From Candidatus Woesearchaeota archaeon (GTDB taxonomy: Archaea > Nanobdellota > Nanobdellia > SCGC-AAA011-G17 > VGLX01), in NCBI GenBank assembly GCA_964428965.1, contig CAYSAF010000002.1:20985-84984 (forward strand): a stretch of 64,000 nt of DNA, in the 5' to 3' direction. Position numbers and translations under genes: made by a program. Positions within the stretch are counted from its first letter, which is position 1. Each line of letters begins with the position of its first letter. This document shows, piece after piece, positions 1 through 64,000 of this stretch. The notes under the pieces are model-generated. The model made no database searches. It saw nothing but the letters and a program-made list of their open reading frames with translations, and had not been told where the DNA came from.

Positions 1-1
1 C

Positions 2-664
2 GTTGTTTACCTACCCCACTTCATAGACCTAGAATTCTGGAAACCGACAAAAAAGAAAAGAGAAGAGGGCCTGATTCTTTACGTAGGAGCCATAACGCCA
101 AACAAAGGGGTAGAATACCTAATAAAAGCGATGTCCGAAATACAGAAAGAGGTAAAAGAAGCAAAGCTTAGAGTAATAGGTGAGGGAAGCGAAAGAAAAA
201 AACTAGAGAAAAAAGCAAAAGAACTCAGAATAAGAGTAGAATTCACTGGAAAGCTGAAGCCAGAACAGGTTAGGGACGAATATGGCAAGGCACAAGTTCT
301 GGTAATGCCAAGCATATGGATGGAACAATTCGGAATGGTGGGAATAGAAGCCATGGCAACAGGACTGCCGGTAGTAGGAAGCAACATAGGAGGCATACCA
401 GACTGGTTAATCGATGGAGAAACAGGCTTCCTGGTAAAACCAAAAGACAGCAGGGACATAGCGGAAAAAACAATAAAGATACTAAAGGACAAAGAGCTGT
501 GGGGCGAGCTTTCAAAGAACGCTACAAGAAAAGCTCAGAGATATAACGAAGAGGACTTCAAAGCAGACATAGAAAACATATACAAAGAAGCTATAAATCA
601 GTCACGAAAAAAGAGAAGTACGAATACACAACCTATCAATGTTATAAGGGTCACGATAAGGTAA
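2..664 (+). CDS. Glycosyltransferase family 4 (GT1 fold), C-terminal part; the 5' end lies outside the window
   Basis: The frame is open from base 2 (VVYLPHFIDLEFWKP...). The EX7E-type C-terminal GT4 motifs are present: 'GMVGIEAMATGLPVVGSNIGGIPDWLIDGETGFLVKP'. Confidence 0.75.
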   Translation, partial: VVYLPHFIDLEFWKPTKKKREEGLILYVGAITPNKGVEYLIKAMSEIQKEVKEAKLRVIGEGSERKKLEKKAKELRIRVEFTGKLKPEQVRDEYGKAQVLVMPSIWMEQFGMVGIEAMATGLPVVGSNIGGIPDWLIDGETGFLVKPKDSRDIAEKTIKILKDKELWGELSKNATRKAQRYNEEDFKADIENIYKEAINQSRKKRSTNTQPINVIRVTIR

Positions 665-2688
665 TAAAGCTTTATGGGGTTGTAAGTCAAAAGCAGGGTA
701 TGAGTGCCTTCAGGAACGTAAACTGTAATCATCTCATAAGAATTTCTCACTACAGGAAGATTATTACCGTCCACGTAAGCTTTCCAGTAAGGATGATAAG
801 CGAACTTAACAAAAACCTCGTTGTTAGGAACAGGGCTGTCAAATGAAACAAAAATGTTCCAGTCATCAACTATTGTTGTATTATGATTGGAAGGAACGTT
901 GAAATCAACCCAGTCAGGTGTATAATCTTTCAAAGAATAAACAGAAAGATCACCCTTTGAATATTCTTCAACAAAAAGGCTGCCAGAAAACCTTTTCTCA
1001 AGACCAGGTTCAACAACCAAAGCGTATTTTGCGTTGAAGGCAACCATGTTATTCCTCAACTCCTCTGCAGAGATATCATTAACATCCTTATCAAAAATAC
1101 GCATGCCAAAAGAAGAGGCCAACCTATCTATGGGGTAAGATGAAGAATCATACCAACCACCCACAGAAGGAACGCCAGTATAATAGCTGAATAAAGAGGG
1201 AAGATGCGAGGAACCAAGGTAAGGATCATCAACGTTGTGATAAAAATCTTGCAAAATAATCCTCGAATCAATAATGTTCAAAGAAATCCAGGATAAAGTG
1301 TCGTTGATATCCTCATAAAGAGGAGTCTCGGGAAGCGTAGCAACCTCATATTTTGAGGGAGTGAAATAGCCAAAATTTACCACCAAAAATATGAAGAATA
1401 CAACAAGCAGATAATTTTTTACAGAAAAAAGAGTGTTCAAAAAATAAGACTCTGAAAAAAACCTGTAGAGGTAAGAATCCCTTGAGAAAAGTGAGCTGAG
1501 CGCATAACAAGCAAAAACTACCAAGCTTATGTTAGCAAAAATCATGAAGCGGTAAAACTGGAAATTACTCAGGACAGGCAGAGACTTTATGCTGGGGAAC
1601 AAAAACCAGAAGCCGCTACCGAGGATTAAAGAGATTAGACCAAAAAACAGGAAAGATGTTAGGAAAACATTTTTAGATCTGGACCTAAAGAGCGAAAATA
1701 TGCCCAGAACAGCCATCAAGAAAATAAAAAATTGCGGCAGGGAAGAAACGAAATAGGAAAAAGCCATTTTTGATGACAGTAAAAAGTTGCCAGATGATAA
1801 CGCGCTAAAAAAATCCTGGGTTATAACCCCTTTCGGAACTGAAAATACGAGGGGCATAAAAGTCTTATAAGGAAGCTCATAAAGGTTATAGGTAGGGGGC
1901 CAACCGATATCCGTATCCAACCAACCAGCCATATCAAAAGCTGGAAAAACAAAAAAAGCAAGCTGCAGAACAGAGAGGACCACTAAAAAAACTGTGAAAA
2001 AAACCTTCCTGTTAAAATCCCTGCTGAAAACCCTCACCTTCTTAACAAATACGTGAACCAGAAAATACACCAAGATGAAATAAAAAACTGTGAAAGCAGC
2101 ATAAAGATGACCCAAAGCTATGAGAGAAAACAAAAAGGAAAGGAAGGCAGCCCTGCGAAACGTCAACCTTGAAAAGTAGACATCAAAATAGTGGATGAAG
2201 AGCAGAGCGAAACCCGCAGCCAGTATGCTGCCGAACATGCCGTTAAGAGACATAAGGACTACATCACGCCTTAGCATCATGAACAACAGGGAAAAAATGA
2301 AAGCAAAAATCTTGCTAAAACGGTAACTCAGAAGAAGATAAAGCATGCAGGCAACGAAGACATAAGAAAATAAAAGCACAATCTTAAACGATAACTCTAC
2401 AGAGATACCAAAAACAAAATGAACCAAAGCGATAAACCACTGATTGAGCTGGTATTTGGGGTAAAGCTGTATAGGGTAGCCTGCGAAAGCATCATTGGAC
2501 ATACCAGAAACCCAGCGGTGATTCTCAAGGGTTGAAATAAAGGCGTAAGACTGAGCCAAATGAATAGGGGTATCACCTGCTACTGGAGAGCCTAGTTTAA
2601 AAATAGGGTAGAACATCAAAAGGCCGAAAAGCATTAAAAATATGTAAGGAAGAGATTTTTTAAAAATATTAAAAAGAGAAGCTTTCAT
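598..2688 (-). CDS. Polytopic membrane protein of 696 aa with GT-C-like architecture: a multi-TM N-terminal half and a soluble C-terminal domain of about 250 aa. It may be an oligosaccharyl- or glycosyl-transferase.
   Basis: About 12-13 hydrophobic helices are followed by a hydrophilic C-terminal domain. It sits inside a glycosylation gene cluster. I did not see the AglB WWDYG motif, so the function is unassigned. Confidence 0.45.
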   Translation of the reverse strand: MKASLFNIFKKSLPYIFLMLFGLLMFYPIFKLGSPVAGDTPIHLAQSYAFISTLENHRWVSGMSNDAFAGYPIQLYPKYQLNQWFIALVHFVFGISVELSFKIVLLFSYVFVACMLYLLLSYRFSKIFAFIFSLLFMMLRRDVVLMSLNGMFGSILAAGFALLFIHYFDVYFSRLTFRRAAFLSFLFSLIALGHLYAAFTVFYFILVYFLVHVFVKKVRVFSRDFNRKVFFTVFLVVLSVLQLAFFVFPAFDMAGWLDTDIGWPPTYNLYELPYKTFMPLVFSVPKGVITQDFFSALSSGNFLLSSKMAFSYFVSSLPQFFIFLMAVLGIFSLFRSRSKNVFLTSFLFFGLISLILGSGFWFLFPSIKSLPVLSNFQFYRFMIFANISLVVFACYALSSLFSRDSYLYRFFSESYFLNTLFSVKNYLLVVFFIFLVVNFGYFTPSKYEVATLPETPLYEDINDTLSWISLNIIDSRIILQDFYHNVDDPYLGSSHLPSLFSYYTGVPSVGGWYDSSSYPIDRLASSFGMRIFDKDVNDISAEELRNNMVAFNAKYALVVEPGLEKRFSGSLFVEEYSKGDLSVYSLKDYTPDWVDFNVPSNHNTTIVDDWNIFVSFDSPVPNNEVFVKFAYHPYWKAYVDGNNLPVVRNSYEMITVYVPEGTHTLLLTYNPIKLYYLIVTLITLIGCVFVLLFFRD

Positions 2689-2769
2689 GCCGCTAATTAA
2701 CAGAGGAACTGTTTATAAACTTTCTTTTAATGTTAAGTAAACTTTCTAAGTTTAATAGAGTATACAAAA

Positions 2770-3939
2770 ATGAATTCTTGGTTAATAGAAAATATTATAA
2801 ACAAACGCATACTTGAGGGCGTTATGAATATTTTATTCGTTACGCACAGCGGAAGCACACATCACAGATTCATGGAACTCTACTCTGAAATAGCAAACAA
2901 AGTGGTAATTCTCGGATATGAAAAATATAAAAAAAATCTTGAGTTTGAATATGAACAGATAAGGGACAAGAGCAAAATAAAAGTCTATTACACACCCACG
3001 TTAATGAAATACCCAATTATGACGTCGAGAATAATAAAAAAAGAAAACATAGACCTCATAATATCACACTGCCCGATATCAGGAACAGCGGCAACGCTTG
3101 CAAACATATTCAAGAAAAAGAGGCATGCACTAATCCTGTGCATGGATCCTGTAGCGTGTTACAGGGAAGGCACAAAAGAAAACATCATAATAAGAACAAT
3201 TAAGATAGGAATATTAAAATTGCTGTTAAATATATCCTTCAGGAATGCTGAACTGGCAGTTGCGAGCACAGAGTTAAAGAGGCAGTCAGAAAAATACGGA
3301 GCAAAAAATATACTGATCATACCGAGTTACGGTGTCAGCAAAATATTCAAACCGGCAAAAAAGGATGAGGGTATAATAAAAAAATATAACCTAAAAGGAA
3401 ATAAAACTCTGCTAAGCATAACAAGATTAACGCCTGAAAAAGGCACAAAATATGCTATACTTGCGCTAGGTGAAATAAAAAAAGACATACCAAACACTAA
3501 ACTGATAATACTAGGCAAAGGGCCTGAAGAAGAAGATTTAAAGAACCTTGCACGAAAACTTAACATAGAGAAAGATGTTATACTTCTAGGACATCTAAGA
3601 TTTAATGAAATGCCAAAATACTATAATACGGCAGACGTTTACGTACAACCAAGCTTAAGCGAAGGATTGGGGCTGGCACCTGGAGAAGCAATGGCCTGTA
3701 AAAAGCCAGTTGTAGCAACCAACGTAGGAGGGATACCGGATATAGTGATAGACGGAAAAACAGGACTTCTTGTAAAACCGAGGGATCACATAGCAATAGC
3801 AGAAGCTGTGAAAAGAATGCTCATGGATGAGAAACTCGCAAAAAATCTAAGCGAGAACGGCTATAAACACATAAAAGAAAACTTCGAAGAGGACCAAGCC
3901 CTAAAAAGATTTGTTAATTTCCTAAAACATGGAAATTAA
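2770..3939 (+). CDS. Glycosyltransferase family 4. The start may instead be the internal ATG at 2824 (MNILFVTH...).
   Basis: C-terminal motif 'EGLGLAPGEAMACKKPVVATNVGGIPDIVIDGKTGLLVKP'. N-terminal Rossmann-like 'ILFVTHSG'. Confidence 0.8.
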   Translation: MNSWLIENIINKRILEGVMNILFVTHSGSTHHRFMELYSEIANKVVILGYEKYKKNLEFEYEQIRDKSKIKVYYTPTLMKYPIMTSRIIKKENIDLIISHCPISGTAATLANIFKKKRHALILCMDPVACYREGTKENIIIRTIKIGILKLLLNISFRNAELAVASTELKRQSEKYGAKNILIIPSYGVSKIFKPAKKDEGIIKKYNLKGNKTLLSITRLTPEKGTKYAILALGEIKKDIPNTKLIILGKGPEEEDLKNLARKLNIEKDVILLGHLRFNEMPKYYNTADVYVQPSLSEGLGLAPGEAMACKKPVVATNVGGIPDIVIDGKTGLLVKPRDHIAIAEAVKRMLMDEKLAKNLSENGYKHIKENFEEDQALKRFVNFLKHGN

Positions 3940-4459
3940 AAAACTAAATCTAGGAAGCGGACTAAAACCGTTCAGAGGGTTCATCAACTTAGACATTAAA
4001 AAATACCCCGGCGTTGATGTGGTACACGACCTAGAAAAATTTCCATACCCATTCAAAGACAACACATTTGACTACGTACATGCGGAAGATGTCATAGAAC
4101 ACCTAACCAACATACCAGAAGTGATGAAAGAGATACACAGAATAAGCAAACCAGGTGCGGTGGTTGAAATAAAAGTGCCTTATTTCAGAAGCGAATCAGC
4201 ATTTGACGACCCCACACATAAAACCTTCTTCACATACAAAACCTTTGACCACTTCACAAACAAAATCCATCCAGAAGTACCCATGAAAATATACCTTTTT
4301 GATTATTTAAAAAAAGAATTTAAGTTCAGAAAAAGCTACAAGGTTATAGGCATAAGCCTGCTGGCAAAGAGATTCCCGCATTTTTACGAAACGCTTTTAT
4401 CCCACATATTCCCGGCAGGCGGTATGGACATAGTTTTAAGGGTGAGAAAACAAAAATAA
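3929..4459 (+). CDS. Small class I SAM-dependent methyltransferase-like protein. It is a paralogue of 14769..15281.
   Basis: 'LNLGSG' glycine-rich motif and a 'DYVHAEDVIEHL' post-motif. It overlaps the upstream GT4 stop by 11 nt. Confidence 0.5.
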   Translation: MEIKKLNLGSGLKPFRGFINLDIKKYPGVDVVHDLEKFPYPFKDNTFDYVHAEDVIEHLTNIPEVMKEIHRISKPGAVVEIKVPYFRSESAFDDPTHKTFFTYKTFDHFTNKIHPEVPMKIYLFDYLKKEFKFRKSYKVIGISLLAKRFPHFYETLLSHIFPAGGMDIVLRVRKQK

Positions 4460-4511
4460 ATCAAACGACTGTCTTGATAAAAAAACATCCAGCAAGAATA
4501 TACCTTTAAAT

Positions 4512-5435
4512 TCATTCGTGTTTTGTATCGTATTTAAGTTTCCAATCCACGTATTCTTTTAACAAACCATCAAAATCTGTATTTGGCTTCCAACCAAGTT
4601 CTAAAGCCTTAGTATTGTCACATAAAAATTCATGAACCTCTCCCGGTCTCGGTTCCGTGTGTACCGGCTTCATACTGTCTTTACCAAATAACCTGATCAT
4701 TTTCGTGGCAAGTTCATTTATAGATATATTTTTACCCAGCCCAACGTTAAACTCTTTCCCCCAATGATCCCCTTTTCTAAGCATCAGCATGTAAAAATTG
4801 ATAGCATCCCTGTAATCCATAAAATCCCTTTTTTGGGTCCCATCGCCAAATATTACAGGTGGTTTATCAGCGGCGAGCCTATCTGCGAATTTGGCAATAA
4901 CCGCTCCCCATTTATCATCGCTTTGGTATTTGCCAAAAGTATTAAAATTACGAACTATAACAACAGGTAGCCCGTATGAATAATGATAAGCTTTGCATAA
5001 ACCATCTGCACCCATTTTAGCAGCAGCATATGGGCTCTTTGGGTGCATAACGTGACTCTCATCCATTTTTCCATTACTTTTCTTATCGCCGTATATTTCT
5101 GTTGAAGATGCGAAAATAACGGGAATATCAAGCTTTCTTCCTATTTCCAAAACTCCCAAAGTTCCTATTGTATTGACCTGTACTGTGTCTTCAGGGTCTA
5201 TTAAAGATTTTTCAACATTTATTTGCGCAGCAAGGTGGACTATGTAATCACAATTTTGTATTATGTTATAGTGCTTACTTATATTTCTAACATCCTCTTT
5301 TATAAATTCCCCTTTTCTAAACCTGCACGGGTGGGATAAATTGTCAATACCTATGACACTATGCCCTTCGCTGATTAACTTTTCCTTTAGATGCGTACCA
5401 ATAAAACCCTCAGAACCTGTGATAAGAACATTCAT
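4512..5435 (-). CDS. NAD-dependent nucleotide-sugar epimerase/dehydratase of the SDR family
   Basis: N-terminal 'MNVLITGSEGFIGTHL' Rossmann motif. YxxxK is present as 'YAAAK'. This is the RmlB/GalE-like family. Confidence 0.8.
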   Translation of the reverse strand: MNVLITGSEGFIGTHLKEKLISEGHSVIGIDNLSHPCRFRKGEFIKEDVRNISKHYNIIQNCDYIVHLAAQINVEKSLIDPEDTVQVNTIGTLGVLEIGRKLDIPVIFASSTEIYGDKKSNGKMDESHVMHPKSPYAAAKMGADGLCKAYHYSYGLPVVIVRNFNTFGKYQSDDKWGAVIAKFADRLAADKPPVIFGDGTQKRDFMDYRDAINFYMLMLRKGDHWGKEFNVGLGKNISINELATKMIRLFGKDSMKPVHTEPRPGEVHEFLCDNTKALELGWKPNTDFDGLLKEYVDWKLKYDTKHE

Positions 5436-5613
5436 CCATTTGCCCCTCTTTTTATGCCTCTAAAAAATATACCGATGCCATTTCTTACTCTTAAATATGA
5501 AACCTTTCTCACACCCATTACCCTTACGTTATACTTATTTAAATTTTTTGGTAATTGAAAACTCAATTGCTCGTATCGTGTTTATTGCTAAATTTTATTC
5601 GCGCGTTAAGAAA

Positions 5614-7182
5614 TCATTTAGGCACGAACTTCTTCCCCCTCATTATCTTCCAGTAAATCCTGTTATTCCTAACAAACTCGTAAGGCTTTTCCACCATGTA
5701 ATGCTCGAATAAAGGGTGAACTTTATAGGCAGCTTTTGAAGAATACAACAATGCATACATGAAAATCCTTATCAAAGTAGCACGGAACTTGTCACCGCTA
5801 TCGCTAGACTTCCTGTCTATAAACTGCTTGTTAACAAACCTTTCAGCCTCCCTAATCTTCTTCTTAACACTCCTGTTGTAGTTAAAGAATCCTGACTTGT
5901 CCAACATGCCGTGATCGTTAAAGAAAATCTTCCTAAAAATTGGTTGTGGATAAACTCTATCATAACCAGTAAACCTGTCAAGTTTCAACCACCAGTTCTC
6001 AAAGCCATAATTATCTTTGTAAGTTTCATAAATTTCTGTACCGGGATAAGGAACTAGGATGCCGCCACGCATTATAAGGTAGACGTAAGGGCTCAACTCC
6101 TTCATGACCTTTATGGTCCTATCTATATGAGTAGGCGTCTCCCAAGGAAATCCATACATGAAGGTTACTGTGCAGGGAAGCCCCAAGTCATAAGTCATTT
6201 TAACCACTTCTCTTGCCTTCTCAACCGTAAACAAAGGACCTTTTTTAACAAGCTTCAACGTTTCATTATCACCGCTCTCGATACCGTAAGTAATCCTGGT
6301 GCAGCCAGCAGCCTTTATCTCCTCTAAAAGCTCCCTGGTTACGAAATCAAGACGAGAGTGACAAGCCCAAGTAACACCTTCAAGCTCAGGCTCTTTCTTC
6401 AAAAGCTTGCAAAACTCCTTAATCCTCGCTAGGTTAATAGAAAAAGAGTCATCGATAAAGTTAAAATGAGAAACCCCGTATTTGCGTTTAAGAGAAACCA
6501 TCTCTGCTATAACATTCTTAGGACTCCTGAACCTGTAATGACGACCACCTATGATGTTACAACAAAAAGTACAGCTGTAAGGGCAACCCCTGCTTGTCAG
6601 GATTTGACCTGCGAAACAATCAACCTCCTCCTTTGTGCGAGCGTAGTCATCGATATTAAAAAGGTCACGAGCAGGAAAGGGTATCTTATCGAGGTTTGTG
6701 ACCAGTTTAGCAGGATTTGTAAAAACAACCTTACCTTCATTCTTGAAAGCAATTCCGTCAACATCCTTAAGCTTCTTCTTTCCCTCATAGAACTTAGCCA
6801 GTTCAAGAACCGTGTTTTCAGCCTCCCCCAAAGCAACTATATCAACGCCGTTATCAAGAACCTCTTTAGGAACTATGGTTGGGTGTGGCCCTCCTGCTAA
6901 AATCTTTATGCTTGGAAATCTTTGCTTGACCTTCTTTATCATATCATAGCTCAAAATAACCCTGTAACTCATCATGATAAAACCAACAAATGAGGGTTTG
7001 AACTTTTCAATCATATCAAGAATCTGATCATCGGTATAAGAAGCATGGAATGCGGAACCGTCAAAAAGCTTGACATCATACCCATTTTTCCTCAAAACAG
7101 CAGCAAGATAACCTACACCTAAAACAGGCGAGTTACTCTTAGCAGGAGAGTTGCTGTGTATGAAAAAAAACTTAGGCTTCAT
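5614..7182 (-). CDS. B12-binding domain radical SAM protein (class B rSAM)
   Basis: The N-terminal cobalamin-binding-like domain reads 'FFIHSNSPAKS...LAGGPHPT'. The radical SAM cluster motif is 'SRGCPYSCTFCCN'. Confidence 0.75.
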   Translation of the reverse strand: MKPKFFFIHSNSPAKSNSPVLGVGYLAAVLRKNGYDVKLFDGSAFHASYTDDQILDMIEKFKPSFVGFIMMSYRVILSYDMIKKVKQRFPSIKILAGGPHPTIVPKEVLDNGVDIVALGEAENTVLELAKFYEGKKKLKDVDGIAFKNEGKVVFTNPAKLVTNLDKIPFPARDLFNIDDYARTKEEVDCFAGQILTSRGCPYSCTFCCNIIGGRHYRFRSPKNVIAEMVSLKRKYGVSHFNFIDDSFSINLARIKEFCKLLKKEPELEGVTWACHSRLDFVTRELLEEIKAAGCTRITYGIESGDNETLKLVKKGPLFTVEKAREVVKMTYDLGLPCTVTFMYGFPWETPTHIDRTIKVMKELSPYVYLIMRGGILVPYPGTEIYETYKDNYGFENWWLKLDRFTGYDRVYPQPIFRKIFFNDHGMLDKSGFFNYNRSVKKKIREAERFVNKQFIDRKSSDSGDKFRATLIRIFMYALLYSSKAAYKVHPLFEHYMVEKPYEFVRNNRIYWKIMRGKKFVPK

Positions 7183-7234
7183 AAGTTACCACCTACAAAC
7201 TGATATTTTTAGATTTAAATAACTTTTTATGGTG

Positions 7235-8803
7235 TTAAGGTTCTAAGAACCTCCTGAAAAACTTTATACGACCAAGTAAGTTATAGCCGAACTTCTTCTG
7301 TATAGCATCTACAATCATCAGGTCCTCTTTTGAAAATGCCTTTGTGAAAAAGAGGAATAAGAGGTAAAGCAATGAGGCAACAAGTGAGAGTATGACAATT
7401 ATGTAGATGCTAACTGTATTAACAAAGAAATTAAGCACCAAGAACGTAACCAGGATTGCAACACCACTTCCAACCAGACTCTTTAAGAAATAATGCAACT
7501 TGAAGAATTTAACATGAGCAAAACGGTAACTCTCAACAAGGATAAGGATGCTCAATAAGATGTAAGAAAGGGAAGTGACGAACGCAGCACCGTTAACACC
7601 GTATCTGGGAATAAGGAATATGTTTAGGATGGCAGCAAAGACGGTTACAACCAGATAATTAAAGAAAATGAGCTTAGTCTTCCCCACAACCATCAGAATA
7701 TTCTGAAAAGCCATGGCAGCGGAGTAAACGAAAAAACCTATGGAAAGCATGATTAGGGCTAAGTAACCAGCAGAGTACACCTGACCGAAAAAAACCCCGA
7801 GAAAGTCTTTAGAGAAAAAGAGGATCAGACTCAGGGGCAACAAGGTAAGGATAAATATCCATTTAGTTGTTATCTGACAGATCGATTCAAAGGATGATTT
7901 CTCACCTCTTGCGTAAAGCTCTGTTAGTATAGGTAGGAACAAAGCCAAAAAGGCATAAGGGATTAACAAAATAAGCTGGGCTGTGGGGTAGGCAGCATTA
8001 TACACCCCCACATCAGAAGCGTTCTTGAAGTAACCAAGCATCCAGGTATCGATAGAGCCGAGAATTATTATGAAAAAACTGCTAAGAACAAGGGGCCAGG
8101 AGTAAGAAAGGAGCTCTTTGTTGATGTAAAGAGGAACCACCTTACCCCTGAATATAGGATAAACCTTCTTCTCAAGAAAATACAAAGTGAATATGAAGGC
8201 TAAGAACACTGCAAAGACATAAGCAACCGTGAGGCCTATAACGCTGACACCAAGGTAAATGAGAACAGCGCTGAGAATTAACTTGGAAGATGTTTCGATT
8301 ATGTTTCGAGTGTAAACTTCGTACTGCAGCTTCTGAAACGCCTCGAAGGCTGCATAGAAAATGAAGTTAAGAGCTGCAAGAGGTATTACCAAAGCAACCA
8401 ACTTGAATATCAAGCTTAGCTTATCGTAATCTATATGAGGAAAAAAGGTTTGACTAATCCAACCAGAAAAGACAAAGAACAGGAAAGCAATCAGCAAACC
8501 AAGGAACAAGGTGACTCTTGAAGCAAAAAGCACAACCCCCCTTATGTGAGAATCGTCTTCTTTACCCCGATAATATGAAACGTACCGCAAAACACCGTTG
8601 TTCATTCCAAGGGTTGCAAAAATCGCTAGAAACCCGATAAAGGAAAGACCCAAGCTGAGTATACCGTACTGCTCTGTACCGGTCCTAGCAATCATCAACC
8701 TATAAAAATAAGTAAAAAGCTTAGAAATAATCAAGCCAGCTAGATAGATACCAGCTCCCTTCACCAACTCCTTCAGAGGCCTTTCGATGGTTTTCATATT
8801 CAA
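7235..8803 (-). CDS. Polysaccharide/oligosaccharide flippase of the MOP/Wzx-like family
   Basis: About 12-14 TM helices over 522 aa. The typical Wzx N-terminus 'LKELVKGAGIYLAGLIISKL' is present. Confidence 0.65.
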   Translation of the reverse strand: MNMKTIERPLKELVKGAGIYLAGLIISKLFTYFYRLMIARTGTEQYGILSLGLSFIGFLAIFATLGMNNGVLRYVSYYRGKEDDSHIRGVVLFASRVTLFLGLLIAFLFFVFSGWISQTFFPHIDYDKLSLIFKLVALVIPLAALNFIFYAAFEAFQKLQYEVYTRNIIETSSKLILSAVLIYLGVSVIGLTVAYVFAVFLAFIFTLYFLEKKVYPIFRGKVVPLYINKELLSYSWPLVLSSFFIIILGSIDTWMLGYFKNASDVGVYNAAYPTAQLILLIPYAFLALFLPILTELYARGEKSSFESICQITTKWIFILTLLPLSLILFFSKDFLGVFFGQVYSAGYLALIMLSIGFFVYSAAMAFQNILMVVGKTKLIFFNYLVVTVFAAILNIFLIPRYGVNGAAFVTSLSYILLSILILVESYRFAHVKFFKLHYFLKSLVGSGVAILVTFLVLNFFVNTVSIYIIVILSLVASLLYLLFLFFTKAFSKEDLMIVDAIQKKFGYNLLGRIKFFRRFLEP

Positions 8804-9855
8804 AACCTACTGTAAGACTTTTTACCCTTCAACCTAGAAGAAAATACCCTCCCAAGTTTCCTAGAAAGATAGTAAGAAAGCTTAACAGGCTCATTAAAAC
8901 CCGGCCAACCATAACCCTCATTACATTTGGCACACATCTCATTGTTTCCAAACTTATTGGTTATGTGTTGGTGCCTTAGCGTTCTCATGTTCAAGTTATT
9001 CCAAACATCCTCTAAAGACTCCCTTTTCAAATCACCAACGACATACTTACCGTCATAGTCGTAACAGCAAGGAACAACGCGACCGTCCCAGAGTACAGTT
9101 AAGTAATGCCAAGGGGTGAAACAGGGATATATGCTCTTCTCCTTAATCATCTTCGAAGTAGACTCGTCAGCTAGACTGAGCAATGGGTTGATACCAAAAC
9201 TGGAAAACTGCTTTATGACAGTGCCATCAACCCCTGGAATTTGCCATTTCTTCCTAAAGGTGTCAACTTGATTCTTTGTCAACTCCATGTAAATCAGACC
9301 AACTTCTATGTGTGGCTTGTCTGATTTCCTCTTAACCTTTAAATCTGCCAGGTACTCTATGTTAGAAATAGCTTTGCTGTAGTTTGCGCCAGCACCCCTA
9401 ACCTTTTTGTAAGACTCGTCATCAACAGAGTCAAGAGCTATGTAGAGATAATCAACCCCAGAGCCTATCACCTTCTCAGATATTTTTGGGGTGAGGAGTG
9501 TAGGGTTAACAGAAAAATAAACTTTGATGCCCTTCTTGTGGCAGTAATCAACAAAGTCAAAAATTTGGGGGTGCATCAACGGATCACCAAAATGAAGCAA
9601 CTCTATATACTTATGATAAACCTTAACCTGGTCGATTATCTTTTTGAACAACTCAAAGCCCATATTACCCACCTTCCTTTTCATGTACTGGCGAGGGCAC
9701 ATCACACACTTCATAGGGCAATTGTTTGTAGGCTCAAGATTAAGGATTAGTGGCTTGGAGTGAACCCTTTCAGACCTGCTAAAATAGGACAAAGCCTGGG
9801 CCAAGAAAGTGTAACCAACCTTTACTTTATTCCCTAAAAAAGATATTTTTTTCAT
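8800..9855 (-). CDS. Radical SAM protein with a C-terminal SPASM-like Cys-rich domain
   Basis: 'LEPTNNCPMKCVMCP' carries CxxxCxxC. C-terminal cysteines occur in 'VVPCCYDYDG...CAKCNEGYGW'. Confidence 0.7.
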   Translation of the reverse strand: MKKISFLGNKVKVGYTFLAQALSYFSRSERVHSKPLILNLEPTNNCPMKCVMCPRQYMKRKVGNMGFELFKKIIDQVKVYHKYIELLHFGDPLMHPQIFDFVDYCHKKGIKVYFSVNPTLLTPKISEKVIGSGVDYLYIALDSVDDESYKKVRGAGANYSKAISNIEYLADLKVKRKSDKPHIEVGLIYMELTKNQVDTFRKKWQIPGVDGTVIKQFSSFGINPLLSLADESTSKMIKEKSIYPCFTPWHYLTVLWDGRVVPCCYDYDGKYVVGDLKRESLEDVWNNLNMRTLRHQHITNKFGNNEMCAKCNEGYGWPGFNEPVKLSYYLSRKLGRVFSSRLKGKKSYSRF

Positions 9856-9930
9856 ACAGAGGATAGAAAAAATATTAAGTATTTAAATAACCTTCTATTC
9901 AAATTTGGAAAGATTAATATAAGTGGTGTA

Positions 9931-10704
9931 ATGAAAAATAAAGAGATTTTTATGAAAAACATTATGATAGTGGCAGCCCATCCAGATGACGAAGCGATAG
10001 GATGCGCAGCTAAAATAATCAGGACGGTAGCGGAAAAAGGGAAAGTAACAGTCGTTTACATAACAGACGGGGAATTCTACGAACAGAGTGAAGCAAGGAG
10101 GGAGGAAGCAAAAGAAGCGATGAAGATAGTCAGAGTAAAAAATCTTGTATTCCTCAAACACAAGGGTTCAGACTTAACAGATAAAACGTCTGTGGATAAC
10201 CTAATTGAAACAGTAAAAATGCTAATAGAAAAAAACAAAGCAGGCGAGGTTTACGTACCAGCATTCGAAGGCGGAAACTATGAGCATGACATAACAAACT
10301 ACATAGTCAGCCAAGCAGCAGAAGGGTTGAAAGAAAAAATCTTAGTCTACGAGTTCCCGATGTACAACAACAAGCTGAAGATGTTCCTAAAAAGATGCAC
10401 GAGAAGGGCAAGGCGGCTAAGCGGATTAGGATTCTACACATTCCCGCCAGAATTCCCAAACAAAAAAGGAGAAACGATAATTCTTAATATGAGTCCGGAA
10501 GAAATGCAAATAAAAAAACAAATGCTAGAAACATATAAGTCACAAAACGGGAACAAAATCCTGCTAAAATGTTACATGTACCCTGACAAGTACAGGGTAT
10601 GCCCAAAACATGATTACAGAAAAAAACCGCACGGTATAATACCATTGATCTACGAAACAAACACAAAGTTGAGATTCAAAGACTTCAAGAAGGTGCTGAG
10701 ATGA
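9931..10704 (+). CDS. PIG-L/LmbE family N-acetylglucosaminyl deacetylase
   Basis: 'IMIVAAHPDDEAIGCAAKI' is the LmbE signature 'AHPDDE'. Confidence 0.8.
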   Translation: MKNKEIFMKNIMIVAAHPDDEAIGCAAKIIRTVAEKGKVTVVYITDGEFYEQSEARREEAKEAMKIVRVKNLVFLKHKGSDLTDKTSVDNLIETVKMLIEKNKAGEVYVPAFEGGNYEHDITNYIVSQAAEGLKEKILVYEFPMYNNKLKMFLKRCTRRARRLSGLGFYTFPPEFPNKKGETIILNMSPEEMQIKKQMLETYKSQNGNKILLKCYMYPDKYRVCPKHDYRKKPHGIIPLIYETNTKLRFKDFKKVLR

Positions 10705-11855
10705 ACATCCTGCTGATGGTTAATGACATGATGTGGCCCAACAGGGGAGGTGGGGCTCCAAGAGTTGACTCTGTTGCAAAAGCATTCAAGAGGGCAGGAC
10801 ACAAAGTCGTGATGTTTGCACCTATAGGAACTGACAAAAAGGAAGCTGAAGAGGCTTTGGGATATGAAGTTATACCTATGAAATACATAAACAGGAATGA
10901 CCCCAAGAAGATAATAAAATATGGCATTAACAACCCCTTCTTAACAATAAAAGCGATAGGCATAATGAGAGATAAGAACATAGACTTGGTGTTTGCGCAT
11001 AACGCAATTTGCGGCTTCCCAGCACTCGTAGCAGCAAAGTTGCTGAAGAAAAAAATGGTTTTCGACCCAACAGACTTTGTGGCTGAATTCGTAAGCGACA
11101 GCATGGGGAACAAAGGATTCAAAAAAGGTTTGCTGAATATTGTAGGCCAGCTTGAAGCGTGGACCATTAAAAATGCAGACAGGGTGATAACAAACACAAA
11201 AACAATAGCTGAAATACTTGAAAAGAAATACGGAAGGAAAGTTGATGTTGTTTATGACTGCGTAAACTTTGATGTATTCCACCCAATTAAAACAAAAAAA
11301 GAAAAAGAGTTCACATACATACTTCAAGGAGGGATGGATCCTCAAGACGGCTTAGAAATACTCATACCAGTTGCAAAAGAGCTGAAAAAAGAAAAAATCA
11401 AATTCAAAATACTTCTTGTTGGCGACGGCAAAGTAGTGCCTATATTAAAGCAAAAGATAGAGCAAGAAAAGATGGACGAACATTTCAAATTCACGGGATG
11501 GGTCACACAAAAAGAGGTTAATGAACTGACAGCAAAGTCTGACGTCGGCTTGGTTATACTCCCAAACAAACTTTCAGGAAGGGTAAGACTCACGCTGAGG
11601 GCGCTAGAGTACTGGGCTTGCGGAAAACCAATAATAGCAGCAGACCTAGATGCCGTCAGAGAGGTGGTAAAACATGAAGAGAACGGATTACTGTACAAAG
11701 CGGAAAACACCTATAGTTTAACACAACAAATGATAAAAATAAACAAGGACAAAAAACTATACAACAAAATAGCCAGAAATGGAAAGGAAAAAGTAAAAGA
11801 ATTCGAAAGCAAAAGGTTGGGGGACCAAATAGCAAACATAATTCTGGAACGATGA
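10701..11855 (+). CDS. Glycosyltransferase family 4
   Basis: GT1 two-domain pattern, with the C-terminal domain 'LEYWACGKPIIAADLDAVREVVKHEENGLLYK'. The start overlaps the upstream stop in an ATGA arrangement. Confidence 0.7.
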   Translation: MNILLMVNDMMWPNRGGGAPRVDSVAKAFKRAGHKVVMFAPIGTDKKEAEEALGYEVIPMKYINRNDPKKIIKYGINNPFLTIKAIGIMRDKNIDLVFAHNAICGFPALVAAKLLKKKMVFDPTDFVAEFVSDSMGNKGFKKGLLNIVGQLEAWTIKNADRVITNTKTIAEILEKKYGRKVDVVYDCVNFDVFHPIKTKKEKEFTYILQGGMDPQDGLEILIPVAKELKKEKIKFKILLVGDGKVVPILKQKIEQEKMDEHFKFTGWVTQKEVNELTAKSDVGLVILPNKLSGRVRLTLRALEYWACGKPIIAADLDAVREVVKHEENGLLYKAENTYSLTQQMIKINKDKKLYNKIARNGKEKVKEFESKRLGDQIANIILER

Positions 11856-13249
11856 AAATAGTGTTGCTGTATCCGAGAATGGAGAACATAAAGGAGATTA
11901 TGACAACTAGGCCTCCCCTAGGTCTGGCTTACTTAGCAGCATCGCTTGAAAGAGAAGGCCATGAAGTAAGAATAATAGATTTAAACATAGAAAAAGTGGA
12001 CATGGGAGAAGAAATCAAAAAATACGACCTGATAGGAATATCCGTGTTAACCGTGTTCTACAATGAAGTAAAAAACTTAATAAAAAAAATAAGGGAAGCA
12101 GACAAAAAAATTCCGATAGTTCTAGGCGGGCCACACATAACCATGATGACAAAACAAGTTATGGAAGAGAACGACGTAAACTTCGCAGTAAGATACGAGG
12201 GGGAAGAAACGATAGTGGAACTTGCAAGAGAACTGGAACAGAAAAAGGACTTCTCAAAAATAAAAGGACTTGCCTACAAGGACAAAGACCGTGTGATAAT
12301 AAACCAAGACAGGGAGTTCAACAAAAATCTCGACGGGATACCAATGCCAGCAAGACACCTTCTAAAGATAAACGAATACGTAAGTTACATGGAAAATGAA
12401 AAATCAACAACCATTCTCACCAGCAGGGGTTGCCCTTATGCCTGTGTCTACTGCTGTAAAACAGAAGGCAGAATGTGGAGGGCTATGAGCGCAAAAAGAG
12501 TAGTCGACGAAATGGAAGAAATATACAAACAATACAACATAAAAGTAATCTACATAGAAGACGACCTTTTCACGTTGGACAAGAAGAGGGTTATAGAAAT
12601 ATGCGGAGAGATAAAAAAAAGAGAACTAAACATAAAATGGATATGCATATCAAGAGTTGACAACGTGGACATAGAAACCCTAAAAGCGATGAAAGGGGCA
12701 GGGTGCATAGAGATAAATTACGGGGTTGAGAGTGGAGACGAGGATGTACTAAAAAAGGTAGGGAAGGGAATAACCTTAGAACAGGCAGAAAACGCATTCA
12801 GGACAACAAAGGAAGCAGGGATAAAAACAAAAGGATACTTCATAATAGGCCTACCATGGGACACTAAGGAAACCGTAGAAAAAACAATAGAATTTGCTAC
12901 AAAGCTCAACGCAGACGAGATACAGTTCAGCATATGCACACCACTACCAGGAACCCCGCTCTGGGAACTGGCTATAAAAGAAGATGCATTGAATCCAAAC
13001 GAAGTGAACTGGGACAACTTCGCATTGATGAGCGCAGACATCGACGGCAAGGTGTATTTCACAAAAAACCTCACAGCAGAAGAGATAATAAAGCTGAGAA
13101 AAAAAGCATACAGAAAACTGATAACTAGAACTTTTTTAAGAAAAATAAAGGAGGGGGATATAAAAACCATCTTAGGCATAATAAATCAGAAGAGAAGGGT
13201 AGGCCTTGGCAAATTCGTAAGGAAAGTGTTTTTACCCTTGGTATGCTAA
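11852..13249 (+). CDS. B12-binding domain radical SAM protein, paralogue 2
   Basis: 'MKIVLLYPRMEN...VLGGPHITM' is the B12-like domain. 'SRGCPYACVYCC' is the rSAM motif. The start overlaps the upstream stop by 4 nt. Confidence 0.75.
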   Translation: MKIVLLYPRMENIKEIMTTRPPLGLAYLAASLEREGHEVRIIDLNIEKVDMGEEIKKYDLIGISVLTVFYNEVKNLIKKIREADKKIPIVLGGPHITMMTKQVMEENDVNFAVRYEGEETIVELARELEQKKDFSKIKGLAYKDKDRVIINQDREFNKNLDGIPMPARHLLKINEYVSYMENEKSTTILTSRGCPYACVYCCKTEGRMWRAMSAKRVVDEMEEIYKQYNIKVIYIEDDLFTLDKKRVIEICGEIKKRELNIKWICISRVDNVDIETLKAMKGAGCIEINYGVESGDEDVLKKVGKGITLEQAENAFRTTKEAGIKTKGYFIIGLPWDTKETVEKTIEFATKLNADEIQFSICTPLPGTPLWELAIKEDALNPNEVNWDNFALMSADIDGKVYFTKNLTAEEIIKLRKKAYRKLITRTFLRKIKEGDIKTILGIINQKRRVGLGKFVRKVFLPLVC

Positions 13250-13298
13250 AAGAAACGTTTTTAAACAAAGGAGTGATTTCAAGAATCTGACTTTTTAG

Positions 13299-14768
13299 GT
13301 GACACTTATGATTAAAACTATGCTCGTATACCCAAGTCCGACAAGGCATGCCATACCCCCATTAGGTATAGCTTACCTAGCATCGATCATCAGGAGTAAA
13401 AGATATGAAGTCAGCATCCTTGATTCCAACGTAGTTAAAGATGAGGAAGATTTTTCTAGGAGAGTCAAAGATTATAACCCTAATTTGATTGGGTTTTCTG
13501 TACAAACCATGTTTATCGATCACGCATTTAAGTATGCAAAAATAGCCAAAGAGAGTGTTCCTAATGCAGTCGTGATTTTCGGGGGGCCACATGCAAGTGT
13601 GATGCCAAAAGAAGTTTTAAATGAACCTTATGTGGACATGTGCATGATAGGCGAGTCAGACATCAGCTTCTTACAACTGATTGAAGCCTTGGACAATGGA
13701 AGAGGCCTTGAAGAAGTTGGCAATCTTTACTACAAAGACAAAAAAGGCCAGATAAAGTTTACAAAAAGACTTCCTTTCATAGAAAACCTTGACAGTATAC
13801 CCCCACCAGCAAGGGATTTATTGCCTATGCAGCACTACTTAAAAAACATCCAACCACCCCCTCTAATGATGCCTTACACACACGTAATAGTAAACAGGGG
13901 ATGCCCGTTCAACTGCAAATTCTGCCAACCCACTTCAGACGTTATGTGGGGGAAGAGGATAAGATACAGGAGTCCGAAGTTGATATGCGATGAAATAGAG
14001 TACCTGCTAAAGAATTATAAGCTCAACATGATAGACATAACAGCTGATACTTTTACAGCGAACAAGGAGTGGGTAAAAGAACTTTGTGGAGAGATTATAA
14101 GGAGGAAGATAAAAATACCATGGATTGCGACAGCTAGGGTGGGTACGGTAAACTACGAGACATTAAGCGAAATGAAAAAGGCTGGATGCATATCAATATT
14201 TGTTGGTGTAGAGTCTGGCTCGCAAAAAATACTCGACGAACTGGGGAAGGGTATAAAAGTTGAACAGATAATACAATACTTCAAATGGTGCAACCAGCTC
14301 GGTATAATAACTAACACTTCGTTTATGGTTGGAAGCCCTGGAGAAACAAAAGAAACCATCAAGGAAACAATAGACCTGATAAAAAAAATAAGGCCGGATT
14401 ACCTAACAGCCTACATTACAACACCTATGCCCGGGACAGACCTTTACAGTTATGCATTCGAGCATGGCATGCTAGAATATCAGAGCATGACTGAAATGGA
14501 CAAGCATCATAGCACCCTAAAAATCGAGGGACTTACAAAAGAAGAGATAATCTATTACAGGGATAAGATTTACATGGAATATGCAAAGCTGAGACTGAAG
14601 TACCTTTTTGACCCCAGGAAAGCATACCTCCACAAATCGATGTTCAAAAGAATTTTAACCCTGAGACATGCAAATTTAAAATCCGCAAAGAAATCTTATC
14701 AGTTATTACATACACCTCACAAGAATCCTGCAAAAAAAATAATAGAGATGGTTATAAAGGCGGTTTAG
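13299..14768 (+). CDS. B12-binding domain radical SAM protein, paralogue 3
   Basis: 'FGGPHASVMP' is the B12-like domain. 'NRGCPFNCKFCQ' is the rSAM motif. Confidence 0.75.
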   Translation: MTLMIKTMLVYPSPTRHAIPPLGIAYLASIIRSKRYEVSILDSNVVKDEEDFSRRVKDYNPNLIGFSVQTMFIDHAFKYAKIAKESVPNAVVIFGGPHASVMPKEVLNEPYVDMCMIGESDISFLQLIEALDNGRGLEEVGNLYYKDKKGQIKFTKRLPFIENLDSIPPPARDLLPMQHYLKNIQPPPLMMPYTHVIVNRGCPFNCKFCQPTSDVMWGKRIRYRSPKLICDEIEYLLKNYKLNMIDITADTFTANKEWVKELCGEIIRRKIKIPWIATARVGTVNYETLSEMKKAGCISIFVGVESGSQKILDELGKGIKVEQIIQYFKWCNQLGIITNTSFMVGSPGETKETIKETIDLIKKIRPDYLTAYITTPMPGTDLYSYAFEHGMLEYQSMTEMDKHHSTLKIEGLTKEEIIYYRDKIYMEYAKLRLKYLFDPRKAYLHKSMFKRILTLRHANLKSAKKSYQLLHTPHKNPAKKIIEMVIKAV

Positions 14769-15281
14769 ATGAAAAAAATAAAACTAGAAACAAAACCAGG
14801 AGAAAAAAAGATAGTTGAATTCGGACCTGGAAGGAACCCTAGAGAGGATGCAAACATTTTTGTAGACCTAGACCCTAAACTCATAAAAGGGCTGAGAAAC
14901 CCCATAGTCTGGGACCTAAATAAGCTACCGCTACCCTTTGAAAATGATTCCATAGACAAGATATACTTGGACAGCGTTGTAGAACACCTTGATGTACCAC
15001 TGGCATTATTCATGAAGGAAATCTGGAGAATACTCAAATATGGAGGGGAGGCAGAACTTTTGCTACCAAACACCTACTTCTTAACCAAAAGAGTTATGTT
15101 CATGATAGGGATACTACACAACAACTTCAGGCCACAACATAGAAAATACGTCAATTACAGCTTTGTCTGGCACACAATAAAGGAAGCAGGGTTCTGGGTA
15201 GAAAAAGAACCATACAAGTTCCTGCCATTCAAAAACCTGCTGCTTCCAAGGATAGAGATGATCCTAAAAAAAGAGCCCTGA
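14769..15281 (+). CDS. Small methyltransferase-like protein. It is a paralogue of 3929..4459.
   Basis: It shares 'E(F/L)GPG', '(F/L)P(Y/L)PF(K/E)(D/N)(N/D)' and 'EHL' blocks with the 3929..4459 product. It starts immediately after the B12-rSAM stop. Confidence 0.45.
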   Translation: MKKIKLETKPGEKKIVEFGPGRNPREDANIFVDLDPKLIKGLRNPIVWDLNKLPLPFENDSIDKIYLDSVVEHLDVPLALFMKEIWRILKYGGEAELLLPNTYFLTKRVMFMIGILHNNFRPQHRKYVNYSFVWHTIKEAGFWVEKEPYKFLPFKNLLLPRIEMILKKEP

Positions 15282-15284
15282 AAA

Positions 15285-16511
15285 ATGGAAACCTTAAAGA
15301 TTTTAATGGCCACCATGGAATACCCCCCATATCCTCTTGGGGGGACTGGAAGGTTTGCAGTAAACCTAATAGAGGACTTCAAAAAAAAACACGAGGTCAC
15401 GGTACTCACAAACTGGGTAAAGGATTCCGAATCAAAGCTGAGTGAAGAAGAAGGAAATGTCGTTATAAAAAGACTGAAGCTAGATTCTGTCAGCTTCTTA
15501 CACAAATCAGCTTCACAAAAGCAAAACAGAACTGTAGTGGACCAAAGGATTATTTTCGGATTAGCTGTTAGGAAATACTTAAAAAAAGCAGAACTGAAAC
15601 AATATGATATCCTGCACAACATAGACGTAAACAGCGCTTCTTTCATAGACTACAAGACCTTAAACAAAAATATAAAAACCATTGCCACGTTGCACGACTA
15701 CTACACACTAACTGCGTCATGGAATCCCTCAAAATTCCCTTACAAATCCTCTGATTTTATCTACAGGTATCCCCACCACAACATAACAAAATACTTTAAT
15801 GTTAGAACGATAAGGAACTCTTCAAAATTAACCTCAAACAGCAACTATGTAAAAAACATTGCTGTGAAAGAAGCAAAAATTCCTGAAGAGAAAGTAAGTG
15901 TGATACACCACGGTATAGACTACAAGAAATTCAACGTAAAACCAGCTAAAGACAAATACACAAACCACACTGTTTTATTCATAGGCGGAAATATGGAAAG
16001 GAAAGGGGCTAAAGACGTTATAATGTCAGCACCACAAACCTTGAAGTATTATCCAGACACAAAGTACATAATGGTTGGAGACGCGCCGAAAAAATATATG
16101 ACAGAGATAAAAAGCTTCATAAAAACACACAACGCCGAGGACAACTTCCAATTCGTGAAACGCATACCAGAAACAGACCTGGTACCTTCTTACCAAAAAG
16201 CAAACGTGTTTATCATGCCATCTATGGTCGAAGCGCTTGGTCTTGTCTACATGGAAGCTATGACCACAAAGACGCCTGTTATAGGGCCCAACGTCGGTGG
16301 CGTACCAGAGGTAGTAACAGAGGATACAGGCTTCTTGGTCAGTCCAAAAAACCCAGAGGAGATACACAAGGCCATAAAGGCCATATTTGATAACCCTGAA
16401 AAATCCAAGGAGATGGGCAAGAAGGGTAATGAGAGGGTAAAAAACTGTTTCAGAAAGGAGCTGATGAGCAAGAAAATGCTTGAAGTGTACAAAGAAACGA
16501 TAAACTCTTAA
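15285..16511 (+). CDS. Glycosyltransferase family 4
   Basis: C-terminal 'MPSMVEALGLVYMEAMTTKTPVIGPNVGGVPEVVTEDTGFLV'. Confidence 0.8.
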   Translation: METLKILMATMEYPPYPLGGTGRFAVNLIEDFKKKHEVTVLTNWVKDSESKLSEEEGNVVIKRLKLDSVSFLHKSASQKQNRTVVDQRIIFGLAVRKYLKKAELKQYDILHNIDVNSASFIDYKTLNKNIKTIATLHDYYTLTASWNPSKFPYKSSDFIYRYPHHNITKYFNVRTIRNSSKLTSNSNYVKNIAVKEAKIPEEKVSVIHHGIDYKKFNVKPAKDKYTNHTVLFIGGNMERKGAKDVIMSAPQTLKYYPDTKYIMVGDAPKKYMTEIKSFIKTHNAEDNFQFVKRIPETDLVPSYQKANVFIMPSMVEALGLVYMEAMTTKTPVIGPNVGGVPEVVTEDTGFLVSPKNPEEIHKAIKAIFDNPEKSKEMGKKGNERVKNCFRKELMSKKMLEVYKETINS

Positions 16512-16513
16512 GT

Positions 16514-17491
16514 TTATACCTTAAATTCCTCTTTAAACACCTTCTTAACGTACTTGAACTCTTCTATGAAAACCACCAATACCAGAAGAAGGAAAGCATA
16601 TGGTATAGGTACGACTATAAGGTCCTGACTTAGAATAACCTCTTTGGGAACGTTTAGCTTACTATAAAAAAACAGTATGGACAGTTCAACGAAACCGAGA
16701 CCGTTAAAAGTAATGGGAATTAGGGTGACCACAGCACAAAAATTTGTAATCAAAAATATGTAAAGGGGGTTAACGTAAACGCCAAGGCCCAGGAAAATGA
16801 AGTAACTCATGAAGGCGAGGGAAAACCACTTGGTTACTGACACAAAAAAGTTGATAAGCAATACCTGAGGCTTATTCTTTAAAAGGAAAAATAAAAGCTT
16901 TGAAAAACCTTCAAAATGGATTGAGTAAGACCTCAACAGGTACCGACGTATCAGATAGCGCCCCTTTTCAGAGAAGAAAAAGAAGACCGCAACAAAAAAG
17001 ACGAATGATAAAACAAGGACCAAACCTAAGATTAAGTTCTTGGGTATAACGAAAATAAAGAGGGCCACCAAAGCAGCTATTGAAACAGCGATAAAAGAGA
17101 TGAACTTATCCAAAAAAGAAATGGCAGCGCCTTGGCCTAGGGGGATACTTTCTTTTCTCAAGAAATAAAGCATAGAGAACTCACCTATCCTGCCAGGGGT
17201 CAACATGCCCGTGGCCAAACTGAGGAGGTAATACTTGAAAAGATTCCAAAAACCTAATCCGAAACCGGAAGCCCTTACCAGTATATACAAACTGTAAACT
17301 CCCCCTAAGTAGGATAAAAAAACAAATGGAGGTATAGCCAAAAGATATATCAACTTGAAGTTTTTAAAAGCGCTAAAAATCTTATCAAAACCTACGTAAT
17401 AAAATATGACCAGTACAAACAACAAACCAAAAATAAGCTTAAAGATGTTCTTAGCCTTCATTTTACCTCTTTTTATAAAATTTGACAGCAT
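16514..17491 (-). CDS. UPF0104/LPG-synthase-TM-like integral membrane protein. It is flippase-like and is often partnered with polyprenol-phosphate GT2 genes.
   Basis: About 8 TM helices. It lies adjacent to a DPM-synthase-like GT2 on the same strand. Confidence 0.45.
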   Translation of the reverse strand: MLSNFIKRGKMKAKNIFKLIFGLLFVLVIFYYVGFDKIFSAFKNFKLIYLLAIPPFVFLSYLGGVYSLYILVRASGFGLGFWNLFKYYLLSLATGMLTPGRIGEFSMLYFLRKESIPLGQGAAISFLDKFISFIAVSIAALVALFIFVIPKNLILGLVLVLSFVFFVAVFFFFSEKGRYLIRRYLLRSYSIHFEGFSKLLFFLLKNKPQVLLINFFVSVTKWFSLAFMSYFIFLGLGVYVNPLYIFLITNFCAVVTLIPITFNGLGFVELSILFFYSKLNVPKEVILSQDLIVVPIPYAFLLLVLVVFIEEFKYVKKVFKEEFKV

Positions 17492-17509
17492 TTAAATTTT
17501 ATCAAAAAG

Positions 17510-18397
17510 CTACTTCCTGTTCATGTCAGCCAAAAATCCGAACAAGACTATCTGGACACCGGTAATTATGAGGAGCATAGTGAGGATAGTAGAAGGAAGG
17601 TGACCGACAACGCCTGTTGTCAAAAAAAGATAAACAAGCCAGAGGCCAAGCAAAAACCCCGTGAGAATAAAAAAAGCACCAACCCAACCAAAAAACTTCA
17701 AAGGCTCATAGTCACGGTAAATCCTCAGGATGTTTATCCAAGCACGGAAGGCATACTCAAAGGGGCCCTTCATCAACCTGCTCTTACCATACCTCTTAGC
17801 AAAATAGACAGGCACCTCAACCACCCTAAACTTCTGGCGCACAGCCTTTATTATCTGCTCCTGGGTGTAAGTATGACTTGAAGTCAAAACTATAGACTCG
17901 GCAACCCTCCTCGTGAAAGCCCTAAAACCGGTCTGACAATCACTTATCCTCATACGAATTATTCTTGATATCACATTAGAAAAAGCAACGTTGCCAAGAC
18001 GCTTGATCCAGGGCATATACTCTATTTTGCCCCTAAACCTCGAGCCGAGAACAAGGTCGTAGCCAAGCCCTATAGGTTCTAATAATCTCGGCATGTCAGA
18101 AGCGAGATACTGGCCATCAGCATCTGTGTGAAGAATAACGTCAGCACCTATCTTCAAGCAAGCCTGAATCTCTGTCCTGAAGGTCTCGGCAAGACCGTAG
18201 TTGATAGGATGAGAAACAACCATTGCACCAGCCTCTCGAGCAACTCTGGCAGTAGCATCCCTGCTGCCATCATCAACCACCAAAACCTTGTAATCGTACT
18301 TGGTTCTGTCCATGACCTGCTTTATATCAGACACCAATCTACCAATAGTCCTCTGCTCGTTGTAAGCCGGAATCGTAATCATAACCTTCATGGCCAC
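17510..18397 (-). CDS. GT2 polyprenol/dolichol-phosphate sugar synthase (DPM1/AglD-like) with a C-terminal TM anchor
   Basis: 'VMITIPAYNEQRTIGRLV', 'VLVVDDGSRD', a DAD motif 'HTDADGQY', and two C-terminal TM helices. Confidence 0.75.
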   Translation of the reverse strand: MAMKVMITIPAYNEQRTIGRLVSDIKQVMDRTKYDYKVLVVDDGSRDATARVAREAGAMVVSHPINYGLAETFRTEIQACLKIGADVILHTDADGQYLASDMPRLLEPIGLGYDLVLGSRFRGKIEYMPWIKRLGNVAFSNVISRIIRMRISDCQTGFRAFTRRVAESIVLTSSHTYTQEQIIKAVRQKFRVVEVPVYFAKRYGKSRLMKGPFEYAFRAWINILRIYRDYEPLKFFGWVGAFFILTGFLLGLWLVYLFLTTGVVGHLPSTILTMLLIITGVQIVLFGFLADMNRK

Positions 18398-18403
18398 TCT
18401 ACC

Positions 18404-20134
18404 TCAAACAACCCTGTATAAATAAATTTCGCCTCTCTGATAAACAATGGGCAAATCAAGCACCTTCTTAGTAACCAAATAATCAAAACCTTCGCGGTTT
18501 GAAACATCCCCTATAAACACGTCATGATCCATCCAAAAATCTATCACGCTCACAGAAGAACCGTCGGAAAAACCCTCATATACACACACTTCTCCCAACT
18601 TTTCAATCTTACAGCTGTCATCCCAGTCAAACAGGAAAACAGAGTGCTGCTTAACATTGTCATTTATCCAAAGCCCAAGCTGCATGCCCTCATTCCTGTA
18701 CCAAAACATTTCAGAGTTGTAATAATTGACTGCAAAAACCAGTATTGAAGAAGATAAAAACAAGATTAAGAAAAGCAAAAAAAGCTTTTTTAAATTAAAC
18801 CCCAGAACATACAGAATTATTAAAGAGATAAGAGGCAGTAGTACGAATAGAAGTATAAAAAAGACAAGGGAAACAGGGGAGAATACAGGGGTGAAGGTAG
18901 AAACACCGTAAACAAGGTAGTCAAAAGCGTAAACAAAAAAGCCGAAATGCGTCAAAGACGGATTGTTAACTGGAAAGAGAGGGAAGAAGACAATCTGAGA
19001 GGCAAAAAACAAAAATAACATCGTAAGAAGTGAATAGAAAATCAGAGATTTCTTCTTGTAAAGCTGCAAACCAACAAAACCAGCTATTAAAACAAGTGGC
19101 AAAACAAAATCTATGTAACGACCCATAACCCTACCAGTAAGCCAGCTAAAGATGGTGGTGTATATAACATAATCCCTGTTGCCACTCGAGCTGTGATTTG
19201 CCACGACTAAAACAGACAAAATGACTGAAATAACAAGTAGCAACGAAAACAAAAACAACTTGTCATTAGCTTTACGCTTAAAAACCATAAATGAAAGGAT
19301 AAAAAAAACTACACCAGAGGCAAGAGCGATATAACCAAGATAAACAAGCGACCAAGTAACGAGAGGCCAAAAAGCTGACCAAGCCTCACCAACCCTGCTA
19401 TCAGACAATTCAGAGGCATAGCTACCCAAAATTCCATCTGTTGTAAAGCCAAACAAAAGACCGTTCCTGACAAGCCAAGGAGAAACCACTAGAAAAGAAA
19501 CAAGGCCTATAACAAGTATCTTCCTAACAAGCAAAGCATCTCTTTTCTGGAAAAGCCTTGCACAAAACAAAAGAAAAGTTATTGGAACCAGAACAATGCC
19601 TATGCTCCTGGAAAGAAAAGTCAAGCCGATAAACAAACCAGCAAATACATCGTTAAGGTAAGCAGTGCCTGTAAATGACTTGTAGACAAAATACATTGAG
19701 AACATGAAGAGGGGGTAGAAGAGATTCTCTGCCATTATGTAGCCAGAGAAAGAAAAGTTAGAAGGCAAAACAGAAACCAAGACAGCGACGAGCAAAGACT
19801 TTTTATCAGAGAGGAACTCACGAGCAAGCAAAAAAACAGGAAAGATTATCAAAGAAGATAATAAAACGTTAACCAACTTCATAACAAAGTAAACATACCT
19901 CATATCGTCAAGGATATAGGAAAATGATAAAACAATAGGGTACAGCGGTGGGTACTGATGGGTTGGAACGCCGTGAATGGAAAATGTCAGAGAGTCATAA
20001 AAGCTCTGTGCCATCTTAACATACACGTAGTCGTCACTAAACGCAGAGGGGGCTGGAATGAAAGAAACTAAAAGAAGCTTAACTAAAACAAACATAAAGT
20101 ATAACAAAATAAGCCTTTTAAAACCCGAATCCAT
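18404..20134 (-). CDS. GT-C membrane glycosyltransferase, like the GT39/GT83 (ArnT/PMT) families
   Basis: 576 aa with about 12 or more TM helices and an early loop Asp pair 'FSDDYVY'. It is co-oriented with the Dol-P-sugar synthase. Confidence 0.5.
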   Translation of the reverse strand: MDSGFKRLILLYFMFVLVKLLLVSFIPAPSAFSDDYVYVKMAQSFYDSLTFSIHGVPTHQYPPLYPIVLSFSYILDDMRYVYFVMKLVNVLLSSLIIFPVFLLAREFLSDKKSLLVAVLVSVLPSNFSFSGYIMAENLFYPLFMFSMYFVYKSFTGTAYLNDVFAGLFIGLTFLSRSIGIVLVPITFLLFCARLFQKRDALLVRKILVIGLVSFLVVSPWLVRNGLLFGFTTDGILGSYASELSDSRVGEAWSAFWPLVTWSLVYLGYIALASGVVFFILSFMVFKRKANDKLFLFSLLLVISVILSVLVVANHSSSGNRDYVIYTTIFSWLTGRVMGRYIDFVLPLVLIAGFVGLQLYKKKSLIFYSLLTMLFLFFASQIVFFPLFPVNNPSLTHFGFFVYAFDYLVYGVSTFTPVFSPVSLVFFILLFVLLPLISLIILYVLGFNLKKLFLLFLILFLSSSILVFAVNYYNSEMFWYRNEGMQLGLWINDNVKQHSVFLFDWDDSCKIEKLGEVCVYEGFSDGSSVSVIDFWMDHDVFIGDVSNREGFDYLVTKKVLDLPIVYQRGEIYLYRVV

Positions 20135-20225
20135 CTTTACACGGTGCTAAAAATTAGTTTAAAAGCTTTGTTGTCATAAATAAGAATATAGTAATTTATT
20201 TAAATTTCAAAGAGTTAGAAACTTT

Positions 20226-21005
20226 ATGGTAAAAGTAGGAATCATAGGCGGGTCAGGGGTATACGACCCCAACCTATTCGAGGATGCAAAAAAGATAAAG
20301 GTGCACACACCCTACGGAAAGACCTCCAGCCTTGTGACAGCGGGAAAATTCAAAGGGGTGGACATGGTAGTCATAGCAAGGCATGAAGAGGGGCACAGGA
20401 TAAACCCAACAGACGTGAACTACAGGGCAAACATATGGGCTATGAAAGAATTGGGGGTTACACACATAATAGCAACAGGAGCAGTAGGTTCTTTAAAGGA
20501 AGAGATAAAACCGGGTGACTTAGTGTTTACTGACCAATTCATAGACAGAACAACAAAAAGAAAATCAACGTTCTACGAAGGCAACCAGGTTTGCCACATA
20601 AGCATAGCAGACCCAACATGCAATAAACTAAGGGATATCCTAATAAAAGGGGCAAAAAAGCTTGGAATACCCCATCACGAAAATGGAACTTGTGTGGTGA
20701 TAGAAGGGCCGAGGTTCTCAACAAAAGCAGAGAGCGCAATGCACAAAATTTGGGGAGCGGACATAGTGGGCATGACCATGGTGCCAGAGTGCGTGCTGGC
20801 AAGAGAAGCTGGAATTTGTTATGCTACCGTATCCCTAGTAACAGACTATGACGTGTGGAAAGAACAACACGTTAGTATAGACGGGATAATAAGGGTCATG
20901 GGCCAAAACCTAGACAAGTTTAAAAAACTCATGGCAGAGGTAATACCCCAAATAGACTTTGAGGAGTGCGGGTGCAAGCACGCCATGGACACAGCAATGG
21001 TCTAG
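20226..21005 (+). CDS. mtnP: 5'-methylthioadenosine (purine nucleoside) phosphorylase
   Basis: 'MVKVGIIGGSGVYDP...HTPYGK' and 'NIWAMKELGVTHIIATGAVGSL', plus a C-terminal Cys-rich tail typical of archaeal MTAP. Confidence 0.85.
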   Translation: MVKVGIIGGSGVYDPNLFEDAKKIKVHTPYGKTSSLVTAGKFKGVDMVVIARHEEGHRINPTDVNYRANIWAMKELGVTHIIATGAVGSLKEEIKPGDLVFTDQFIDRTTKRKSTFYEGNQVCHISIADPTCNKLRDILIKGAKKLGIPHHENGTCVVIEGPRFSTKAESAMHKIWGADIVGMTMVPECVLAREAGICYATVSLVTDYDVWKEQHVSIDGIIRVMGQNLDKFKKLMAEVIPQIDFEECGCKHAMDTAMV

Positions 21006-21179
21006 TCGTCATCGATACCATAGAAAGGTTTAAATATGAAAAATTTCTTTTAAATATAAGGTTATTACGGTAAAAAAATAAAAAAGGAGGCGGTTAAAAT
21101 ATCAAAAAAGAAACAACTATTCCAACCTTCTAGCCAGAAAACGATAATAGTAAGCCTGGTTATAATTCTTGTTGCACTT

Positions 21180-21560
21180 GTGATAGCCTTCAACTTTGAA
21201 AAATTCACAGGACAAGCAACAAAGAAAGTTGTTGGCGTAACAAAGGTGTACCTGTCAGCAGACCCTAGCATAGCAGACCAAGGAGAGGTCACGCTGAACA
21301 AAGGCGAAACGCTATACGTAACAGTAGACGCAGGAAGCCAGGGAAGCAGGGGAATAATAACGCTATATGACATGAACTCTGCCAAGGCAAGAAGAGTAAA
21401 AACTGTAGAGCTAACAGGATGTGGATCACAACAATGCAAACCGGGAGTTATAGGAACAGCTAAAATAAACATCTACTACAACTGGGAAGGAAGATACTGC
21501 GTAACTGTAAAGGATTTAGGTACAAACAAAGACGTACAGAGCTGCTTCACAGTAAGATAA
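21180..21560 (+). CDS. Small secreted protein, family member A, sharing the 'FN(L/F)EKFTG ... C(F)TV' pattern. The in-frame upstream TM segment has no ATG/GTG/TTG start.
   Basis: Paralogous to 21570..22010 and 28718..29143. The frame is open back to 21099 and encodes 'TIIVSLVIILVALVIAFNFEKFTG', which matches the signal-anchor of the paralogues. Confidence 0.55.
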   Translation: MIAFNFEKFTGQATKKVVGVTKVYLSADPSIADQGEVTLNKGETLYVTVDAGSQGSRGIITLYDMNSAKARRVKTVELTGCGSQQCKPGVIGTAKINIYYNWEGRYCVTVKDLGTNKDVQSCFTVR

Positions 21561-21569
21561 GAGGAAGGG

Positions 21570-22010
21570 ATGATTCAAGACAAAAAGACTGTGATAATAG
21601 CGGTAGTTCTGCTATTTGTAGCGGTAATTGTAGCATTTAACCTGGAGAAATTCACAGGCGGAGCAACAAACGTAAAATCAGAAATGCCCAAAGTCTATGT
21701 GTCAGCAAGCCCAAAGATAACAGACCAGCCCAACTGTCTGGTAAAAGCAGGGAGCAAGGTTTACATAACAGCAGAGACTGGAACAAGGGGTATAAGAAGA
21801 AGTGGTTATCTATACGACAACAACGGAAAGGCAGCACTGAGGAAGGCTGATTTCGAATTTGACCAGAACTGCGGAGGAGGGACCTGCAGACCTAACAAGA
21901 TAACATGGGCAGACTACAGGCTGTCTGCAGAATGGAAGGGAAGCTACTGCATAAAGGTTGTAGAACTGTACACCAACAGACAGGTAAGCAAGTGCTTCAC
22001 TGTTCAATAA
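21570..22010 (+). CDS. Small secreted protein, family member B
   Basis: N-terminal TM 'VIIAVVLLFVAVIVAFNLEKFTG'. C-terminal '...YCIKVVELYTNRQVSKCFTVQ'. It has 4 Cys. Confidence 0.65.
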   Translation: MIQDKKTVIIAVVLLFVAVIVAFNLEKFTGGATNVKSEMPKVYVSASPKITDQPNCLVKAGSKVYITAETGTRGIRRSGYLYDNNGKAALRKADFEFDQNCGGGTCRPNKITWADYRLSAEWKGSYCIKVVELYTNRQVSKCFTVQ

Positions 22011-22044
22011 TTTTTTATTCTTTTTAACAAAAAAGGGATATAAC

Positions 22045-23034
22045 ATGAAAATAATAAAAGCAGGCATCATAATAATACTAATCCTAACTCTTGGAGTAAA
22101 CGCATTAGAAATATATGACAAGGAGTGCAAGAACGACGGAAGCCTAAGAGTGGTAGTAAAAGGAGACAGCAAGGCAAAGGTGTACACAAGCGAAATAGAA
22201 GTTAAAGTAGGCCAGATAGCCATGCCTGGAAGCTGGGACACGAACTACGTAACCAGGTCTACAACGGCAGCCAGGGAGTACTCAACATACCAATCAGAAG
22301 CGAACATACTAACAGCAAAGAGGTCATACCCGATAAACGTAGAATACAAAGAAACACAGGAAGACGGAAGCAAAACCATAGGGACAGCACCATTCGAAAT
22401 AGAATGTCCTGGATTGGTTTTCAGCTGCAAAAACCTCAACATAACCATCCTAAGCTGTGAAAACCAAGAAGACGGGCTTTTCAGATCAAGCATTCACATA
22501 AGTGGCCTTGAACAATCAGAGATAGCAAAGATGGACGTCATGCAAGTTGTAGACTTCATAATAGAAGCAGAAAACAAGTACAAAGACATGACAGGAAAAG
22601 AAACAGCAAGAGGAACGCTACCATACAAAGCGCAAGTAATAAGAATAGAGAAGGACGAATATGTGGTAAGGTACGAGTTCAGCAGCAAAAACAACAACAC
22701 AGTAAAAACCCTCTGGGCAGGCTACAACAACAACCTGAAATATACCTGCAAACAAGTCCAATACCCAGAAGTGAAGTTCTACGACAAGGTTGAATGCGTG
22801 AAACAAGAAACAGCACAACAAACAGAGCCAGAAGAAGAAAAGGTTGATACCCAAACAGAGACAGAAAAAGAACAGCCGAAGGAAACACAGAAACCAACAA
22901 AAAAAGCAGAACAGATAATTCAAGAACAGCCAAAGAACTACAAGCCCTTGGCGATAGTAAGCATAATCCTCATTGTAGTGCTAAGCGTTGGCGGGATAAT
23001 ATTAAGCTACCTTTACAAGAGAGGATATTTATAA
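22045..23034 (+). CDS. Cell-surface protein with a signal peptide, a globular domain, an acidic Glu/Lys/Thr-rich stalk and a C-terminal TM anchor
   Basis: N-terminal 'MKIIKAGIIIILILTLGVNA'. The stalk is 'TEPEEEKVDTQTETEKEQPKETQKPTKK'. The C-terminal anchor is 'LAIVSIILIVVLSVGGIILSYLYKRGYL'. Confidence 0.6.
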   Translation: MKIIKAGIIIILILTLGVNALEIYDKECKNDGSLRVVVKGDSKAKVYTSEIEVKVGQIAMPGSWDTNYVTRSTTAAREYSTYQSEANILTAKRSYPINVEYKETQEDGSKTIGTAPFEIECPGLVFSCKNLNITILSCENQEDGLFRSSIHISGLEQSEIAKMDVMQVVDFIIEAENKYKDMTGKETARGTLPYKAQVIRIEKDEYVVRYEFSSKNNNTVKTLWAGYNNNLKYTCKQVQYPEVKFYDKVECVKQETAQQTEPEEEKVDTQTETEKEQPKETQKPTKKAEQIIQEQPKNYKPLAIVSIILIVVLSVGGIILSYLYKRGYL

Positions 23035-23068
23035 AAAGATTTAAAAAATTCTAAGACAGCCTAAAATC

Positions 23069-23761
23069 ATGAAAGAACCACCCAAAGTGCTAGTCGGATG
23101 CCCAACATCACACCACAAAGGATACTGCCTCAAAGAGTATGCAGAAGCGGTAAAAAGCCTGACTTACAAAAACTACGACGTACTACTGGTAGACAACTCA
23201 GAAAACTATGAATACGTGGAGAAAATAAGGAAAGAAGGGCTGCCTGTGATAAAGGGACCATACTTCGAGGGAGCAAGGGACAGAATAATAGAATCGAGAA
23301 ACATGCTAAGAGAAAAAACCATTAAAAGCTATGACTACTTCTTAAGCCTTGAGCAGGATGTGATACCCCCAAAGGATATAATAGAAAAACTCATCAGACA
23401 TGGCAAGGAGATTACAACAGGAGTTTACTTTGCCTACAACCAAGTCCCAGACGGTAGGGTGGTTTTAATACCGCTGGTATACAAACTGGTTGATGAAAAG
23501 ACACTGACCATGAGAAACCTCAGTGAAGATGAGGTATTCCAGGATCAGGTAATTCAAGTAGTATCGTGCGGACTTGGTTGCGTGTTGATAGGCAAAAAAG
23601 TACTTGAAAAAATAAAATTCAGATACGAGTTAAACACATTCGACGACAGGTGGTTCTGCAAAGACGCTTACAACCTGAAAATACCGATATACGCGGACAC
23701 AAGCGTGAGATGCAAACACCTCATATCAAAACACCAAAGATGGAGCGATATAAGGAAATGA
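23069..23761 (+). CDS. Minimal GT-A fold (GT2-like) glycosyltransferase, tandem copy 1
   Basis: 'VLVGCPTSHHKGYC...YDVLLVDNSEN' resembles GT2 'IPTYN...VIVVDDGS'. 'LEQDVIPP' is a DxD-like motif. 'GLGCVLIGKKVLEKIKFRYE...FDDRWFC' resembles the GT2 C-terminal region. Confidence 0.55.
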   Translation: MKEPPKVLVGCPTSHHKGYCLKEYAEAVKSLTYKNYDVLLVDNSENYEYVEKIRKEGLPVIKGPYFEGARDRIIESRNMLREKTIKSYDYFLSLEQDVIPPKDIIEKLIRHGKEITTGVYFAYNQVPDGRVVLIPLVYKLVDEKTLTMRNLSEDEVFQDQVIQVVSCGLGCVLIGKKVLEKIKFRYELNTFDDRWFCKDAYNLKIPIYADTSVRCKHLISKHQRWSDIRK

Positions 23762-24453
23762 AAGTGCTCGTAGGGGGGCCTGTTTCGGATATGCACGAAT
23801 ACTGCTTTGAAGAGTTGGTGAGGTCAAGAAAGAGCCTGATATACAAAAACCATCACGTAATGCTTGTAGACAACTCAGAAAAAGACGAATTCTACAAAAG
23901 ACTTAAAAAAGAAGGTTTTCACGTCGAGAAAGTAGGTTACAGAAAAAAAGCAAGAGACAGATTAGTTGACAGCAGAAACCTTCTAAGGAAATACGCGATA
24001 GAAAATAATTACGACTACTTCCTAAACCTAGACCAAGACATAATACCGCCAAAAGACATAATAGAAAGACTGCTGAAACACAAAGAAAAAATAGTTACCG
24101 CAATATACTTCAACCCGATAAGACTGCCACTAACAGGAGAGGTTAAGTTAAGACCTGTAGTAGGAGTTATGGAAGGGACAAAGATAAGATTCCTCAAACC
24201 AGAAGAGATGAACAAAGGATTAAGGGAAGTTGACGTGTGCGGATCAGGATGCATAATAATGCACAGGGAAGTGCTTGAAAAAGTAGAATTCAGATACAAC
24301 AAGGAAAGTGACGGATTTGACGACGTTATGTTCGTTTACGACGCAAAACAGAACGGATACAAGGTTTATGCTGATACCTCACTTTTAGTAAAGCATTTAG
24401 TTATAAGCAGACCGTGGAGCTGGAAGGAACTTCAAAAGAAGAACGAAATGTAA
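23758..24453 (+). CDS. Minimal GT-A fold glycosyltransferase, tandem copy 2. The start is placed at the ATG that overlaps the upstream TGA as ATGA.
   Basis: 'MKVLVGGPVSDMHEYC...HVMLVDNSEKD', 'LDQDIIPPKDIIERL', 'GSGCIIMHREVLEKVEFRY...FDDVMF'. Confidence 0.55.
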   Translation: MKVLVGGPVSDMHEYCFEELVRSRKSLIYKNHHVMLVDNSEKDEFYKRLKKEGFHVEKVGYRKKARDRLVDSRNLLRKYAIENNYDYFLNLDQDIIPPKDIIERLLKHKEKIVTAIYFNPIRLPLTGEVKLRPVVGVMEGTKIRFLKPEEMNKGLREVDVCGSGCIIMHREVLEKVEFRYNKESDGFDDVMFVYDAKQNGYKVYADTSLLVKHLVISRPWSWKELQKKNEM

Positions 24454-24455
24454 AA

Positions 24456-25133
24456 ATGAAAGCAAAAATACTGGTAGGGTGCCCTACCTCTGACCATAAA
24501 TCTTACTGCCTGAAACAGTACGCAGAAGCGGTAAAGAAGTTAACTTACAAAAATCACAGCTTATTAATCGTCGATAATTCAAAAAGCCAGGCATACTCAA
24601 AAAAGATGAGAAGCATGGGATTAAAGGTGCTAAAAGACGAGTACAAAGAAAATGCGAGAGAGAGAATAGTCAGCTCCAGAAACATAGTAAGGGAAGAAGC
24701 GATAAAGAACTATGACTACTTACTAAGCCTGGAACAAGACGTGATACCGCCAAAAGACATAATAGAAAGACTGCTGAAACACAAAAAAGAGATAACCACA
24801 GGATTGTACTTCACTTACAAAACGGAAGATGAAACAAAAAAAATAATACCGCTACTATGGACTCTCGACGATAAAGAACCGAGAAACCTCACAGAAGAAG
24901 AAGTCATGCAAGACAGAGTAATAGAGGTAGAAGCAGCAGGACTGGGGTGCATGCTGATAGCAAAAGAGGTTCTCAAAAAAATAAAATTCAGGTACGAAAA
25001 GAAGAGCCAAGCTTTTGACGACATGTGGTTCTGCAAAGACACAAAGGAGAAAGGTTACAGCATAGTAGCGGACACAAGCGTTAAGTGCAAGCACCTGATA
25101 GAAAAATGGAGCTGGGAGGGGATAAAGAAATAG
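24456..25133 (+). CDS. Minimal GT-A fold glycosyltransferase, tandem copy 3. Alternative start at 24414.
   Basis: 'MKAKILVGCPTSDHKSYC...SLLIVDNSKS', 'LEQDVIPPKDIIERL', 'GLGCMLIAKEVLKKIKFRYE...FDDMWFCKD'. Confidence 0.55.
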   Translation: MKAKILVGCPTSDHKSYCLKQYAEAVKKLTYKNHSLLIVDNSKSQAYSKKMRSMGLKVLKDEYKENARERIVSSRNIVREEAIKNYDYLLSLEQDVIPPKDIIERLLKHKKEITTGLYFTYKTEDETKKIIPLLWTLDDKEPRNLTEEEVMQDRVIEVEAAGLGCMLIAKEVLKKIKFRYEKKSQAFDDMWFCKDTKEKGYSIVADTSVKCKHLIEKWSWEGIKK

Positions 25134-25144
25134 AAATGGCAAAA

Positions 25145-25226
25145 GCCGGGGTCGCATAACGGTATTGCGCAGGTCCCGAAAACCTGTTTCCTCACGGATA
25201 TCTGGGTTCGAATCCCAGCCCCGGCG
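25145..25226 (+). tRNA. Class II-type tRNA of 82 nt without CCA. It has a 3-bp D-stem and a 15-nt variable arm. The anticodon loop as folded reads CCCGAAA, giving anticodon CGA, probably Ser.
   Basis: Acceptor GCCGGGG pairs with CCCCGGC, and the discriminator is G. T-arm is CUGGG-UUCGAAU-CCCAG. D-loop is UAACGGUAU. Anticodon stem is CAGGU/ACCUG. Variable arm is UCC-UCAC-GGA. Confidence 0.6.
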
Positions 25227-25279
25227 AGATTATTACCAAACAAGTTTAACCAATAGAAAGCGTTATAAATCAAAATTCT

Positions 25280-25465
25280 ATGAAAAATATCATGAAGGAC
25301 CCATTGCCAAAAGAGCTGTTAGACATACTAGCATGCCCTATCTGCAAAGCAGACTTGAAGTACGGCAAGGAAAAGAAAACTCTTGCATGTACCAAGTGCA
25401 AGCACGAATACGAGATAAGAGACGGGATACCAATACTGTTACCACCCAAAGCCGGGGTCGCATAA
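25280..25465 (+). CDS. Trm112-like (DUF343/YcaR) small zinc-ribbon protein
   Basis: 'LLDILACPICKADLKY...LACTKCKHEYEIRDGIPILLP' matches the Trm112 family pattern. Its last 15 nt, including the TAA stop, overlap the 5' end of the downstream tRNA. Confidence 0.7.
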   Translation: MKNIMKDPLPKELLDILACPICKADLKYGKEKKTLACTKCKHEYEIRDGIPILLPPKAGVA

Positions 25466-25567
25466 CCTGGTATTGCGCAGATTCTAGGAATAGAAGCGTA
25501 AGCCTTGAGAGATGCCAGGTAAGCCTGTTTCCTTCGGGATATCTGGGTTCGAATCCCAGCCCCGGCG
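25451..25567 (+). tRNA. Intron-containing class II-type tRNA of 117 nt. Its acceptor, D and T arms match the upstream tRNA, with an insertion of about 33-40 nt in the anticodon arm. If the intron sits at the canonical 37/38 position, the anticodon is possibly UAG (Leu).
   Basis: The acceptor stem and T-arm are identical to tRNA 25145..25226. The variable arm is CC-UUCG-GG. The extra segment is 'AAUAGAAGCGUAAGCCUUGAGAGAUGCCAGGUA', between the 5' half 'CAGAU UCUAGG' and the 3' half 'AGCCUG'. Confidence 0.55.
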
Positions 25568-25668
25568 AGATTATATTCTTTTAATAAAAGAAGTAAAAGA
25601 CTATACAAGGCTAATGTCAGTTCTGCCGCATTACTTAGTGTCAATTCTCGGCTGTTGCTTAGAAGAAA

Positions 25669-26238
25669 TCAACCAATCACCATAGACCTTCTAAACCTTC
25701 TGTACTTGCGCCTGACAAACCTGCTGGAAAAAATGAATACAAGTATGAGAATGATAACCAGGGCGTACAAAGCAAGGTTGTAATAAACGTTACTGAAAGG
25801 CCAAACAGAAAAGAAGCCGGTAAAGTTGGGCCACAACTGCTCAGCTTCCTCAACGACCTCTGGCTCACTAACCTTCTCAAAAAACAAAACAACAGTCTTG
25901 TCGTCAACAAACTTGATAAGAGAAACCTTCATATCCTTGACATCATCCCTCTCAAAATCAAGCTCCAAAAAAGTCTTGGGGGTAATGGAAGTGTAATAAG
26001 GGACAGGAGAGCCCTCGATGAAATTGGTGATCTCAACACGCTGCTCATCTTTGTTGACGGCCCCAATAACCATCTTATGATTCTTGTCAGCCCAATCAAA
26101 CCTAACTCCATCGCCAACGCCTATCTGAACTAACAAAGAGCTGGAGTTAGAAAAATCTAGGGTGCGCATCTCGCCTTCAGAAACAACGATGCAAGAAAAC
26201 AAAACTAGAAATGCAAAAATGAGTAGGGAGGGTTTCAT
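25669..26238 (-). CDS. Secreted protein with a C-terminal TM anchor; hypothetical
   Basis: N-terminal signal 'MKPSLLIFAFLVLFSCIVVS'. C-terminal 'LALYALVIILILVFIFSSRFVRRKYRR'. Confidence 0.5.
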   Translation of the reverse strand: MKPSLLIFAFLVLFSCIVVSEGEMRTLDFSNSSSLLVQIGVGDGVRFDWADKNHKMVIGAVNKDEQRVEITNFIEGSPVPYYTSITPKTFLELDFERDDVKDMKVSLIKFVDDKTVVLFFEKVSEPEVVEEAEQLWPNFTGFFSVWPFSNVYYNLALYALVIILILVFIFSSRFVRRKYRRFRRSMVIG

Positions 26239-26312
26239 AGATGTTAGAATTAGAAATTTTGTTTATAAAGTTTTATGTTAGAAAAAATATATAATAAAAA
26301 AGAAAAGAAGCC

Positions 26313-28571
26313 TTACTGCTTCTTCTTCCTCAACAAGAAGTAACCAACCACGATCACCGCAATGATCACGATGACTGTTATCCAGATCCAAGCAGTTCCA
26401 CCTTCACCTTCAACTTCCGGAGGTGTTATTCCCTCTGCCGGAGGCTGTTCTCCTGAAGGGGGCTGCTCTCCTGTCGGAGCTTCTTGCTGAACGATCAAGT
26501 CAGCACCTTCCTTAACCTTGGTGAAGGTAACGTCTGCTTTACTGTTGGTTATACCGTTAAGCTTAACCACCAAATCGTTCACGCCGTCACCATTTATGTC
26601 CACGCTCTTTGCCTCTCCGATAACAAGGGTTACTGTCACAGGGGTTGATGCAATCTCCAAGGTAACTGTGGTTGAGGTAACCTCCTTGAATGTTATCGTG
26701 TGCTCAGTACTACCGTCGAACGAGAATGTCTTGATGGTGCCTTGCGGAACCTTCAAAGTTGCCTCGTCGCTTGTTGAGAAGTCGATGTCAAACGTAACTC
26801 CTGCTGCACCGCCTTCACCACCACCAGCTTCGCCGGATATCGAATAAAACGCCTGGAAGGTCTCCGAGCTTGAAGAGGTGTGCGAAGCCTCTCTGCCCAC
26901 ATTATCTAAGGCAGTACACTTAACCGTGTAAGTACCGCTTAATGAGGTGTCATCACCCGTGAAGGTTACTGAGTGCTTGTTTGAAGTGGTGTCAGCAAAC
27001 TTTTTAGTCACCGTTGTTCCGTCAGGCTTTGTCAACTCCCACTTGATCTTAGCAGTTGCTGACTTAGCATCACTGCTCTCACAAGTGTAGGTTATTGAGT
27101 CTCTCGGGCCTATCGACCTGTCAGTAGGCACGGTCATAGTCGGTTCGCCAGGTCCTGATACGTCCAACTCAAACCTATAAGGACCTGCTACAGCAGTGTA
27201 GTTGTCGTCTGTGTTGTTCGCAATTATGTAAAACTCAAAAGATGCGTTGTCAGAATAGCTACCAAAGTCAACAGAGTTTTCAAGAATAGCTATTTCTATC
27301 CCAGTGCTGTCGTTATAACCACCCGTTACGTTATACATTAAAATTGTGTCGTTAACAGATGCCGGGTCAAACTGTCCGTTATACAAATACTTCAACGGAG
27401 TTGAATCGTTCTTAAACACCAGGGCAACAGAATCGGACTTCTGATGACCGCTGACCTCAACATTGAAGGTAGAGTTCCTAGCACCCATGTAATAACCGCC
27501 ATTCAAGTTGGTACCGCTCGTACGGGTTACCGTATAACTTGTTCCCTCAGAATCCACATAGGACTGGGTTACGTTGATAACTGCAATCTTGGGGTTTATC
27601 GTGTTGTTAATGGTCAATGCGAATGGTATACCCCCACTAGCTAATGCTGATTCATTAAACTCTATATTCTGATTGAATGAGTCGTTAGCAAACACAAAGA
27701 AGGTTGCTGTGTCACCATCACTAATACACACGCTTGGCACGTTTACTGAGAAGTTTGATGTATTACCGCTTAGAGTAATAGTTGATATCTGCTCATAATC
27801 CTGGCGTGATGCTGTAATGTTAGAGGCACAGTAGAGGTAAGCCCCAGTCTCATCAAGTTTTTGATCAGTGATAATACCAGTAACAGTTATGATATTAGAG
27901 CTGTCAAGATAGGTGCTACTCATGTTAGTACCGTTAAGCAGCGTTTGGTTACCATCAGTAACGTTCAACTCAATCAGCCTTGGCTGCTGGTTGTCACTGT
28001 TCAAGTAGAAGGTGGAGCTATTTGCAACGCCATTACTTTCAGCATCACACACATCAGTACCGCAAGCATACGCTGTCCAGTTGACGTCAAGGGATTCCAA
28101 GCCGTCTGCAATACCTGTTATGTTAAGCATAATTATTATAGAGTTATTTGTTGGGTTACCACCGTCAATAGTGTTAGTAGAGGAGTTACATGAGAATATG
28201 TTCCCTGTTGCGTTCCTACATTCCCAACTGGTCAAGTTACCGCCAGTAGCATCCAACACAGAAGTCGAGCTGTAATTCCACTCATCAACCCCGTCTAAGA
28301 CTACACTCCCACCGCTTTGGCCGGCAAAATTCCATGAATAGTTGCCAGCGACAGTGTCGATGACAACTGTAACGTTTGATAAGTTCGCGGTGGAAGCAGC
28401 AGTTACGGTCAAGTTGACTAGAGCTTCAACACCACCGGTAGTCCAACCTGCAACCTCAAACCCGTCACCTCTCGGAGTGCTTATGGTGAATGAACTGAGA
28501 TCACCCGCACTCAAAACAACACCCAATAACAATAGAAAACTTGCAAATAAGATCACACTCTTTTTATTCAT
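26313..28571 (-). CDS. Large sequon-rich surface glycoprotein-like protein of 752 aa with a signal peptide, a Pro/Glu linker and a C-terminal TM anchor
   Basis: N-terminal 'MNKKSVILFASFLLLLGVVLSAG'. There are dozens of N-x-S/T sequons (NLTV, NLSN, NVTV, NYSW, NGTN...). The C-terminal reads 'PTGEQPPSGEQPPAEGITPPEVEGEGGTAWIWITVIVIIAVIVVGYFLLRKKKQ'. Confidence 0.65.
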   Translation of the reverse strand: MNKKSVILFASFLLLLGVVLSAGDLSSFTISTPRGDGFEVAGWTTGGVEALVNLTVTAASTANLSNVTVVIDTVAGNYSWNFAGQSGGSVVLDGVDEWNYSSTSVLDATGGNLTSWECRNATGNIFSCNSSTNTIDGGNPTNNSIIIMLNITGIADGLESLDVNWTAYACGTDVCDAESNGVANSSTFYLNSDNQQPRLIELNVTDGNQTLLNGTNMSSTYLDSSNIITVTGIITDQKLDETGAYLYCASNITASRQDYEQISTITLSGNTSNFSVNVPSVCISDGDTATFFVFANDSFNQNIEFNESALASGGIPFALTINNTINPKIAVINVTQSYVDSEGTSYTVTRTSGTNLNGGYYMGARNSTFNVEVSGHQKSDSVALVFKNDSTPLKYLYNGQFDPASVNDTILMYNVTGGYNDSTGIEIAILENSVDFGSYSDNASFEFYIIANNTDDNYTAVAGPYRFELDVSGPGEPTMTVPTDRSIGPRDSITYTCESSDAKSATAKIKWELTKPDGTTVTKKFADTTSNKHSVTFTGDDTSLSGTYTVKCTALDNVGREASHTSSSSETFQAFYSISGEAGGGEGGAAGVTFDIDFSTSDEATLKVPQGTIKTFSFDGSTEHTITFKEVTSTTVTLEIASTPVTVTLVIGEAKSVDINGDGVNDLVVKLNGITNSKADVTFTKVKEGADLIVQQEAPTGEQPPSGEQPPAEGITPPEVEGEGGTAWIWITVIVIIAVIVVGYFLLRKKKQ

Positions 28572-28717
28572 GACAATCTGCCTCCTCTTTTGTTTATCAT
28601 AATGATTTTAATATCTACAATTGAAAAATATAAAAACAAGGTGATATATAAAGTTTTCGAATACAAAAAATAACAACTAAAAAAATAAGTTTAGTAATTT
28701 AAAAGTGATAAAAAAAA

Positions 28718-29143
28718 TTATTCAACAAAAAAGGCAACTTTAACGTCCTTGTTCGTCAATAAGTCCCTAACCAGAACGTAATAGTTTCCGTGCCAAGAGT
28801 TCCAACTCCTGTAGCTAGCAACTACAGGCCTGCAGAAACGATAACCACCGAACAGAGCTGCTTCTTTCCTCTCAAAAGAAACGACAAACCTATTATCCTT
28901 AGCCCTGTAAATACTTATTTTCTTATCGGTACACTTAGAACCGGGAGTTATGTGGACGTTGATGTACTCACCTGCCTTTATCCTGTTAGGAATAACCTCA
29001 GCAGATGTCACAGCGTTAGACTTGCTTACTGATGAGAGAGCCCTGCCAGCCTCACCCGTAAACATGTCCAAGTTGAAAACAACAACCAAAGCCAACAATA
29101 AAAGAACAGAACCTATGATTATGTTCTTCTTACTAAAATCCAT
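28718..29143 (-). CDS. Small secreted protein, family member C
   Basis: 'IIIGSVLLLLALVVVFNLDMFTGEAG' and the C-terminal 'YYVLVRDLLTNKDVKVAFFVE' parallel members A and B. Confidence 0.6.
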   Translation of the reverse strand: MDFSKKNIIIGSVLLLLALVVVFNLDMFTGEAGRALSSVSKSNAVTSAEVIPNRIKAGEYINVHITPGSKCTDKKISIYRAKDNRFVVSFERKEAALFGGYRFCRPVVASYRSWNSWHGNYYVLVRDLLTNKDVKVAFFVE

Positions 29144-29244
29144 TTTACAAACCTCCTTTTTTCTGGGGAATAAGAATTGGAACTAATATATAAACTTTCT
29201 GAGAAGTTTTGAAAAAAGAAAAAGAAAAAAAAAGGCTTATGCCT

Positions 29245-31530
29245 TTATTCCACAGTTATGTCGGTCAGGCTTGTTCCCTTGACGAGTGCTTCTGTGCCTG
29301 ATAAGGTATAGTCCTTGTAGTTGGCTAAAACCTTAGCAGCCCTTCTGGTGTCTAAGGCATTGGTACCGGCTATCAGCAGAGCAACCTTGTTGCCGTTCGC
29401 TGCCAGCTTGATTAAACCTTCGCCTTCCTTCAAACTCCAGCCTTCGCACGTCATTCCAAATCCGGGAACAGCTGTAACAGCATCGTTTGCGCAAGGTCCA
29501 CCCACGACGATCAAGTTGTACATGGCCTCTGAACCTTTTATTTCAGAGTCCAACTTTGTCACAGGCGTAATGCTTGCGACAGTACATGTCTCGCCGGCTG
29601 CGCTTGTTGTAGCAGCACTGCCCTTTATGACGATGTTGGCCTGCACCTGGTCCGCAGGTATGTCAAACACAACCTCATCTGAGGCACCGTGAGCCTTCGG
29701 ATCCCTTATTATGATCCCGTACCTTGACAGGTGGTCCTCGTCCTTCGTACCTATAGACATCTCTGTGTAGCCGTCACCAGCTGTGTTTCCATCAGTGGTT
29801 TCGTTGTAACCAAACCATCTCAACTCTCCAGCCTCTTCTGAGGAAACTGTGCTTCCCAAAGCTGCAAAGGAGTAATCAGCTGCTGCATGCGTCCACCACA
29901 TAGATACGTTGTCGTTGTAATACGGCATGTCCGAACTTATGTAAGGCGATAAGGTTACGTTGATTCCGTTTTCTGCAGTTGTACCCTCAACAAGTATAGG
30001 CATGTCAGTACTCTTTGTGTTGTCGTAGTTAACCTCAGCTATGGTGTTAGAGGTTCCTGATACATTACCTATACAACCTGCCATCTGAGTCTTACTGTTG
30101 GTATCCTTGTAGTAAACCCCTAGTGATGCTGCTTCACCGTTAGTTGCGTTCATACATCTCCACAGCCAAATCTTATCCGACTTGGGGTTGGATATTGTGC
30201 CGTTGGCATCAAGATATCCACTACCAGTCTTGATCTGGAATCCTTCAGCCTGGTTCGTGTGGGCGTACACAGCAGATACTGATGTGGATGAACCACCGTC
30301 AGCTTGACTCAAGTCTGCGTTGGTGTCCAACTCAAACGTGTACGTCTTGTAGGCTGTGTCCTTAACAGTCAGACTGTCAAGACATATACTAACGTAGCTG
30401 TTTGGCAGTTCGATGCACTCACCAACACCTGGCGGGTTATCCGAATCGTCGTTATAGACGAAATCGTTCTCGATACTTAGGTAAGGACCTGTGAACTCGC
30501 CTGTGGTGTTTGTCGTGGTCGAAGAGTAGTCGTGTAAGCTACCTATGTTCCATACCCAGTTAGGGTCGTCCTTATTCTCACCGATGTAGGCGTCTCCATC
30601 CTTGTAGGTCTGCTGGGCTTCCTTACCCAAGATCAAGGATGCTGACCTCTGAGCCTTAACGGTTTCATAGAACGTTTGATCTACTTTTACTTCAATGCCG
30701 TTAACGACTTTTGCGGTGGAAGACACTACCTCTACAACACCATCAACGTCAACAACGATAGAGCCCCCTTCACCTACGTTCGTCAAGGTAACTTTCTTAC
30801 CCTCTACTTCTACAGAATCTCCTACATCCATGAAGTATTCTGTACCCACATAGGCTGAGAACTTGTTATCGACTGATGTGTCGATCTCGGTTATCTTCAA
30901 GGTCTTACCCAAGAACTTAATCTCCAACGGGTTGGTTGATGTCGTCTTGTTTAACTGGATGGTCTCATCAAATACATAGTAGTACTTGATTGAATCCACG
31001 TCAGCTTCCAGTACAACATCTGTCTGGTAGTCGTCATCGTTACTTGTCAAACTGGTCTGCACTCTTGGGAATTTGCTCGCTTGACCCAGTTCGAGAATTT
31101 CCCTGGTGTCATAAGTTCCACTTTGGAAAGCGATCTCCCCATCCCAGAGAGAATCTATGTCGTCGTCTTCCAGCTCCTGGTCGAAAGTCCTTGAAGCCGC
31201 GTTAGCTATAGGTTCACCAAGAGGGATATCATCGGTATCTCCTCCTGTGACGCTAACAGTTCCACCAGACGCTTTACACTCCTTGGATTCGTATTGCAAG
31301 TTCGTTGCAATATCTACCATACCGAGTGTATCAGATGCTGCTGCGTTGGCACCTACGACTAGCACGTTGCTAGAGTCGTACTTACCGCTTACAACGAATG
31401 GCGACGGATAGTCCTTCAAGTCAAGAGCCATCGCACCGGTCATGGTAGCCCCCAACATTGCCATTCCTGTACCAATAGCAGCAGCCGTCTTAACGGCTTT
31501 CTTAGCTTTCAGTACAAAGCTTTTTTGCAT
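29245..31530 (-). CDS. Large secreted surface protein of 761 aa, S-layer-like, with no C-terminal TM
   Basis: Signal 'MQKSFVLKAKKAVKTAAAIGTGMAMLGATMTGAMA'. Composition is Thr/Ser/Gly/Asp/Asn-rich. A strong SD 'GGAGGTG' lies 8 nt upstream of the ATG, and the gene has its own promoter region. Confidence 0.6.
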   Translation of the reverse strand: MQKSFVLKAKKAVKTAAAIGTGMAMLGATMTGAMALDLKDYPSPFVVSGKYDSSNVLVVGANAAASDTLGMVDIATNLQYESKECKASGGTVSVTGGDTDDIPLGEPIANAASRTFDQELEDDDIDSLWDGEIAFQSGTYDTREILELGQASKFPRVQTSLTSNDDDYQTDVVLEADVDSIKYYYVFDETIQLNKTTSTNPLEIKFLGKTLKITEIDTSVDNKFSAYVGTEYFMDVGDSVEVEGKKVTLTNVGEGGSIVVDVDGVVEVVSSTAKVVNGIEVKVDQTFYETVKAQRSASLILGKEAQQTYKDGDAYIGENKDDPNWVWNIGSLHDYSSTTTNTTGEFTGPYLSIENDFVYNDDSDNPPGVGECIELPNSYVSICLDSLTVKDTAYKTYTFELDTNADLSQADGGSSTSVSAVYAHTNQAEGFQIKTGSGYLDANGTISNPKSDKIWLWRCMNATNGEAASLGVYYKDTNSKTQMAGCIGNVSGTSNTIAEVNYDNTKSTDMPILVEGTTAENGINVTLSPYISSDMPYYNDNVSMWWTHAAADYSFAALGSTVSSEEAGELRWFGYNETTDGNTAGDGYTEMSIGTKDEDHLSRYGIIIRDPKAHGASDEVVFDIPADQVQANIVIKGSAATTSAAGETCTVASITPVTKLDSEIKGSEAMYNLIVVGGPCANDAVTAVPGFGMTCEGWSLKEGEGLIKLAANGNKVALLIAGTNALDTRRAAKVLANYKDYTLSGTEALVKGTSLTDITVE

Positions 31531-31538
31531 TTATAACA

Positions 31539-31545
31539 CACCTCC
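31539..31545 (-). promoter_or_regulatory. Shine-Dalgarno sequence GGAGGTG for the S-layer-like gene
   Basis: On the minus strand the sequence reads 'CATGGAGGTGTGTTATAA-ATG'. Confidence 0.6.
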
Positions 31546-31740
31546 ATGTGTTTTTTTCCTGATTATCAGGTTATCTACACATCTATTCTAGAAATCACTC
31601 ACCGTCTTTTTTATCAAAGTCACTAGTCATCAACTAATAGATATGGCATAAATGAAATTTTATTGGTTTATAAATTTTTTGTCACTAAAATCAACAAAAA
31701 ACGGCTGGAAACGAAAAAAATAAGGGTTTTAGGGCTTAAA

Positions 31741-31770
31741 AAGGCAAAAGGGGGTCGAAAAAACCCCGGT
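31741..31770 (-). terminator. Hairpin plus T-tract terminator-like element downstream of the pilin-like operon
   Basis: The minus-strand RNA reads 'GGGG-UUUUUUCGA-CCCCC' followed by UUUUGCCUUUUUAAG... It sits between the operon's last stop (31812) and the S-layer-like gene's promoter. Confidence 0.4.
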
Positions 31771-31811
31771 TTATGTTATAACTCCCTGATGGTGTAAGTT
31801 TTTAAAGTGTT

Positions 31812-32273
31812 TTACTTTAGACAGACCAAAAGGTTGATCAGCAGGGAGGTCTTACCAAACCTGACGTTAGCATGAGCAGCCATCCTCTTAGGCAGGCTGC
31901 AGGAGCCGTCGGAAAGGAAGAGAGAGCTGCCTTCCTTAATCTCAAAAGAGTACTGCCAGCCAGAGTTGTAAGACCTGGTAACGTTGGCAACCACCTCTTT
32001 TATGTAAGCTTTACAGTCAGGATTACCGCAGTAATCCCTGTTTCCAGAAAACATGTAACAAGTAACAATAACATCTTCCAGGGTATCAGACAAATCCTCA
32101 CAAGGGGTAACCTTCATCATGGTGTTAAGAAGATTCGAAACCTCAGCGCTCTGCCTAAGATCAGGCAGAGAGGTATCAACAGGTTTCTGCAAGAAAAAAA
32201 GATAGATAAGACCGCCAAAAATGAACAACACAACTATTACCAAAAGACCTAACATCTCCATCTGAGCCCTCAC
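31812..32273 (-). CDS. Small membrane-anchored exported protein of 153 aa; last gene of the surface operon
   Basis: N-terminal hydrophobic segment 'MLGLLVIVVLFIFGGLIYLFFL'. It is coupled by ATGA overlap to the upstream gene. Confidence 0.5.
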   Translation of the reverse strand: MRAQMEMLGLLVIVVLFIFGGLIYLFFLQKPVDTSLPDLRQSAEVSNLLNTMMKVTPCEDLSDTLEDVIVTCYMFSGNRDYCGNPDCKAYIKEVVANVTRSYNSGWQYSFEIKEGSSLFLSDGSCSLPKRMAAHANVRFGKTSLLINLLVCLK

Positions 32274-32836
32274 GAGTACACCTCCACCGACAACACACCA
32301 ACAGCAAACCTCCTAGTAAGAGGGTGATAAAGAGAGACGGGAGTCTTAACTATGTCCTTGGCAGCGTAGCTTGGCTTGGGATGATGATAAACAGTCCAGT
32401 TACTACAAGTCTCAGGATAGTCAATGTGATTAAAAGCATCAAGGTCACACTCGCCGCTATTATTGGCATTCTCACTAAGCTTACCAGGCAAGGGATATAT
32501 CTGCTCAAAACGAATAACCTTAAAACCATAAGTACCCACATAGGCAGCCTTGTTAGAGCTGACCAACTTCTTGAAAGCCTGAAGCTTAACAACATCAACA
32601 TAATCCTTGGAATCACCCTTAATGCTGTACTGAACCTCAGGCAACGAATCTATTATGTTAACAAAAACAGTAGCCTTAACATCAGAAATACGCTTACCTG
32701 CTTCCCCAATACCAGCCAGGGACACATTATAATATATAGCGAGACCTATGACAATAAGGACAACTATAACAACAACCACCATAATAGCTTCTATGAATTC
32801 AAGATCACCCCTCTTAGAAGAGAACCACGCAGGCAC
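32270..32836 (-). CDS. Pilin-like protein with a putative class III signal (KRGD/hydrophobic). The start is tentatively the GTG at 32836; the ORF extends to 32965, and an internal ATG at 32782 is an alternative.
   Basis: 'SSKRGDLEFIEAIMVVVVIVVLIVIGLAIYY' has a basic-Gly motif followed by a hydrophobic helix, as in archaeal prepilins. Confidence 0.4.
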   Translation of the reverse strand: MPAWFSSKRGDLEFIEAIMVVVVIVVLIVIGLAIYYNVSLAGIGEAGKRISDVKATVFVNIIDSLPEVQYSIKGDSKDYVDVVKLQAFKKLVSSNKAAYVGTYGFKVIRFEQIYPLPGKLSENANNSGECDLDAFNHIDYPETCSNWTVYHHPKPSYAAKDIVKTPVSLYHPLTRRFAVGVLSVEVYS

Positions 32837-33899
32837 CTTTACCTCCCAACTTTTTATTACTCTCAACAATAAAATCTTTGAACGAATCAAACTTGGCATG
32901 ATCCACATAACCGGGATCAGACTTGGCTGAATCAACCTCGAGCTTGAAACCATCAAGGTTGGCAAGCCGGATCATGTTATAGGAGCAGTCGTTAGTAGAA
33001 TCAAGCAGGTCCTTGGTGTAAAGCATGTTAGCCTTCTCACCATAAAGATTAAGCATAAGGCTTAGACGCTTATAGATCCTTGAAAGCTGACAGTTATAAC
33101 TGTCAAAATCCTCAGCGAGTACTGCACCAAAAAGCATGGGCTTACCCACAAAAAAAGAGTTATCGTCAGGAAAGTCAACAGAGCCGTGACATTCATCATC
33201 TTCCTTATCAGGCTCACAGTCAACATAATCAATTATTACATAACGACCGCTGAAGCCAGAGGGGGGATTGGTCTTGAAAAAAGCAAACTTAACAAAGTCA
33301 TACCTGCCCGAAGCATAAGAAAGCCTGGCCACAACCTGATCCTTTGAAATGCTCTCAACCTCAAAAGACTTTGGAAAGTTCTCATAATGATGCTCGGCAG
33401 GAGTTGTCAAGCTGTCGATGCCCTTAACGAAATCAGCAACATCACCGTCAGAAGGATAGACAAGGTAATACTTAGAACGCCTGTTTGTTAGGAAAAAGAA
33501 GTTGTCAACCTTGAAAGGATAGTACCAGCTCTGAGTCCAAGAGAGAATCTGATTATCCTCAAGCTTGGAAGGAGAAAAAATAACCTTCTTGGCATCAAAG
33601 TTATAAGTGCCTGAAGAAAACTTACCACAGGTAGGACCCTTGCCAAAACTCATCTTAACAGGAGAAGGCCAAGCCTCATTGGGAATTGGCTGGCTCTGAT
33701 CTTCAGAAACCATCAAAGCATTAAGTGAATCGTCAATCATGAAACCCAGCTCTGTAGTAGAAACCTCCTCCTTAGACTTACCCATGTCCATAGCAAACTT
33801 CACAAAAAAAAGAAGTATTATAGCGCCGACAACTAAAGAAAATATGTACTTGAATACAGGAGCAGCCAAGCCCTTACGAAGCTTTAGAAACCTCAACAT
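32814..33899 (-). CDS. Pilin-like or class III signal protein of 361 aa
   Basis: N-terminal 'MLRFLKLRKGLAAPVFKYIFSLVVGAIILLFFV', an RKG motif followed by a hydrophobic segment. Confidence 0.45.
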   Translation of the reverse strand: MLRFLKLRKGLAAPVFKYIFSLVVGAIILLFFVKFAMDMGKSKEEVSTTELGFMIDDSLNALMVSEDQSQPIPNEAWPSPVKMSFGKGPTCGKFSSGTYNFDAKKVIFSPSKLEDNQILSWTQSWYYPFKVDNFFFLTNRRSKYYLVYPSDGDVADFVKGIDSLTTPAEHHYENFPKSFEVESISKDQVVARLSYASGRYDFVKFAFFKTNPPSGFSGRYVIIDYVDCEPDKEDDECHGSVDFPDDNSFFVGKPMLFGAVLAEDFDSYNCQLSRIYKRLSLMLNLYGEKANMLYTKDLLDSTNDCSYNMIRLANLDGFKLEVDSAKSDPGYVDHAKFDSFKDFIVESNKKLGGKGACVVLF

Positions 33900-34359
33900 A
33901 ATTACCCCTAGAAGTCAAAACTATAGGCATGTTATTCCTAACACACAAAGGATTCTGAGAGGCAGGAGCTCTCAGGCAAGGAACGTAATAAGCCAAAACG
34001 CTCTTTGAAGAGTAAACAAAAACGTTGGAATTATTCCTCAAAGCAACAAAAGTGGGATTGTAATTTGACGGCTTATCAGTAGAACCAAAAAAGGGAATCT
34101 CGTGACTTGCGAAACAGACGTAGTTGAAGTCACAGGGAAGGTTAACAATAAACCTGTTACTGCTACCGACTTCGAAATAACAATAACGCTGAACATCCTT
34201 CTTCAAACCTGTCACGTAGTCAGCAACCTCGACATCACAAGAAACCTTCACAAGCTTGTAAACCTGGTAGACCCCCCAAGTGAGAATCAAAGCGCCAACA
34301 ACCAAAGCAAAAATCATCACCAAAGGCTGACCGAGCAACTGACCTCTTTTTTTCATCAA
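33874..34359 (-). CDS. Pilin-like protein of 161 aa with a class III (prepilin-type) signal
   Basis: N-terminal 'MMKKRGQLLGQPLVMIFALVVGALILTW'. The KRGQ motif followed by a hydrophobic helix is characteristic of archaeal type IV pilins. Confidence 0.55.
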   Translation of the reverse strand: MMKKRGQLLGQPLVMIFALVVGALILTWGVYQVYKLVKVSCDVEVADYVTGLKKDVQRYCYFEVGSSNRFIVNLPCDFNYVCFASHEIPFFGSTDKPSNYNPTFVALRNNSNVFVYSSKSVLAYYVPCLRAPASQNPLCVRNNMPIVLTSRGNYVEVSKAS

Positions 34360-34395
34360 AGAAAAAGAGAAGAAGGGAACTTATAAAATTTTTGA

Positions 34396-37300
34396 TTACA
34401 CGTAGACAGTGAACTTGGCCTCGTTCTTGAAAACATCGATGCAACTTATGTAATAAACAGGATTTGCTATGCTCAACTCGTGGATTAGCGAGTCTGTACC
34501 TGTCATCTGTGTGCCAGAGTCATAACTTATCGTTGAGTTCGTTGAATACTGACAGTTCGAAGGCTCGTTAAGCTCGAGATGCAACACAGTGCCTTCAGAA
34601 TATATGTAGATAATCTTCGGAGAGTCCAAGTCAATATCAACCTTGAACGTCATGTTTGAATAAGCCTCGTTACCTGCAATGTCACGACACATAACATAGT
34701 AGAAGTAGTCGCCCTTATCCAAAATAAGAGGCTGCCTGTGAATTGTTGAATTGGTCTCGAAGAACTCAATCATGCTCAGGAAAGGAACGTCAGAGTTAGC
34801 ATATCCACACCTTGCTTCACCCTCCTTAGCCCCACCACTGGTGATAACCCTCAACTCGGCATCGGACTGGTACAAAGTACCTGAAGGACCTGTGCTATCA
34901 ATCATCAAGATCTTGGTTGAACGCAAGCTGAACAAATAACTCTCTGTGTTAACGTTACCCTTCCTGTCCTTACACTTGAAGTAATAATCAGTAACACCTT
35001 CAGAATTGATCAATAGGTCTGTCTTGCACTCGTACAAACCATAATAAATTGAGGACAGGCTGAAGCCTGAATCAGCACAGGTAAACTTGCGGTCCATCAA
35101 ATCAAACTCGGTGTCGTTGAAATTCCAACGACAGTCTGCAGGCTCGTTAGTGTAAACGCTGAATGAAGTTGAATTAACATTGTAAGGAGCGTAAGCGCCG
35201 TTCTCAACACTTGTACGCTCAATAACAGGAGCTGTCAGGTCAGGAGCAGGCTCGATGCTGAACCTGATGAAATAATCACGGCTGTTCTTATTGCCAGAGG
35301 CATCCTTGCACCTTATGTAAATGTTGTAATTGCCGCCGTTTGTCAGCTTCAAGGCTTCAGGAGTTGTCAAGTCAGAGGGCAGAGTTAAAGTAATCTGGTG
35401 GTCATAAGTGTAGACTGCTTCTCCGAAGAAAGCTGTCTTCTGCTCAAAGTCAACAGAATGTTCAGAGCCGAACTTGCACTGAGCAGGCTCGTCAGTTTTT
35501 AAACCCAAAGTGATTGCCTGGAACGGCTTCAGCTTCTGATTAAGTTTGAAACCCTTATTACCCTCATCTGTAATCTCTGTGATTGTGAAACCTTTAGCGA
35601 GGACATCCTTCCAAGGGGTTATGATAGGAGAGTTAACATCATTCGGGTGCATGTTGATACACTTCTCCTCAGAAGTACCCAGATTGACCAAAGAACAGAG
35701 CTTGCCGAGAGACTTACACCTGTACTCGGAACAGGGCTTGTTGTTATTATCTTCATTACACTTCTCACAATCCTTACCACCCGCGGGAGCCTGCCAGACA
35801 TCACAAGTCATATGATAAGTCTCTGATTTGTCCTGAGCGAGGAAAACATCAACGAACTGGTAGATTGTGTAGAGCCACATCAATGTGTTGAGGGCGCCCA
35901 TAACATTGGACATAGCACTACTACTTTGAGTGGTTATTGTCTGGCCTTCAGGTACTTTCATCCCTTTTTCTGTAACAACTTTATACATACCTTCATCGGT
36001 GGTACTTGGGACAATATCTTTTGATTTAGCAAGAAGTTCTTTGTCGCCTTTAAAAAATTTCAATGCTTCTCCCTCAGTTAAAGGTGTATTCTTACCTACA
36101 GTACTTCCACTTGAAAAAGTCCTTACGCCATAAGTAGCACCCCAATTAGAAATTATATTGCCAGCAGGTTCCTTGCCAAGCTTGAACAACCAACCAAAAG
36201 CATTACCTATAGTTGATAGCCCTCCAAACATACCTTCTGTAAACTTACCCTTAGTCCAGCCAGTAGCAAAACCAGTATAAACACCGGTAGCAACCATCAC
36301 ACCAAGAGGAAGACCTGCCTGCTTGAAAAACTCGGTAAACTTACCACCGCCCAAGATACCAGAAGACTCTTCATCCTTCTCCTTCTTAGAAGGCTGGGAG
36401 AGAGTTTTCCAATCACCAACCTCTGACTCCTTCAACTTGCTACCCTTAAACCACTTCCTCTCAGCAGAAGCAGTGTTAGCATAACCATCAGTTGTTATCT
36501 TACCCAATATGTTGAAATAGGCACCACAGTCACCCATCGACTTACAAAGGGTGTTACCAGCAACGATCCAAGAATGCTCGGTACAATGACAGTTCTTCAC
36601 ACACTCCCAATCATCAACTGCAAAAATCCTTGACATACCACCCCGATGCCAGCTAACAGTGCACTCCTGATTAGCCTGGGTGCAAACGCTGGAACCAGAA
36701 CCGCCGCCAACACCAGTAATAGTGCTTGTGCCAGCAGCTGTAGAAACAGCAGCACCTGTAGGTGTAGTAGTCTTTGAAGAGGTCTCCTCAGACGAGAGCT
36801 TGGTTGCAAGCTTCTGCCCTGTACCAGTCTTTGTGGTTGAGGAAAGCTGCTCAGGCTCCCTATTCCAGAAAGCAAAACCAGGGGGAACGTCAGGAACACA
36901 AACTCCGGTAATGCCAACAGCAATACCTGCCTTCAAAAAGAAACAATCACGAACAGCAACGTCTTCACAGCACTTCTTAACACAACAATCAGCGCCCTTG
37001 CCAGAGCAATCACCTCCGCAAGACCTTTGAGAGTTACAAGCAAAACAATCCTCCCATCTGCTATCACGACAGGCAGCCTCAACATAATCACCGGTAACGC
37101 CGAAAGACTCGAAGGCAGTCTTAGCAGGCTCGTTATGCATTATGCCCTGAACACAAATCTCTTCCCTGAAATCACGACAGGGCTCAACCATCTCCTCACC
37201 GTTAACACAGATGTGACGGAAATGCCTTGAGCCGACAGCATCACGAGCATGGCCTGGAAAGGTATCATAAATACACCAGGATTCGCCATTCTTCTTTTTT

Positions 37301-38211
37301 GTACCTGAGTTAGAGCTGACATCATCCTTGTAAACAGTATTGCAGTTAACATCACGACAGGTAAATTCGCCAAACTTCATGTTGACGTTCTTGGCAGGAC
37401 CGCAAAGGGTTCCGGTGCTGTAATCACAATTACCGCAGTTAGGATCGTTAACAGTCTTGGACTTACAACTCTGCTCCTTGGAAAGAACATAGCCGTTGTT
37501 GTAAGAAGAAACCTTATCAGCGTTGTAAATATTCTCTTGGTTGCCGCAACTGTCAAACCAGAAAACCTCATCCTGACCTGGCAGACAACCAGTCTTCTGC
37601 TGCTTGGCACAGTCACACTTCAACTTGTCGTTACTGCACAGCATTCCGGGATAGAAGCCGTCGCCAGTCTCGTTGCCCACCTGAACAGCGGCAGCAGTTG
37701 TGCAAGAACCTCTCATAGTAAAGCTGCACTCAGTACCTGAAACACAACAACCCTTGTCCTCAGCCCTTGACTTGGCTATGCACTCCTGCTCTGTAAGAAT
37801 GTTCTCGTCAAAAGTCATGGTAACGTTAGGGTATAAAGAAGTTTCAGCCTTGCAACGAACTTGGGTGACGAAAAAAGCCTCGTTACCTATTATGCAACAG
37901 CCCTTGCTGCATTGCTGAATGCCACAGTTCTCATCAGTATCCCAGGTGTTGCCATACATGGAGTTACACTCAGCCTTGGGAACGTTCTTAAAACATCTTC
38001 CCTCATCGCTGCTATAACAGCAGCCTACCTTGCAGAAAGAGGTCTGCTCACAGGTGATAGAAGCAACCTTTGAACCTGCAGCGCAGTTAGACTCATCGGT
38101 GTAAAGGCAATACTCATTCGCTTTTGTTTTCTCACAACAAACGTTGAAAGCGGAAACAAAACTAATCAAAATAAGAAATACTAAAGGGATGATACACTTC
38201 TTAAAATTCAT
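34396..38211 (-). CDS. Giant Cys-rich secreted protein 1 of 1271 aa. It has a signal peptide, an N-terminal Cys-rich module, Gly/Thr-rich linkers, a central hydrophobic segment and C-terminal repeated beta-type domains.
   Basis: 'MNFKKCIIPLVFLILISFVSAFNVCCEKTKANEYCLYTD'. Conserved blocks are 'CRDFREEICVQG', 'KSMGDCGAYFNILG', 'YHMTCDVWQAPAGGKDCEKCN', 'CSEYRCKSLGKLCS', 'NDVNSPIITPW' and 'YNIYIRCKDASGNKN'. The start overlaps the upstream pilin-like stop in an ATGA arrangement. Confidence 0.7.
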   Translation of the reverse strand: MNFKKCIIPLVFLILISFVSAFNVCCEKTKANEYCLYTDESNCAAGSKVASITCEQTSFCKVGCCYSSDEGRCFKNVPKAECNSMYGNTWDTDENCGIQQCSKGCCIIGNEAFFVTQVRCKAETSLYPNVTMTFDENILTEQECIAKSRAEDKGCCVSGTECSFTMRGSCTTAAAVQVGNETGDGFYPGMLCSNDKLKCDCAKQQKTGCLPGQDEVFWFDSCGNQENIYNADKVSSYNNGYVLSKEQSCKSKTVNDPNCGNCDYSTGTLCGPAKNVNMKFGEFTCRDVNCNTVYKDDVSSNSGTKKKNGESWCIYDTFPGHARDAVGSRHFRHICVNGEEMVEPCRDFREEICVQGIMHNEPAKTAFESFGVTGDYVEAACRDSRWEDCFACNSQRSCGGDCSGKGADCCVKKCCEDVAVRDCFFLKAGIAVGITGVCVPDVPPGFAFWNREPEQLSSTTKTGTGQKLATKLSSEETSSKTTTPTGAAVSTAAGTSTITGVGGGSGSSVCTQANQECTVSWHRGGMSRIFAVDDWECVKNCHCTEHSWIVAGNTLCKSMGDCGAYFNILGKITTDGYANTASAERKWFKGSKLKESEVGDWKTLSQPSKKEKDEESSGILGGGKFTEFFKQAGLPLGVMVATGVYTGFATGWTKGKFTEGMFGGLSTIGNAFGWLFKLGKEPAGNIISNWGATYGVRTFSSGSTVGKNTPLTEGEALKFFKGDKELLAKSKDIVPSTTDEGMYKVVTEKGMKVPEGQTITTQSSSAMSNVMGALNTLMWLYTIYQFVDVFLAQDKSETYHMTCDVWQAPAGGKDCEKCNEDNNNKPCSEYRCKSLGKLCSLVNLGTSEEKCINMHPNDVNSPIITPWKDVLAKGFTITEITDEGNKGFKLNQKLKPFQAITLGLKTDEPAQCKFGSEHSVDFEQKTAFFGEAVYTYDHQITLTLPSDLTTPEALKLTNGGNYNIYIRCKDASGNKNSRDYFIRFSIEPAPDLTAPVIERTSVENGAYAPYNVNSTSFSVYTNEPADCRWNFNDTEFDLMDRKFTCADSGFSLSSIYYGLYECKTDLLINSEGVTDYYFKCKDRKGNVNTESYLFSLRSTKILMIDSTGPSGTLYQSDAELRVITSGGAKEGEARCGYANSDVPFLSMIEFFETNSTIHRQPLILDKGDYFYYVMCRDIAGNEAYSNMTFKVDIDLDSPKIIYIYSEGTVLHLELNEPSNCQYSTNSTISYDSGTQMTGTDSLIHELSIANPVYYISCIDVFKNEAKFTVYV

Positions 38212-38990
38212 GGTACCAAAGTTGATTCTCCTTGAACGAAAAACTGGAAGACGTAATCGCTATCATACTTGCTCAGTATGTACAGCTTGTCAGGATATGG
38301 TTTCTTCTTCTCAATCCTAACCTCACCCCTCTTAGCAAGCATGTAAATCATCTGATCAAACTCGCCGAATTCGGTTTCGTAATCTAAAATATTTTGCGAG
38401 GCATCGTACAAGTAACCTAGCGGGTATTCAAAAGTCTGGGTGAACTCCTGAGCAGAAACCTCAGCAGAAGATTTAGTAGACCTAAGCCTTATCGGGTAGG
38501 TAACCTTAACTATCACCATTTCAGAACCTATGCTGGTCTCAACTGTCCATTTCTTTGGTGTTATTATCTCAAAACTGCCGAACTTCTTGAAGCTCTGAAC
38601 GTCGATACAAGTCTGCAAACTGAAGTCTATGGCAGCGTTAAGCTGACGCTCCATGTCAGACCTTGTAAGCATGCGATTGATGCAACGAGGGGTTCCAGTC
38701 ATAGTGTAACAGAGGTAACTGATGGTAGTATCGTTGTAAAGCCTGAAAGTGTCAGGAGGGGTTGACAGATAACCGCCTTGTAAACCGATCTGCCTGATAG
38801 GTTGATCAGAAACCTTGCCTATGCACTTAAGCACGTGCTCATTGATATCATCAAGCTCAGAGTTCAAGTCACCAACGCTTGGGTTGAGAAGAAATATGTT
38901 TGTCCTAGAATAGAGCAACAAAAAAGCAAGAATAACTATAACAATACCGAGAATAACGAAAATAGTAACCTGACCCCTTTTTTCCATCAA
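38208..38990 (-). CDS. Pilin-like protein of 260 aa with a class III signal
   Basis: N-terminal 'MMEKRGQVTIFVILGIVIVILAFLLLYS'. Confidence 0.55.
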   Translation of the reverse strand: MMEKRGQVTIFVILGIVIVILAFLLLYSRTNIFLLNPSVGDLNSELDDINEHVLKCIGKVSDQPIRQIGLQGGYLSTPPDTFRLYNDTTISYLCYTMTGTPRCINRMLTRSDMERQLNAAIDFSLQTCIDVQSFKKFGSFEIITPKKWTVETSIGSEMVIVKVTYPIRLRSTKSSAEVSAQEFTQTFEYPLGYLYDASQNILDYETEFGEFDQMIYMLAKRGEVRIEKKKPYPDKLYILSKYDSDYVFQFFVQGESTLVP

Positions 38991-39032
38991 ACCACCTTCC
39001 TAAATTTTAGTAACCTAATTATATAAAACTTT

Positions 39033-42000
39033 CTACAAATAAACAACTATCTCACCCATCGTATTGTTAAAATTATCAACGCAGTTTATGTAATAATGAT
39101 CAGCGTAGGCAGGGGCGGTAAGCTCTGCAGTACCAGAATTACCCATCTTAGTTCCGTTACCGTAAGTGAACGAAGAGCTTGAATGCTCGCAGATTGAGGG
39201 CTCATCGAGAGTTAGGTGCAAGGTTGAGCCGTCAGAGTAGATGTAAACTATATTAGGAGGGGTGGTGTCAGCATCGATTCTGAAGTTTATCGTTGTTGAA
39301 GCCTCGTTACTAGCAGAATCTCTACACTTAACATAGTAAGTGTAATCTCCCATCGCAAGATTGAGCAATGGCTGCTTGTGGCTAGCTGAATTAGTGTTAA
39401 AGAACTCAATCATTTGCTCAAACCCAACCTGGGAGGTGCTGAAACTGCAAACAGCAACGCCGTCCTGAGAGCCGCCAGCGGTAGTAACCTCAAGAGTAGG
39501 GCTGTTGGTAGTGTACAAAGTACCTGAAGGGGCAGCATAAACAATGCCCAACTCATTACTAACTATCAAGCTGTAAGGGGTGCTCTCCTGATTCTTGTTA
39601 TCCTTCAAGTCCATGCACCTGAAATAATAAGTATTAGTACCTTTTGAAACGTTCAACATGGCATAACAATCGTAATGGGTTATGAAAGTTGTGTTGTGGT
39701 ATTCCAAGTCGCAAGAAGCAGTCTCTTTCATGCTGTCGTAACCCTCATCCCGGGCTGACCACTTACAAGTTGCAGGCTCGTTCAGCAAAATATTAACTGT
39801 AGCCAGGGTCATATTCGATGCTATGTAAGAACCGTCCTCGGGATTGAAGCCATCAATCACTGGAGGGGTGATGTCAGGAAGATTCTCAGTTGAAAGCTTA
39901 ATGGTGTACTCACGAGTGTTAGCGTTACCAGAAGCGTCCTTACACCTGACATAAAACTCGTAATCTACACCACCAATTAAATTCAAGGTGATGTTGTGTT
40001 CAGTATCAAAGTAACCCTCACCAAGGTAGTTAGACATCTCATCAAATGTTTTAGTGTGCTCCTCAGATATCTTGCACTGAGCAAGCTCATCAGTCTTGAT
40101 ACCGAAGCTGATCAAGGTGAATGGCTTTATTTTCTGAGATATGGAAAAGCCGTACTCCAAACTGCTTAGAGAATAACCAGGGGTAAGAGCCTCAGGCCAA
40201 GGGGTGATAACAGGAGAGTTGACGTCGTGAGTGGTCTTGCTGAAACAAGAAACTCTTGAAGAACCCTCATTCTCTGGAATGAACTCGCAAAGCTTGCCGA
40301 GAGACTTGCACTTGTACTCTGTGCAGTCATCAAAGCTTAAAACATTTAACTTCTCATCACTCCTGCACTTGTCACAATCCTTGCCACCCTCTGGTGCTTG
40401 CCAAGGCCTGCATTGAGTATTCACATAATAAGTTTTTGTTTCTGCGGAAAAGATGAAGTATAAAACTACAGCTATAACTACAACAGCAACGGCAGCTATG
40501 GCAAATACACCTGCTGTTGTTAAACCTAAACTTGTAGTTGGAATTGCAGTCCCAGTAGTAGATGTTACTGTACCCACCCCTGTAAGAGCACTAAGTGCAG
40601 AACCAACTCCTGTGCCTGCAACAGCTCCTGCAACTCCGGCAACAGTAGCACCAAGTAAACCTGCGTTAATAGCCATAATAGCAACTATTCCAACAACCCC
40701 TGCATACATAGCATAATTCTGTATCGGACTTTTATACTCACTATCAATAGCTTGCATCATCTTTTCAAAATTTTCTTTCAGCATTTGCATACCACCGAAG
40801 ACACCGTACTTAGCATAGTCAGTCCAAGCACCTTTGCTTATCTTCCTGGGAGCTTTCTTGCTGCTTCCAGTAACAGAAAAACCTGCTTCGCTCTTCACAC
40901 CAAGAATGTTGATGTTAGCACCACAGTCACCCATAGACTTACACAGCTTATTCATATCATCGATGTACTTAGAAGTCTCGCAATGACAGTTTTGAACGCA
41001 CTTCCAACTTGAGAACTTAGAACTTTTAACGTAAACAACCTGACAAGACTGATCAGCACTCTCACAATTGCCCCGGTCTTCCCAAAACTTAAAACCGACT
41101 GGAACCGTTGAAATATTTGACTTAACAGGAGAATCATAAATCTCATTCTTAACGCACTGTGATTCAGAATAATCCTTAAGCTTCCCCTGGATGCAAACTT
41201 CTTCCCTGAAATCACGACAAGGCTCTACAATTTCCTCACCATTAACACACATGTGCTTGAAATGCCTAGTTCCAATCCTATCTATATAATCACCAGTGCC
41301 TGACTCGTAAACACACCAGGACTCGCCATTCTTTCTAAGGCTGCCCATGTCAGCATCGTGAACATTCTTTTCATCCTTGTAAGTGGAGTCGCAGTTAACG
41401 CTCTTGCAAACAAACTCATCGTTGATGTTCTTGCCGCACTTAGTGCCAGCAGCATAATCACAATCCTGGTCTTTATCCTCACGGTTGCCACAGCTGTCAA
41501 ACCAGTAAACATCATCATCATAACAACCCTTAGTGTAATGCCTATCACAATTACAGATGGAGATGTCAGAACAGAACTTGTTGTGGTTGAACTGACCGCT
41601 GTCAGCAGAGCACAAACCCCTTGTTGTAAATAAGCATGCATCACTCCTCTGACAACAACCCTCGTCGCCAGAACGACAGATGTCAGCACATTCCTTTTCA
41701 GAGGCAGCATCCCTGAAATCCTTAGTCAGGTCTGGAAAATCCTTAAGGAGATAATCACATTTCTTCTCGTTAACGTAGGAACAGGCACCAGCTATGATAC
41801 AACAACCGTTCCTGCAGTCAGAGTTCCCACAATCAGCGTCGGGGGTGAACTTACCAGCCATAGCGTTGCATTTAGCAAGAGGTGTATTCTTGTAACAGTT
41901 ACCCTCAACCTGATTCTGACAACAACCAAGCTGACAGTAAGAGGTCTGATCGCAAGAGGTTGCAGCGTTGTCAGACCTGATATTCAAGTCACACTTAGAA

Positions 42001-42155
42001 GCATCTGTGTAAAGACAATACTCGCCTGTGTTAGTTTTTTCACAGCAACGTTTATCAGCAGCAGAGACCGGGTTGATCAAGTAAATAGAGAAGATAGCAC
42101 AAATGAGAACGGAAATCATAAAACTAGCTTTACCTCTCAAAAACCTCTTTTTCAT
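39033..42155 (-). CDS. Giant Cys-rich secreted protein 2, about 1040 aa from the internal ATG at 42155. The ORF extends to 42431, but the extension looks non-coding. Paralogue of 34396..38211.
   Basis: 'MKKRFLRGKASFMISVLICAIFSIYLINPVSAADKRCCEKTNTGEYCLYTD'. It shares the blocks 'CRDFREEVCIQG', 'KSMGDCGANINILG', 'CRPWQAPEGGKDCDKC', 'CTEYKCKSLGKLCE', 'HDVNSPVITPW' and 'YEFYVRCKDASGNAN'. There is a central TM hairpin 'AGVVGIVAIMAINAGLLGATVAGVAGAVAG...AGVFAIAAVAVVVIAVVLYFIF'. Confidence 0.7.
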   Translation of the reverse strand: MKKRFLRGKASFMISVLICAIFSIYLINPVSAADKRCCEKTNTGEYCLYTDASKCDLNIRSDNAATSCDQTSYCQLGCCQNQVEGNCYKNTPLAKCNAMAGKFTPDADCGNSDCRNGCCIIAGACSYVNEKKCDYLLKDFPDLTKDFRDAASEKECADICRSGDEGCCQRSDACLFTTRGLCSADSGQFNHNKFCSDISICNCDRHYTKGCYDDDVYWFDSCGNREDKDQDCDYAAGTKCGKNINDEFVCKSVNCDSTYKDEKNVHDADMGSLRKNGESWCVYESGTGDYIDRIGTRHFKHMCVNGEEIVEPCRDFREEVCIQGKLKDYSESQCVKNEIYDSPVKSNISTVPVGFKFWEDRGNCESADQSCQVVYVKSSKFSSWKCVQNCHCETSKYIDDMNKLCKSMGDCGANINILGVKSEAGFSVTGSSKKAPRKISKGAWTDYAKYGVFGGMQMLKENFEKMMQAIDSEYKSPIQNYAMYAGVVGIVAIMAINAGLLGATVAGVAGAVAGTGVGSALSALTGVGTVTSTTGTAIPTTSLGLTTAGVFAIAAVAVVVIAVVLYFIFSAETKTYYVNTQCRPWQAPEGGKDCDKCRSDEKLNVLSFDDCTEYKCKSLGKLCEFIPENEGSSRVSCFSKTTHDVNSPVITPWPEALTPGYSLSSLEYGFSISQKIKPFTLISFGIKTDELAQCKISEEHTKTFDEMSNYLGEGYFDTEHNITLNLIGGVDYEFYVRCKDASGNANTREYTIKLSTENLPDITPPVIDGFNPEDGSYIASNMTLATVNILLNEPATCKWSARDEGYDSMKETASCDLEYHNTTFITHYDCYAMLNVSKGTNTYYFRCMDLKDNKNQESTPYSLIVSNELGIVYAAPSGTLYTTNSPTLEVTTAGGSQDGVAVCSFSTSQVGFEQMIEFFNTNSASHKQPLLNLAMGDYTYYVKCRDSASNEASTTINFRIDADTTPPNIVYIYSDGSTLHLTLDEPSICEHSSSSFTYGNGTKMGNSGTAELTAPAYADHYYINCVDNFNNTMGEIVVYL

Positions 42156-42171
42156 ATCACAAAAAGGGGAA

Positions 42172-42196
42172 GGGAGATATAAAAAACTTTCTACAA
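42172..42196 (-). promoter_or_regulatory. Putative BRE/TATA promoter of giant gene 2. It contains a motif shared with the region upstream of the 38990 gene.
   Basis: The minus strand reads 'TTTGTAGAAAGTTTTTTATATC' about 20-40 nt upstream of the ATG at 42155. A near-identical 'TTTGTAGAAAGTTTTATATAAT' lies at 39008-39032, upstream of the pilin-like gene starting at 38990. Confidence 0.4.
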
Positions 42197-42301
42197 AGAA
42201 AATAAAAGAAAAAATTTCAAACGGTTCACCTTCGATAAAAAAAGTAAAAGCGAAACGTTTAAAAATAATGGGAGCGATTAATAACAGTCTAATAAAAAAA
42301 A

Positions 42302-43426
42302 TTGAAAATGGAATTGGAATCAAACAACGAAGAACCTCCGCCTTCAGAGGCACAAACCATAGTTGAAGAGTACAGCGGAAAGGTGGTGGACAAGAATTCT
42401 TGGCAATACCTTCTGAAAAACAGTTTGGCAACAGCTAGGCAGATAGCGGAAAAAGCAGGGCTGAAAGAAGAGGAAGTAAGAGCCGTGATCAAGAAATATC
42501 CCGCAAAGATAAACCCTTACTATCTCTCATTGATCAAAGAAAAAGATGACCCCATATGGAAGCAATGCGTACCAACAATAGCCGAGCTTGAAGACGAGGT
42601 CGGCCTTGAAGACCCGTTAAGAGAGGAGGGAGAGGTTCCAGGAATAACACACAAGTATTCTGATAGGGTTTTATTCATAATATCAAACCAGTGCGCGATG
42701 TACTGCAGGTTCTGCACAAGAAAAAGGAAGGTTGGGGACCCGAACAAGGAGATAAAGTGGAGCGACCTGCAAAAAGGAATAGACTACATAAAAACACACA
42801 CGGAAATAAGAGACGTGATACTGTCAGGAGGAGACCCCCTGCTGATAGAAACAAAAAAGCTGGAAAAAATAATAAAGCTCGTCAGGGCAGTAAAGCATGT
42901 TGAGATAATAAGGATAGGAACAAGAGTTCCTTGCGTGCTGCCACAGAGGATAGACCAAGAGCTTTGCGAGATGCTAAAAAAGTACCACCCAGTATACCTT
43001 AATACACATTTCAACCATCCCAATGAGATAACAGAAGAATCAAAAAAGGCTTGCGAAATGTTAGCAGATGCGGGAATACAGCTGGGCAATCAAACAGTTC
43101 TGCTTAAAGGGGTTAACGACAATCCTGAAATCCTGAAAGAATTATTCAGAAAACTCCTCACAATAAGAGTGAAGCCTTATTACCTGTACCAAGCTGACAT
43201 GACAAAGGGAACGAACCACTTCAGGACAAAGGTGGAAGAAGGAATAAAAATAATAGGAGAGGTAGTGGGTTATACATCAGGGCTTTGCGTGCCCCACTAT
43301 GTCGTGGACGGAGCAGGAGGAAAAACTCCATTACTACCACAATACTTACAATACATAGACGATGAAATTGTGATACTAAAGAACTATCAAGGAAAGAAGT
43401 ACGTATACAAGCAGCCACAAGACTAA
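42302..43426 (+). CDS. kamA: Lysine 2,3-aminomutase (radical SAM, KamA/AblA family)
   Basis: 'ISNQCAMYCRFCTRKR' carries CxxxCxxC. 'DVILSGGDPL' and 'PYYLYQADMTKGTNHFR' are characteristic KamA blocks. Confidence 0.85.
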   Translation: MKMELESNNEEPPPSEAQTIVEEYSGKVVDKNSWQYLLKNSLATARQIAEKAGLKEEEVRAVIKKYPAKINPYYLSLIKEKDDPIWKQCVPTIAELEDEVGLEDPLREEGEVPGITHKYSDRVLFIISNQCAMYCRFCTRKRKVGDPNKEIKWSDLQKGIDYIKTHTEIRDVILSGGDPLLIETKKLEKIIKLVRAVKHVEIIRIGTRVPCVLPQRIDQELCEMLKKYHPVYLNTHFNHPNEITEESKKACEMLADAGIQLGNQTVLLKGVNDNPEILKELFRKLLTIRVKPYYLYQADMTKGTNHFRTKVEEGIKIIGEVVGYTSGLCVPHYVVDGAGGKTPLLPQYLQYIDDEIVILKNYQGKKYVYKQPQD

Positions 43427-43917
43427 ATCCTTTCTAACTTAAAGATTATATCTTTGCCTTTCCTTTTACTCTCTTTAAAACCAAGCTTCTTGTGCACTGC
43501 TATTGAAGGCTCGTTAAAGTAGAGGATTGGAGCAGTAACTTTCTTCAAATCAAAATTCTTGAATCCGTAATCTAGCAAAAGTTCCAAAGCTTCAGTGGCA
43601 TAACCTTTATTTCTGTATTCAGACTCACCAATCATGATAGCACACTCAGCAGTCTTGCCGGGCTTAATATCACGGAGATCAGCATCGCCAATAGGCTTAG
43701 AAGTCTTCTTATCAAAAATTAAGTAGTGAGCCATGTCATCAGCTTCCTCAATCTCGTCACGGATTTTGGCAACATCATCAAGAGTTAAGCCTCTATCTGT
43801 TTCAGTCATCCTGAGAAGGTATTCATCCTGCAACCATCCATGATATTTACTAACATATTCAGGAGTGAAACACCCCATTTTTACAAGTTTGCCCTCGAGA
43901 TTAGGAAGGTTTTTCAT
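43423..43917 (-). CDS. GNAT family N-acetyltransferase
   Basis: 'YRNKGYATEALELLLDYGFKNFDLKKVTAPILYFNEPSIAVHKKLGFK' is acetyl-CoA-binding motif A/B-like. Confidence 0.65.
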   Translation of the reverse strand: MKNLPNLEGKLVKMGCFTPEYVSKYHGWLQDEYLLRMTETDRGLTLDDVAKIRDEIEEADDMAHYLIFDKKTSKPIGDADLRDIKPGKTAECAIMIGESEYRNKGYATEALELLLDYGFKNFDLKKVTAPILYFNEPSIAVHKKLGFKESKRKGKDIIFKLERI

Positions 43918-44127
43918 ACATACTATTAGGGTAAAACAAGTATATAAATCTTTCCATTTGTAACTATTAATTAGTAGTTACATAAAATAGTTTTTACTGA
44001 CAGAAGAACAAAAAACAGGATTAGTCGTATTCAAGGCTATACCCACAAAAAAGGGCAGCCTTAACAACTGAATTAACACTTTATCTTACTGCATTACCAA
44101 ATTAACCAACAGGATATTTATGCTTCT

Positions 44128-45627
44128 GTGCCATTCCTTTATTGGAAGATGGTAAGAGCAATACAATTTATCGAAGGTTCAAAGACCGACAAAGTATTTA
44201 AGTTTTTCTTAAATGCGAAATCAGCTACGAGTAAAGAGGTATGCAGTTCATTAGGAATTAAGAAAGAGCATATCAATGGCTATTTGCGTGAACTTTTAAG
44301 GAAGGGTCTTATTAAGAGGGGTGCTAAGCGTGTCCAATCTAAAACACGCAAGTGCTCGTCATTAGTGATATATGGCTTGTCCGAGTTGGACATTGAGCAG
44401 AAAAGACACCAATTGAATGGGGAGATAAACCAAGCTGAGTTCTTGACAGGCATAAAGAAGCATATCCGTGACTATTTCCAAACCATACAGAAAGGATATA
44501 CCCTTGCAGAGATAATGTTCTACCTGAGGACAATCAAAGGGTTGGAGAACTATGAGAATTGGGACTATGTAGGCACAACAATAAGAGAGATGGTCCAAGA
44601 GGGCATCATAAGAAGGTCACCTTACCGCATCCCTGCAAACCAAATGATATATGGGCATAAGCCAGGCTTCGTGTATGGCATTAGTGACGAAGCAATAAAT
44701 GATAAGATAATTTCAATGATGCCTAAAGAGGTAAAGAAAGCATATTTTGAGATAATACAAAGCAACGAGATATTCCCCGTTGATGTCCTGCAAAGACGCT
44801 TTGGTGTAGACGAACAAACTGCAAAATCGTGGTTTGCTTACCGACTTATCCCCATCGGGAAAGTTAAATGTTTTTCTTACAAACAGAGAAGATACTATTA
44901 CAACCCTTCCCTGCCTATTGAACACGTTCAAGAGAGAGTTCCGAGGATACACGAGGAAGAGGTTAAGAACGCTATTTTGGAAAACTCTACATTAGGAAAT
45001 GCCTTTGAAAAGCAGGCAATTTTTTACTTTGTATGGTATCTCATCCTGAAACGTAATAGGACGATACGTTTGAATAAAAATTTCCCAAAAAAGATACCCT
45101 CTTTCTTTTCAAGAGAAGACCTGAACAATCCCGAATTCGTTTTATTGGACGAAAATGGCAAAAACACAGATAACAAACCACTCGTCGATGTTTGGAGTTT
45201 CGACAACGAACCTTTTGACTACATCGTCAACACCTACGACGACGTTTTGGAAAGCCCATCAGAAAGTTATATAATAAGCATCAAAAGAGATAACAACGGC
45301 AAATACTTAGGTGTTGCAGGCAAACGATATATAGCATCAATGTATGGCTGCCTGTCAGCAGGGATTAGCCTTGACGGCAGAAGGCTGCCAAAAAGACAAA
45401 TGGTGCCTGTATTAATTGCTAGCAGCATAAACAGCAGCAGGCTATTTGAGTTTGCCCGACAACTAGGATGCGAAGTTTTCTACAGGTCTCGCTTCCAAAA
45501 GATAGTTGATTTCTGCAACAAGCATGGTGCTGTATACTCTGACGATAGAGTTCTCCAACAGATGCAGGAAGAATTCAATCTGCTTGAAAAATACAAAAAC
45601 CACGAAGCAGTTATCTTAGGCAGGTGA
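44128..45627 (+). CDS. Multi-winged-helix DNA-binding protein of 499 aa with an uncharacterised C-terminal domain. It may be a regulator or replication protein of a mobile island.
   Basis: HTH-like segments are 'KEVCSSLGIKKEHINGYLRELLRKGLIKRG', 'GYTLAEIMFYLRTIKGL...MVQEGIIRR' and 'VDVLQRRFGVDEQTAKSWFAYRLI'. Confidence 0.4.
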   Translation: MPFLYWKMVRAIQFIEGSKTDKVFKFFLNAKSATSKEVCSSLGIKKEHINGYLRELLRKGLIKRGAKRVQSKTRKCSSLVIYGLSELDIEQKRHQLNGEINQAEFLTGIKKHIRDYFQTIQKGYTLAEIMFYLRTIKGLENYENWDYVGTTIREMVQEGIIRRSPYRIPANQMIYGHKPGFVYGISDEAINDKIISMMPKEVKKAYFEIIQSNEIFPVDVLQRRFGVDEQTAKSWFAYRLIPIGKVKCFSYKQRRYYYNPSLPIEHVQERVPRIHEEEVKNAILENSTLGNAFEKQAIFYFVWYLILKRNRTIRLNKNFPKKIPSFFSREDLNNPEFVLLDENGKNTDNKPLVDVWSFDNEPFDYIVNTYDDVLESPSESYIISIKRDNNGKYLGVAGKRYIASMYGCLSAGISLDGRRLPKRQMVPVLIASSINSSRLFEFARQLGCEVFYRSRFQKIVDFCNKHGAVYSDDRVLQQMQEEFNLLEKYKNHEAVILGR

Positions 45628-45651
45628 CCCCTGAACAACTCGTAAGATTAG

Positions 45652-46026
45652 GTGAGAAATATGGCACTAAAACCTAAATCCCAACTACAATACGAGAGAA
45701 ACTTTTGCGACCTTATCTCTTCAAAAGGATTTCACGCAGAGAGGGTTGCTTCGTCAGGAAGGAGGCAGAACAGCGTGTGCGATGCAGTATGTTTTACACT
45801 TGCTGCTGTTTATTTGACAGAAGTAAAAGCGACCCGTGCCAAAAAATATGTGTATAAAGACACAAAAGACCTTATCGTAACAGCAGGTAAAGTGAATGTA
45901 AAGGCATTATTAGCAGTCTATTTCAAAAGCACCCACTCAAGCCAAGGGAAAGGCAAGTGGGTGTATAAGATATTAGATAACAAACAAATGGTGGTGAGAA
46001 AATATGATAGACCTGACAACATTTAA
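45652..46026 (+). CDS. Holliday junction resolvase Hjc-like PD-(D/E)xK nuclease
   Basis: 'YERNFCDLISSKGFHAERVASSGRR...DAVCF...AVYLTEVKATR...LLAVYFKS..KWVYKIL' parallels the Hjc pattern 'ERELV..L...GF.A.RSAGSG...PDIVA....YAIEVKST...LAVRF...W.F'. Confidence 0.6.
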   Translation: MRNMALKPKSQLQYERNFCDLISSKGFHAERVASSGRRQNSVCDAVCFTLAAVYLTEVKATRAKKYVYKDTKDLIVTAGKVNVKALLAVYFKSTHSSQGKGKWVYKILDNKQMVVRKYDRPDNI

Positions 46027-46798
46027 AGCGCAATTAGTAGGAGAAGGAAACCCTGAATACTTCCTTTACAACAATGAGGTAATTTGCATAGAGCCAAAAA
46101 TAGATGGAATACGCATTATGCTCAGCAAGAAGGGGCAGGAAATAAGGTTGCATTCAAGGAATGGGAAGGAATGGACAAACAAATTCCCCTCTATCATTAA
46201 AGCCTTAGGAGACGAAATAAGGGCAAATAATGTGATGTTGGATGGAGAGCTTGCTGTGATGCGTGGAAGAGAGTTTACGTGCTCAAAAGACGTGCTTAAA
46301 GGCACGTTAGAAGAAGGTGAGCGATACATATACTTTGTCTTTGATGTGTTGGAGTTAGAAGACCAACCACTCACAGACGAACCGTTACTAACGAGAAAGC
46401 AAACCCTACAACTGATACTAAACCCCTTGAAGGTAATTGCACCCGTGCCTTACACCTTTGTCAATAATATGGAAGACGTCAACATTTATCTTAGGAAGAT
46501 AATAAAGGGTGGGATGGAAGGCGTGGTTCTGAAAAACTTGGGAAAATACTCCCAGAACTCACGCTACAATTGGCTAAAACTGAAGCCGATTAAAACCTTA
46601 GACTTAGTAGTGGTTGGCAGAGAGACAAGAAAAGATGGCAAGGGTTGGATATACCATTTTGAAGGTGAAGAGGTTAAAACAAAAGCCTGCTCCACCTTGG
46701 AGATACCTAACGGGGCTATAGTAGAAGTGAAATACCAAACAAGGTTTGAAAACACCCTGAGGTTCCCACAAATTTTAAGGGTAAGGGACGACTTATAA
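46004..46798 (+). CDS. Minimal ATP-dependent DNA (or RNA) ligase of 264 aa, containing only a nucleotidyltransferase domain plus a short OB
   Basis: Motif I 'EPKIDGIRI' (KxDG), motif III 'MLDGELAV', motif IV 'YIYFVFDVLEL' and motif V 'MEGVVLKNL'. Confidence 0.7.
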   Translation: MIDLTTFKAQLVGEGNPEYFLYNNEVICIEPKIDGIRIMLSKKGQEIRLHSRNGKEWTNKFPSIIKALGDEIRANNVMLDGELAVMRGREFTCSKDVLKGTLEEGERYIYFVFDVLELEDQPLTDEPLLTRKQTLQLILNPLKVIAPVPYTFVNNMEDVNIYLRKIIKGGMEGVVLKNLGKYSQNSRYNWLKLKPIKTLDLVVVGRETRKDGKGWIYHFEGEEVKTKACSTLEIPNGAIVEVKYQTRFENTLRFPQILRVRDDL

Positions 46799-46799
46799 C

Positions 46800-47040
46800 T
46801 TTATGTAAAACTCGTGTATGGTATTTCCTTGAAAATACGTATCAGTATGTATTTTTGTTACACCCCTCCTATACATACCATTACCAAACCTTTACACCAA
46901 CCTTCACATATACATACCCTTAAACAACGCCCAAAACCCTATATTTATGTATACATACTTGGCGGTGAGTGAACAAGAGGAGTAATTAAACACTTTAAAC
47001 AATTTTTAATTATTTATGAATTGTAGCGTTTCAGGTAAGG
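46800..47040. repeat. AT-rich non-coding region with iteron-like repeats (ATACATAC core) downstream of the ligase
   Basis: 'cctatacataccatt', 'cacatatacataccctt' and 'tatgtatacatacttgg' recur at about 38-40 nt spacing. 'gtatgtattt' also occurs. There is no ORF. Confidence 0.4.
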
Positions 47041-48190
47041 CATAATATTTTTTCTTGTTGGAGTTGAACAGGTATGCCCGTATTAGTTTCTTTTGTTGCA
47101 ATACCTTTAAGTTTATGCAGGCTGTAGCAGGGTCAAGATTGAGTTGTTTTGCAATACCCCTCACGTGCCTTACACTATCTTTTCCTGTTGTATTTGCTAG
47201 GTATAAAAGGATTTTAGTTTGAACGTCAGATAGACCTTTTGAATTCCTTCTCTAAGCCTTCAGACTGCCTTATAAGTTCTTGGTTCCAACGATGTTTCTG
47301 CCACCTAAAATTCCAATCCTTTAAGGTTTCATTCTCTTTCTGAAGCGTATTTAACTGCTCTTTCAATCGAATAAGTTCCTTATCTTTCATTCCCAACATT
47401 TGTCTGAGTTCATACGAACTCATAAGCCTAGACGTGTCCATAAAACAAGATAGGTCCTAAGAACTATAAAAGAATTGTTATAATAGAATGGAATATACCC
47501 AAAAAGAATAAAAACTCAACAACCTTCTAAAAACAAAATAAAAGAGTAGGAGGTTTTAAAATGGCATATAAAGACCCTAAGACATTTAGAGGTGAATTCA
47601 GAAAACAAATGAGTGGGGATGGAAGGAAGAATTTTGACACTTCCTTGCGTGAAACTCTATTTGGTAAGAAGGGTAAAGGGAAGAGAAGTAAGAAAGAAGA
47701 TTGATAAAAAGATTAGTTAGAGGGGCATAACGTTTTTTATCTTACTGACATTATTAATCTTATTAATTGTGTGAAAAATAATAAAGTCCCGATTGTTCCT
47801 GCTACACCCAAAATAAACCACGCAACTTTTATGTATTCGTCTCTTGCCCTTATACCTGAAATCCAACCAAGTATTCCAGCAGACATAGAAATAACCAACA
47901 AAAACGCTTTTTCATATATTAAATCATTCATTTGTTGTGTAGTTAGTTGGACAACTGCTTGTTCTATGCTCATATATTATCAATGTATTAGAAGAAGGGC
48001 TTTGTTAAAAAGCCTTCCTTTTTTACACTTAAATTGTTAAGATAAACATATAGAGCCACAGCTATAGTTTTAGCAATTTTTGGACTTATAGTGCTTCTTA
48101 TAGCAATAAGGCAAAAGTTATAATAAAATACTTACTAGAATCGAGATTGACAACAGACAAAAACTAAAAACCGAAAAGTTTATAAATAAT

Positions 48191-48448
48191 GTGTGTGTAT
48201 CTAATTACACACAAAATAAAATGAAACCTACAAAAAATGAAATTTTAGAACGTTTAGGAAGAATAAATGAAGAAATTAGTTCTTTAAACAAGCTACTCAA
48301 AAAATATGCCAAAGGGAATAATGAAAGTTTTAGATGCGAAAAATGTAATTCTTCATTTGTTTATATTAGAAGAAAAGATAAAAAACTTCTTTGTAGAAAA
48401 TGTGGGAGTATACAGGATATTAAGATAGATGAGATAGAAAATGATTGA
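48191..48448 (+). CDS. Small zinc-ribbon protein
   Basis: 'FRCEKCNSSFVY...LLCRKCGSIQD' has two CxxC pairs. It lies just upstream of the Mrr-like gene. Confidence 0.45.
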   Translation: MCVSNYTQNKMKPTKNEILERLGRINEEISSLNKLLKKYAKGNNESFRCEKCNSSFVYIRRKDKKLLCRKCGSIQDIKIDEIEND

Positions 48449-49526
48449 TGAAGATAGAGATAGGAGAGGGAATTCTCTTGAAAATGAGATAAATGATATG
48501 TTTAGGAGAATTGGTTTTAATACCGAAGTGCGTTCTAAAAAATTTGAATTTCAAGGTATCCCCGAAGCAGACGTTATTGCAACTAGAGGGGACTTTATGA
48601 TTCTGATACAAGCAAAAAGATATGACGAAAGTCAAATAGATATAGACAAGCTTATAGATGAATGGAAAAATAAAGGCGAAAAAGTTGGAGCAGATAGAGT
48701 TTTAATTATTATTACAGGACATAAGAATATTAAGGAAGATTATATAAGAAAGGCAAAACAGAAAGGAGTTTATTTATGGAATGAGAATTATTGGAGACAC
48801 CTTCAAAGTCTAGACTCTATAAATTTATCTCTTGAAGTAGGAAAAACCCTAAAAATCGAAGAGGTTTTGGATTATATTACAAAAAAAGAGAAAAATGAAT
48901 TAAAAGAAGTTAAGGAGCAAATTAAAGAAATAAAAAATTCAAGAATAAAAGACGAAATATATGCTGAATTAGAAAAGATTGATTTTAGCGAGGATACAAA
49001 GAGAGATATTCAACTTAGAAAAATAGAAAATAAAATAATTTTGTATAAGGAGAAAGAAATAGAGAACGAGGTTAAAGACAAAACAGAGGATATTGAGTTA
49101 GAAGAAATATTTAGAAAAATTAATGATGCTAAACTAGATAATCATAAGAAATATGCAGTCTTGGATAAAATCAGTAAAAAGATAAATTTGTCTACAAAAT
49201 CTAAAAGTATTATTGATTGGGAAGAAATAGGGACTTGGATAAAAAAGCTTCAGGAAGAAGCAGATACTGAAAATTGGGGGGATGATAAATACATCTCTAT
49301 AGAAAAATTAATGACTGAAGGAAAACTTTCGGAAAAAGATAAAGAACAAATCCAAGAAAAAATTAAGGGGTTAGGATTGAGTAAAAAAGGATACACCGAA
49401 GCAGAAAAAATAAAAATTGACGATATAATAAAAAGAGCAATTTTTAAGAAGAAACTATATAAACTTTTAATCAGAGTTGGTATTTTAGTTATAATCGCTT
49501 TTATTCTTTGGAGGATTTTATTTTAA
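48441..49526 (+). CDS. Mrr-like PD-(D/E)xK restriction-endonuclease catalytic domain fused to a long Lys/Glu-rich coiled-coil region and a C-terminal TM anchor
   Basis: 'GIPEADVIATRGDFMILIQAKRYDES' resembles the Mrr_cat pattern 'DG(V/I)...IYVQAKRW'. The middle is KE-rich. The C-terminus is 'LLIRVGILVIIAFILWRILF'. Confidence 0.5.
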   Translation: MIDEDRDRRGNSLENEINDMFRRIGFNTEVRSKKFEFQGIPEADVIATRGDFMILIQAKRYDESQIDIDKLIDEWKNKGEKVGADRVLIIITGHKNIKEDYIRKAKQKGVYLWNENYWRHLQSLDSINLSLEVGKTLKIEEVLDYITKKEKNELKEVKEQIKEIKNSRIKDEIYAELEKIDFSEDTKRDIQLRKIENKIILYKEKEIENEVKDKTEDIELEEIFRKINDAKLDNHKKYAVLDKISKKINLSTKSKSIIDWEEIGTWIKKLQEEADTENWGDDKYISIEKLMTEGKLSEKDKEQIQEKIKGLGLSKKGYTEAEKIKIDDIIKRAIFKKKLYKLLIRVGILVIIAFILWRILF

Positions 49527-49529
49527 AAA

Positions 49530-50411
49530 ATGAAAATTTTCAATTTTATTTTACTTGTTTTTTTAATATCCTCTCTTACTAGTTTAGTTTCAGCTCAAAA
49601 TGCTCTAAATTGCCAATATAAAGATAAACAAGATACTGGTCAAACTATTACATATTTGCAAGATAATGAAGGGAATAACTACACTAATCCTATAGAGGTC
49701 AGAGATTTTGTTTCAACACAAAGATGCCCCTATACAGCTGGTTGTGCTGGTGGTGTCCCTTGTAGTTGTAAAATTTCCTTTGTAGTCAGAAATTTAATCA
49801 ACAAACAGGTTACTTTAAAAATACAATATACGATTACACACAGCAGAATAAATGGGTATAGTGTGCAAAGCACTGTAATCCATAACGATGCTAAAGAAAT
49901 AAACATAGACCCTTTATCTAATTATCTCGTTCAAGGGGAGTATTCTGATGATACAATAGGATGTAACGACCAAGAATGTTCTGTGAATACAGATTCGATA
50001 AGGTATTCTTTTATATCAAATGACGAAACTACAAGCAAAACAGACAAAGTCTACCAAGACATTTGTAAAATGTGCGGAGACAAAATATGCTTAAATGATG
50101 GGGAGAAATGTGCAAATGATTATGAATGTGGCTCTGCCACCTGTAACATTGCAGGACTTTGCGGTAAAGAGAAAGTTATTGATTGTCCTATTGGATTGAA
50201 AAATTGCAATAACCAAAGTTGTTTAAAACCTTCTACTATAAGAAACGGGGAGAAATATCTTTGTGAATGGGAATGTAAAGGTGGTGTTGGAGAAGCAGGG
50301 CTTTGTAAACAATCTTTAAAAGAACTAATCTTAAAAGGATTATTTATCCTTACTTTTTTAATATTGCTTATAGGAATTACTTATTATACATTAAGAAAAC
50401 AAACGCAGTAG
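49530..50411 (+). CDS. Secreted Cys-rich protein with a signal peptide and a C-terminal TM anchor; hypothetical
   Basis: 'MKIFNFILLVFLISSLTSLVSA'. There are about 26 Cys, including 'CGDKICLNDGEKCANDYECGSATCNIAGLCG'. The C-terminus is 'LFILTFLILLIGITYY'. Confidence 0.5.
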   Translation: MKIFNFILLVFLISSLTSLVSAQNALNCQYKDKQDTGQTITYLQDNEGNNYTNPIEVRDFVSTQRCPYTAGCAGGVPCSCKISFVVRNLINKQVTLKIQYTITHSRINGYSVQSTVIHNDAKEINIDPLSNYLVQGEYSDDTIGCNDQECSVNTDSIRYSFISNDETTSKTDKVYQDICKMCGDKICLNDGEKCANDYECGSATCNIAGLCGKEKVIDCPIGLKNCNNQSCLKPSTIRNGEKYLCEWECKGGVGEAGLCKQSLKELILKGLFILTFLILLIGITYYTLRKQTQ

Positions 50412-50433
50412 GTAAAAATTGATTACAGAATAA

Positions 50434-50874
50434 TTATTTAATTGCCATAATATACATCTCAATTATTTTCTTTTCATTCTTCATTGCTTGTAATAATATC
50501 GTAGCTTCCTCACCAAGAAGGTGTGCAAATACAGCCTGTATGTGAGTAACTTCCTCTAACCCATATTTTGATGGTATTTTGACACCAACAATTACCCCTC
50601 TTGTTGTGCTCAACTCCATTTTAACAAGTTTTTTAATTAGCCCCACTAAATTACTTGCCCTTATAAAAACAAGAGTGCCTATCCTATCCTCGACCAAGTG
50701 ATACGCATCGCTATTATCGAAACCTAAAAGACCCCAACTGAACACGTTTTTTAACCACCCCTGAAAGTGCTTATGCCTGTAAAGTTCATTGAAATTCTTT
50801 AAACGTTTCAGGTGGTCAAGTATTATTTCAGGTGGAGCTGTTAGGTTATACTTACCCTGTCTCATTCTTTTCAC
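50434..50874 (-). CDS. Hypothetical protein of 146 aa
   Basis: It is an ORF in an operon-like arrangement with 50852..51745. I recognise no motif. Confidence 0.35.
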   Translation of the reverse strand: MKRMRQGKYNLTAPPEIILDHLKRLKNFNELYRHKHFQGWLKNVFSWGLLGFDNSDAYHLVEDRIGTLVFIRASNLVGLIKKLVKMELSTTRGVIVGVKIPSKYGLEEVTHIQAVFAHLLGEEATILLQAMKNEKKIIEMYIMAIK

Positions 50875-51745
50875 CTCGGAATTTAGTTATTTTTTCCTTG
50901 CAAAATCCTTCTACTTCCTTAGCATCCTTGAATGAACATTCGTCCTCACGCCTTAGAAACTCTTTAATGAGATAAAGCAGTTCGTCATGCCCCCCAGCAG
51001 TAATCTCCAATGATGGAGCAGGCGGAGAAAAGTCAATGCTCACATAATCCCCTTTAAATTTATCCTGCCTTTTAAAGTGCTCAAGAGCAATCCTGTGGTT
51101 AATAAATGTGAATTCTTTGAAACCTATCCGCCCAATAAGGCGGAAATTTTGTGAATGTTGGTTTATATTTGTGTAATCTACACCTATTGGGGCATCAAAC
51201 TCCCTTTCCATAAATGATATTATCTCCTCTAGTATATTCAGAACGTGGCATAGACCTGCTCCTTCCAACTCAATAAAGCGGGGGAAGTATACACCAAAGC
51301 ATTTAGGAGAGAAAACAACTATCTTAAGTGATGGAAAATTTACTTTAGTAAATGCAAAAATCCTATTTTTAAATTCCTCATATTTGCACCTACGCAGCAC
51401 ATCTCTAGTTAGTATAGTGGCATAATAACCCTCAAAGTGTATGTATTTCAATTGACCTTTTTCCGCTAATGACAACACCAACCCTGCTTTCTTTGCCATT
51501 TCAGGAGATGTAAAAACATTATATCTATCGATTATATCCCCCTTCTTTAGTTTTTGTAAGTAATACCTTGTTGTCCTTTCTCTCCATCCTAATTCCAAGG
51601 CAAGTTCCTTAGATGTCACTTTCCTAGTGTCCTTGACATTGTAATACCACTTAAATAGAGCCTGTAACAGACCCACTAACCTAGTAGGAGAACGGCAATG
51701 ATTTATGGCAAAGTCCACTAAGTCCCCAGGCTTACTTTTTCTCAT
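50852..51745 (-). CDS. wHTH-containing protein of 297 aa. It may be a replication or regulatory protein of the island.
   Basis: 'SKELALELGWRERTTRYYLQKLKKGDIIDRY' is a winged-helix-like segment. Confidence 0.35.
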   Translation of the reverse strand: MRKSKPGDLVDFAINHCRSPTRLVGLLQALFKWYYNVKDTRKVTSKELALELGWRERTTRYYLQKLKKGDIIDRYNVFTSPEMAKKAGLVLSLAEKGQLKYIHFEGYYATILTRDVLRRCKYEEFKNRIFAFTKVNFPSLKIVVFSPKCFGVYFPRFIELEGAGLCHVLNILEEIISFMEREFDAPIGVDYTNINQHSQNFRLIGRIGFKEFTFINHRIALEHFKRQDKFKGDYVSIDFSPPAPSLEITAGGHDELLYLIKEFLRREDECSFKDAKEVEGFCKEKITKFRGEKNETG

Positions 51746-51746
51746 T

Positions 51747-52139
51747 TTACGAAGCCTTCTCCAAGAATATTACATTCCTGTTGTTGCCATCCTTACAGAT
51801 TGAATACTTTACTAGCACCCTACCTTTCTGACCTACCACTATCCTCGTAAGAAGCTTCGGAATGGGTATATAAGAACACATACACCCATTTTTCTTGATA
51901 TGATACACTTTGTAGGGTTTAAGTTCATAATTCTCAGGTGGAGTAAAATAGAAAGCCAAACCCTCTCTGCCATCCCAATTTGCTACAACAGGGAACACCT
52001 GCTTTGGTTTATTCAGAACCTCGCTCATAATGATTTGTGGCACATACAACGTATAGTTGTTGCCTGAACGATACAACTTTGCTATCTCCCCTTCTACCGC
52101 ATCAACGAAAAGATATACATCTCGCATATTACCTTCCAC
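51747..52139 (-). CDS. Hypothetical protein of 130 aa
   Basis: It is an ORF directly upstream of 50852..51745 and co-oriented with it. Confidence 0.35.
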   Translation of the reverse strand: MEGNMRDVYLFVDAVEGEIAKLYRSGNNYTLYVPQIIMSEVLNKPKQVFPVVANWDGREGLAFYFTPPENYELKPYKVYHIKKNGCMCSYIPIPKLLTRIVVGQKGRVLVKYSICKDGNNRNVIFLEKAS

Positions 52140-52451
52140 AAGGGTGCTCGTAGAATTAGCAAATAAGCCAACTCCTCGTGATGTTCGGCAAAATGCGTGC
52201 CCAATTGTATTACCTGAGTAACCCTAATTGTGTTTTTTACTATTTTTATTACAAGCTACACTACTATTTAAAATTTATCAAAGTGTAGTATCTACCAAGT
52301 AATGAAACAACAACAATATTTTCAGGACAAGTCAAAAGGCATTTGTCAACAAAGTTTAAATACAACCACTAACTTATATAACTCCATTACTAACAAAACA
52401 GGAAAAAAGGCACAGAATAAGCAACCTTTATCTTGGCAGTAAGGAGTAGTA

Positions 52452-53201
52452 TTAGTCAGAATCCACCCTCGGAGCGAGAATGAAGGAAAGAAGAAGCTTA
52501 TCCATAACCTTGTAGTCAACTCTTAATGGGTATTCTTCGCTGAACTGGATAACAGCCGTGTCAGAAAGCTTAGCCCCCTTAACAATCTTCTTCAAATACT
52601 CTATGCTGTACTTAGCCAAGATTTTTTCCTTCTTATTCGTATTTATAACAGCACCCTCTCCCCTCGGAATCTCCACGTTAGCAGCATTGAACCTTCCCTC
52701 AGAGGTTATAGTGAGCTTGTCAGGCTCGGCAAGCAGGGCAACAGACTCTGCAACGATGTCCATGTCCTCGATATACTCGTTAAACATAGCTGAAGGAATC
52801 TCAGCCTTGACGTTAAACTTCAGGTCAGGAATCTTCTGCTCAGACTCATCGATGTCAATCAAGGAAAGGTTAAATGTTTTGTTGCTCTCACCCCTTATGT
52901 TAATCTTGAGCTTGTTGTTCTTAGAATCAAGCTCCAAATGCAAAGTATCGTTAGGCTTAACCCTCTTAAGAATCTGATCTAGGTTATCAAGGTTAACTGA
53001 AAACGAAACTGGCTTATCAACCTTGTAGTCAACAAAAGCAGAAGACACAATCTTAAACATCACCATAGCAACGTTGGCAGGATCCATAGCAATCAACTCC
53101 ATCTTATCAGCGTCAGCCTTAAAAGTAACCTCGTTAACCAAATCGGAAATTATAGAAACACTCTCTTTTAACAACCTAGGTTCTGCCAACACAAACTTCA
53201 T
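52452..53201 (-). CDS. pcn: DNA polymerase sliding clamp PCNA
   Basis: It is 249 aa. 'MKFVLAEPRLLKESVSIISDLVNEVTFKADADKMELIAMDPANVAMV' and 'AKYSIEYLKKIVKGAKLSDTAVIQFSEEYPLRVDYKV' are classic archaeal PCNA blocks. Confidence 0.85.
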   Translation of the reverse strand: MKFVLAEPRLLKESVSIISDLVNEVTFKADADKMELIAMDPANVAMVMFKIVSSAFVDYKVDKPVSFSVNLDNLDQILKRVKPNDTLHLELDSKNNKLKINIRGESNKTFNLSLIDIDESEQKIPDLKFNVKAEIPSAMFNEYIEDMDIVAESVALLAEPDKLTITSEGRFNAANVEIPRGEGAVINTNKKEKILAKYSIEYLKKIVKGAKLSDTAVIQFSEEYPLRVDYKVMDKLLLSFILAPRVDSD

Positions 53202-53257
53202 ACTAAATCACCAAACTCCAGCTGATATATAATGTTTTTGGTAGTAAAACACAATAA

Positions 53258-53698
53258 TTAAAACATCCTCGTACTACGAACAAGGAAAGCATCAACAATC
53301 AAATAAATTCCGTAAAAAACGAGAAGGCCGTACAACACAACAGAGGGTATGTTGAGAGCAACTATAAAAGGAAGGAAATTCAACAGCTTAAGATGGATTG
53401 CGAGGGGGATAGCACCTATAACGGCAAGCAAGAACCCTGCAAGGACAGAAGTCCCCTTAACACGGCCGGTCATCATGCTGCGAATAGCAAAGGAGTCATA
53501 AAGAAGGAAAATACCTCCGATGAAAAGGGCCACCTTTACGATTAAATCATAAACCCCCAAGTCAATGGTATCCAAACCAGGGATAACTATGTTAACAAAT
53601 TTCAGCAAAGGCAAAACTCCGATCAGTATGCAAATAGCGCCGATAAACAAAGAAATCTTGCTGCGTGAAGAAGAGTAAGCCCAACCCCTTTTATTCAT
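53258..53698 (-). CDS. Small integral membrane protein with 4 TM; hypothetical
   Basis: Four hydrophobic helices. I recognise no motif. Confidence 0.4.
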   Translation of the reverse strand: MNKRGWAYSSSRSKISLFIGAICILIGVLPLLKFVNIVIPGLDTIDLGVYDLIVKVALFIGGIFLLYDSFAIRSMMTGRVKGTSVLAGFLLAVIGAIPLAIHLKLLNFLPFIVALNIPSVVLYGLLVFYGIYLIVDAFLVRSTRMF

Positions 53699-53702
53699 GT
53701 AA

Positions 53703-53999
53703 TCACCTGTTCATTAAGTCTTTAACTTTCTTATATAAAAGCTTATCGATTTTAGAAATATCCTGAAAAAAATCAGCCTGCAAACGCAAACCATCCTCGT
53801 AAAGCAGAATCCTGCCAAAAACACGAACGTACTCAGGCAAAGAATCTGCTTCGAGCAAAACAACTATCTCGCCAGAGCCGTCATCAAGAACGAAAGAGCC
53901 ATCAGCCTTAGAAACAACAACTCCAGAAAGGGAAACAAAAGTATCAGCTTCAGACAGGTCCTTGATGTACTTATCAACAAAAGGCTGCCTGGCTACCAT
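53703..53999 (-). CDS. Small OB-fold-like protein; hypothetical. The start is placed at the internal ATG that overlaps the TFS stop; the ORF extends to 54038.
   Basis: 'VSKADGSFVLDDGSGEIVVLLEADSLPEYVRVFGRILLYEDG' resembles OB-fold nucleic-acid-binding domains. Confidence 0.35.
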   Translation of the reverse strand: MVARQPFVDKYIKDLSEADTFVSLSGVVVSKADGSFVLDDGSGEIVVLLEADSLPEYVRVFGRILLYEDGLRLQADFFQDISKIDKLLYKKVKDLMNR

Positions 54000-54322
54000 C
54001 AGTTGTAAGCCCTCCACCTGTGCCTGCACTTGGTGCACTCAAAGAACCTTGTTTCTGCCTCGTCACCAGCCCTGGTCTGGACAGTCCAGAAATATGCCTC
54101 CATGTTACTACAATTCGGACACTCTTCACGAGTCTTCGGCAGTGTCTCTATCTTCCTGTCAACTATCTCAATCTGATCCTTCTTGTCGATGTTTACTTTC
54201 TCCTTGATAATTAAATCCTTACCCTTGGTCTTATAATCACAGTTGCTACAGACAAGGACAGCACCCTTCTTGCCGCTCTTTTTAGGCACCATAATAGCCT
54301 TACACTTCGGACAAAACATCAT
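53999..54322 (-). CDS. tfs: Transcription factor S / RNA polymerase subunit M (TFIIS-type zinc ribbon)
   Basis: N-terminal ribbon 'FCPKCKAIM...VCSNCDY'. C-terminal ribbon 'CPNCSNMEAYFWTVQTRAGDEAETRFFECTKCRHRW' carries the acidic DE loop. Confidence 0.85.
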   Translation of the reverse strand: MMFCPKCKAIMVPKKSGKKGAVLVCSNCDYKTKGKDLIIKEKVNIDKKDQIEIVDRKIETLPKTREECPNCSNMEAYFWTVQTRAGDEAETRFFECTKCRHRWRAYN

Positions 54323-54326
54323 ATAG

Positions 54327-54917
54327 TTAACCTCCCTTTATGGCGTTAATAAAATCGGTAAACCAAATCTTAACCCAACCAAGCAACGGAATCCTGAAGA
54401 CAGCCCTGCCAACAACGGTATCTTCTGAAACAGGCTGGGGATCAGGAACCCTGTTGGTCCTGTAGTTATCACCCTTAGTCGTAAAAAATAACTTGTTATT
54501 AACCTTTTCCTTCTTAACAACTCGGTGGATGATTGGCGGAACATTTGTGTTGGTGGAGTAAACAAGTATCTCACCAACGTCCAAGTCCTCTGGTTTAGTA
54601 CCTACTAAAAGCATTATGTCACCCTTGTCGAATCCGTTACGGAAATCAAAACCTTCAAAATTGGAAAGCTGAACACCGTTCTGCTCATACCAAGAATAGG
54701 CATTAGACCACCAGGAATTGAAACTGCCGTCATGCTCCATGCTACTTGAGACAACGGCAACAACAGGATAATTTGTACCGAGAACCAAACCGAGACCAGG
54801 ATAGATAACGAACTTGACGAGAATAAAGGCAAGGATTATGTTAACAATCCAAGAAAGAAGGGAATCCTCTTCCCAGAGAAAGTGCCAAACTCTCCTAACA
54901 GTCTTAGCAAAACTCAT
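54327..54917 (-). CDS. Signal peptidase I of the archaeal Sec11/S26 family
   Basis: N-terminal TM, then 'VVAVVSSSMEHDG' (SxSMEP-like catalytic Ser box) and 'GDIMLLVGTKPEDLDVGEILVY'. Confidence 0.7.
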   Translation of the reverse strand: MSFAKTVRRVWHFLWEEDSLLSWIVNIILAFILVKFVIYPGLGLVLGTNYPVVAVVSSSMEHDGSFNSWWSNAYSWYEQNGVQLSNFEGFDFRNGFDKGDIMLLVGTKPEDLDVGEILVYSTNTNVPPIIHRVVKKEKVNNKLFFTTKGDNYRTNRVPDPQPVSEDTVVGRAVFRIPLLGWVKIWFTDFINAIKGG

Positions 54918-54960
54918 CTCAACAAACTTAAAAACTTTAGGTTATAAATGTTTTGGTTTT

Positions 54961-55617
54961 TTAAACATAAACATAGGAAACAACGTTCTTAACGCTTGAA
55001 AAAGTAACTTCACCAAAACTACAGCTCTTGCAAGTAGGGTCAACAAAAACCCAATCACCCTCAGACTTGTAAAACTTAATTGCGTCAGGAAGATAAACCT
55101 GAACATAAGAGTGATCATTAGTAAGAGCAATTCTTGGGGTTATACCGACGGACTTAAGAAGCATGGCAAGCAAAACAGCCTGACCATCACAGTCAGAACT
55201 GCTGTCAAGCAGGACAGCCTCAGGGCTTTCTATGTAATCATACTTGGGGTCTGGAACGTAAACTATGTTGTCACGAACAAAATAGAAAAGAGCCTTGCTG
55301 TAACAAACATCGGAAACCTCAGAACAGGAAGAGGCAACCTTAGAAGAGACATGCTTAAGGAAAGGGGAAACTGACAATGACCTAACATCACCTATGCTCT
55401 GCAACTTCAAGGTATAATTACCAGAAGGAGCATCTGCCAAAACAGAAGACAAAGAAGGAACGTTAGAAGGCTTTGGATCTGACTTAAAACCGTAATAAGG
55501 GACCACCCAAAGAACCAGGATGAGCACTAAAAAAACCGCAACTATGTACCACAAAGGGCTGCGCTTCTTCTCAGATTCTTCAACCTTAATGTCATCAGGA
55601 ATAACGTATTCTTCCAT
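54961..55617 (-). CDS. Membrane-anchored transglutaminase-like (Cys protease fold) domain protein
   Basis: N-terminal TM 'LWYIVAVFLVLILVLWVVPYY'. Core 'SSSDCDGQAVLLAMLLKSVGI...HSYVQVYLPD...WVFVDP' shows the C/H/D triad order of transglutaminase-like domains. Confidence 0.45.
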   Translation of the reverse strand: MEEYVIPDDIKVEESEKKRSPLWYIVAVFLVLILVLWVVPYYGFKSDPKPSNVPSLSSVLADAPSGNYTLKLQSIGDVRSLSVSPFLKHVSSKVASSCSEVSDVCYSKALFYFVRDNIVYVPDPKYDYIESPEAVLLDSSSDCDGQAVLLAMLLKSVGITPRIALTNDHSYVQVYLPDAIKFYKSEGDWVFVDPTCKSCSFGEVTFSSVKNVVSYVYV

Positions 55618-55680
55618 AAAAGAATAAGCATGACAATATTAATATAAGGTTTTCCTTTAAACAACACCCGGCTTCTTCTA

Positions 55681-56157
55681 TTATGAAAGGTTTAAGTCAA
55701 GCTTATACCAAAGCATTTTAAGGTTGTTAGTTATCTTTTCTTTTTTTATTAGAACAAAACCCGCTTCTTTAAAGACTTTATTGTTTTCCATAAATTCGAA
55801 TGTATCTGTTTTTATGGATACAATACCTTTTTTCTTGCATTCATCTATAAAAATTTTAAGTAAAAGCTTTTTGTTTTTAATGTTACCCCCATTAATGTAT
55901 TGTATCATTGATGTTTTCGAGTCTTCTTTATATCCTACAATGAAACCTACCAATACTCCATTATGTATTGCTACAAAAGCTATCAAATTTGGATTTTCCA
56001 ACTCGTTCAGGATGTTCTCTTCTTTAGCATGTTCCCTAAATTGTAATATCATCTTTTGGGGAAATAAAGGATTTGGTTTTTCTAATTCAGTAAGCATCAA
56101 TCTTGATATTTCTTTTACATAATCTTTGTTGGGGGGTATTATCTTCATTTTTGACAC
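55681..56157 (-). CDS. GNAT-like acetyltransferase; putative
   Basis: 'LIAFVAIHNGVLVGFIVGY...KKGIVSIKTDTFEFMENNKVFKEAGF'. Confidence 0.4.
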   Translation of the reverse strand: MSKMKIIPPNKDYVKEISRLMLTELEKPNPLFPQKMILQFREHAKEENILNELENPNLIAFVAIHNGVLVGFIVGYKEDSKTSMIQYINGGNIKNKKLLLKIFIDECKKKGIVSIKTDTFEFMENNKVFKEAGFVLIKKEKITNNLKMLWYKLDLNLS

Positions 56158-56245
56158 CTTACCCTATCCTTCGTAATTTTATTTAGCTCTTCAGTTCCAA
56201 ATAAACTATAACATACACCTACACAAATAAATATAAGCCTTTCCC

Positions 56246-56818
56246 TTAAACAACACCAGGCTTCTCCTCAGAAAAAACCTGAGCCTGAAATTTATACACC
56301 TTGCAATTCTCCGTATCCTTCCAGGAATCCTCAGGCAGGTAAGCCTTCAAACAGGTGTGCCGAAGAAACTGCTCAGCACTCCAGCTATACTCAGAGGCAA
56401 CCACAGGAAGAAGCAAACCCCTGCTGGAACCGTCATCAACAATCAAGCCATCCTCCCCAACCTTTATCCTCTTAAGATAGTCGTCACAACTCCTGACCTT
56501 AACAAGTTCTGGATTCGTCAAGACTGAAACTTCAAACACAACCTTTCCAAGCTCATCCTTACTCAGGGGAGCAAACCTCGGATCTTGGAAGGCTGCAGCA
56601 AGAGCAGCTCTCTGCAATCCTTCGTTGAGAGAAAAAAAGGGTTCTGGAAAACCTATACAGCCACGAAGATCGTGAGAGGGATAAGAATGGATGGTTACAA
56701 AAACGCCACGCTTATCAGGAAAACCCTCAAGCCTGAAATTTTTATGTTCAAAATGAGCCGTTACAGAATCACGAGCAGCCCTCACGAGCTTCTTACCGTC
56801 TTTTTCAGAAAGCAGCAT
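56246..56818 (-). CDS. AMMECR1 domain protein
   Basis: The 'LRGCIGFPEP' signature is present. Length is 190 aa. Confidence 0.7.
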   Translation of the reverse strand: MLLSEKDGKKLVRAARDSVTAHFEHKNFRLEGFPDKRGVFVTIHSYPSHDLRGCIGFPEPFFSLNEGLQRAALAAAFQDPRFAPLSKDELGKVVFEVSVLTNPELVKVRSCDDYLKRIKVGEDGLIVDDGSSRGLLLPVVASEYSWSAEQFLRHTCLKAYLPEDSWKDTENCKVYKFQAQVFSEEKPGVV

Positions 56819-56819
56819 C

Positions 56820-57092
56820 TTACTTTAACTTCTTGAATTTTTCGCGCATCTCATCGTTAGAATCTTTCAAACGCTTAACAGCTTCGTTGAGAGCGGTCTT
56901 CGGATTCTTTGAAGAGGTCTCAACAACCAGGACTGGCTTGCTAACCAGAGAGTGAGACAACTCATAGCCAGAAATCTTAACATCCTTATCGTTCCATAAT
57001 TCCTTCCTCAAAGCGTTAACAAAGGTGTGGTCCTCACCCACAATTTCCAGCTTAAGGAAGTTTTTACTCTTCTCAAGAACCTTAATTTCCAT
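56820..57092 (-). CDS. rpoL: DNA-directed RNA polymerase subunit L (Rpb11 homologue)
   Basis: 'LKLEIVGEDHTFVNALRKEL...GYELSHSLVSKPVLVVET' is the Rpb11/RpoL motif 'GEDHTLGN'. Confidence 0.75.
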   Translation of the reverse strand: MEIKVLEKSKNFLKLEIVGEDHTFVNALRKELWNDKDVKISGYELSHSLVSKPVLVVETSSKNPKTALNEAVKRLKDSNDEMREKFKKLK

Positions 57093-57275
57093 GCAATAAA
57101 CCTTAAAGAAAACGGTTTTTAAACCTTTCTATTCTTTAAACCTAATTTCGAAAGAAACGCGTAAGTTCTTTCTTGCTAAAGTAATCATGCTACGATATTT
57201 AATAAAATAGTAAAACCTAGAAACTGCGGGTTTTAGCCAGAAAGATTTAAATAAGGTTTTGAATAGAGTATCATT

Positions 57276-58520
57276 ATGGACCTGTTCATACTACTTACTT
57301 ATGTAGCAGCTTTTTTTGGTATATTTTGTAGTTCTGTATATTTACTAACATTTTATGAAAATAAGGAAAAAATATCCAATCCAAAACCAAAAAAACTGTT
57401 AAGTGTTAGTATAATAGTACCCGCCTTTAATGAAGAAGGTAGAATCAAAAGAAGTGTAGAGTCTTTGTTAAATTTAAATTATCCAAAGGAATTGATTGAA
57501 ATAATATTGGTTGATGATGGGTCTACTGACAACACTTTAAATGAGATGAAAATGTTTGCTTCAGACAATGTAAGTGTGCTACACAAAAAGAATGGTGGAA
57601 AGGGAAGCGCCTTAAATTTAGGTATAGCAAATGCAAAAGGTGAGATAATAGTTTCATTGGATGCAGACTCCTTTGTTGATAAGGATGCATTAATCAACAT
57701 GATAGGCTATTTCGGAGATGAACGTTGTATGGCTGTAACCCCTTCGATGAAAATTTGGAAGCCAAAAACTATATTACAGAAAATACAATTTATTGAATAT
57801 TTGTTTGGCCTATTCTTGAGAAAGATGTCTGCATTCCTTGGTTGCATTAATGTAACCCCAGGTCCTTTTAGCGCTTACAGAAAGTCATTTTTCAAAAAAT
57901 ACGGGGGTTATGACGAAAACAATCTAACGGAAGATATCGAAGTTGCATTGAGGATCCAAGCTAATAACTTCATAATAGAGAATTCACATGATGCATATTC
58001 ATACACAGTAGGCCCATCAAAATTCAAGCCTTTGTTCAAACAAAGAGTCAGATGGTACTTAGGATTCATAAATAACACATTGAGGTATAGACGATTATTT
58101 AGCAAAAAATATGGTAATTTAGGGCTATTTTTTATGCCAAGTGCTTTTATATTCGCAGGATTTAATATAGTTTTTGTAGCTTACATGATGAGTAAATTAG
58201 TAGATAGTGTTTATAAAGCTCTTTTCAATTTATGGTCAATAAACTTTGATTTCTTTAAAACCATAACATTCAAAGTTGATACGTTCTACCTACTACCAAA
58301 CATGATAACTATCATAACGCTCGTTACATTAGCAGTAGTTATATTGGAAATTTGTATAGCAAGAAAAATATCTGATGACAAAAGGAGGGTAGTATTGCCA
58401 TTTATTCTATCAACAATATTTTACGCTCCACTTTTTGCCATTTGGTGGTTTACTTCATTTTTATTTAAAATTAGTGGGAAAACCATAAGATGGTCTGGCA
58501 CGTCATGGAAGAAAGATTAA
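57276..58520 (+). CDS. Processive family-2 glycosyltransferase of the cellulose/chitin/hyaluronan synthase type, with flanking TM helices
   Basis: Motifs are 'LVDDGSTD', 'SLDADS' (DxD), 'LTEDIEVAL' (TED) and 'KQRVRWYLG' (Q(R/Q)xRW). There is one N-terminal TM and about four C-terminal TM helices. Confidence 0.75.
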   Translation: MDLFILLTYVAAFFGIFCSSVYLLTFYENKEKISNPKPKKLLSVSIIVPAFNEEGRIKRSVESLLNLNYPKELIEIILVDDGSTDNTLNEMKMFASDNVSVLHKKNGGKGSALNLGIANAKGEIIVSLDADSFVDKDALINMIGYFGDERCMAVTPSMKIWKPKTILQKIQFIEYLFGLFLRKMSAFLGCINVTPGPFSAYRKSFFKKYGGYDENNLTEDIEVALRIQANNFIIENSHDAYSYTVGPSKFKPLFKQRVRWYLGFINNTLRYRRLFSKKYGNLGLFFMPSAFIFAGFNIVFVAYMMSKLVDSVYKALFNLWSINFDFFKTITFKVDTFYLLPNMITIITLVTLAVVILEICIARKISDDKRRVVLPFILSTIFYAPLFAIWWFTSFLFKISGKTIRWSGTSWKKD

Positions 58521-58521
58521 A

Positions 58522-59157
58522 ATGGATCAGAGAAACATTCCAAAAATCAGGTTTTTAACTGCATTTTTTCTAGCGGCTTTCATATTTTTGTTAATAATAT
58601 TAGTCAATAATTATTTCAGTGAAGCTAAACTGAGCAGATTAAACTCAATATACAATGATGCAAGAATAGATGTCATGGATGCGGATGTACAGTACAGCAT
58701 TCTCTCTGAAAATCCCTGTCAGGCATTAAATTTTGAACCTATGACCAATGAACTTTTTGAATTGGGAAATAAATTAACAACAATGGAAGAGAGGTTAGGG
58801 AAAAACAACAAAGAAGTCCTTGACTTGAAAAAATATTATTCTATTCTGGAAGCAAGACAGTGGTTGTTTCTGAAAAAGGCCTCAAAGGAATGTAAGATAA
58901 ACACAAAACCAATACTGTTTTTTTACTCTAATGAGGAGGACTGCGGAGACTGCGAACAACAGGGATTTGTGCTAAGTTATATAAGAAAAGCCTTGCCAGA
59001 CGTTTATGTTTATTCCTTTGATACAAACCTTAACATATCAGCAATAAGGGCATTAAAATTGAATTATAATATAACCCAAGTACCATCATTAGTAATCAAT
59101 GACAAAACATACATAGGATATATGGATACAGATATTTTGATTAGTACTATGTCTTAA
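58522..59157 (+). CDS. Membrane-anchored thioredoxin-like-fold protein. It may be a partner of the processive GT2.
   Basis: N-terminal TM 'FLTAFFLAAFIFLLIILV'. 'YSNEEDCGDCEQQGFVLSYIRK' is a CxxC-type motif in a Trx-like context. Its start abuts the GT2 stop. Confidence 0.4.
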   Translation: MDQRNIPKIRFLTAFFLAAFIFLLIILVNNYFSEAKLSRLNSIYNDARIDVMDADVQYSILSENPCQALNFEPMTNELFELGNKLTTMEERLGKNNKEVLDLKKYYSILEARQWLFLKKASKECKINTKPILFFYSNEEDCGDCEQQGFVLSYIRKALPDVYVYSFDTNLNISAIRALKLNYNITQVPSLVINDKTYIGYMDTDILISTMS

Positions 59158-59260
59158 GAATTATGGAACTGTCTACAGAGAATTTCTTAACAGAAATCAG
59201 TGTTAAACAAAGTTCCTTAAAAACAGAAAGTTTTAAATCATAAAAAAATATTTTTAAATC

Positions 59261-60331
59261 ATGGTTAGAATACTTTACGGTGTCTGCGGCGAGGGCATGG
59301 GCCACGCAACCAGGTCAAAAGTGGTGATAAAACACCTGCTAGACAAGAAACACGACGTTCACATCGTTGCGAGCCACAGGGCATACGAATTTCTAGCAAA
59401 AACATTCCCAAAAGTAACGCAGATACCGGGATTCACTATGTACTACGAAGAAAACACCATGAAAACACTCAAAACCATATGGAGGAACATAAAATACCCC
59501 GGAAGTGGAAAACAAGCACTAAGAACAGTGCACAGCATAATAAAAAAAGAAAAACCTGACATAATAATAACAGACTACGAACCAAGCGTGGCATACCTAT
59601 CAAAAATAGTGGAGGGAAAAAACAAGAAAGGCACACCGCTGATAAGCATAGACAACCAGCACATATACACAAACTGCGAAATAAAATTCCCAAAAAAATT
59701 CATGAGCGATTACATAATGGCAAAGATATGCAACAGGTTCATAGTACCCAAAAAGAATGTGGACAGGTTCATAGTAAACACGTTCTTCTACCCAAAAATA
59801 AAGAACAAAAAAACAAAACTGATACCAGCCTTAATAAGAGAAGACGTGATAAAAATGAAACCAAAAAAGGGAAAACACATACTCATTTACCAAACATCAA
59901 AAAGCTACACAGCGATGTTTGACATACTGAAAAAATTCAAGAAAGAAAAATTCATAGTATACGGTTTTGGGATATACAAAAAAGACCAAAACCTAACCTT
60001 CAAGGGATTCGACGAGAAGGGATTCATAAAAGACCTGGCAACAAGCAAGGCAGCCATAACAAACGGGGGCTTTACGATGATGTCAGAAGCGCTGTTCCTA
60101 AACAAACCGGTTCTAAGCGTGCCAGTAAAGAAGCAATTCGAACAGGTATGTAACGCAGTATACCTAAACAGGGAAGGTTACGGAAAATTCATCGAAGAGA
60201 TTACAGAAGAAAACCTGTCAGAATTCATAAACAACCTTGAGCATTACCACAACAACCTGAAAAGGTACAAACAGAAAGACAACAAGAAGGGGCTAAGCGT
60301 AATAGACAAAACGATACAAGAGCTATGCTGA
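59261..60331 (+). CDS. GT-B glycosyltransferase of the MJ1255/TIGR00661-like UDP-glycosyltransferase/MGT family
   Basis: 'MVRILYGVCGEGMGHATRSKVV' is the Gx(G)HxxR N-terminal motif of this family. C-terminal 'NGGFTMMSEALFLNKPVLSVP'. Confidence 0.5.
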   Translation: MVRILYGVCGEGMGHATRSKVVIKHLLDKKHDVHIVASHRAYEFLAKTFPKVTQIPGFTMYYEENTMKTLKTIWRNIKYPGSGKQALRTVHSIIKKEKPDIIITDYEPSVAYLSKIVEGKNKKGTPLISIDNQHIYTNCEIKFPKKFMSDYIMAKICNRFIVPKKNVDRFIVNTFFYPKIKNKKTKLIPALIREDVIKMKPKKGKHILIYQTSKSYTAMFDILKKFKKEKFIVYGFGIYKKDQNLTFKGFDEKGFIKDLATSKAAITNGGFTMMSEALFLNKPVLSVPVKKQFEQVCNAVYLNREGYGKFIEEITEENLSEFINNLEHYHNNLKRYKQKDNKKGLSVIDKTIQELC

Positions 60332-60946
60332 ACTTATTCTCCAAAAACCAACCTTAAACTTGTGAAACCTCTTCCTATGAAAAGGCATGGTCATCCTTAT
60401 AGGGAAATCAAAAACCAAACAACGCTTGGCAATAAAACTGTTGTCGCTAGAAAATTTTGCTATGAAAGAATCAGACTCCAGCTTGTGAAAACTGTAAATA
60501 AGAGGCGAAACACTAATAGCCTTCGACAAAAACAAGCGGTCAGCATGAGGTTTCTGAATCCCAAAAGGAGGGTTCTGAACAACGATGTCAACCTTATCAG
60601 AAAAAAGACCAACATCCTTGTTAACAAAAACAGCTTTGAACTTTTTTCCAAGCCCGTTCTCTAACAACTTAAGGTTCTGCTTTGCCAGGGTTATGGCATT
60701 CTTATCAACGTCAACAAAAAAAACCTTTTTGGCATTCAAGGCAAGAGCACCCAAACCAATAATGCCGTTACCGCAACCAAAGTCAGCAACCAACCTGCCC
60801 TTAAAACCGTCATTCATGTGAATAAACCACAAGGCATCGGCAGCCATCTCGGCATCGGTAGTATACTGCTCAAGAGAAGAAGAAGGCTTGTCAAAAAGCT
60901 TAAACTTAGAAAGCAGAATGGCAAGGTCTTTCTTTTTCATAATCAA
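60323..60946 (-). CDS. Class I SAM-dependent N6-adenine/HemK-like methyltransferase (METTL5-like putative rRNA methylase)
   Basis: 'VADFGCGNGIIGLGALALNAKKVFFVDVD' is motif I. 'IVVQNPPFG' is motif IV (NPPF). Confidence 0.65.
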   Translation of the reverse strand: MIMKKKDLAILLSKFKLFDKPSSSLEQYTTDAEMAADALWFIHMNDGFKGRLVADFGCGNGIIGLGALALNAKKVFFVDVDKNAITLAKQNLKLLENGLGKKFKAVFVNKDVGLFSDKVDIVVQNPPFGIQKPHADRLFLSKAISVSPLIYSFHKLESDSFIAKFSSDNSFIAKRCLVFDFPIRMTMPFHRKRFHKFKVGFWRISSA

Positions 60947-61419
60947 AACTTCCTGAACCTTATCAAATCCCCTATGGTTAAGGTATTATCCTTAAAATCA
61001 AGCCTCTTAGGCTTAGAATCATCCTTCTTAATCTCTTCCAATAACTTAATCTTAAGGAAAAGCTCAAGCTTCCTAGCAACGTTAACAGGAGGCTCCAACT
61101 GTGAAGATTCAATCTTTTGGATAACTGAAACCTTCTCAGCAACAGCCTTGGCCAACTCTTCCTGGTTGTAAAGCATCTTCTCACGAGCAGACCTAACCCT
61201 AGCAGCATAATCCTGCACAACAATTAGCAGGGGTTGAGGCTCAGGTTTCCTAACGGGAATTACTTGCCTCTGCTTAGGCTGCTCTTTAACCTCAAACTTG
61301 GGAGCTATCTCGATAACATTACCAAACTTAGAACACCTACTGCAAACATCCATCATAGAACCGTCAACAATCGCTTTGACTGTAGGTCCCTCCCTTCCGC
61401 ACATATCACAGGTTGGCAT
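60943..61419 (-). CDS. mbf1: Archaeal multiprotein bridging factor 1 (zinc ribbon plus HTH-XRE)
   Basis: N-terminal 'CDMCGREG...CSRCSKFG' zinc ribbon. The C-terminal 'LYNQEELAKAVAEKVSVIQKIESSQLEPPVNVARKLELFLKIKLLE' is XRE-type HTH. Confidence 0.7.
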   Translation of the reverse strand: MPTCDMCGREGPTVKAIVDGSMMDVCSRCSKFGNVIEIAPKFEVKEQPKQRQVIPVRKPEPQPLLIVVQDYAARVRSAREKMLYNQEELAKAVAEKVSVIQKIESSQLEPPVNVARKLELFLKIKLLEEIKKDDSKPKRLDFKDNTLTIGDLIRFRKF

Positions 61420-61504
61420 AGCCGCTAAAAGACTGTAAAAGTTTAAATAATTTTTGATAACGAATAGTTATCATTCAAGCGAATGCACTTCCCATAATCA
61501 AAAA

Positions 61505-62824
61505 CTAAAAAATCCCAGATTCTTCCAAAGGTCTCTTGTTAAACTTCCAAATTCCAACGTAATCATTCGAATAAACAAGCTCGAAACTTTCGCTGTATTT
61601 AAGTAGGAATAATAAATCCTGATCCTCCTCAACCCATACCCTAGACCTCATATCCTCATCAACCCAGACGTAAGAAATGCCTCCAGACTTTATCAAGTTA
61701 GTTGCCCTTTCTATATCCCTTGTGTATAGCAGAGCATTATTTGCAACGAAAGGCTTTTTGGCAAAGTCAATCCAGTACTCCCTTGAAACGTGGGAGAAAA
61801 CAGCCCCTTCAGGAAGATCTCTCAGAGCGTACAAACCATCGACCACATCCCTGTTGGGAAGTCCGTTAATTACCCAGCTCATGTAAGAAAAGCTAGAGAT
61901 AAACAAACCAAGAATCATTATTAACAGAGTCAAATACTTTATTGACTTACTCCTCCAATGACGCTCAAAAAGAACCTCCAAACCAAGAGCAGAAAGCAAA
62001 ACGAGTATGAAGTTAAGATAAGACAGGGCCCTGAGGTTGAAAAAAGAAAAAACAATCAAGAGAATCATAGACAAGTAAAGGTAAAGGTAAACATATTTAT
62101 CCTTCCAGAAGAACTTCAAACCGAAAAAAGATAAAATCATCAAGAAAACGCCCAAACCAAAAGGACCCCCAAAATCTGAAACAAAGCTGCCGAAAGAGAA
62201 GAGATTCTCGGCAGGGAAAAACAGCAGAATAATAAGGGAAGGTAGGGCGTAGAGGAACAACCTGAACCTCTTGACTTTAAAAGAATAAAACAAGAGAAGG
62301 AACAAAGCAAGAACGAGATTGAACAAGCCGAAAAAGGCTACCAGATAAAACATCGCAAGAGCCGGAATATTTTTCTTATTCAACAAGAGATAAAAAGCAA
62401 ACAAAAGCAGGAAGGCAACAAAACCAAAATCTGTAAGGGTGCTGAAAAGAAAAACAAAACTTGGGGAAAAAATAAGCAGCAGGGAAGAAAGTATGACAAT
62501 CCAGTACCTGAAGCCGAGATTCTTCAGTATGGAGAAAAAAAGCAGCAGGGAAAAAACACCCAGCAAGATAGGCAGCACTTTAGCAACAAGAAAAACGTCA
62601 AGCCTAAAAACATAAGAAAAGAAAGAAAGTATGTAGCTTACACTGCCGTGACCGAGATGAAAGTAAGCCTCAAAACCGTAAAGAAGGTTAAACCTTGGCC
62701 TAAGAAAAACAGGCAGGACCAAAGTCAAGGCACAAATAATCACAAGCAGCGCCCTAACAGCGAACCTTGTAGAGGGATACCTCTCCAGCTTTTCTATACT
62801 CGACAAAACATTTTTCATCTTCAA
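61505..62824 (-). CDS. Polytopic membrane protein of 439 aa, possibly a GT-C-like glycosyltransferase
   Basis: About 11-12 TM helices with a C-terminal soluble segment of about 90 aa. It sits next to another similar membrane protein. Confidence 0.35.
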   Translation of the reverse strand: MKMKNVLSSIEKLERYPSTRFAVRALLVIICALTLVLPVFLRPRFNLLYGFEAYFHLGHGSVSYILSFFSYVFRLDVFLVAKVLPILLGVFSLLLFFSILKNLGFRYWIVILSSLLLIFSPSFVFLFSTLTDFGFVAFLLLFAFYLLLNKKNIPALAMFYLVAFFGLFNLVLALFLLLFYSFKVKRFRLFLYALPSLIILLFFPAENLFSFGSFVSDFGGPFGLGVFLMILSFFGLKFFWKDKYVYLYLYLSMILLIVFSFFNLRALSYLNFILVLLSALGLEVLFERHWRSKSIKYLTLLIMILGLFISSFSYMSWVINGLPNRDVVDGLYALRDLPEGAVFSHVSREYWIDFAKKPFVANNALLYTRDIERATNLIKSGGISYVWVDEDMRSRVWVEEDQDLLFLLKYSESFELVYSNDYVGIWKFNKRPLEESGIF

Positions 62825-63980
62825 CGTAACTCAAATTTTGAACGTTATAAAACTTTTTAGCCCTAGGTGAGAAATAAATGTAATCGATATCATACTTCTC
62901 CAAGAGCTGTAAAGCCTTAACCTCTGAAACAGAGGTGTAAATCTCCTGAACATCACTGTACCGCGTGTTAACGAAAGGAGCACCCAAAAAGTCAGAATCC
63001 ATGACATCCTTCCTTTCACAAATTGAGGTGATGTAATGACCCTCGGAGAACAACGAAAGTACTGTTGCATCATTCTCGGCACCGTCCTTAACCGACTGCA
63101 AAACAAGGTATTCGTCTTTCGTAAGCGTGTTACTTATAACCTGCTGAGCATTTATGAAAGAGGGGAAAGTCAGAGTAAAGAGAACAAGCAAAACAAGCAG
63201 TATTTTGAATACATTATCAAACCTTGAAAACTTGGTAATCTTCAAGTACTCAAAAAACCTCAAAATGATAAGCGAAGAAGCAACAACAAGAGTGAAGCCC
63301 AAAAACATCAAGCCAACAGAAAAATTAACAAACTTAAAAGAAAGCAAGATAAGCGCAGAAAAAGCTGCGGATAGAGAAAGGAAAAAACCGATATTCTTCT
63401 CCCTGAAAAAACCTATTATAAAACCTAGTATGCCAAAAACTAGTGGAACAACACCCAACTGCAAGATAACTTCGATAAGGTTTAAATCTTTAAAGTAGCT
63501 GGCCAACATATCAGAGGGGGTGTTCTGCCACATAAACCTAAAACCGAGGGAGAGGAAAGCCCTCTTAAAAAACAAGAACTCAACTATCAAAGCCAAAAAA
63601 ACAGAAAAAACAAGCGCTTCCTTACTCAGATGGTTAAGCTCGAGGTTCTCAGCAAGGACTAAAACATAGAAGATTATGAAAGAAAGCGCAACGAAAACAG
63701 CAATGGGATGCAGCAACGGAACAACAAAACTCAAAACAAGAAACAGATAGAAGTAGGGCTTACTCCTGATGTTGACGAAGCTGTAAAACATCAACGCAAC
63801 CAATGGAATAACAAGAGAAAAGATTGAGATGTTATTCAAAGTCGAAGAAACAAGAACAGGGATAAAGGAAGACATGAGAGCAGCAACCAGTGCGGTAAAC
63901 TTATCGTTCGTAAACTTGAGAGCCAGAAGATAAACTATGAACACGAGAGAAGAAATGAAGATCGCTGGAACTACCTTCAA
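62754..63980 (-). CDS. Polytopic membrane protein of 408 aa, possibly a GT-C-like glycosyltransferase
   Basis: About 10-11 TM helices with a C-terminal soluble segment of about 110 aa. Confidence 0.35.
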   Translation of the reverse strand: MKVVPAIFISSLVFIVYLLALKFTNDKFTALVAALMSSFIPVLVSSTLNNISIFSLVIPLVALMFYSFVNIRSKPYFYLFLVLSFVVPLLHPIAVFVALSFIIFYVLVLAENLELNHLSKEALVFSVFLALIVEFLFFKRAFLSLGFRFMWQNTPSDMLASYFKDLNLIEVILQLGVVPLVFGILGFIIGFFREKNIGFFLSLSAAFSALILLSFKFVNFSVGLMFLGFTLVVASSLIILRFFEYLKITKFSRFDNVFKILLVLLVLFTLTFPSFINAQQVISNTLTKDEYLVLQSVKDGAENDATVLSLFSEGHYITSICERKDVMDSDFLGAPFVNTRYSDVQEIYTSVSEVKALQLLEKYDIDYIYFSPRAKKFYNVQNLSYVEDEKCFVEYRKAGEVSLYKVRC

Positions 63981-64000
63981 CCCGTATGGAACAAAGCTGA

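What the first reader, a model, noticed from the sequence alone, without database searches (positions are those of the whole stretch)
34396..42155. Giant secreted proteins carry an internal hydrophobic hairpin between the Cys-rich N-module and the C-terminal repeats
In giant2 two adjacent hydrophobic segments ('AGVVGIVAIMAINAGLLGATVAGVAGAVAG' and 'AGVFAIAAVAVVVIAVVLYFIF') are separated by a Gly/Thr-rich loop. Giant1 has a weaker Gly-rich amphipathic stretch at the equivalent place ('LPLGVMVATGVYTGFATGW...FGGLSTIGNAFGWLF'). A mid-protein TM hairpin in a protein of more than 1000 aa that is otherwise extracellular is unusual for an adhesin. It recalls membrane-insertion or fusion loops, or an anchoring hairpin, so both large domains would sit outside the cell. 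Immediately after it comes the conserved Cys cluster 'C(D/R).WQAP.GGKDC.KC'.
Basis: seen in the sequence. Interest (0 to 1): 0.6.

Follow-up and report, generated by a model that had tools for sequence, protein, structure and literature searches.

The report
Membrane-hairpin-anchored surface protein pair, Woesearchaeota
One of two large cysteine-rich surface proteins of an uncultured DPANN (Woesearchaeota-type) archaeon has two real membrane-spanning segments in its middle that most likely pin it to the cell membrane. Its neighbouring paralogue has lost them, and both genes belong to a conserved, uncharacterised cell-envelope operon next to the S-layer gene.

Summary
Residues 481-513 and 548-570 are hydrophobic enough to span a membrane. 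AlphaFold2 models them as free helices, not buried ones, and 81 of 85 giant2-type homologues have such segments although their sequence is not conserved. It holds only in part for giant1. Its Gly-rich stretches exist, but their hydropathy is no higher than chance. They lie about 125 residues upstream of the Cys cluster. The true counterpart of TM2 is a conserved amphipathic helix, residues 768-790.

Both proteins belong to a large, unannotated family found in Woesearchaeota, Pacearchaeota and Nanoarchaeia genomes. They sit in a conserved operon: TM-bearing giant, prepilin-like gene, TM-less giant, four more prepilin-like genes, then an S-layer gene. The C-modules are tandem Ig-like domains. 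The Cys-rich N-module matches nothing in PDB or BFVD.

My best reading is that giant2 is anchored by an N-out/C-out helical hairpin and giant1 is its unanchored exported partner (confidence 0.6). The number of membrane crossings is inferred, not shown. Most loops carry no positive charge, which is unusual for a cytoplasmic loop. I found no evidence for a fusogen role. Novelty: new variant of a known kind. Interest: moderate.

The parts
39033..42155 (-). giant2 gene (1040 aa; TM-bearing paralogue)
   Evidence: ORF and start, (P0001 is 100% identical over 1040 aa)
42060..42155 (-). giant2 Sec-type signal peptide, aa 1-32 (…INPVSA|ADKRCCEK)
   Evidence: KD 2.23 at the N-terminus; A32 nearly invariant in the alignment; translation checked. 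The cleavage site is inferred.
40731..42059 (-). giant2 Cys-rich N-module, aa 33-475 (43 Cys)
   Evidence: AF2 pLDDT mostly 75-96. The homologous giant1 N-module has no PDB or BFVD fold match. 1412 cluster representatives match this stretch, aa 32-475.
40617..40715 (-). giant2 hydrophobic segment 1 (TM1), aa 481-513, Ala/Gly/Val-rich
   Evidence: KD 2.19; Eisenberg mean hydrophobicity <H> 0.70; AF2 free helix 481-503 at low pLDDT
40515..40616 (-). giant2 uncharged Gly/Thr/Ser/Ala loop, aa 514-547
   Evidence: pLDDT 28-33
40446..40514 (-). giant2 hydrophobic segment 2 (TM2), aa 548-570
   Evidence: KD 3.16; approximate Hessa-scale sum -3.9 kcal/mol; AF2 helix 552-568
40365..40412 (-). giant2 conserved Cys cluster CRPWQAPEGGKDCDKC, aa 582-597
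   Evidence: C582, P588, C594 and C597 invariant; translation
39036..40442 (-). giant2 C-module, aa 572-1040: Cys-cluster domain followed by tandem Ig-like domains
   Evidence: AF2 pLDDT about 85-97. Foldseek finds tandem Ig/FN3 proteins, E down to 4e-14. Weak Big_13, Y_Y_Y and DUF4625 hits.
38208..38990 (-). p260, prepilin-like protein (MEKRGQ followed by a hydrophobic helix), always between the two giants
34396..38211 (-). giant1 gene (1271 aa; TM-less paralogue with signal peptide aa 1-21)
36265..36339 (-). giant1 helix A, aa 625-649 (FTEFFKQAGLPLGVMVATGVYTGFA), Gly-rich, below TM threshold
   Evidence: AF2 helix, pLDDT about 41-51; <H> 0.39-0.58; translation
36175..36246 (-). giant1 helix B, aa 656-679 (KFTEGMFGGLSTIGNAFGWLFKLG), amphipathic
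   Evidence: AF2 helix, pLDDT about 36-43; hydrophobic moment muH 0.40
35926..36144 (-). giant1 inserted small alpha/beta domain, aa 690-762
   Evidence: AF2 pLDDT 66-89. One homologue (P0176) has a true LysM domain in its central region.
35842..35910 (-). giant1 helix C, aa 768-790 (SNVMGALNTLMWLYTIYQFVDVF): conserved amphipathic counterpart of TM2
   Evidence: N775 87%, W779 67%, Y784 78%, D788 77% conserved. AF2 helix with pLDDT rising from 47 to 91. Intermediate forms seen.
35758..35805 (-). giant1 Cys cluster CDVWQAPAGGKDCEKC, aa 803-818
33874..34359 (-). p161, prepilin-like (MKKRGQ followed by a hydrophobic helix)
32814..33899 (-). p361, prepilin-like N-terminus (…LRKG followed by a hydrophobic helix)
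32270..32965 (-). p231, prepilin-like (…SSKRGDLEFIEAIM…). The true start is probably about 40 codons downstream of the listed TTG.
   Evidence: (homologue is 177 aa)
31812..32273 (-). p153, prepilin-like (M-RAQ-MEMLGLLVIV…)
29245..31530 (-). S-layer protein (PF05124). It has no TM anchor of its own and is the conserved last gene of the cluster.
   Evidence: Pfam 62.2 bits against a cut-off of 23.9; no KD window at or above 1.6; synteny

Best explanation
Giant2 is a cell-surface protein anchored in the archaeon's own cytoplasmic membrane by an internal helical hairpin.

Proposed biogenesis. The N-terminal Sec signal peptide exports the Cys-rich N-module. Segment 481-513 stops transfer. Segment 548-570 re-initiates translocation. 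The Cys-cluster domain and the four Ig-like domains therefore also end up outside (N-out/C-out).

Giant1 is its paralogue. In giant1 the same two positions hold non-spanning Gly-rich amphipathic helices and a conserved amphipathic helix. Giant1 is therefore exported whole and presumably stays at the surface by binding giant2 or other envelope parts.

The pair is made together with five prepilin-like (class III signal peptide) proteins and is encoded next to an anchor-less S-layer protein. I read the cluster as a conserved envelope or adhesion module of Woesearchaeales/Pacearchaeales-type DPANN archaea.

SHOWN: the TM-grade hydropathy, its conservation, the split into two paralogue types, the synteny, the Ig-like C-module, and the lack of a fold match for the N-module.

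INFERRED: two crossings, both modules outside, giant1-giant2 association, and the envelope or adhesion role.
For: Hydropathy. KD is 2.19 and 3.16. The approximate Hessa-scale sum for TM2 is -3.9 kcal/mol. A window of 3.16 was never reached in 2000 shuffles.

Structure. In the AF2 model (mean pLDDT 84) the only long low-confidence stretch is aa 476-556. It is modelled as free helices 481-503 and 552-568, not buried, and a beta strand at 572-582 begins the C-module.

Conservation. 81 of 85 giant2-type homologues have a KD window of 1.6 or more. In most, the last segment ends 10-15 residues before the invariant Cys. The residues themselves are not conserved, but aromatic residues and a P-x-x-G-W motif recur at the helix ends, as expected for a lipid-facing TM.

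Both or neither. Hydropathy of TM1 and TM2 co-varies (Spearman 0.62). At the two TM2 thresholds used, 70-80 proteins have both segments, 93-100 have neither and 20-27 have TM2 only. Most of the TM2-only cases have a borderline TM1.

Same compartment. 110 of 128 giant1-type proteins have no TM-grade segment, and giant1 itself has a signal peptide and no internal TM. The C-modules of both types keep the same invariant cysteines, including one pair in each of three Ig-like domains and two pairs in the fourth. One giant1-type member carries a genuine LysM domain in the central region.

Pairing. In 18 loci with both genes complete, the upstream giant has the TM and the downstream one does not. This is the commonest two-gene pattern.

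Operon. The order g2-p260-g1-p161-p361-p231-p153-S-layer recurs across MAGs that share as little as about 38% identity. Gene gaps are 42, -4, 36, -26 and -4 bp. The small proteins share an M-x-[KR][KR]-[GA]-Q motif followed by a hydrophobic helix.
Against: Loop charge. 60 of 92 loops between the two segments have no K/R and 40 of 92 have no charge at all. The 15 residues after TM2 carry about 1.7 K/R. In the same window, other membrane proteins follow the positive-inside rule strongly: p752 ends in a TM plus RKKKQ, and p189 in a TM plus RRKYRRFRR.

TM1 strength. TM1 is only moderately hydrophobic (mean KD 1.76; 27 of 92 are below 1.6). The crude count of hydrophobic segments per protein is not consistently even: 1 in 31 proteins, 2 in 26, 3 in 15.

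No dedicated topology predictor was available. No model coordinates or PAE were available, so I could not check module contacts or disulfide geometry.

The both-or-neither statistic mostly reflects two paralogue clades, not many independent events.

N-glycosylation sequon density does not discriminate.
Confidence: 0.6

Rival explanations
1. Precursor processing. TM2 doubles as an internal signal peptide, as in bunyavirus or flavivirus glycoprotein precursors. Signal peptidase cuts after the small-residue motif that follows it. The N-module stays membrane-anchored and the Ig-like C-module is released or held non-covalently. This rival is compatible with the hairpin model.
For: Counting back from the invariant Cys, positions -13 to -11 are [G/S/L]-[G/S/T]-[G/A/S], and position -10 is K/D/E. 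70 of 79 sequences have a small residue at -11 and 45 of 79 at -13, which resembles the -3/-1 rule. The layout of signal peptide, ectodomain, two TMs and ectodomain matches such precursors.
Against: The hydrophobic core of TM2 is 23-25 residues. That is long for a cleaved signal (established knowledge of signal peptides, not tested here). Gly-Gly may simply be a hinge between the helix and the first beta strand. No homology to viral glycoproteins was found. No proteomic data are available.
Confidence: 0.15
2. Odd number of crossings. Only TM2 spans the membrane (or three passes do). Giant2 would then be a type I membrane protein whose 470-residue Ig-like and Cys-cluster module is cytoplasmic.
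For: The loop lacks positive charge, while the flank after TM2 carries K/R (GG-K-x-K pattern). TM1 is weak in 27 of 92 members. Segment counts are often odd.
Against: The homologous C-module of giant1-type proteins is exported, because they have a signal peptide and no TM. The same 15-17 cysteines are conserved in both types, including one pair in each of three Ig-like domains and two pairs in the fourth, which suits extracellular disulfides. The flank after TM2 is net neutral (1.74 K/R against 1.72 D/E), unlike the strongly basic tails of true type I proteins in this window.
Confidence: 0.1
3. Membrane-active element aimed at another cell. The uncharged Gly/Ala-rich region of giant2 and the Gly-rich amphipathic helices of giant1 would insert into a host membrane, acting like a fusion peptide or pore-forming hairpin during DPANN-host contact.
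For: The composition resembles viral fusion peptides (recalled from memory, not tested). An uncharged loop could cross a bilayer from outside. Helix B of giant1 is amphipathic, muH 0.40. DPANN relatives build host-penetrating attachment structures whose components are unknown (PMC11104419).
Against: A segment with KD 3.16 passing through the Sec translocon should be captured in the producer's own membrane (inference from established translocon biophysics). There is no fold similarity to any fusion or pore-forming protein in PDB or BFVD. AF2 does not tuck the hairpin into a soluble bundle, as pre-insertion toxins do. There is no C-terminal anchor and no heptad-repeat signature.
Confidence: 0.08
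4. Not membrane-related. The hydrophobic stretches are buried core elements or low-complexity noise.
For: For giant1 only, hydropathy is at chance level.
Against: For giant2, AF2 leaves the segments unpacked. Hydropathy is far above the shuffles. Hydrophobicity is conserved while sequence is not, in 81 of 85 homologues.
Confidence: 0.03

Closest known systems
N-out/C-out helical-hairpin membrane proteins (textbook model: E. coli leader peptidase Lep)
   Same: Two adjacent hydrophobic helices, with a large C-terminal domain translocated after the second helix. The hairpin serves as the sole anchor.
   Different: Giant2 also has a cleavable signal peptide and a 440-residue exported domain before the hairpin. 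Its loop is uncharged, whereas Lep's loop is basic. No homology. This comparison comes from general knowledge and was not computed.
Viral glycoprotein precursors with internal TM pairs (bunyavirus Gn-Gc, flavivirus prM-E)
   Same: The order is signal peptide, ectodomain, two TM segments, ectodomain. A small-residue motif follows the second TM.
   Different: No fold or sequence similarity. Giant2 is a chromosomal gene in a conserved cellular operon. Cleavage is unproven.
Archaeal type IV pilus-related loci that include S-layer-like proteins and adhesins (Makarova, Koonin and Albers 2016, PMC4858521)
   Same: Several prepilin-like genes sit in an operon with large secreted adhesin-like proteins and an S-layer-like gene.
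   Different: No secretion ATPase, TadC/FlaJ or prepilin peptidase lies in the 64-kb window. The small proteins match no Pfam pilin family. The giants are not pilins.
Tandem Ig-like/FN3 surface proteins (Big_13-type adhesins, Aureispira GhpA grappling hook, Deinococcus HPI S-layer)
   Same: The C-module fold is a chain of Ig-like domains. Foldseek E-values run from 4e-14 to 2e-9.
   Different: The match is generic (TM-score at or below 0.18 on the query, 9-14% identity). Pfam hits in the window proteins are below the curated cut-offs. The N-module and the hairpin have no counterpart.
S-layer anchoring systems (Sulfolobales SlaB stalk; ArtA/PGF-CTERM lipid anchoring in haloarchaea)
   Same: A membrane-anchored protein is encoded beside an S-layer protein that has no anchor of its own.
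   Different: The anchor here is internal, not C-terminal. No PGF-CTERM or archaeosortase model hit. No homology. An anchoring role is only an inference.

Membership tests
Integral membrane protein with a helical-hairpin anchor | Two segments hydrophobic enough to span a bilayer | tested here: met
   Giant2: KD 2.19 and 3.16; Eisenberg <H> 0.70 and 0.90; approximate Hessa sum -3.9 for TM2. Giant1: not met (central maximum KD 1.25; at chance level in shuffles).
Integral membrane protein with a helical-hairpin anchor | Hydrophobicity conserved across homologues while sequence drifts | tested here: met
   81 of 85 giant2-type proteins have a window of 1.6 or more. TM2 composition is I/V/L/A-rich, but the residues are not conserved.
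Integral membrane protein with a helical-hairpin anchor | Segments not part of a globular core | tested here: met
   AF2 models free helices at pLDDT 28-50, flanked by domains at pLDDT above 85.
Integral membrane protein with a helical-hairpin anchor | Even number of crossings, with a cytoplasmic loop that obeys the positive-inside rule | tested here: inconclusive
   60 of 92 loops have no K/R. Crude segment counts are 1, 2 or 3. The parity argument rests on homology to the exported giant1. No topology predictor was available.
Viral or cellular membrane fusogens (class I/II fusion proteins, fusexins) | Fold similarity to a known fusion-protein ectodomain | tested here: not met
   The best BFVD hit has E 0.15 and the best PDB hit for the N-module plus centre has E 2.2. 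The full-length giant2 search returns only generic Ig/FN3 proteins.
Viral or cellular membrane fusogens (class I/II fusion proteins, fusexins) | C-terminal TM anchor in addition to the fusion peptide or loop | tested here: not met
   No hydrophobic segment follows aa 576 in giant2, and giant1 has none.
PGF-CTERM / archaeosortase-type sorting signal | Tripartite signal (motif, TM, basic cluster) at the extreme C-terminus, recognised by NCBIfam models | tested here: not met
   The segment is internal, with 470 residues following it. NCBIfam gives no hit at E of 0.1 or below. No exosortase or archaeosortase Pfam hit among the window ORFs scanned.
Archaeal type IV pilin-like proteins (class III signal peptide), for the five small neighbours | Short basic N-terminus, [KR]-[GA]-[QASD] motif, then a hydrophobic helix of about 20 residues | tested here: met
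   The window proteins and their homologues show KRGQ/KKGQ/KKAQ followed by a hydrophobic helix. The consensus of 131 sequences is KKGQ.
Archaeal type IV pilin-like proteins (class III signal peptide), for the five small neighbours | Match to a curated pilin family; linkage to a T4P ATPase, TadC or prepilin peptidase | tested here: not met
   No shared Pfam family among 131 members. No NCBIfam hit for the five window proteins beyond one spurious weak match. None of these machinery genes is in the window. The rest of the genome was not searched.
Bacterial Ig-like domain families (Big_13 PF19077, DUF4625 PF15418, Y_Y_Y PF07495) | Score above Pfam's gathering cut-off | tested here: inconclusive
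   The window proteins score 20.9-23 bits against cut-offs of 26.6-27. Many homologues carry precomputed PF19077, PF15418 or PF07495 hits. The Ig-like fold is confirmed by Foldseek.
S-layer protein family PF05124 (neighbour gene 29245-31530) | Score above Pfam's gathering cut-off | tested here: met
   62.2 bits against a cut-off of 23.9, E 6e-17. The same family sits at the same position in related loci.

The most novel reading that the evidence does not exclude
The eight-gene cluster would encode the host-attachment apparatus of Woesearchaeales/Pacearchaeales. This would be a counterpart of the molecularly unidentified attachment organelle seen by cryo-ET in the related Nanobdella. In that organelle, repetitive densities sit on the outer face of the membrane where the S-layer is missing (PMC11104419). 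Giant2 would be the membrane-anchored base and giant1 the host-binding partner; one homologue of giant1 carries a LysM domain. The uncharged Gly/Ala-rich hairpin and the amphipathic helices would be the elements that engage or perforate the partner's membrane. The Cys-rich N-module would be a new fold.
Probability: 0.12. Interest if true: 0.85.

Novelty: new variant of a known kind. Interest (0 to 1): 0.5.

Why it matters
Woesearchaeota and Pacearchaeota are among the most widespread uncultured archaea. They are thought to live attached to other cells, but no component of their envelope or attachment machinery has been identified. This work defines a large family that is annotated only as 'hypothetical'. 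The N-module alone has 1412 cluster representatives at 50% identity, and more than 565 loci were found in species-representative genomes.

The family has a clear architecture and a conserved genomic partnership: anchored giant, unanchored giant, five prepilin-like proteins and the S-layer gene. That yields concrete, testable candidates for S-layer tethering or host adhesion. It also yields a confidently modelled Cys-rich module with no detectable structural relative.

The TM hairpin itself is a modest topological curiosity. The value lies in the conserved operon it points to.

Tried and rejected
1. Pfam and NCBIfam scans of both giants and all operon neighbours gave only sub-threshold Ig-like hits and the S-layer family. 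No family was found for the N-module or the small proteins.

2. A profile search of PDB sequences with the family alignment found nothing better than E 0.36.

4. I tested N-glycosylation sequon density as a marker of the extracellular side. The C-modules have about 1.0-1.3 sequons per 100 aa, like the S-layer protein, but this matches what their composition predicts. The N-modules are depleted. The test is not informative.

5. The idea of an internal PGF-CTERM-like sorting signal (T/S-rich linker, P-x-x-G-W, TM, lysines) was rejected. The segment is internal, no model hit was found, and no archaeosortase is in the window.

6. I looked for type IV pilus machinery in the window and found none. 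The flanks are glycan-biosynthesis and housekeeping genes.

7. Four full-text literature searches found no description of this family or operon. Castelle et al. 2021 note only that many DPANN-specific families are membrane-bound or extracellular and unannotated.

It was repeated with 60 sequences.


Full report
WHAT IS THERE

The interval 34396-42155 (minus strand) holds three genes. Giant2 is at 39033-42155 (1040 aa from MKKRF). A 260-aa gene, p260, is at 38208-38990. Giant1 is at 34396-38211 (1271 aa). The ORF lister extends giant2 to a TTG at 42431. The database copy and all homologues start at MKKRF, and the extension overlaps a divergent radical-SAM gene, so I use 42155 as the start. Both giants begin with Sec-type signal peptides (KD 2.2-2.5 at the N-terminus, with the alignment keeping a V-x-A site before 'CCEKT').

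CHECKING THE OBSERVATION

In giant2 the quoted strings lie at aa 485-514 and 548-569. Kyte-Doolittle 19-residue means reach 2.19 (aa 481-513) and 3.16 (aa 540-576). An approximate Hessa-scale sum for the best TM2 window is -3.9 kcal/mol; the scale values were recalled from memory, so treat this number as rough. In 2000 shuffles of the mature sequence, 3.16 was never reached and 2.19 was reached 49 times. The loop between the segments (aa 514-547) has no charged residue. The cluster CRPWQAPEGGKDCDKC begins 12 residues after TM2.

In giant1 the quoted stretches exist at aa 634 and 662. The central region peaks at KD 1.25, and the maximum over the whole mature protein is at chance level (767 of 2000 shuffles). 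They are not 'immediately' before the Cys cluster at aa 803.

STRUCTURE MODELS

AF2 on full-length giant2 with a 102-sequence alignment gave mean pLDDT 84 and pTM 0.62. The only long low-confidence stretch is aa 476-556. Free helices are modelled at 481-503 and 552-568, and a strand at 572-582 starts the C-module.

AF2 on giant1 aa 22-900 gave mean pLDDT 80 (model numbering plus 21). It shows:
- two low-confidence helices, A (aa 625-649) and B (aa 656-679);
- a small inserted alpha/beta domain at aa 690-762, pLDDT 66-89;
- a third helix C at aa 768-790, whose confidence rises from 47 to 91 as it reaches the C-module strand.

Helix B is amphipathic (muH 0.40, <H> 0.39). By contrast, giant2 TM1 and TM2 have <H> 0.70 and 0.90 with negligible moment.

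FAMILY

Giant2 finds 472 proteins and giant1 finds 292 in the 90%-clustered database. All are 'hypothetical' and come from Woesearchaeota, Nanoarchaeota or Nanoarchaeia MAGs. The N-module alone finds 1412 representatives at 50% clustering. A scan of species-representative genomes found at least 565 loci. Every one of the 79 loci kept comes from a Woesearchaeota, Pacearchaeota, Nanoarchaeota/Nanoarchaeia or unclassified-archaeon MAG.

The family splits into two types:
- Giant2-type (median 1051 aa): 81 of 85 have a KD window of 1.6 or more, 74 of 85 have an approximate Hessa sum of 0 or less, and in most the last segment ends 10-15 residues before the invariant Cys.
- Giant1-type (median 1253 aa): 110 of 128 have no TM-grade segment.

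In giant2-type proteins TM2 is I/V/L/A-rich (mean KD 2.63). It often starts with P-x-x-G-W, ends with aromatic residues, and is followed by [G/S]-G-[G/A/S], then K/D/E, then the strand. TM1 is A/G/L/V-rich (mean KD 1.76). The loop is A/G/T/S-rich, with median length 28 residues and a range of 2 to 111.

In giant1-type proteins the position of TM2 is taken by a sequence-conserved amphipathic helix, N-T-I-M-W-I-Y-T-I-Y-Q-L-V-D (N 87%, W 67%, Y 78%, D 77%). Intermediate forms link the two, for example 'ALNILGWIFIAYTIIELIRSLV'.

Across 231 full-length members the hydropathies of the two positions co-vary (rho 0.62). At the two TM2 thresholds used, both are TM-grade in 70-80 members, neither in 93-100, and TM2 only in 20-27, mostly with a borderline TM1. 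This largely reflects two paralogue clades, so it is not a count of independent events.

GENOMIC CONTEXT

The gene order is giant2, p260, giant1, p161, p361, p231, p153, S-layer protein (PF05124, 62 bits). It is found intact in a relative with only 38% identity and recurs across the fetched loci. In the window the gaps are 42, -4, 36, -26 and -4 bp, then 281 bp before the S-layer gene. In loci where both giants are complete, the commonest pattern is TM-bearing upstream and TM-less downstream (18 loci).

All five small proteins and their homologues begin with M-x-[KR][KR]-[GA]-Q followed by about 20 hydrophobic residues. This is the archaeal class III (prepilin-like) signal pattern. They hit no Pfam family. 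No type IV pilus ATPase, TadC or prepilin peptidase lies in the window. Makarova et al. 2016 (PMC4858521) describe archaeal T4P-related loci that include S-layer-like proteins and adhesins. That is the nearest described theme.

The S-layer protein here has no hydrophobic anchor. Two genes further downstream, p752 and p189, are classic type I proteins with a C-terminal TM followed by RKKKQ and RRKYRRFRR.

FOLDS

HOW IT MOST LIKELY WORKS

A segment with KD 3.16 that emerges in the Sec translocon should partition into the producer's own membrane. This is an inference from established translocon biophysics. So giant2 is almost certainly an integral membrane protein.

Whether it crosses twice is inferred, for three reasons:
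- Giant1-type proteins have a signal peptide and no TM, so their whole length is exported.
- Their C-module is homologous to that of giant2. It keeps the same invariant cysteines, including one pair in each of three Ig-like domains and two pairs in the fourth.
- One giant1-type protein carries a bona fide LysM domain in the central region (30.9 bits against a cut-off of 20.9, aa 776-820).

The simplest picture is that both modules of giant2 are outside as well. That needs an even number of crossings, that is, a hairpin. Giant1 would be the unanchored partner. I give this 0.6.

The main difficulty is loop charge. 60 of 92 loops have no K/R, while the flank after TM2 carries lysines but is net neutral. 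Other membrane proteins in this window obey the positive-inside rule strongly.

This keeps three rivals alive:
- Signal-peptidase cleavage after the [G/S]-G-[G/A/S] motif, as in viral glycoprotein precursors (0.15; compatible with the hairpin).
- An odd number of crossings with a cytoplasmic C-module (0.1).
- A membrane-active element aimed at a host membrane (0.08).

For the last rival there is no positive evidence beyond composition and the known existence of unexplained attachment organelles in the related Nanobdella (PMC11104419). The reading that the segments are buried core or noise is refuted for giant2 (0.03).

FUNCTION OF THE CLUSTER

This is inference only. A membrane-anchored giant, an exported paralogue, five prepilin-like proteins and an anchor-less S-layer protein are kept together across a whole archaeal class. 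That points to an envelope module, either tethering the S-layer or forming an adhesion complex. I cannot choose between these two.

NOVELTY AND SCORE

The kind of thing (an anchored surface or adhesin-like protein in an envelope operon) is known. Three aspects are new and undescribed in the literature I could search: the internal hairpin anchor, the anchored/unanchored paralogue pair, and the N-module with no fold match. I rate it a new variant of a known kind, with interest 0.5.

Noticed in passing
window 26313-28571 (minus strand): p752 is a 752-aa protein with a signal peptide, a C-terminal TM and an RKKKQ tail. It carries 31 N-x-S/T sequons (4.1 per 100 aa, against 12.8 expected from composition), so it is probably a heavily N-glycosylated surface protein. 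It has weak FG-GAP and MG2 hits.
   Followed up: partly
window 1-25133: A large glycan-biosynthesis island. It holds several GT4 and GT2 glycosyltransferases, a Wzx-like flippase, PMT_2, PIG-L, an NAD epimerase/dehydratase (Epimerase/GDP_Man_Dehyd Pfam hits), an LPG_synthase_TM protein, four B12-binding radical SAM enzymes and one SPASM radical SAM enzyme. It lies on the low-coordinate side of the surface-protein cluster, beyond the S-layer gene and p752.
   Followed up: partly
window 48001-50000: GC content drops sharply to 0.284, against about 0.40 elsewhere. The drop overlaps an Mrr_cat restriction-endonuclease-like gene (48441-49526) and an unannotated 293-aa ORF. This may be foreign DNA or a defence islet.
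   Followed up: no
P0176 (homologue, aa 776-820): A giant1-type family member has a genuine LysM domain inserted between the Gly-rich helices and helix C. The central region therefore seems to be a hot spot for inserting extracellular binding domains.
   Followed up: partly
L021, L022, L025, L012, L030 (related loci): Some genomes carry a third (or duplicated) giant upstream of the pair. In L021 and L022 the extra copy is 1320-1340 aa and has no TM-grade segment.
   Followed up: no
giant2 aa 33-475 and 572-1040; giant1 aa 22-620 and 793-1271: Cysteine counts are odd in every module (43 and 17 in giant2; 53 and 17 in giant1) but even per protein. This could mean an inter-module disulfide, a free or metal-binding Cys, or simply my choice of module boundaries.
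   Followed up: no
window 32270-32965 and 42156-42431 (minus strand): Two mechanical ORF starts look too far upstream. The TTG start of p231 overlaps p361 by 152 bp, while homologues are about 177 aa. The TTG start of giant2 adds 92 residues that overlap the divergent gene.
   Followed up: partly
p231 and p153 homologues: After the [KR]-[GA]-Q motif these two prepilin-like families keep a conserved Glu a few residues into the mature N-terminus (GQ-T-E-I-I-G; KGD-L-E-F-I-E). This recalls the Glu5 of bacterial type IV pilins.
   Followed up: no
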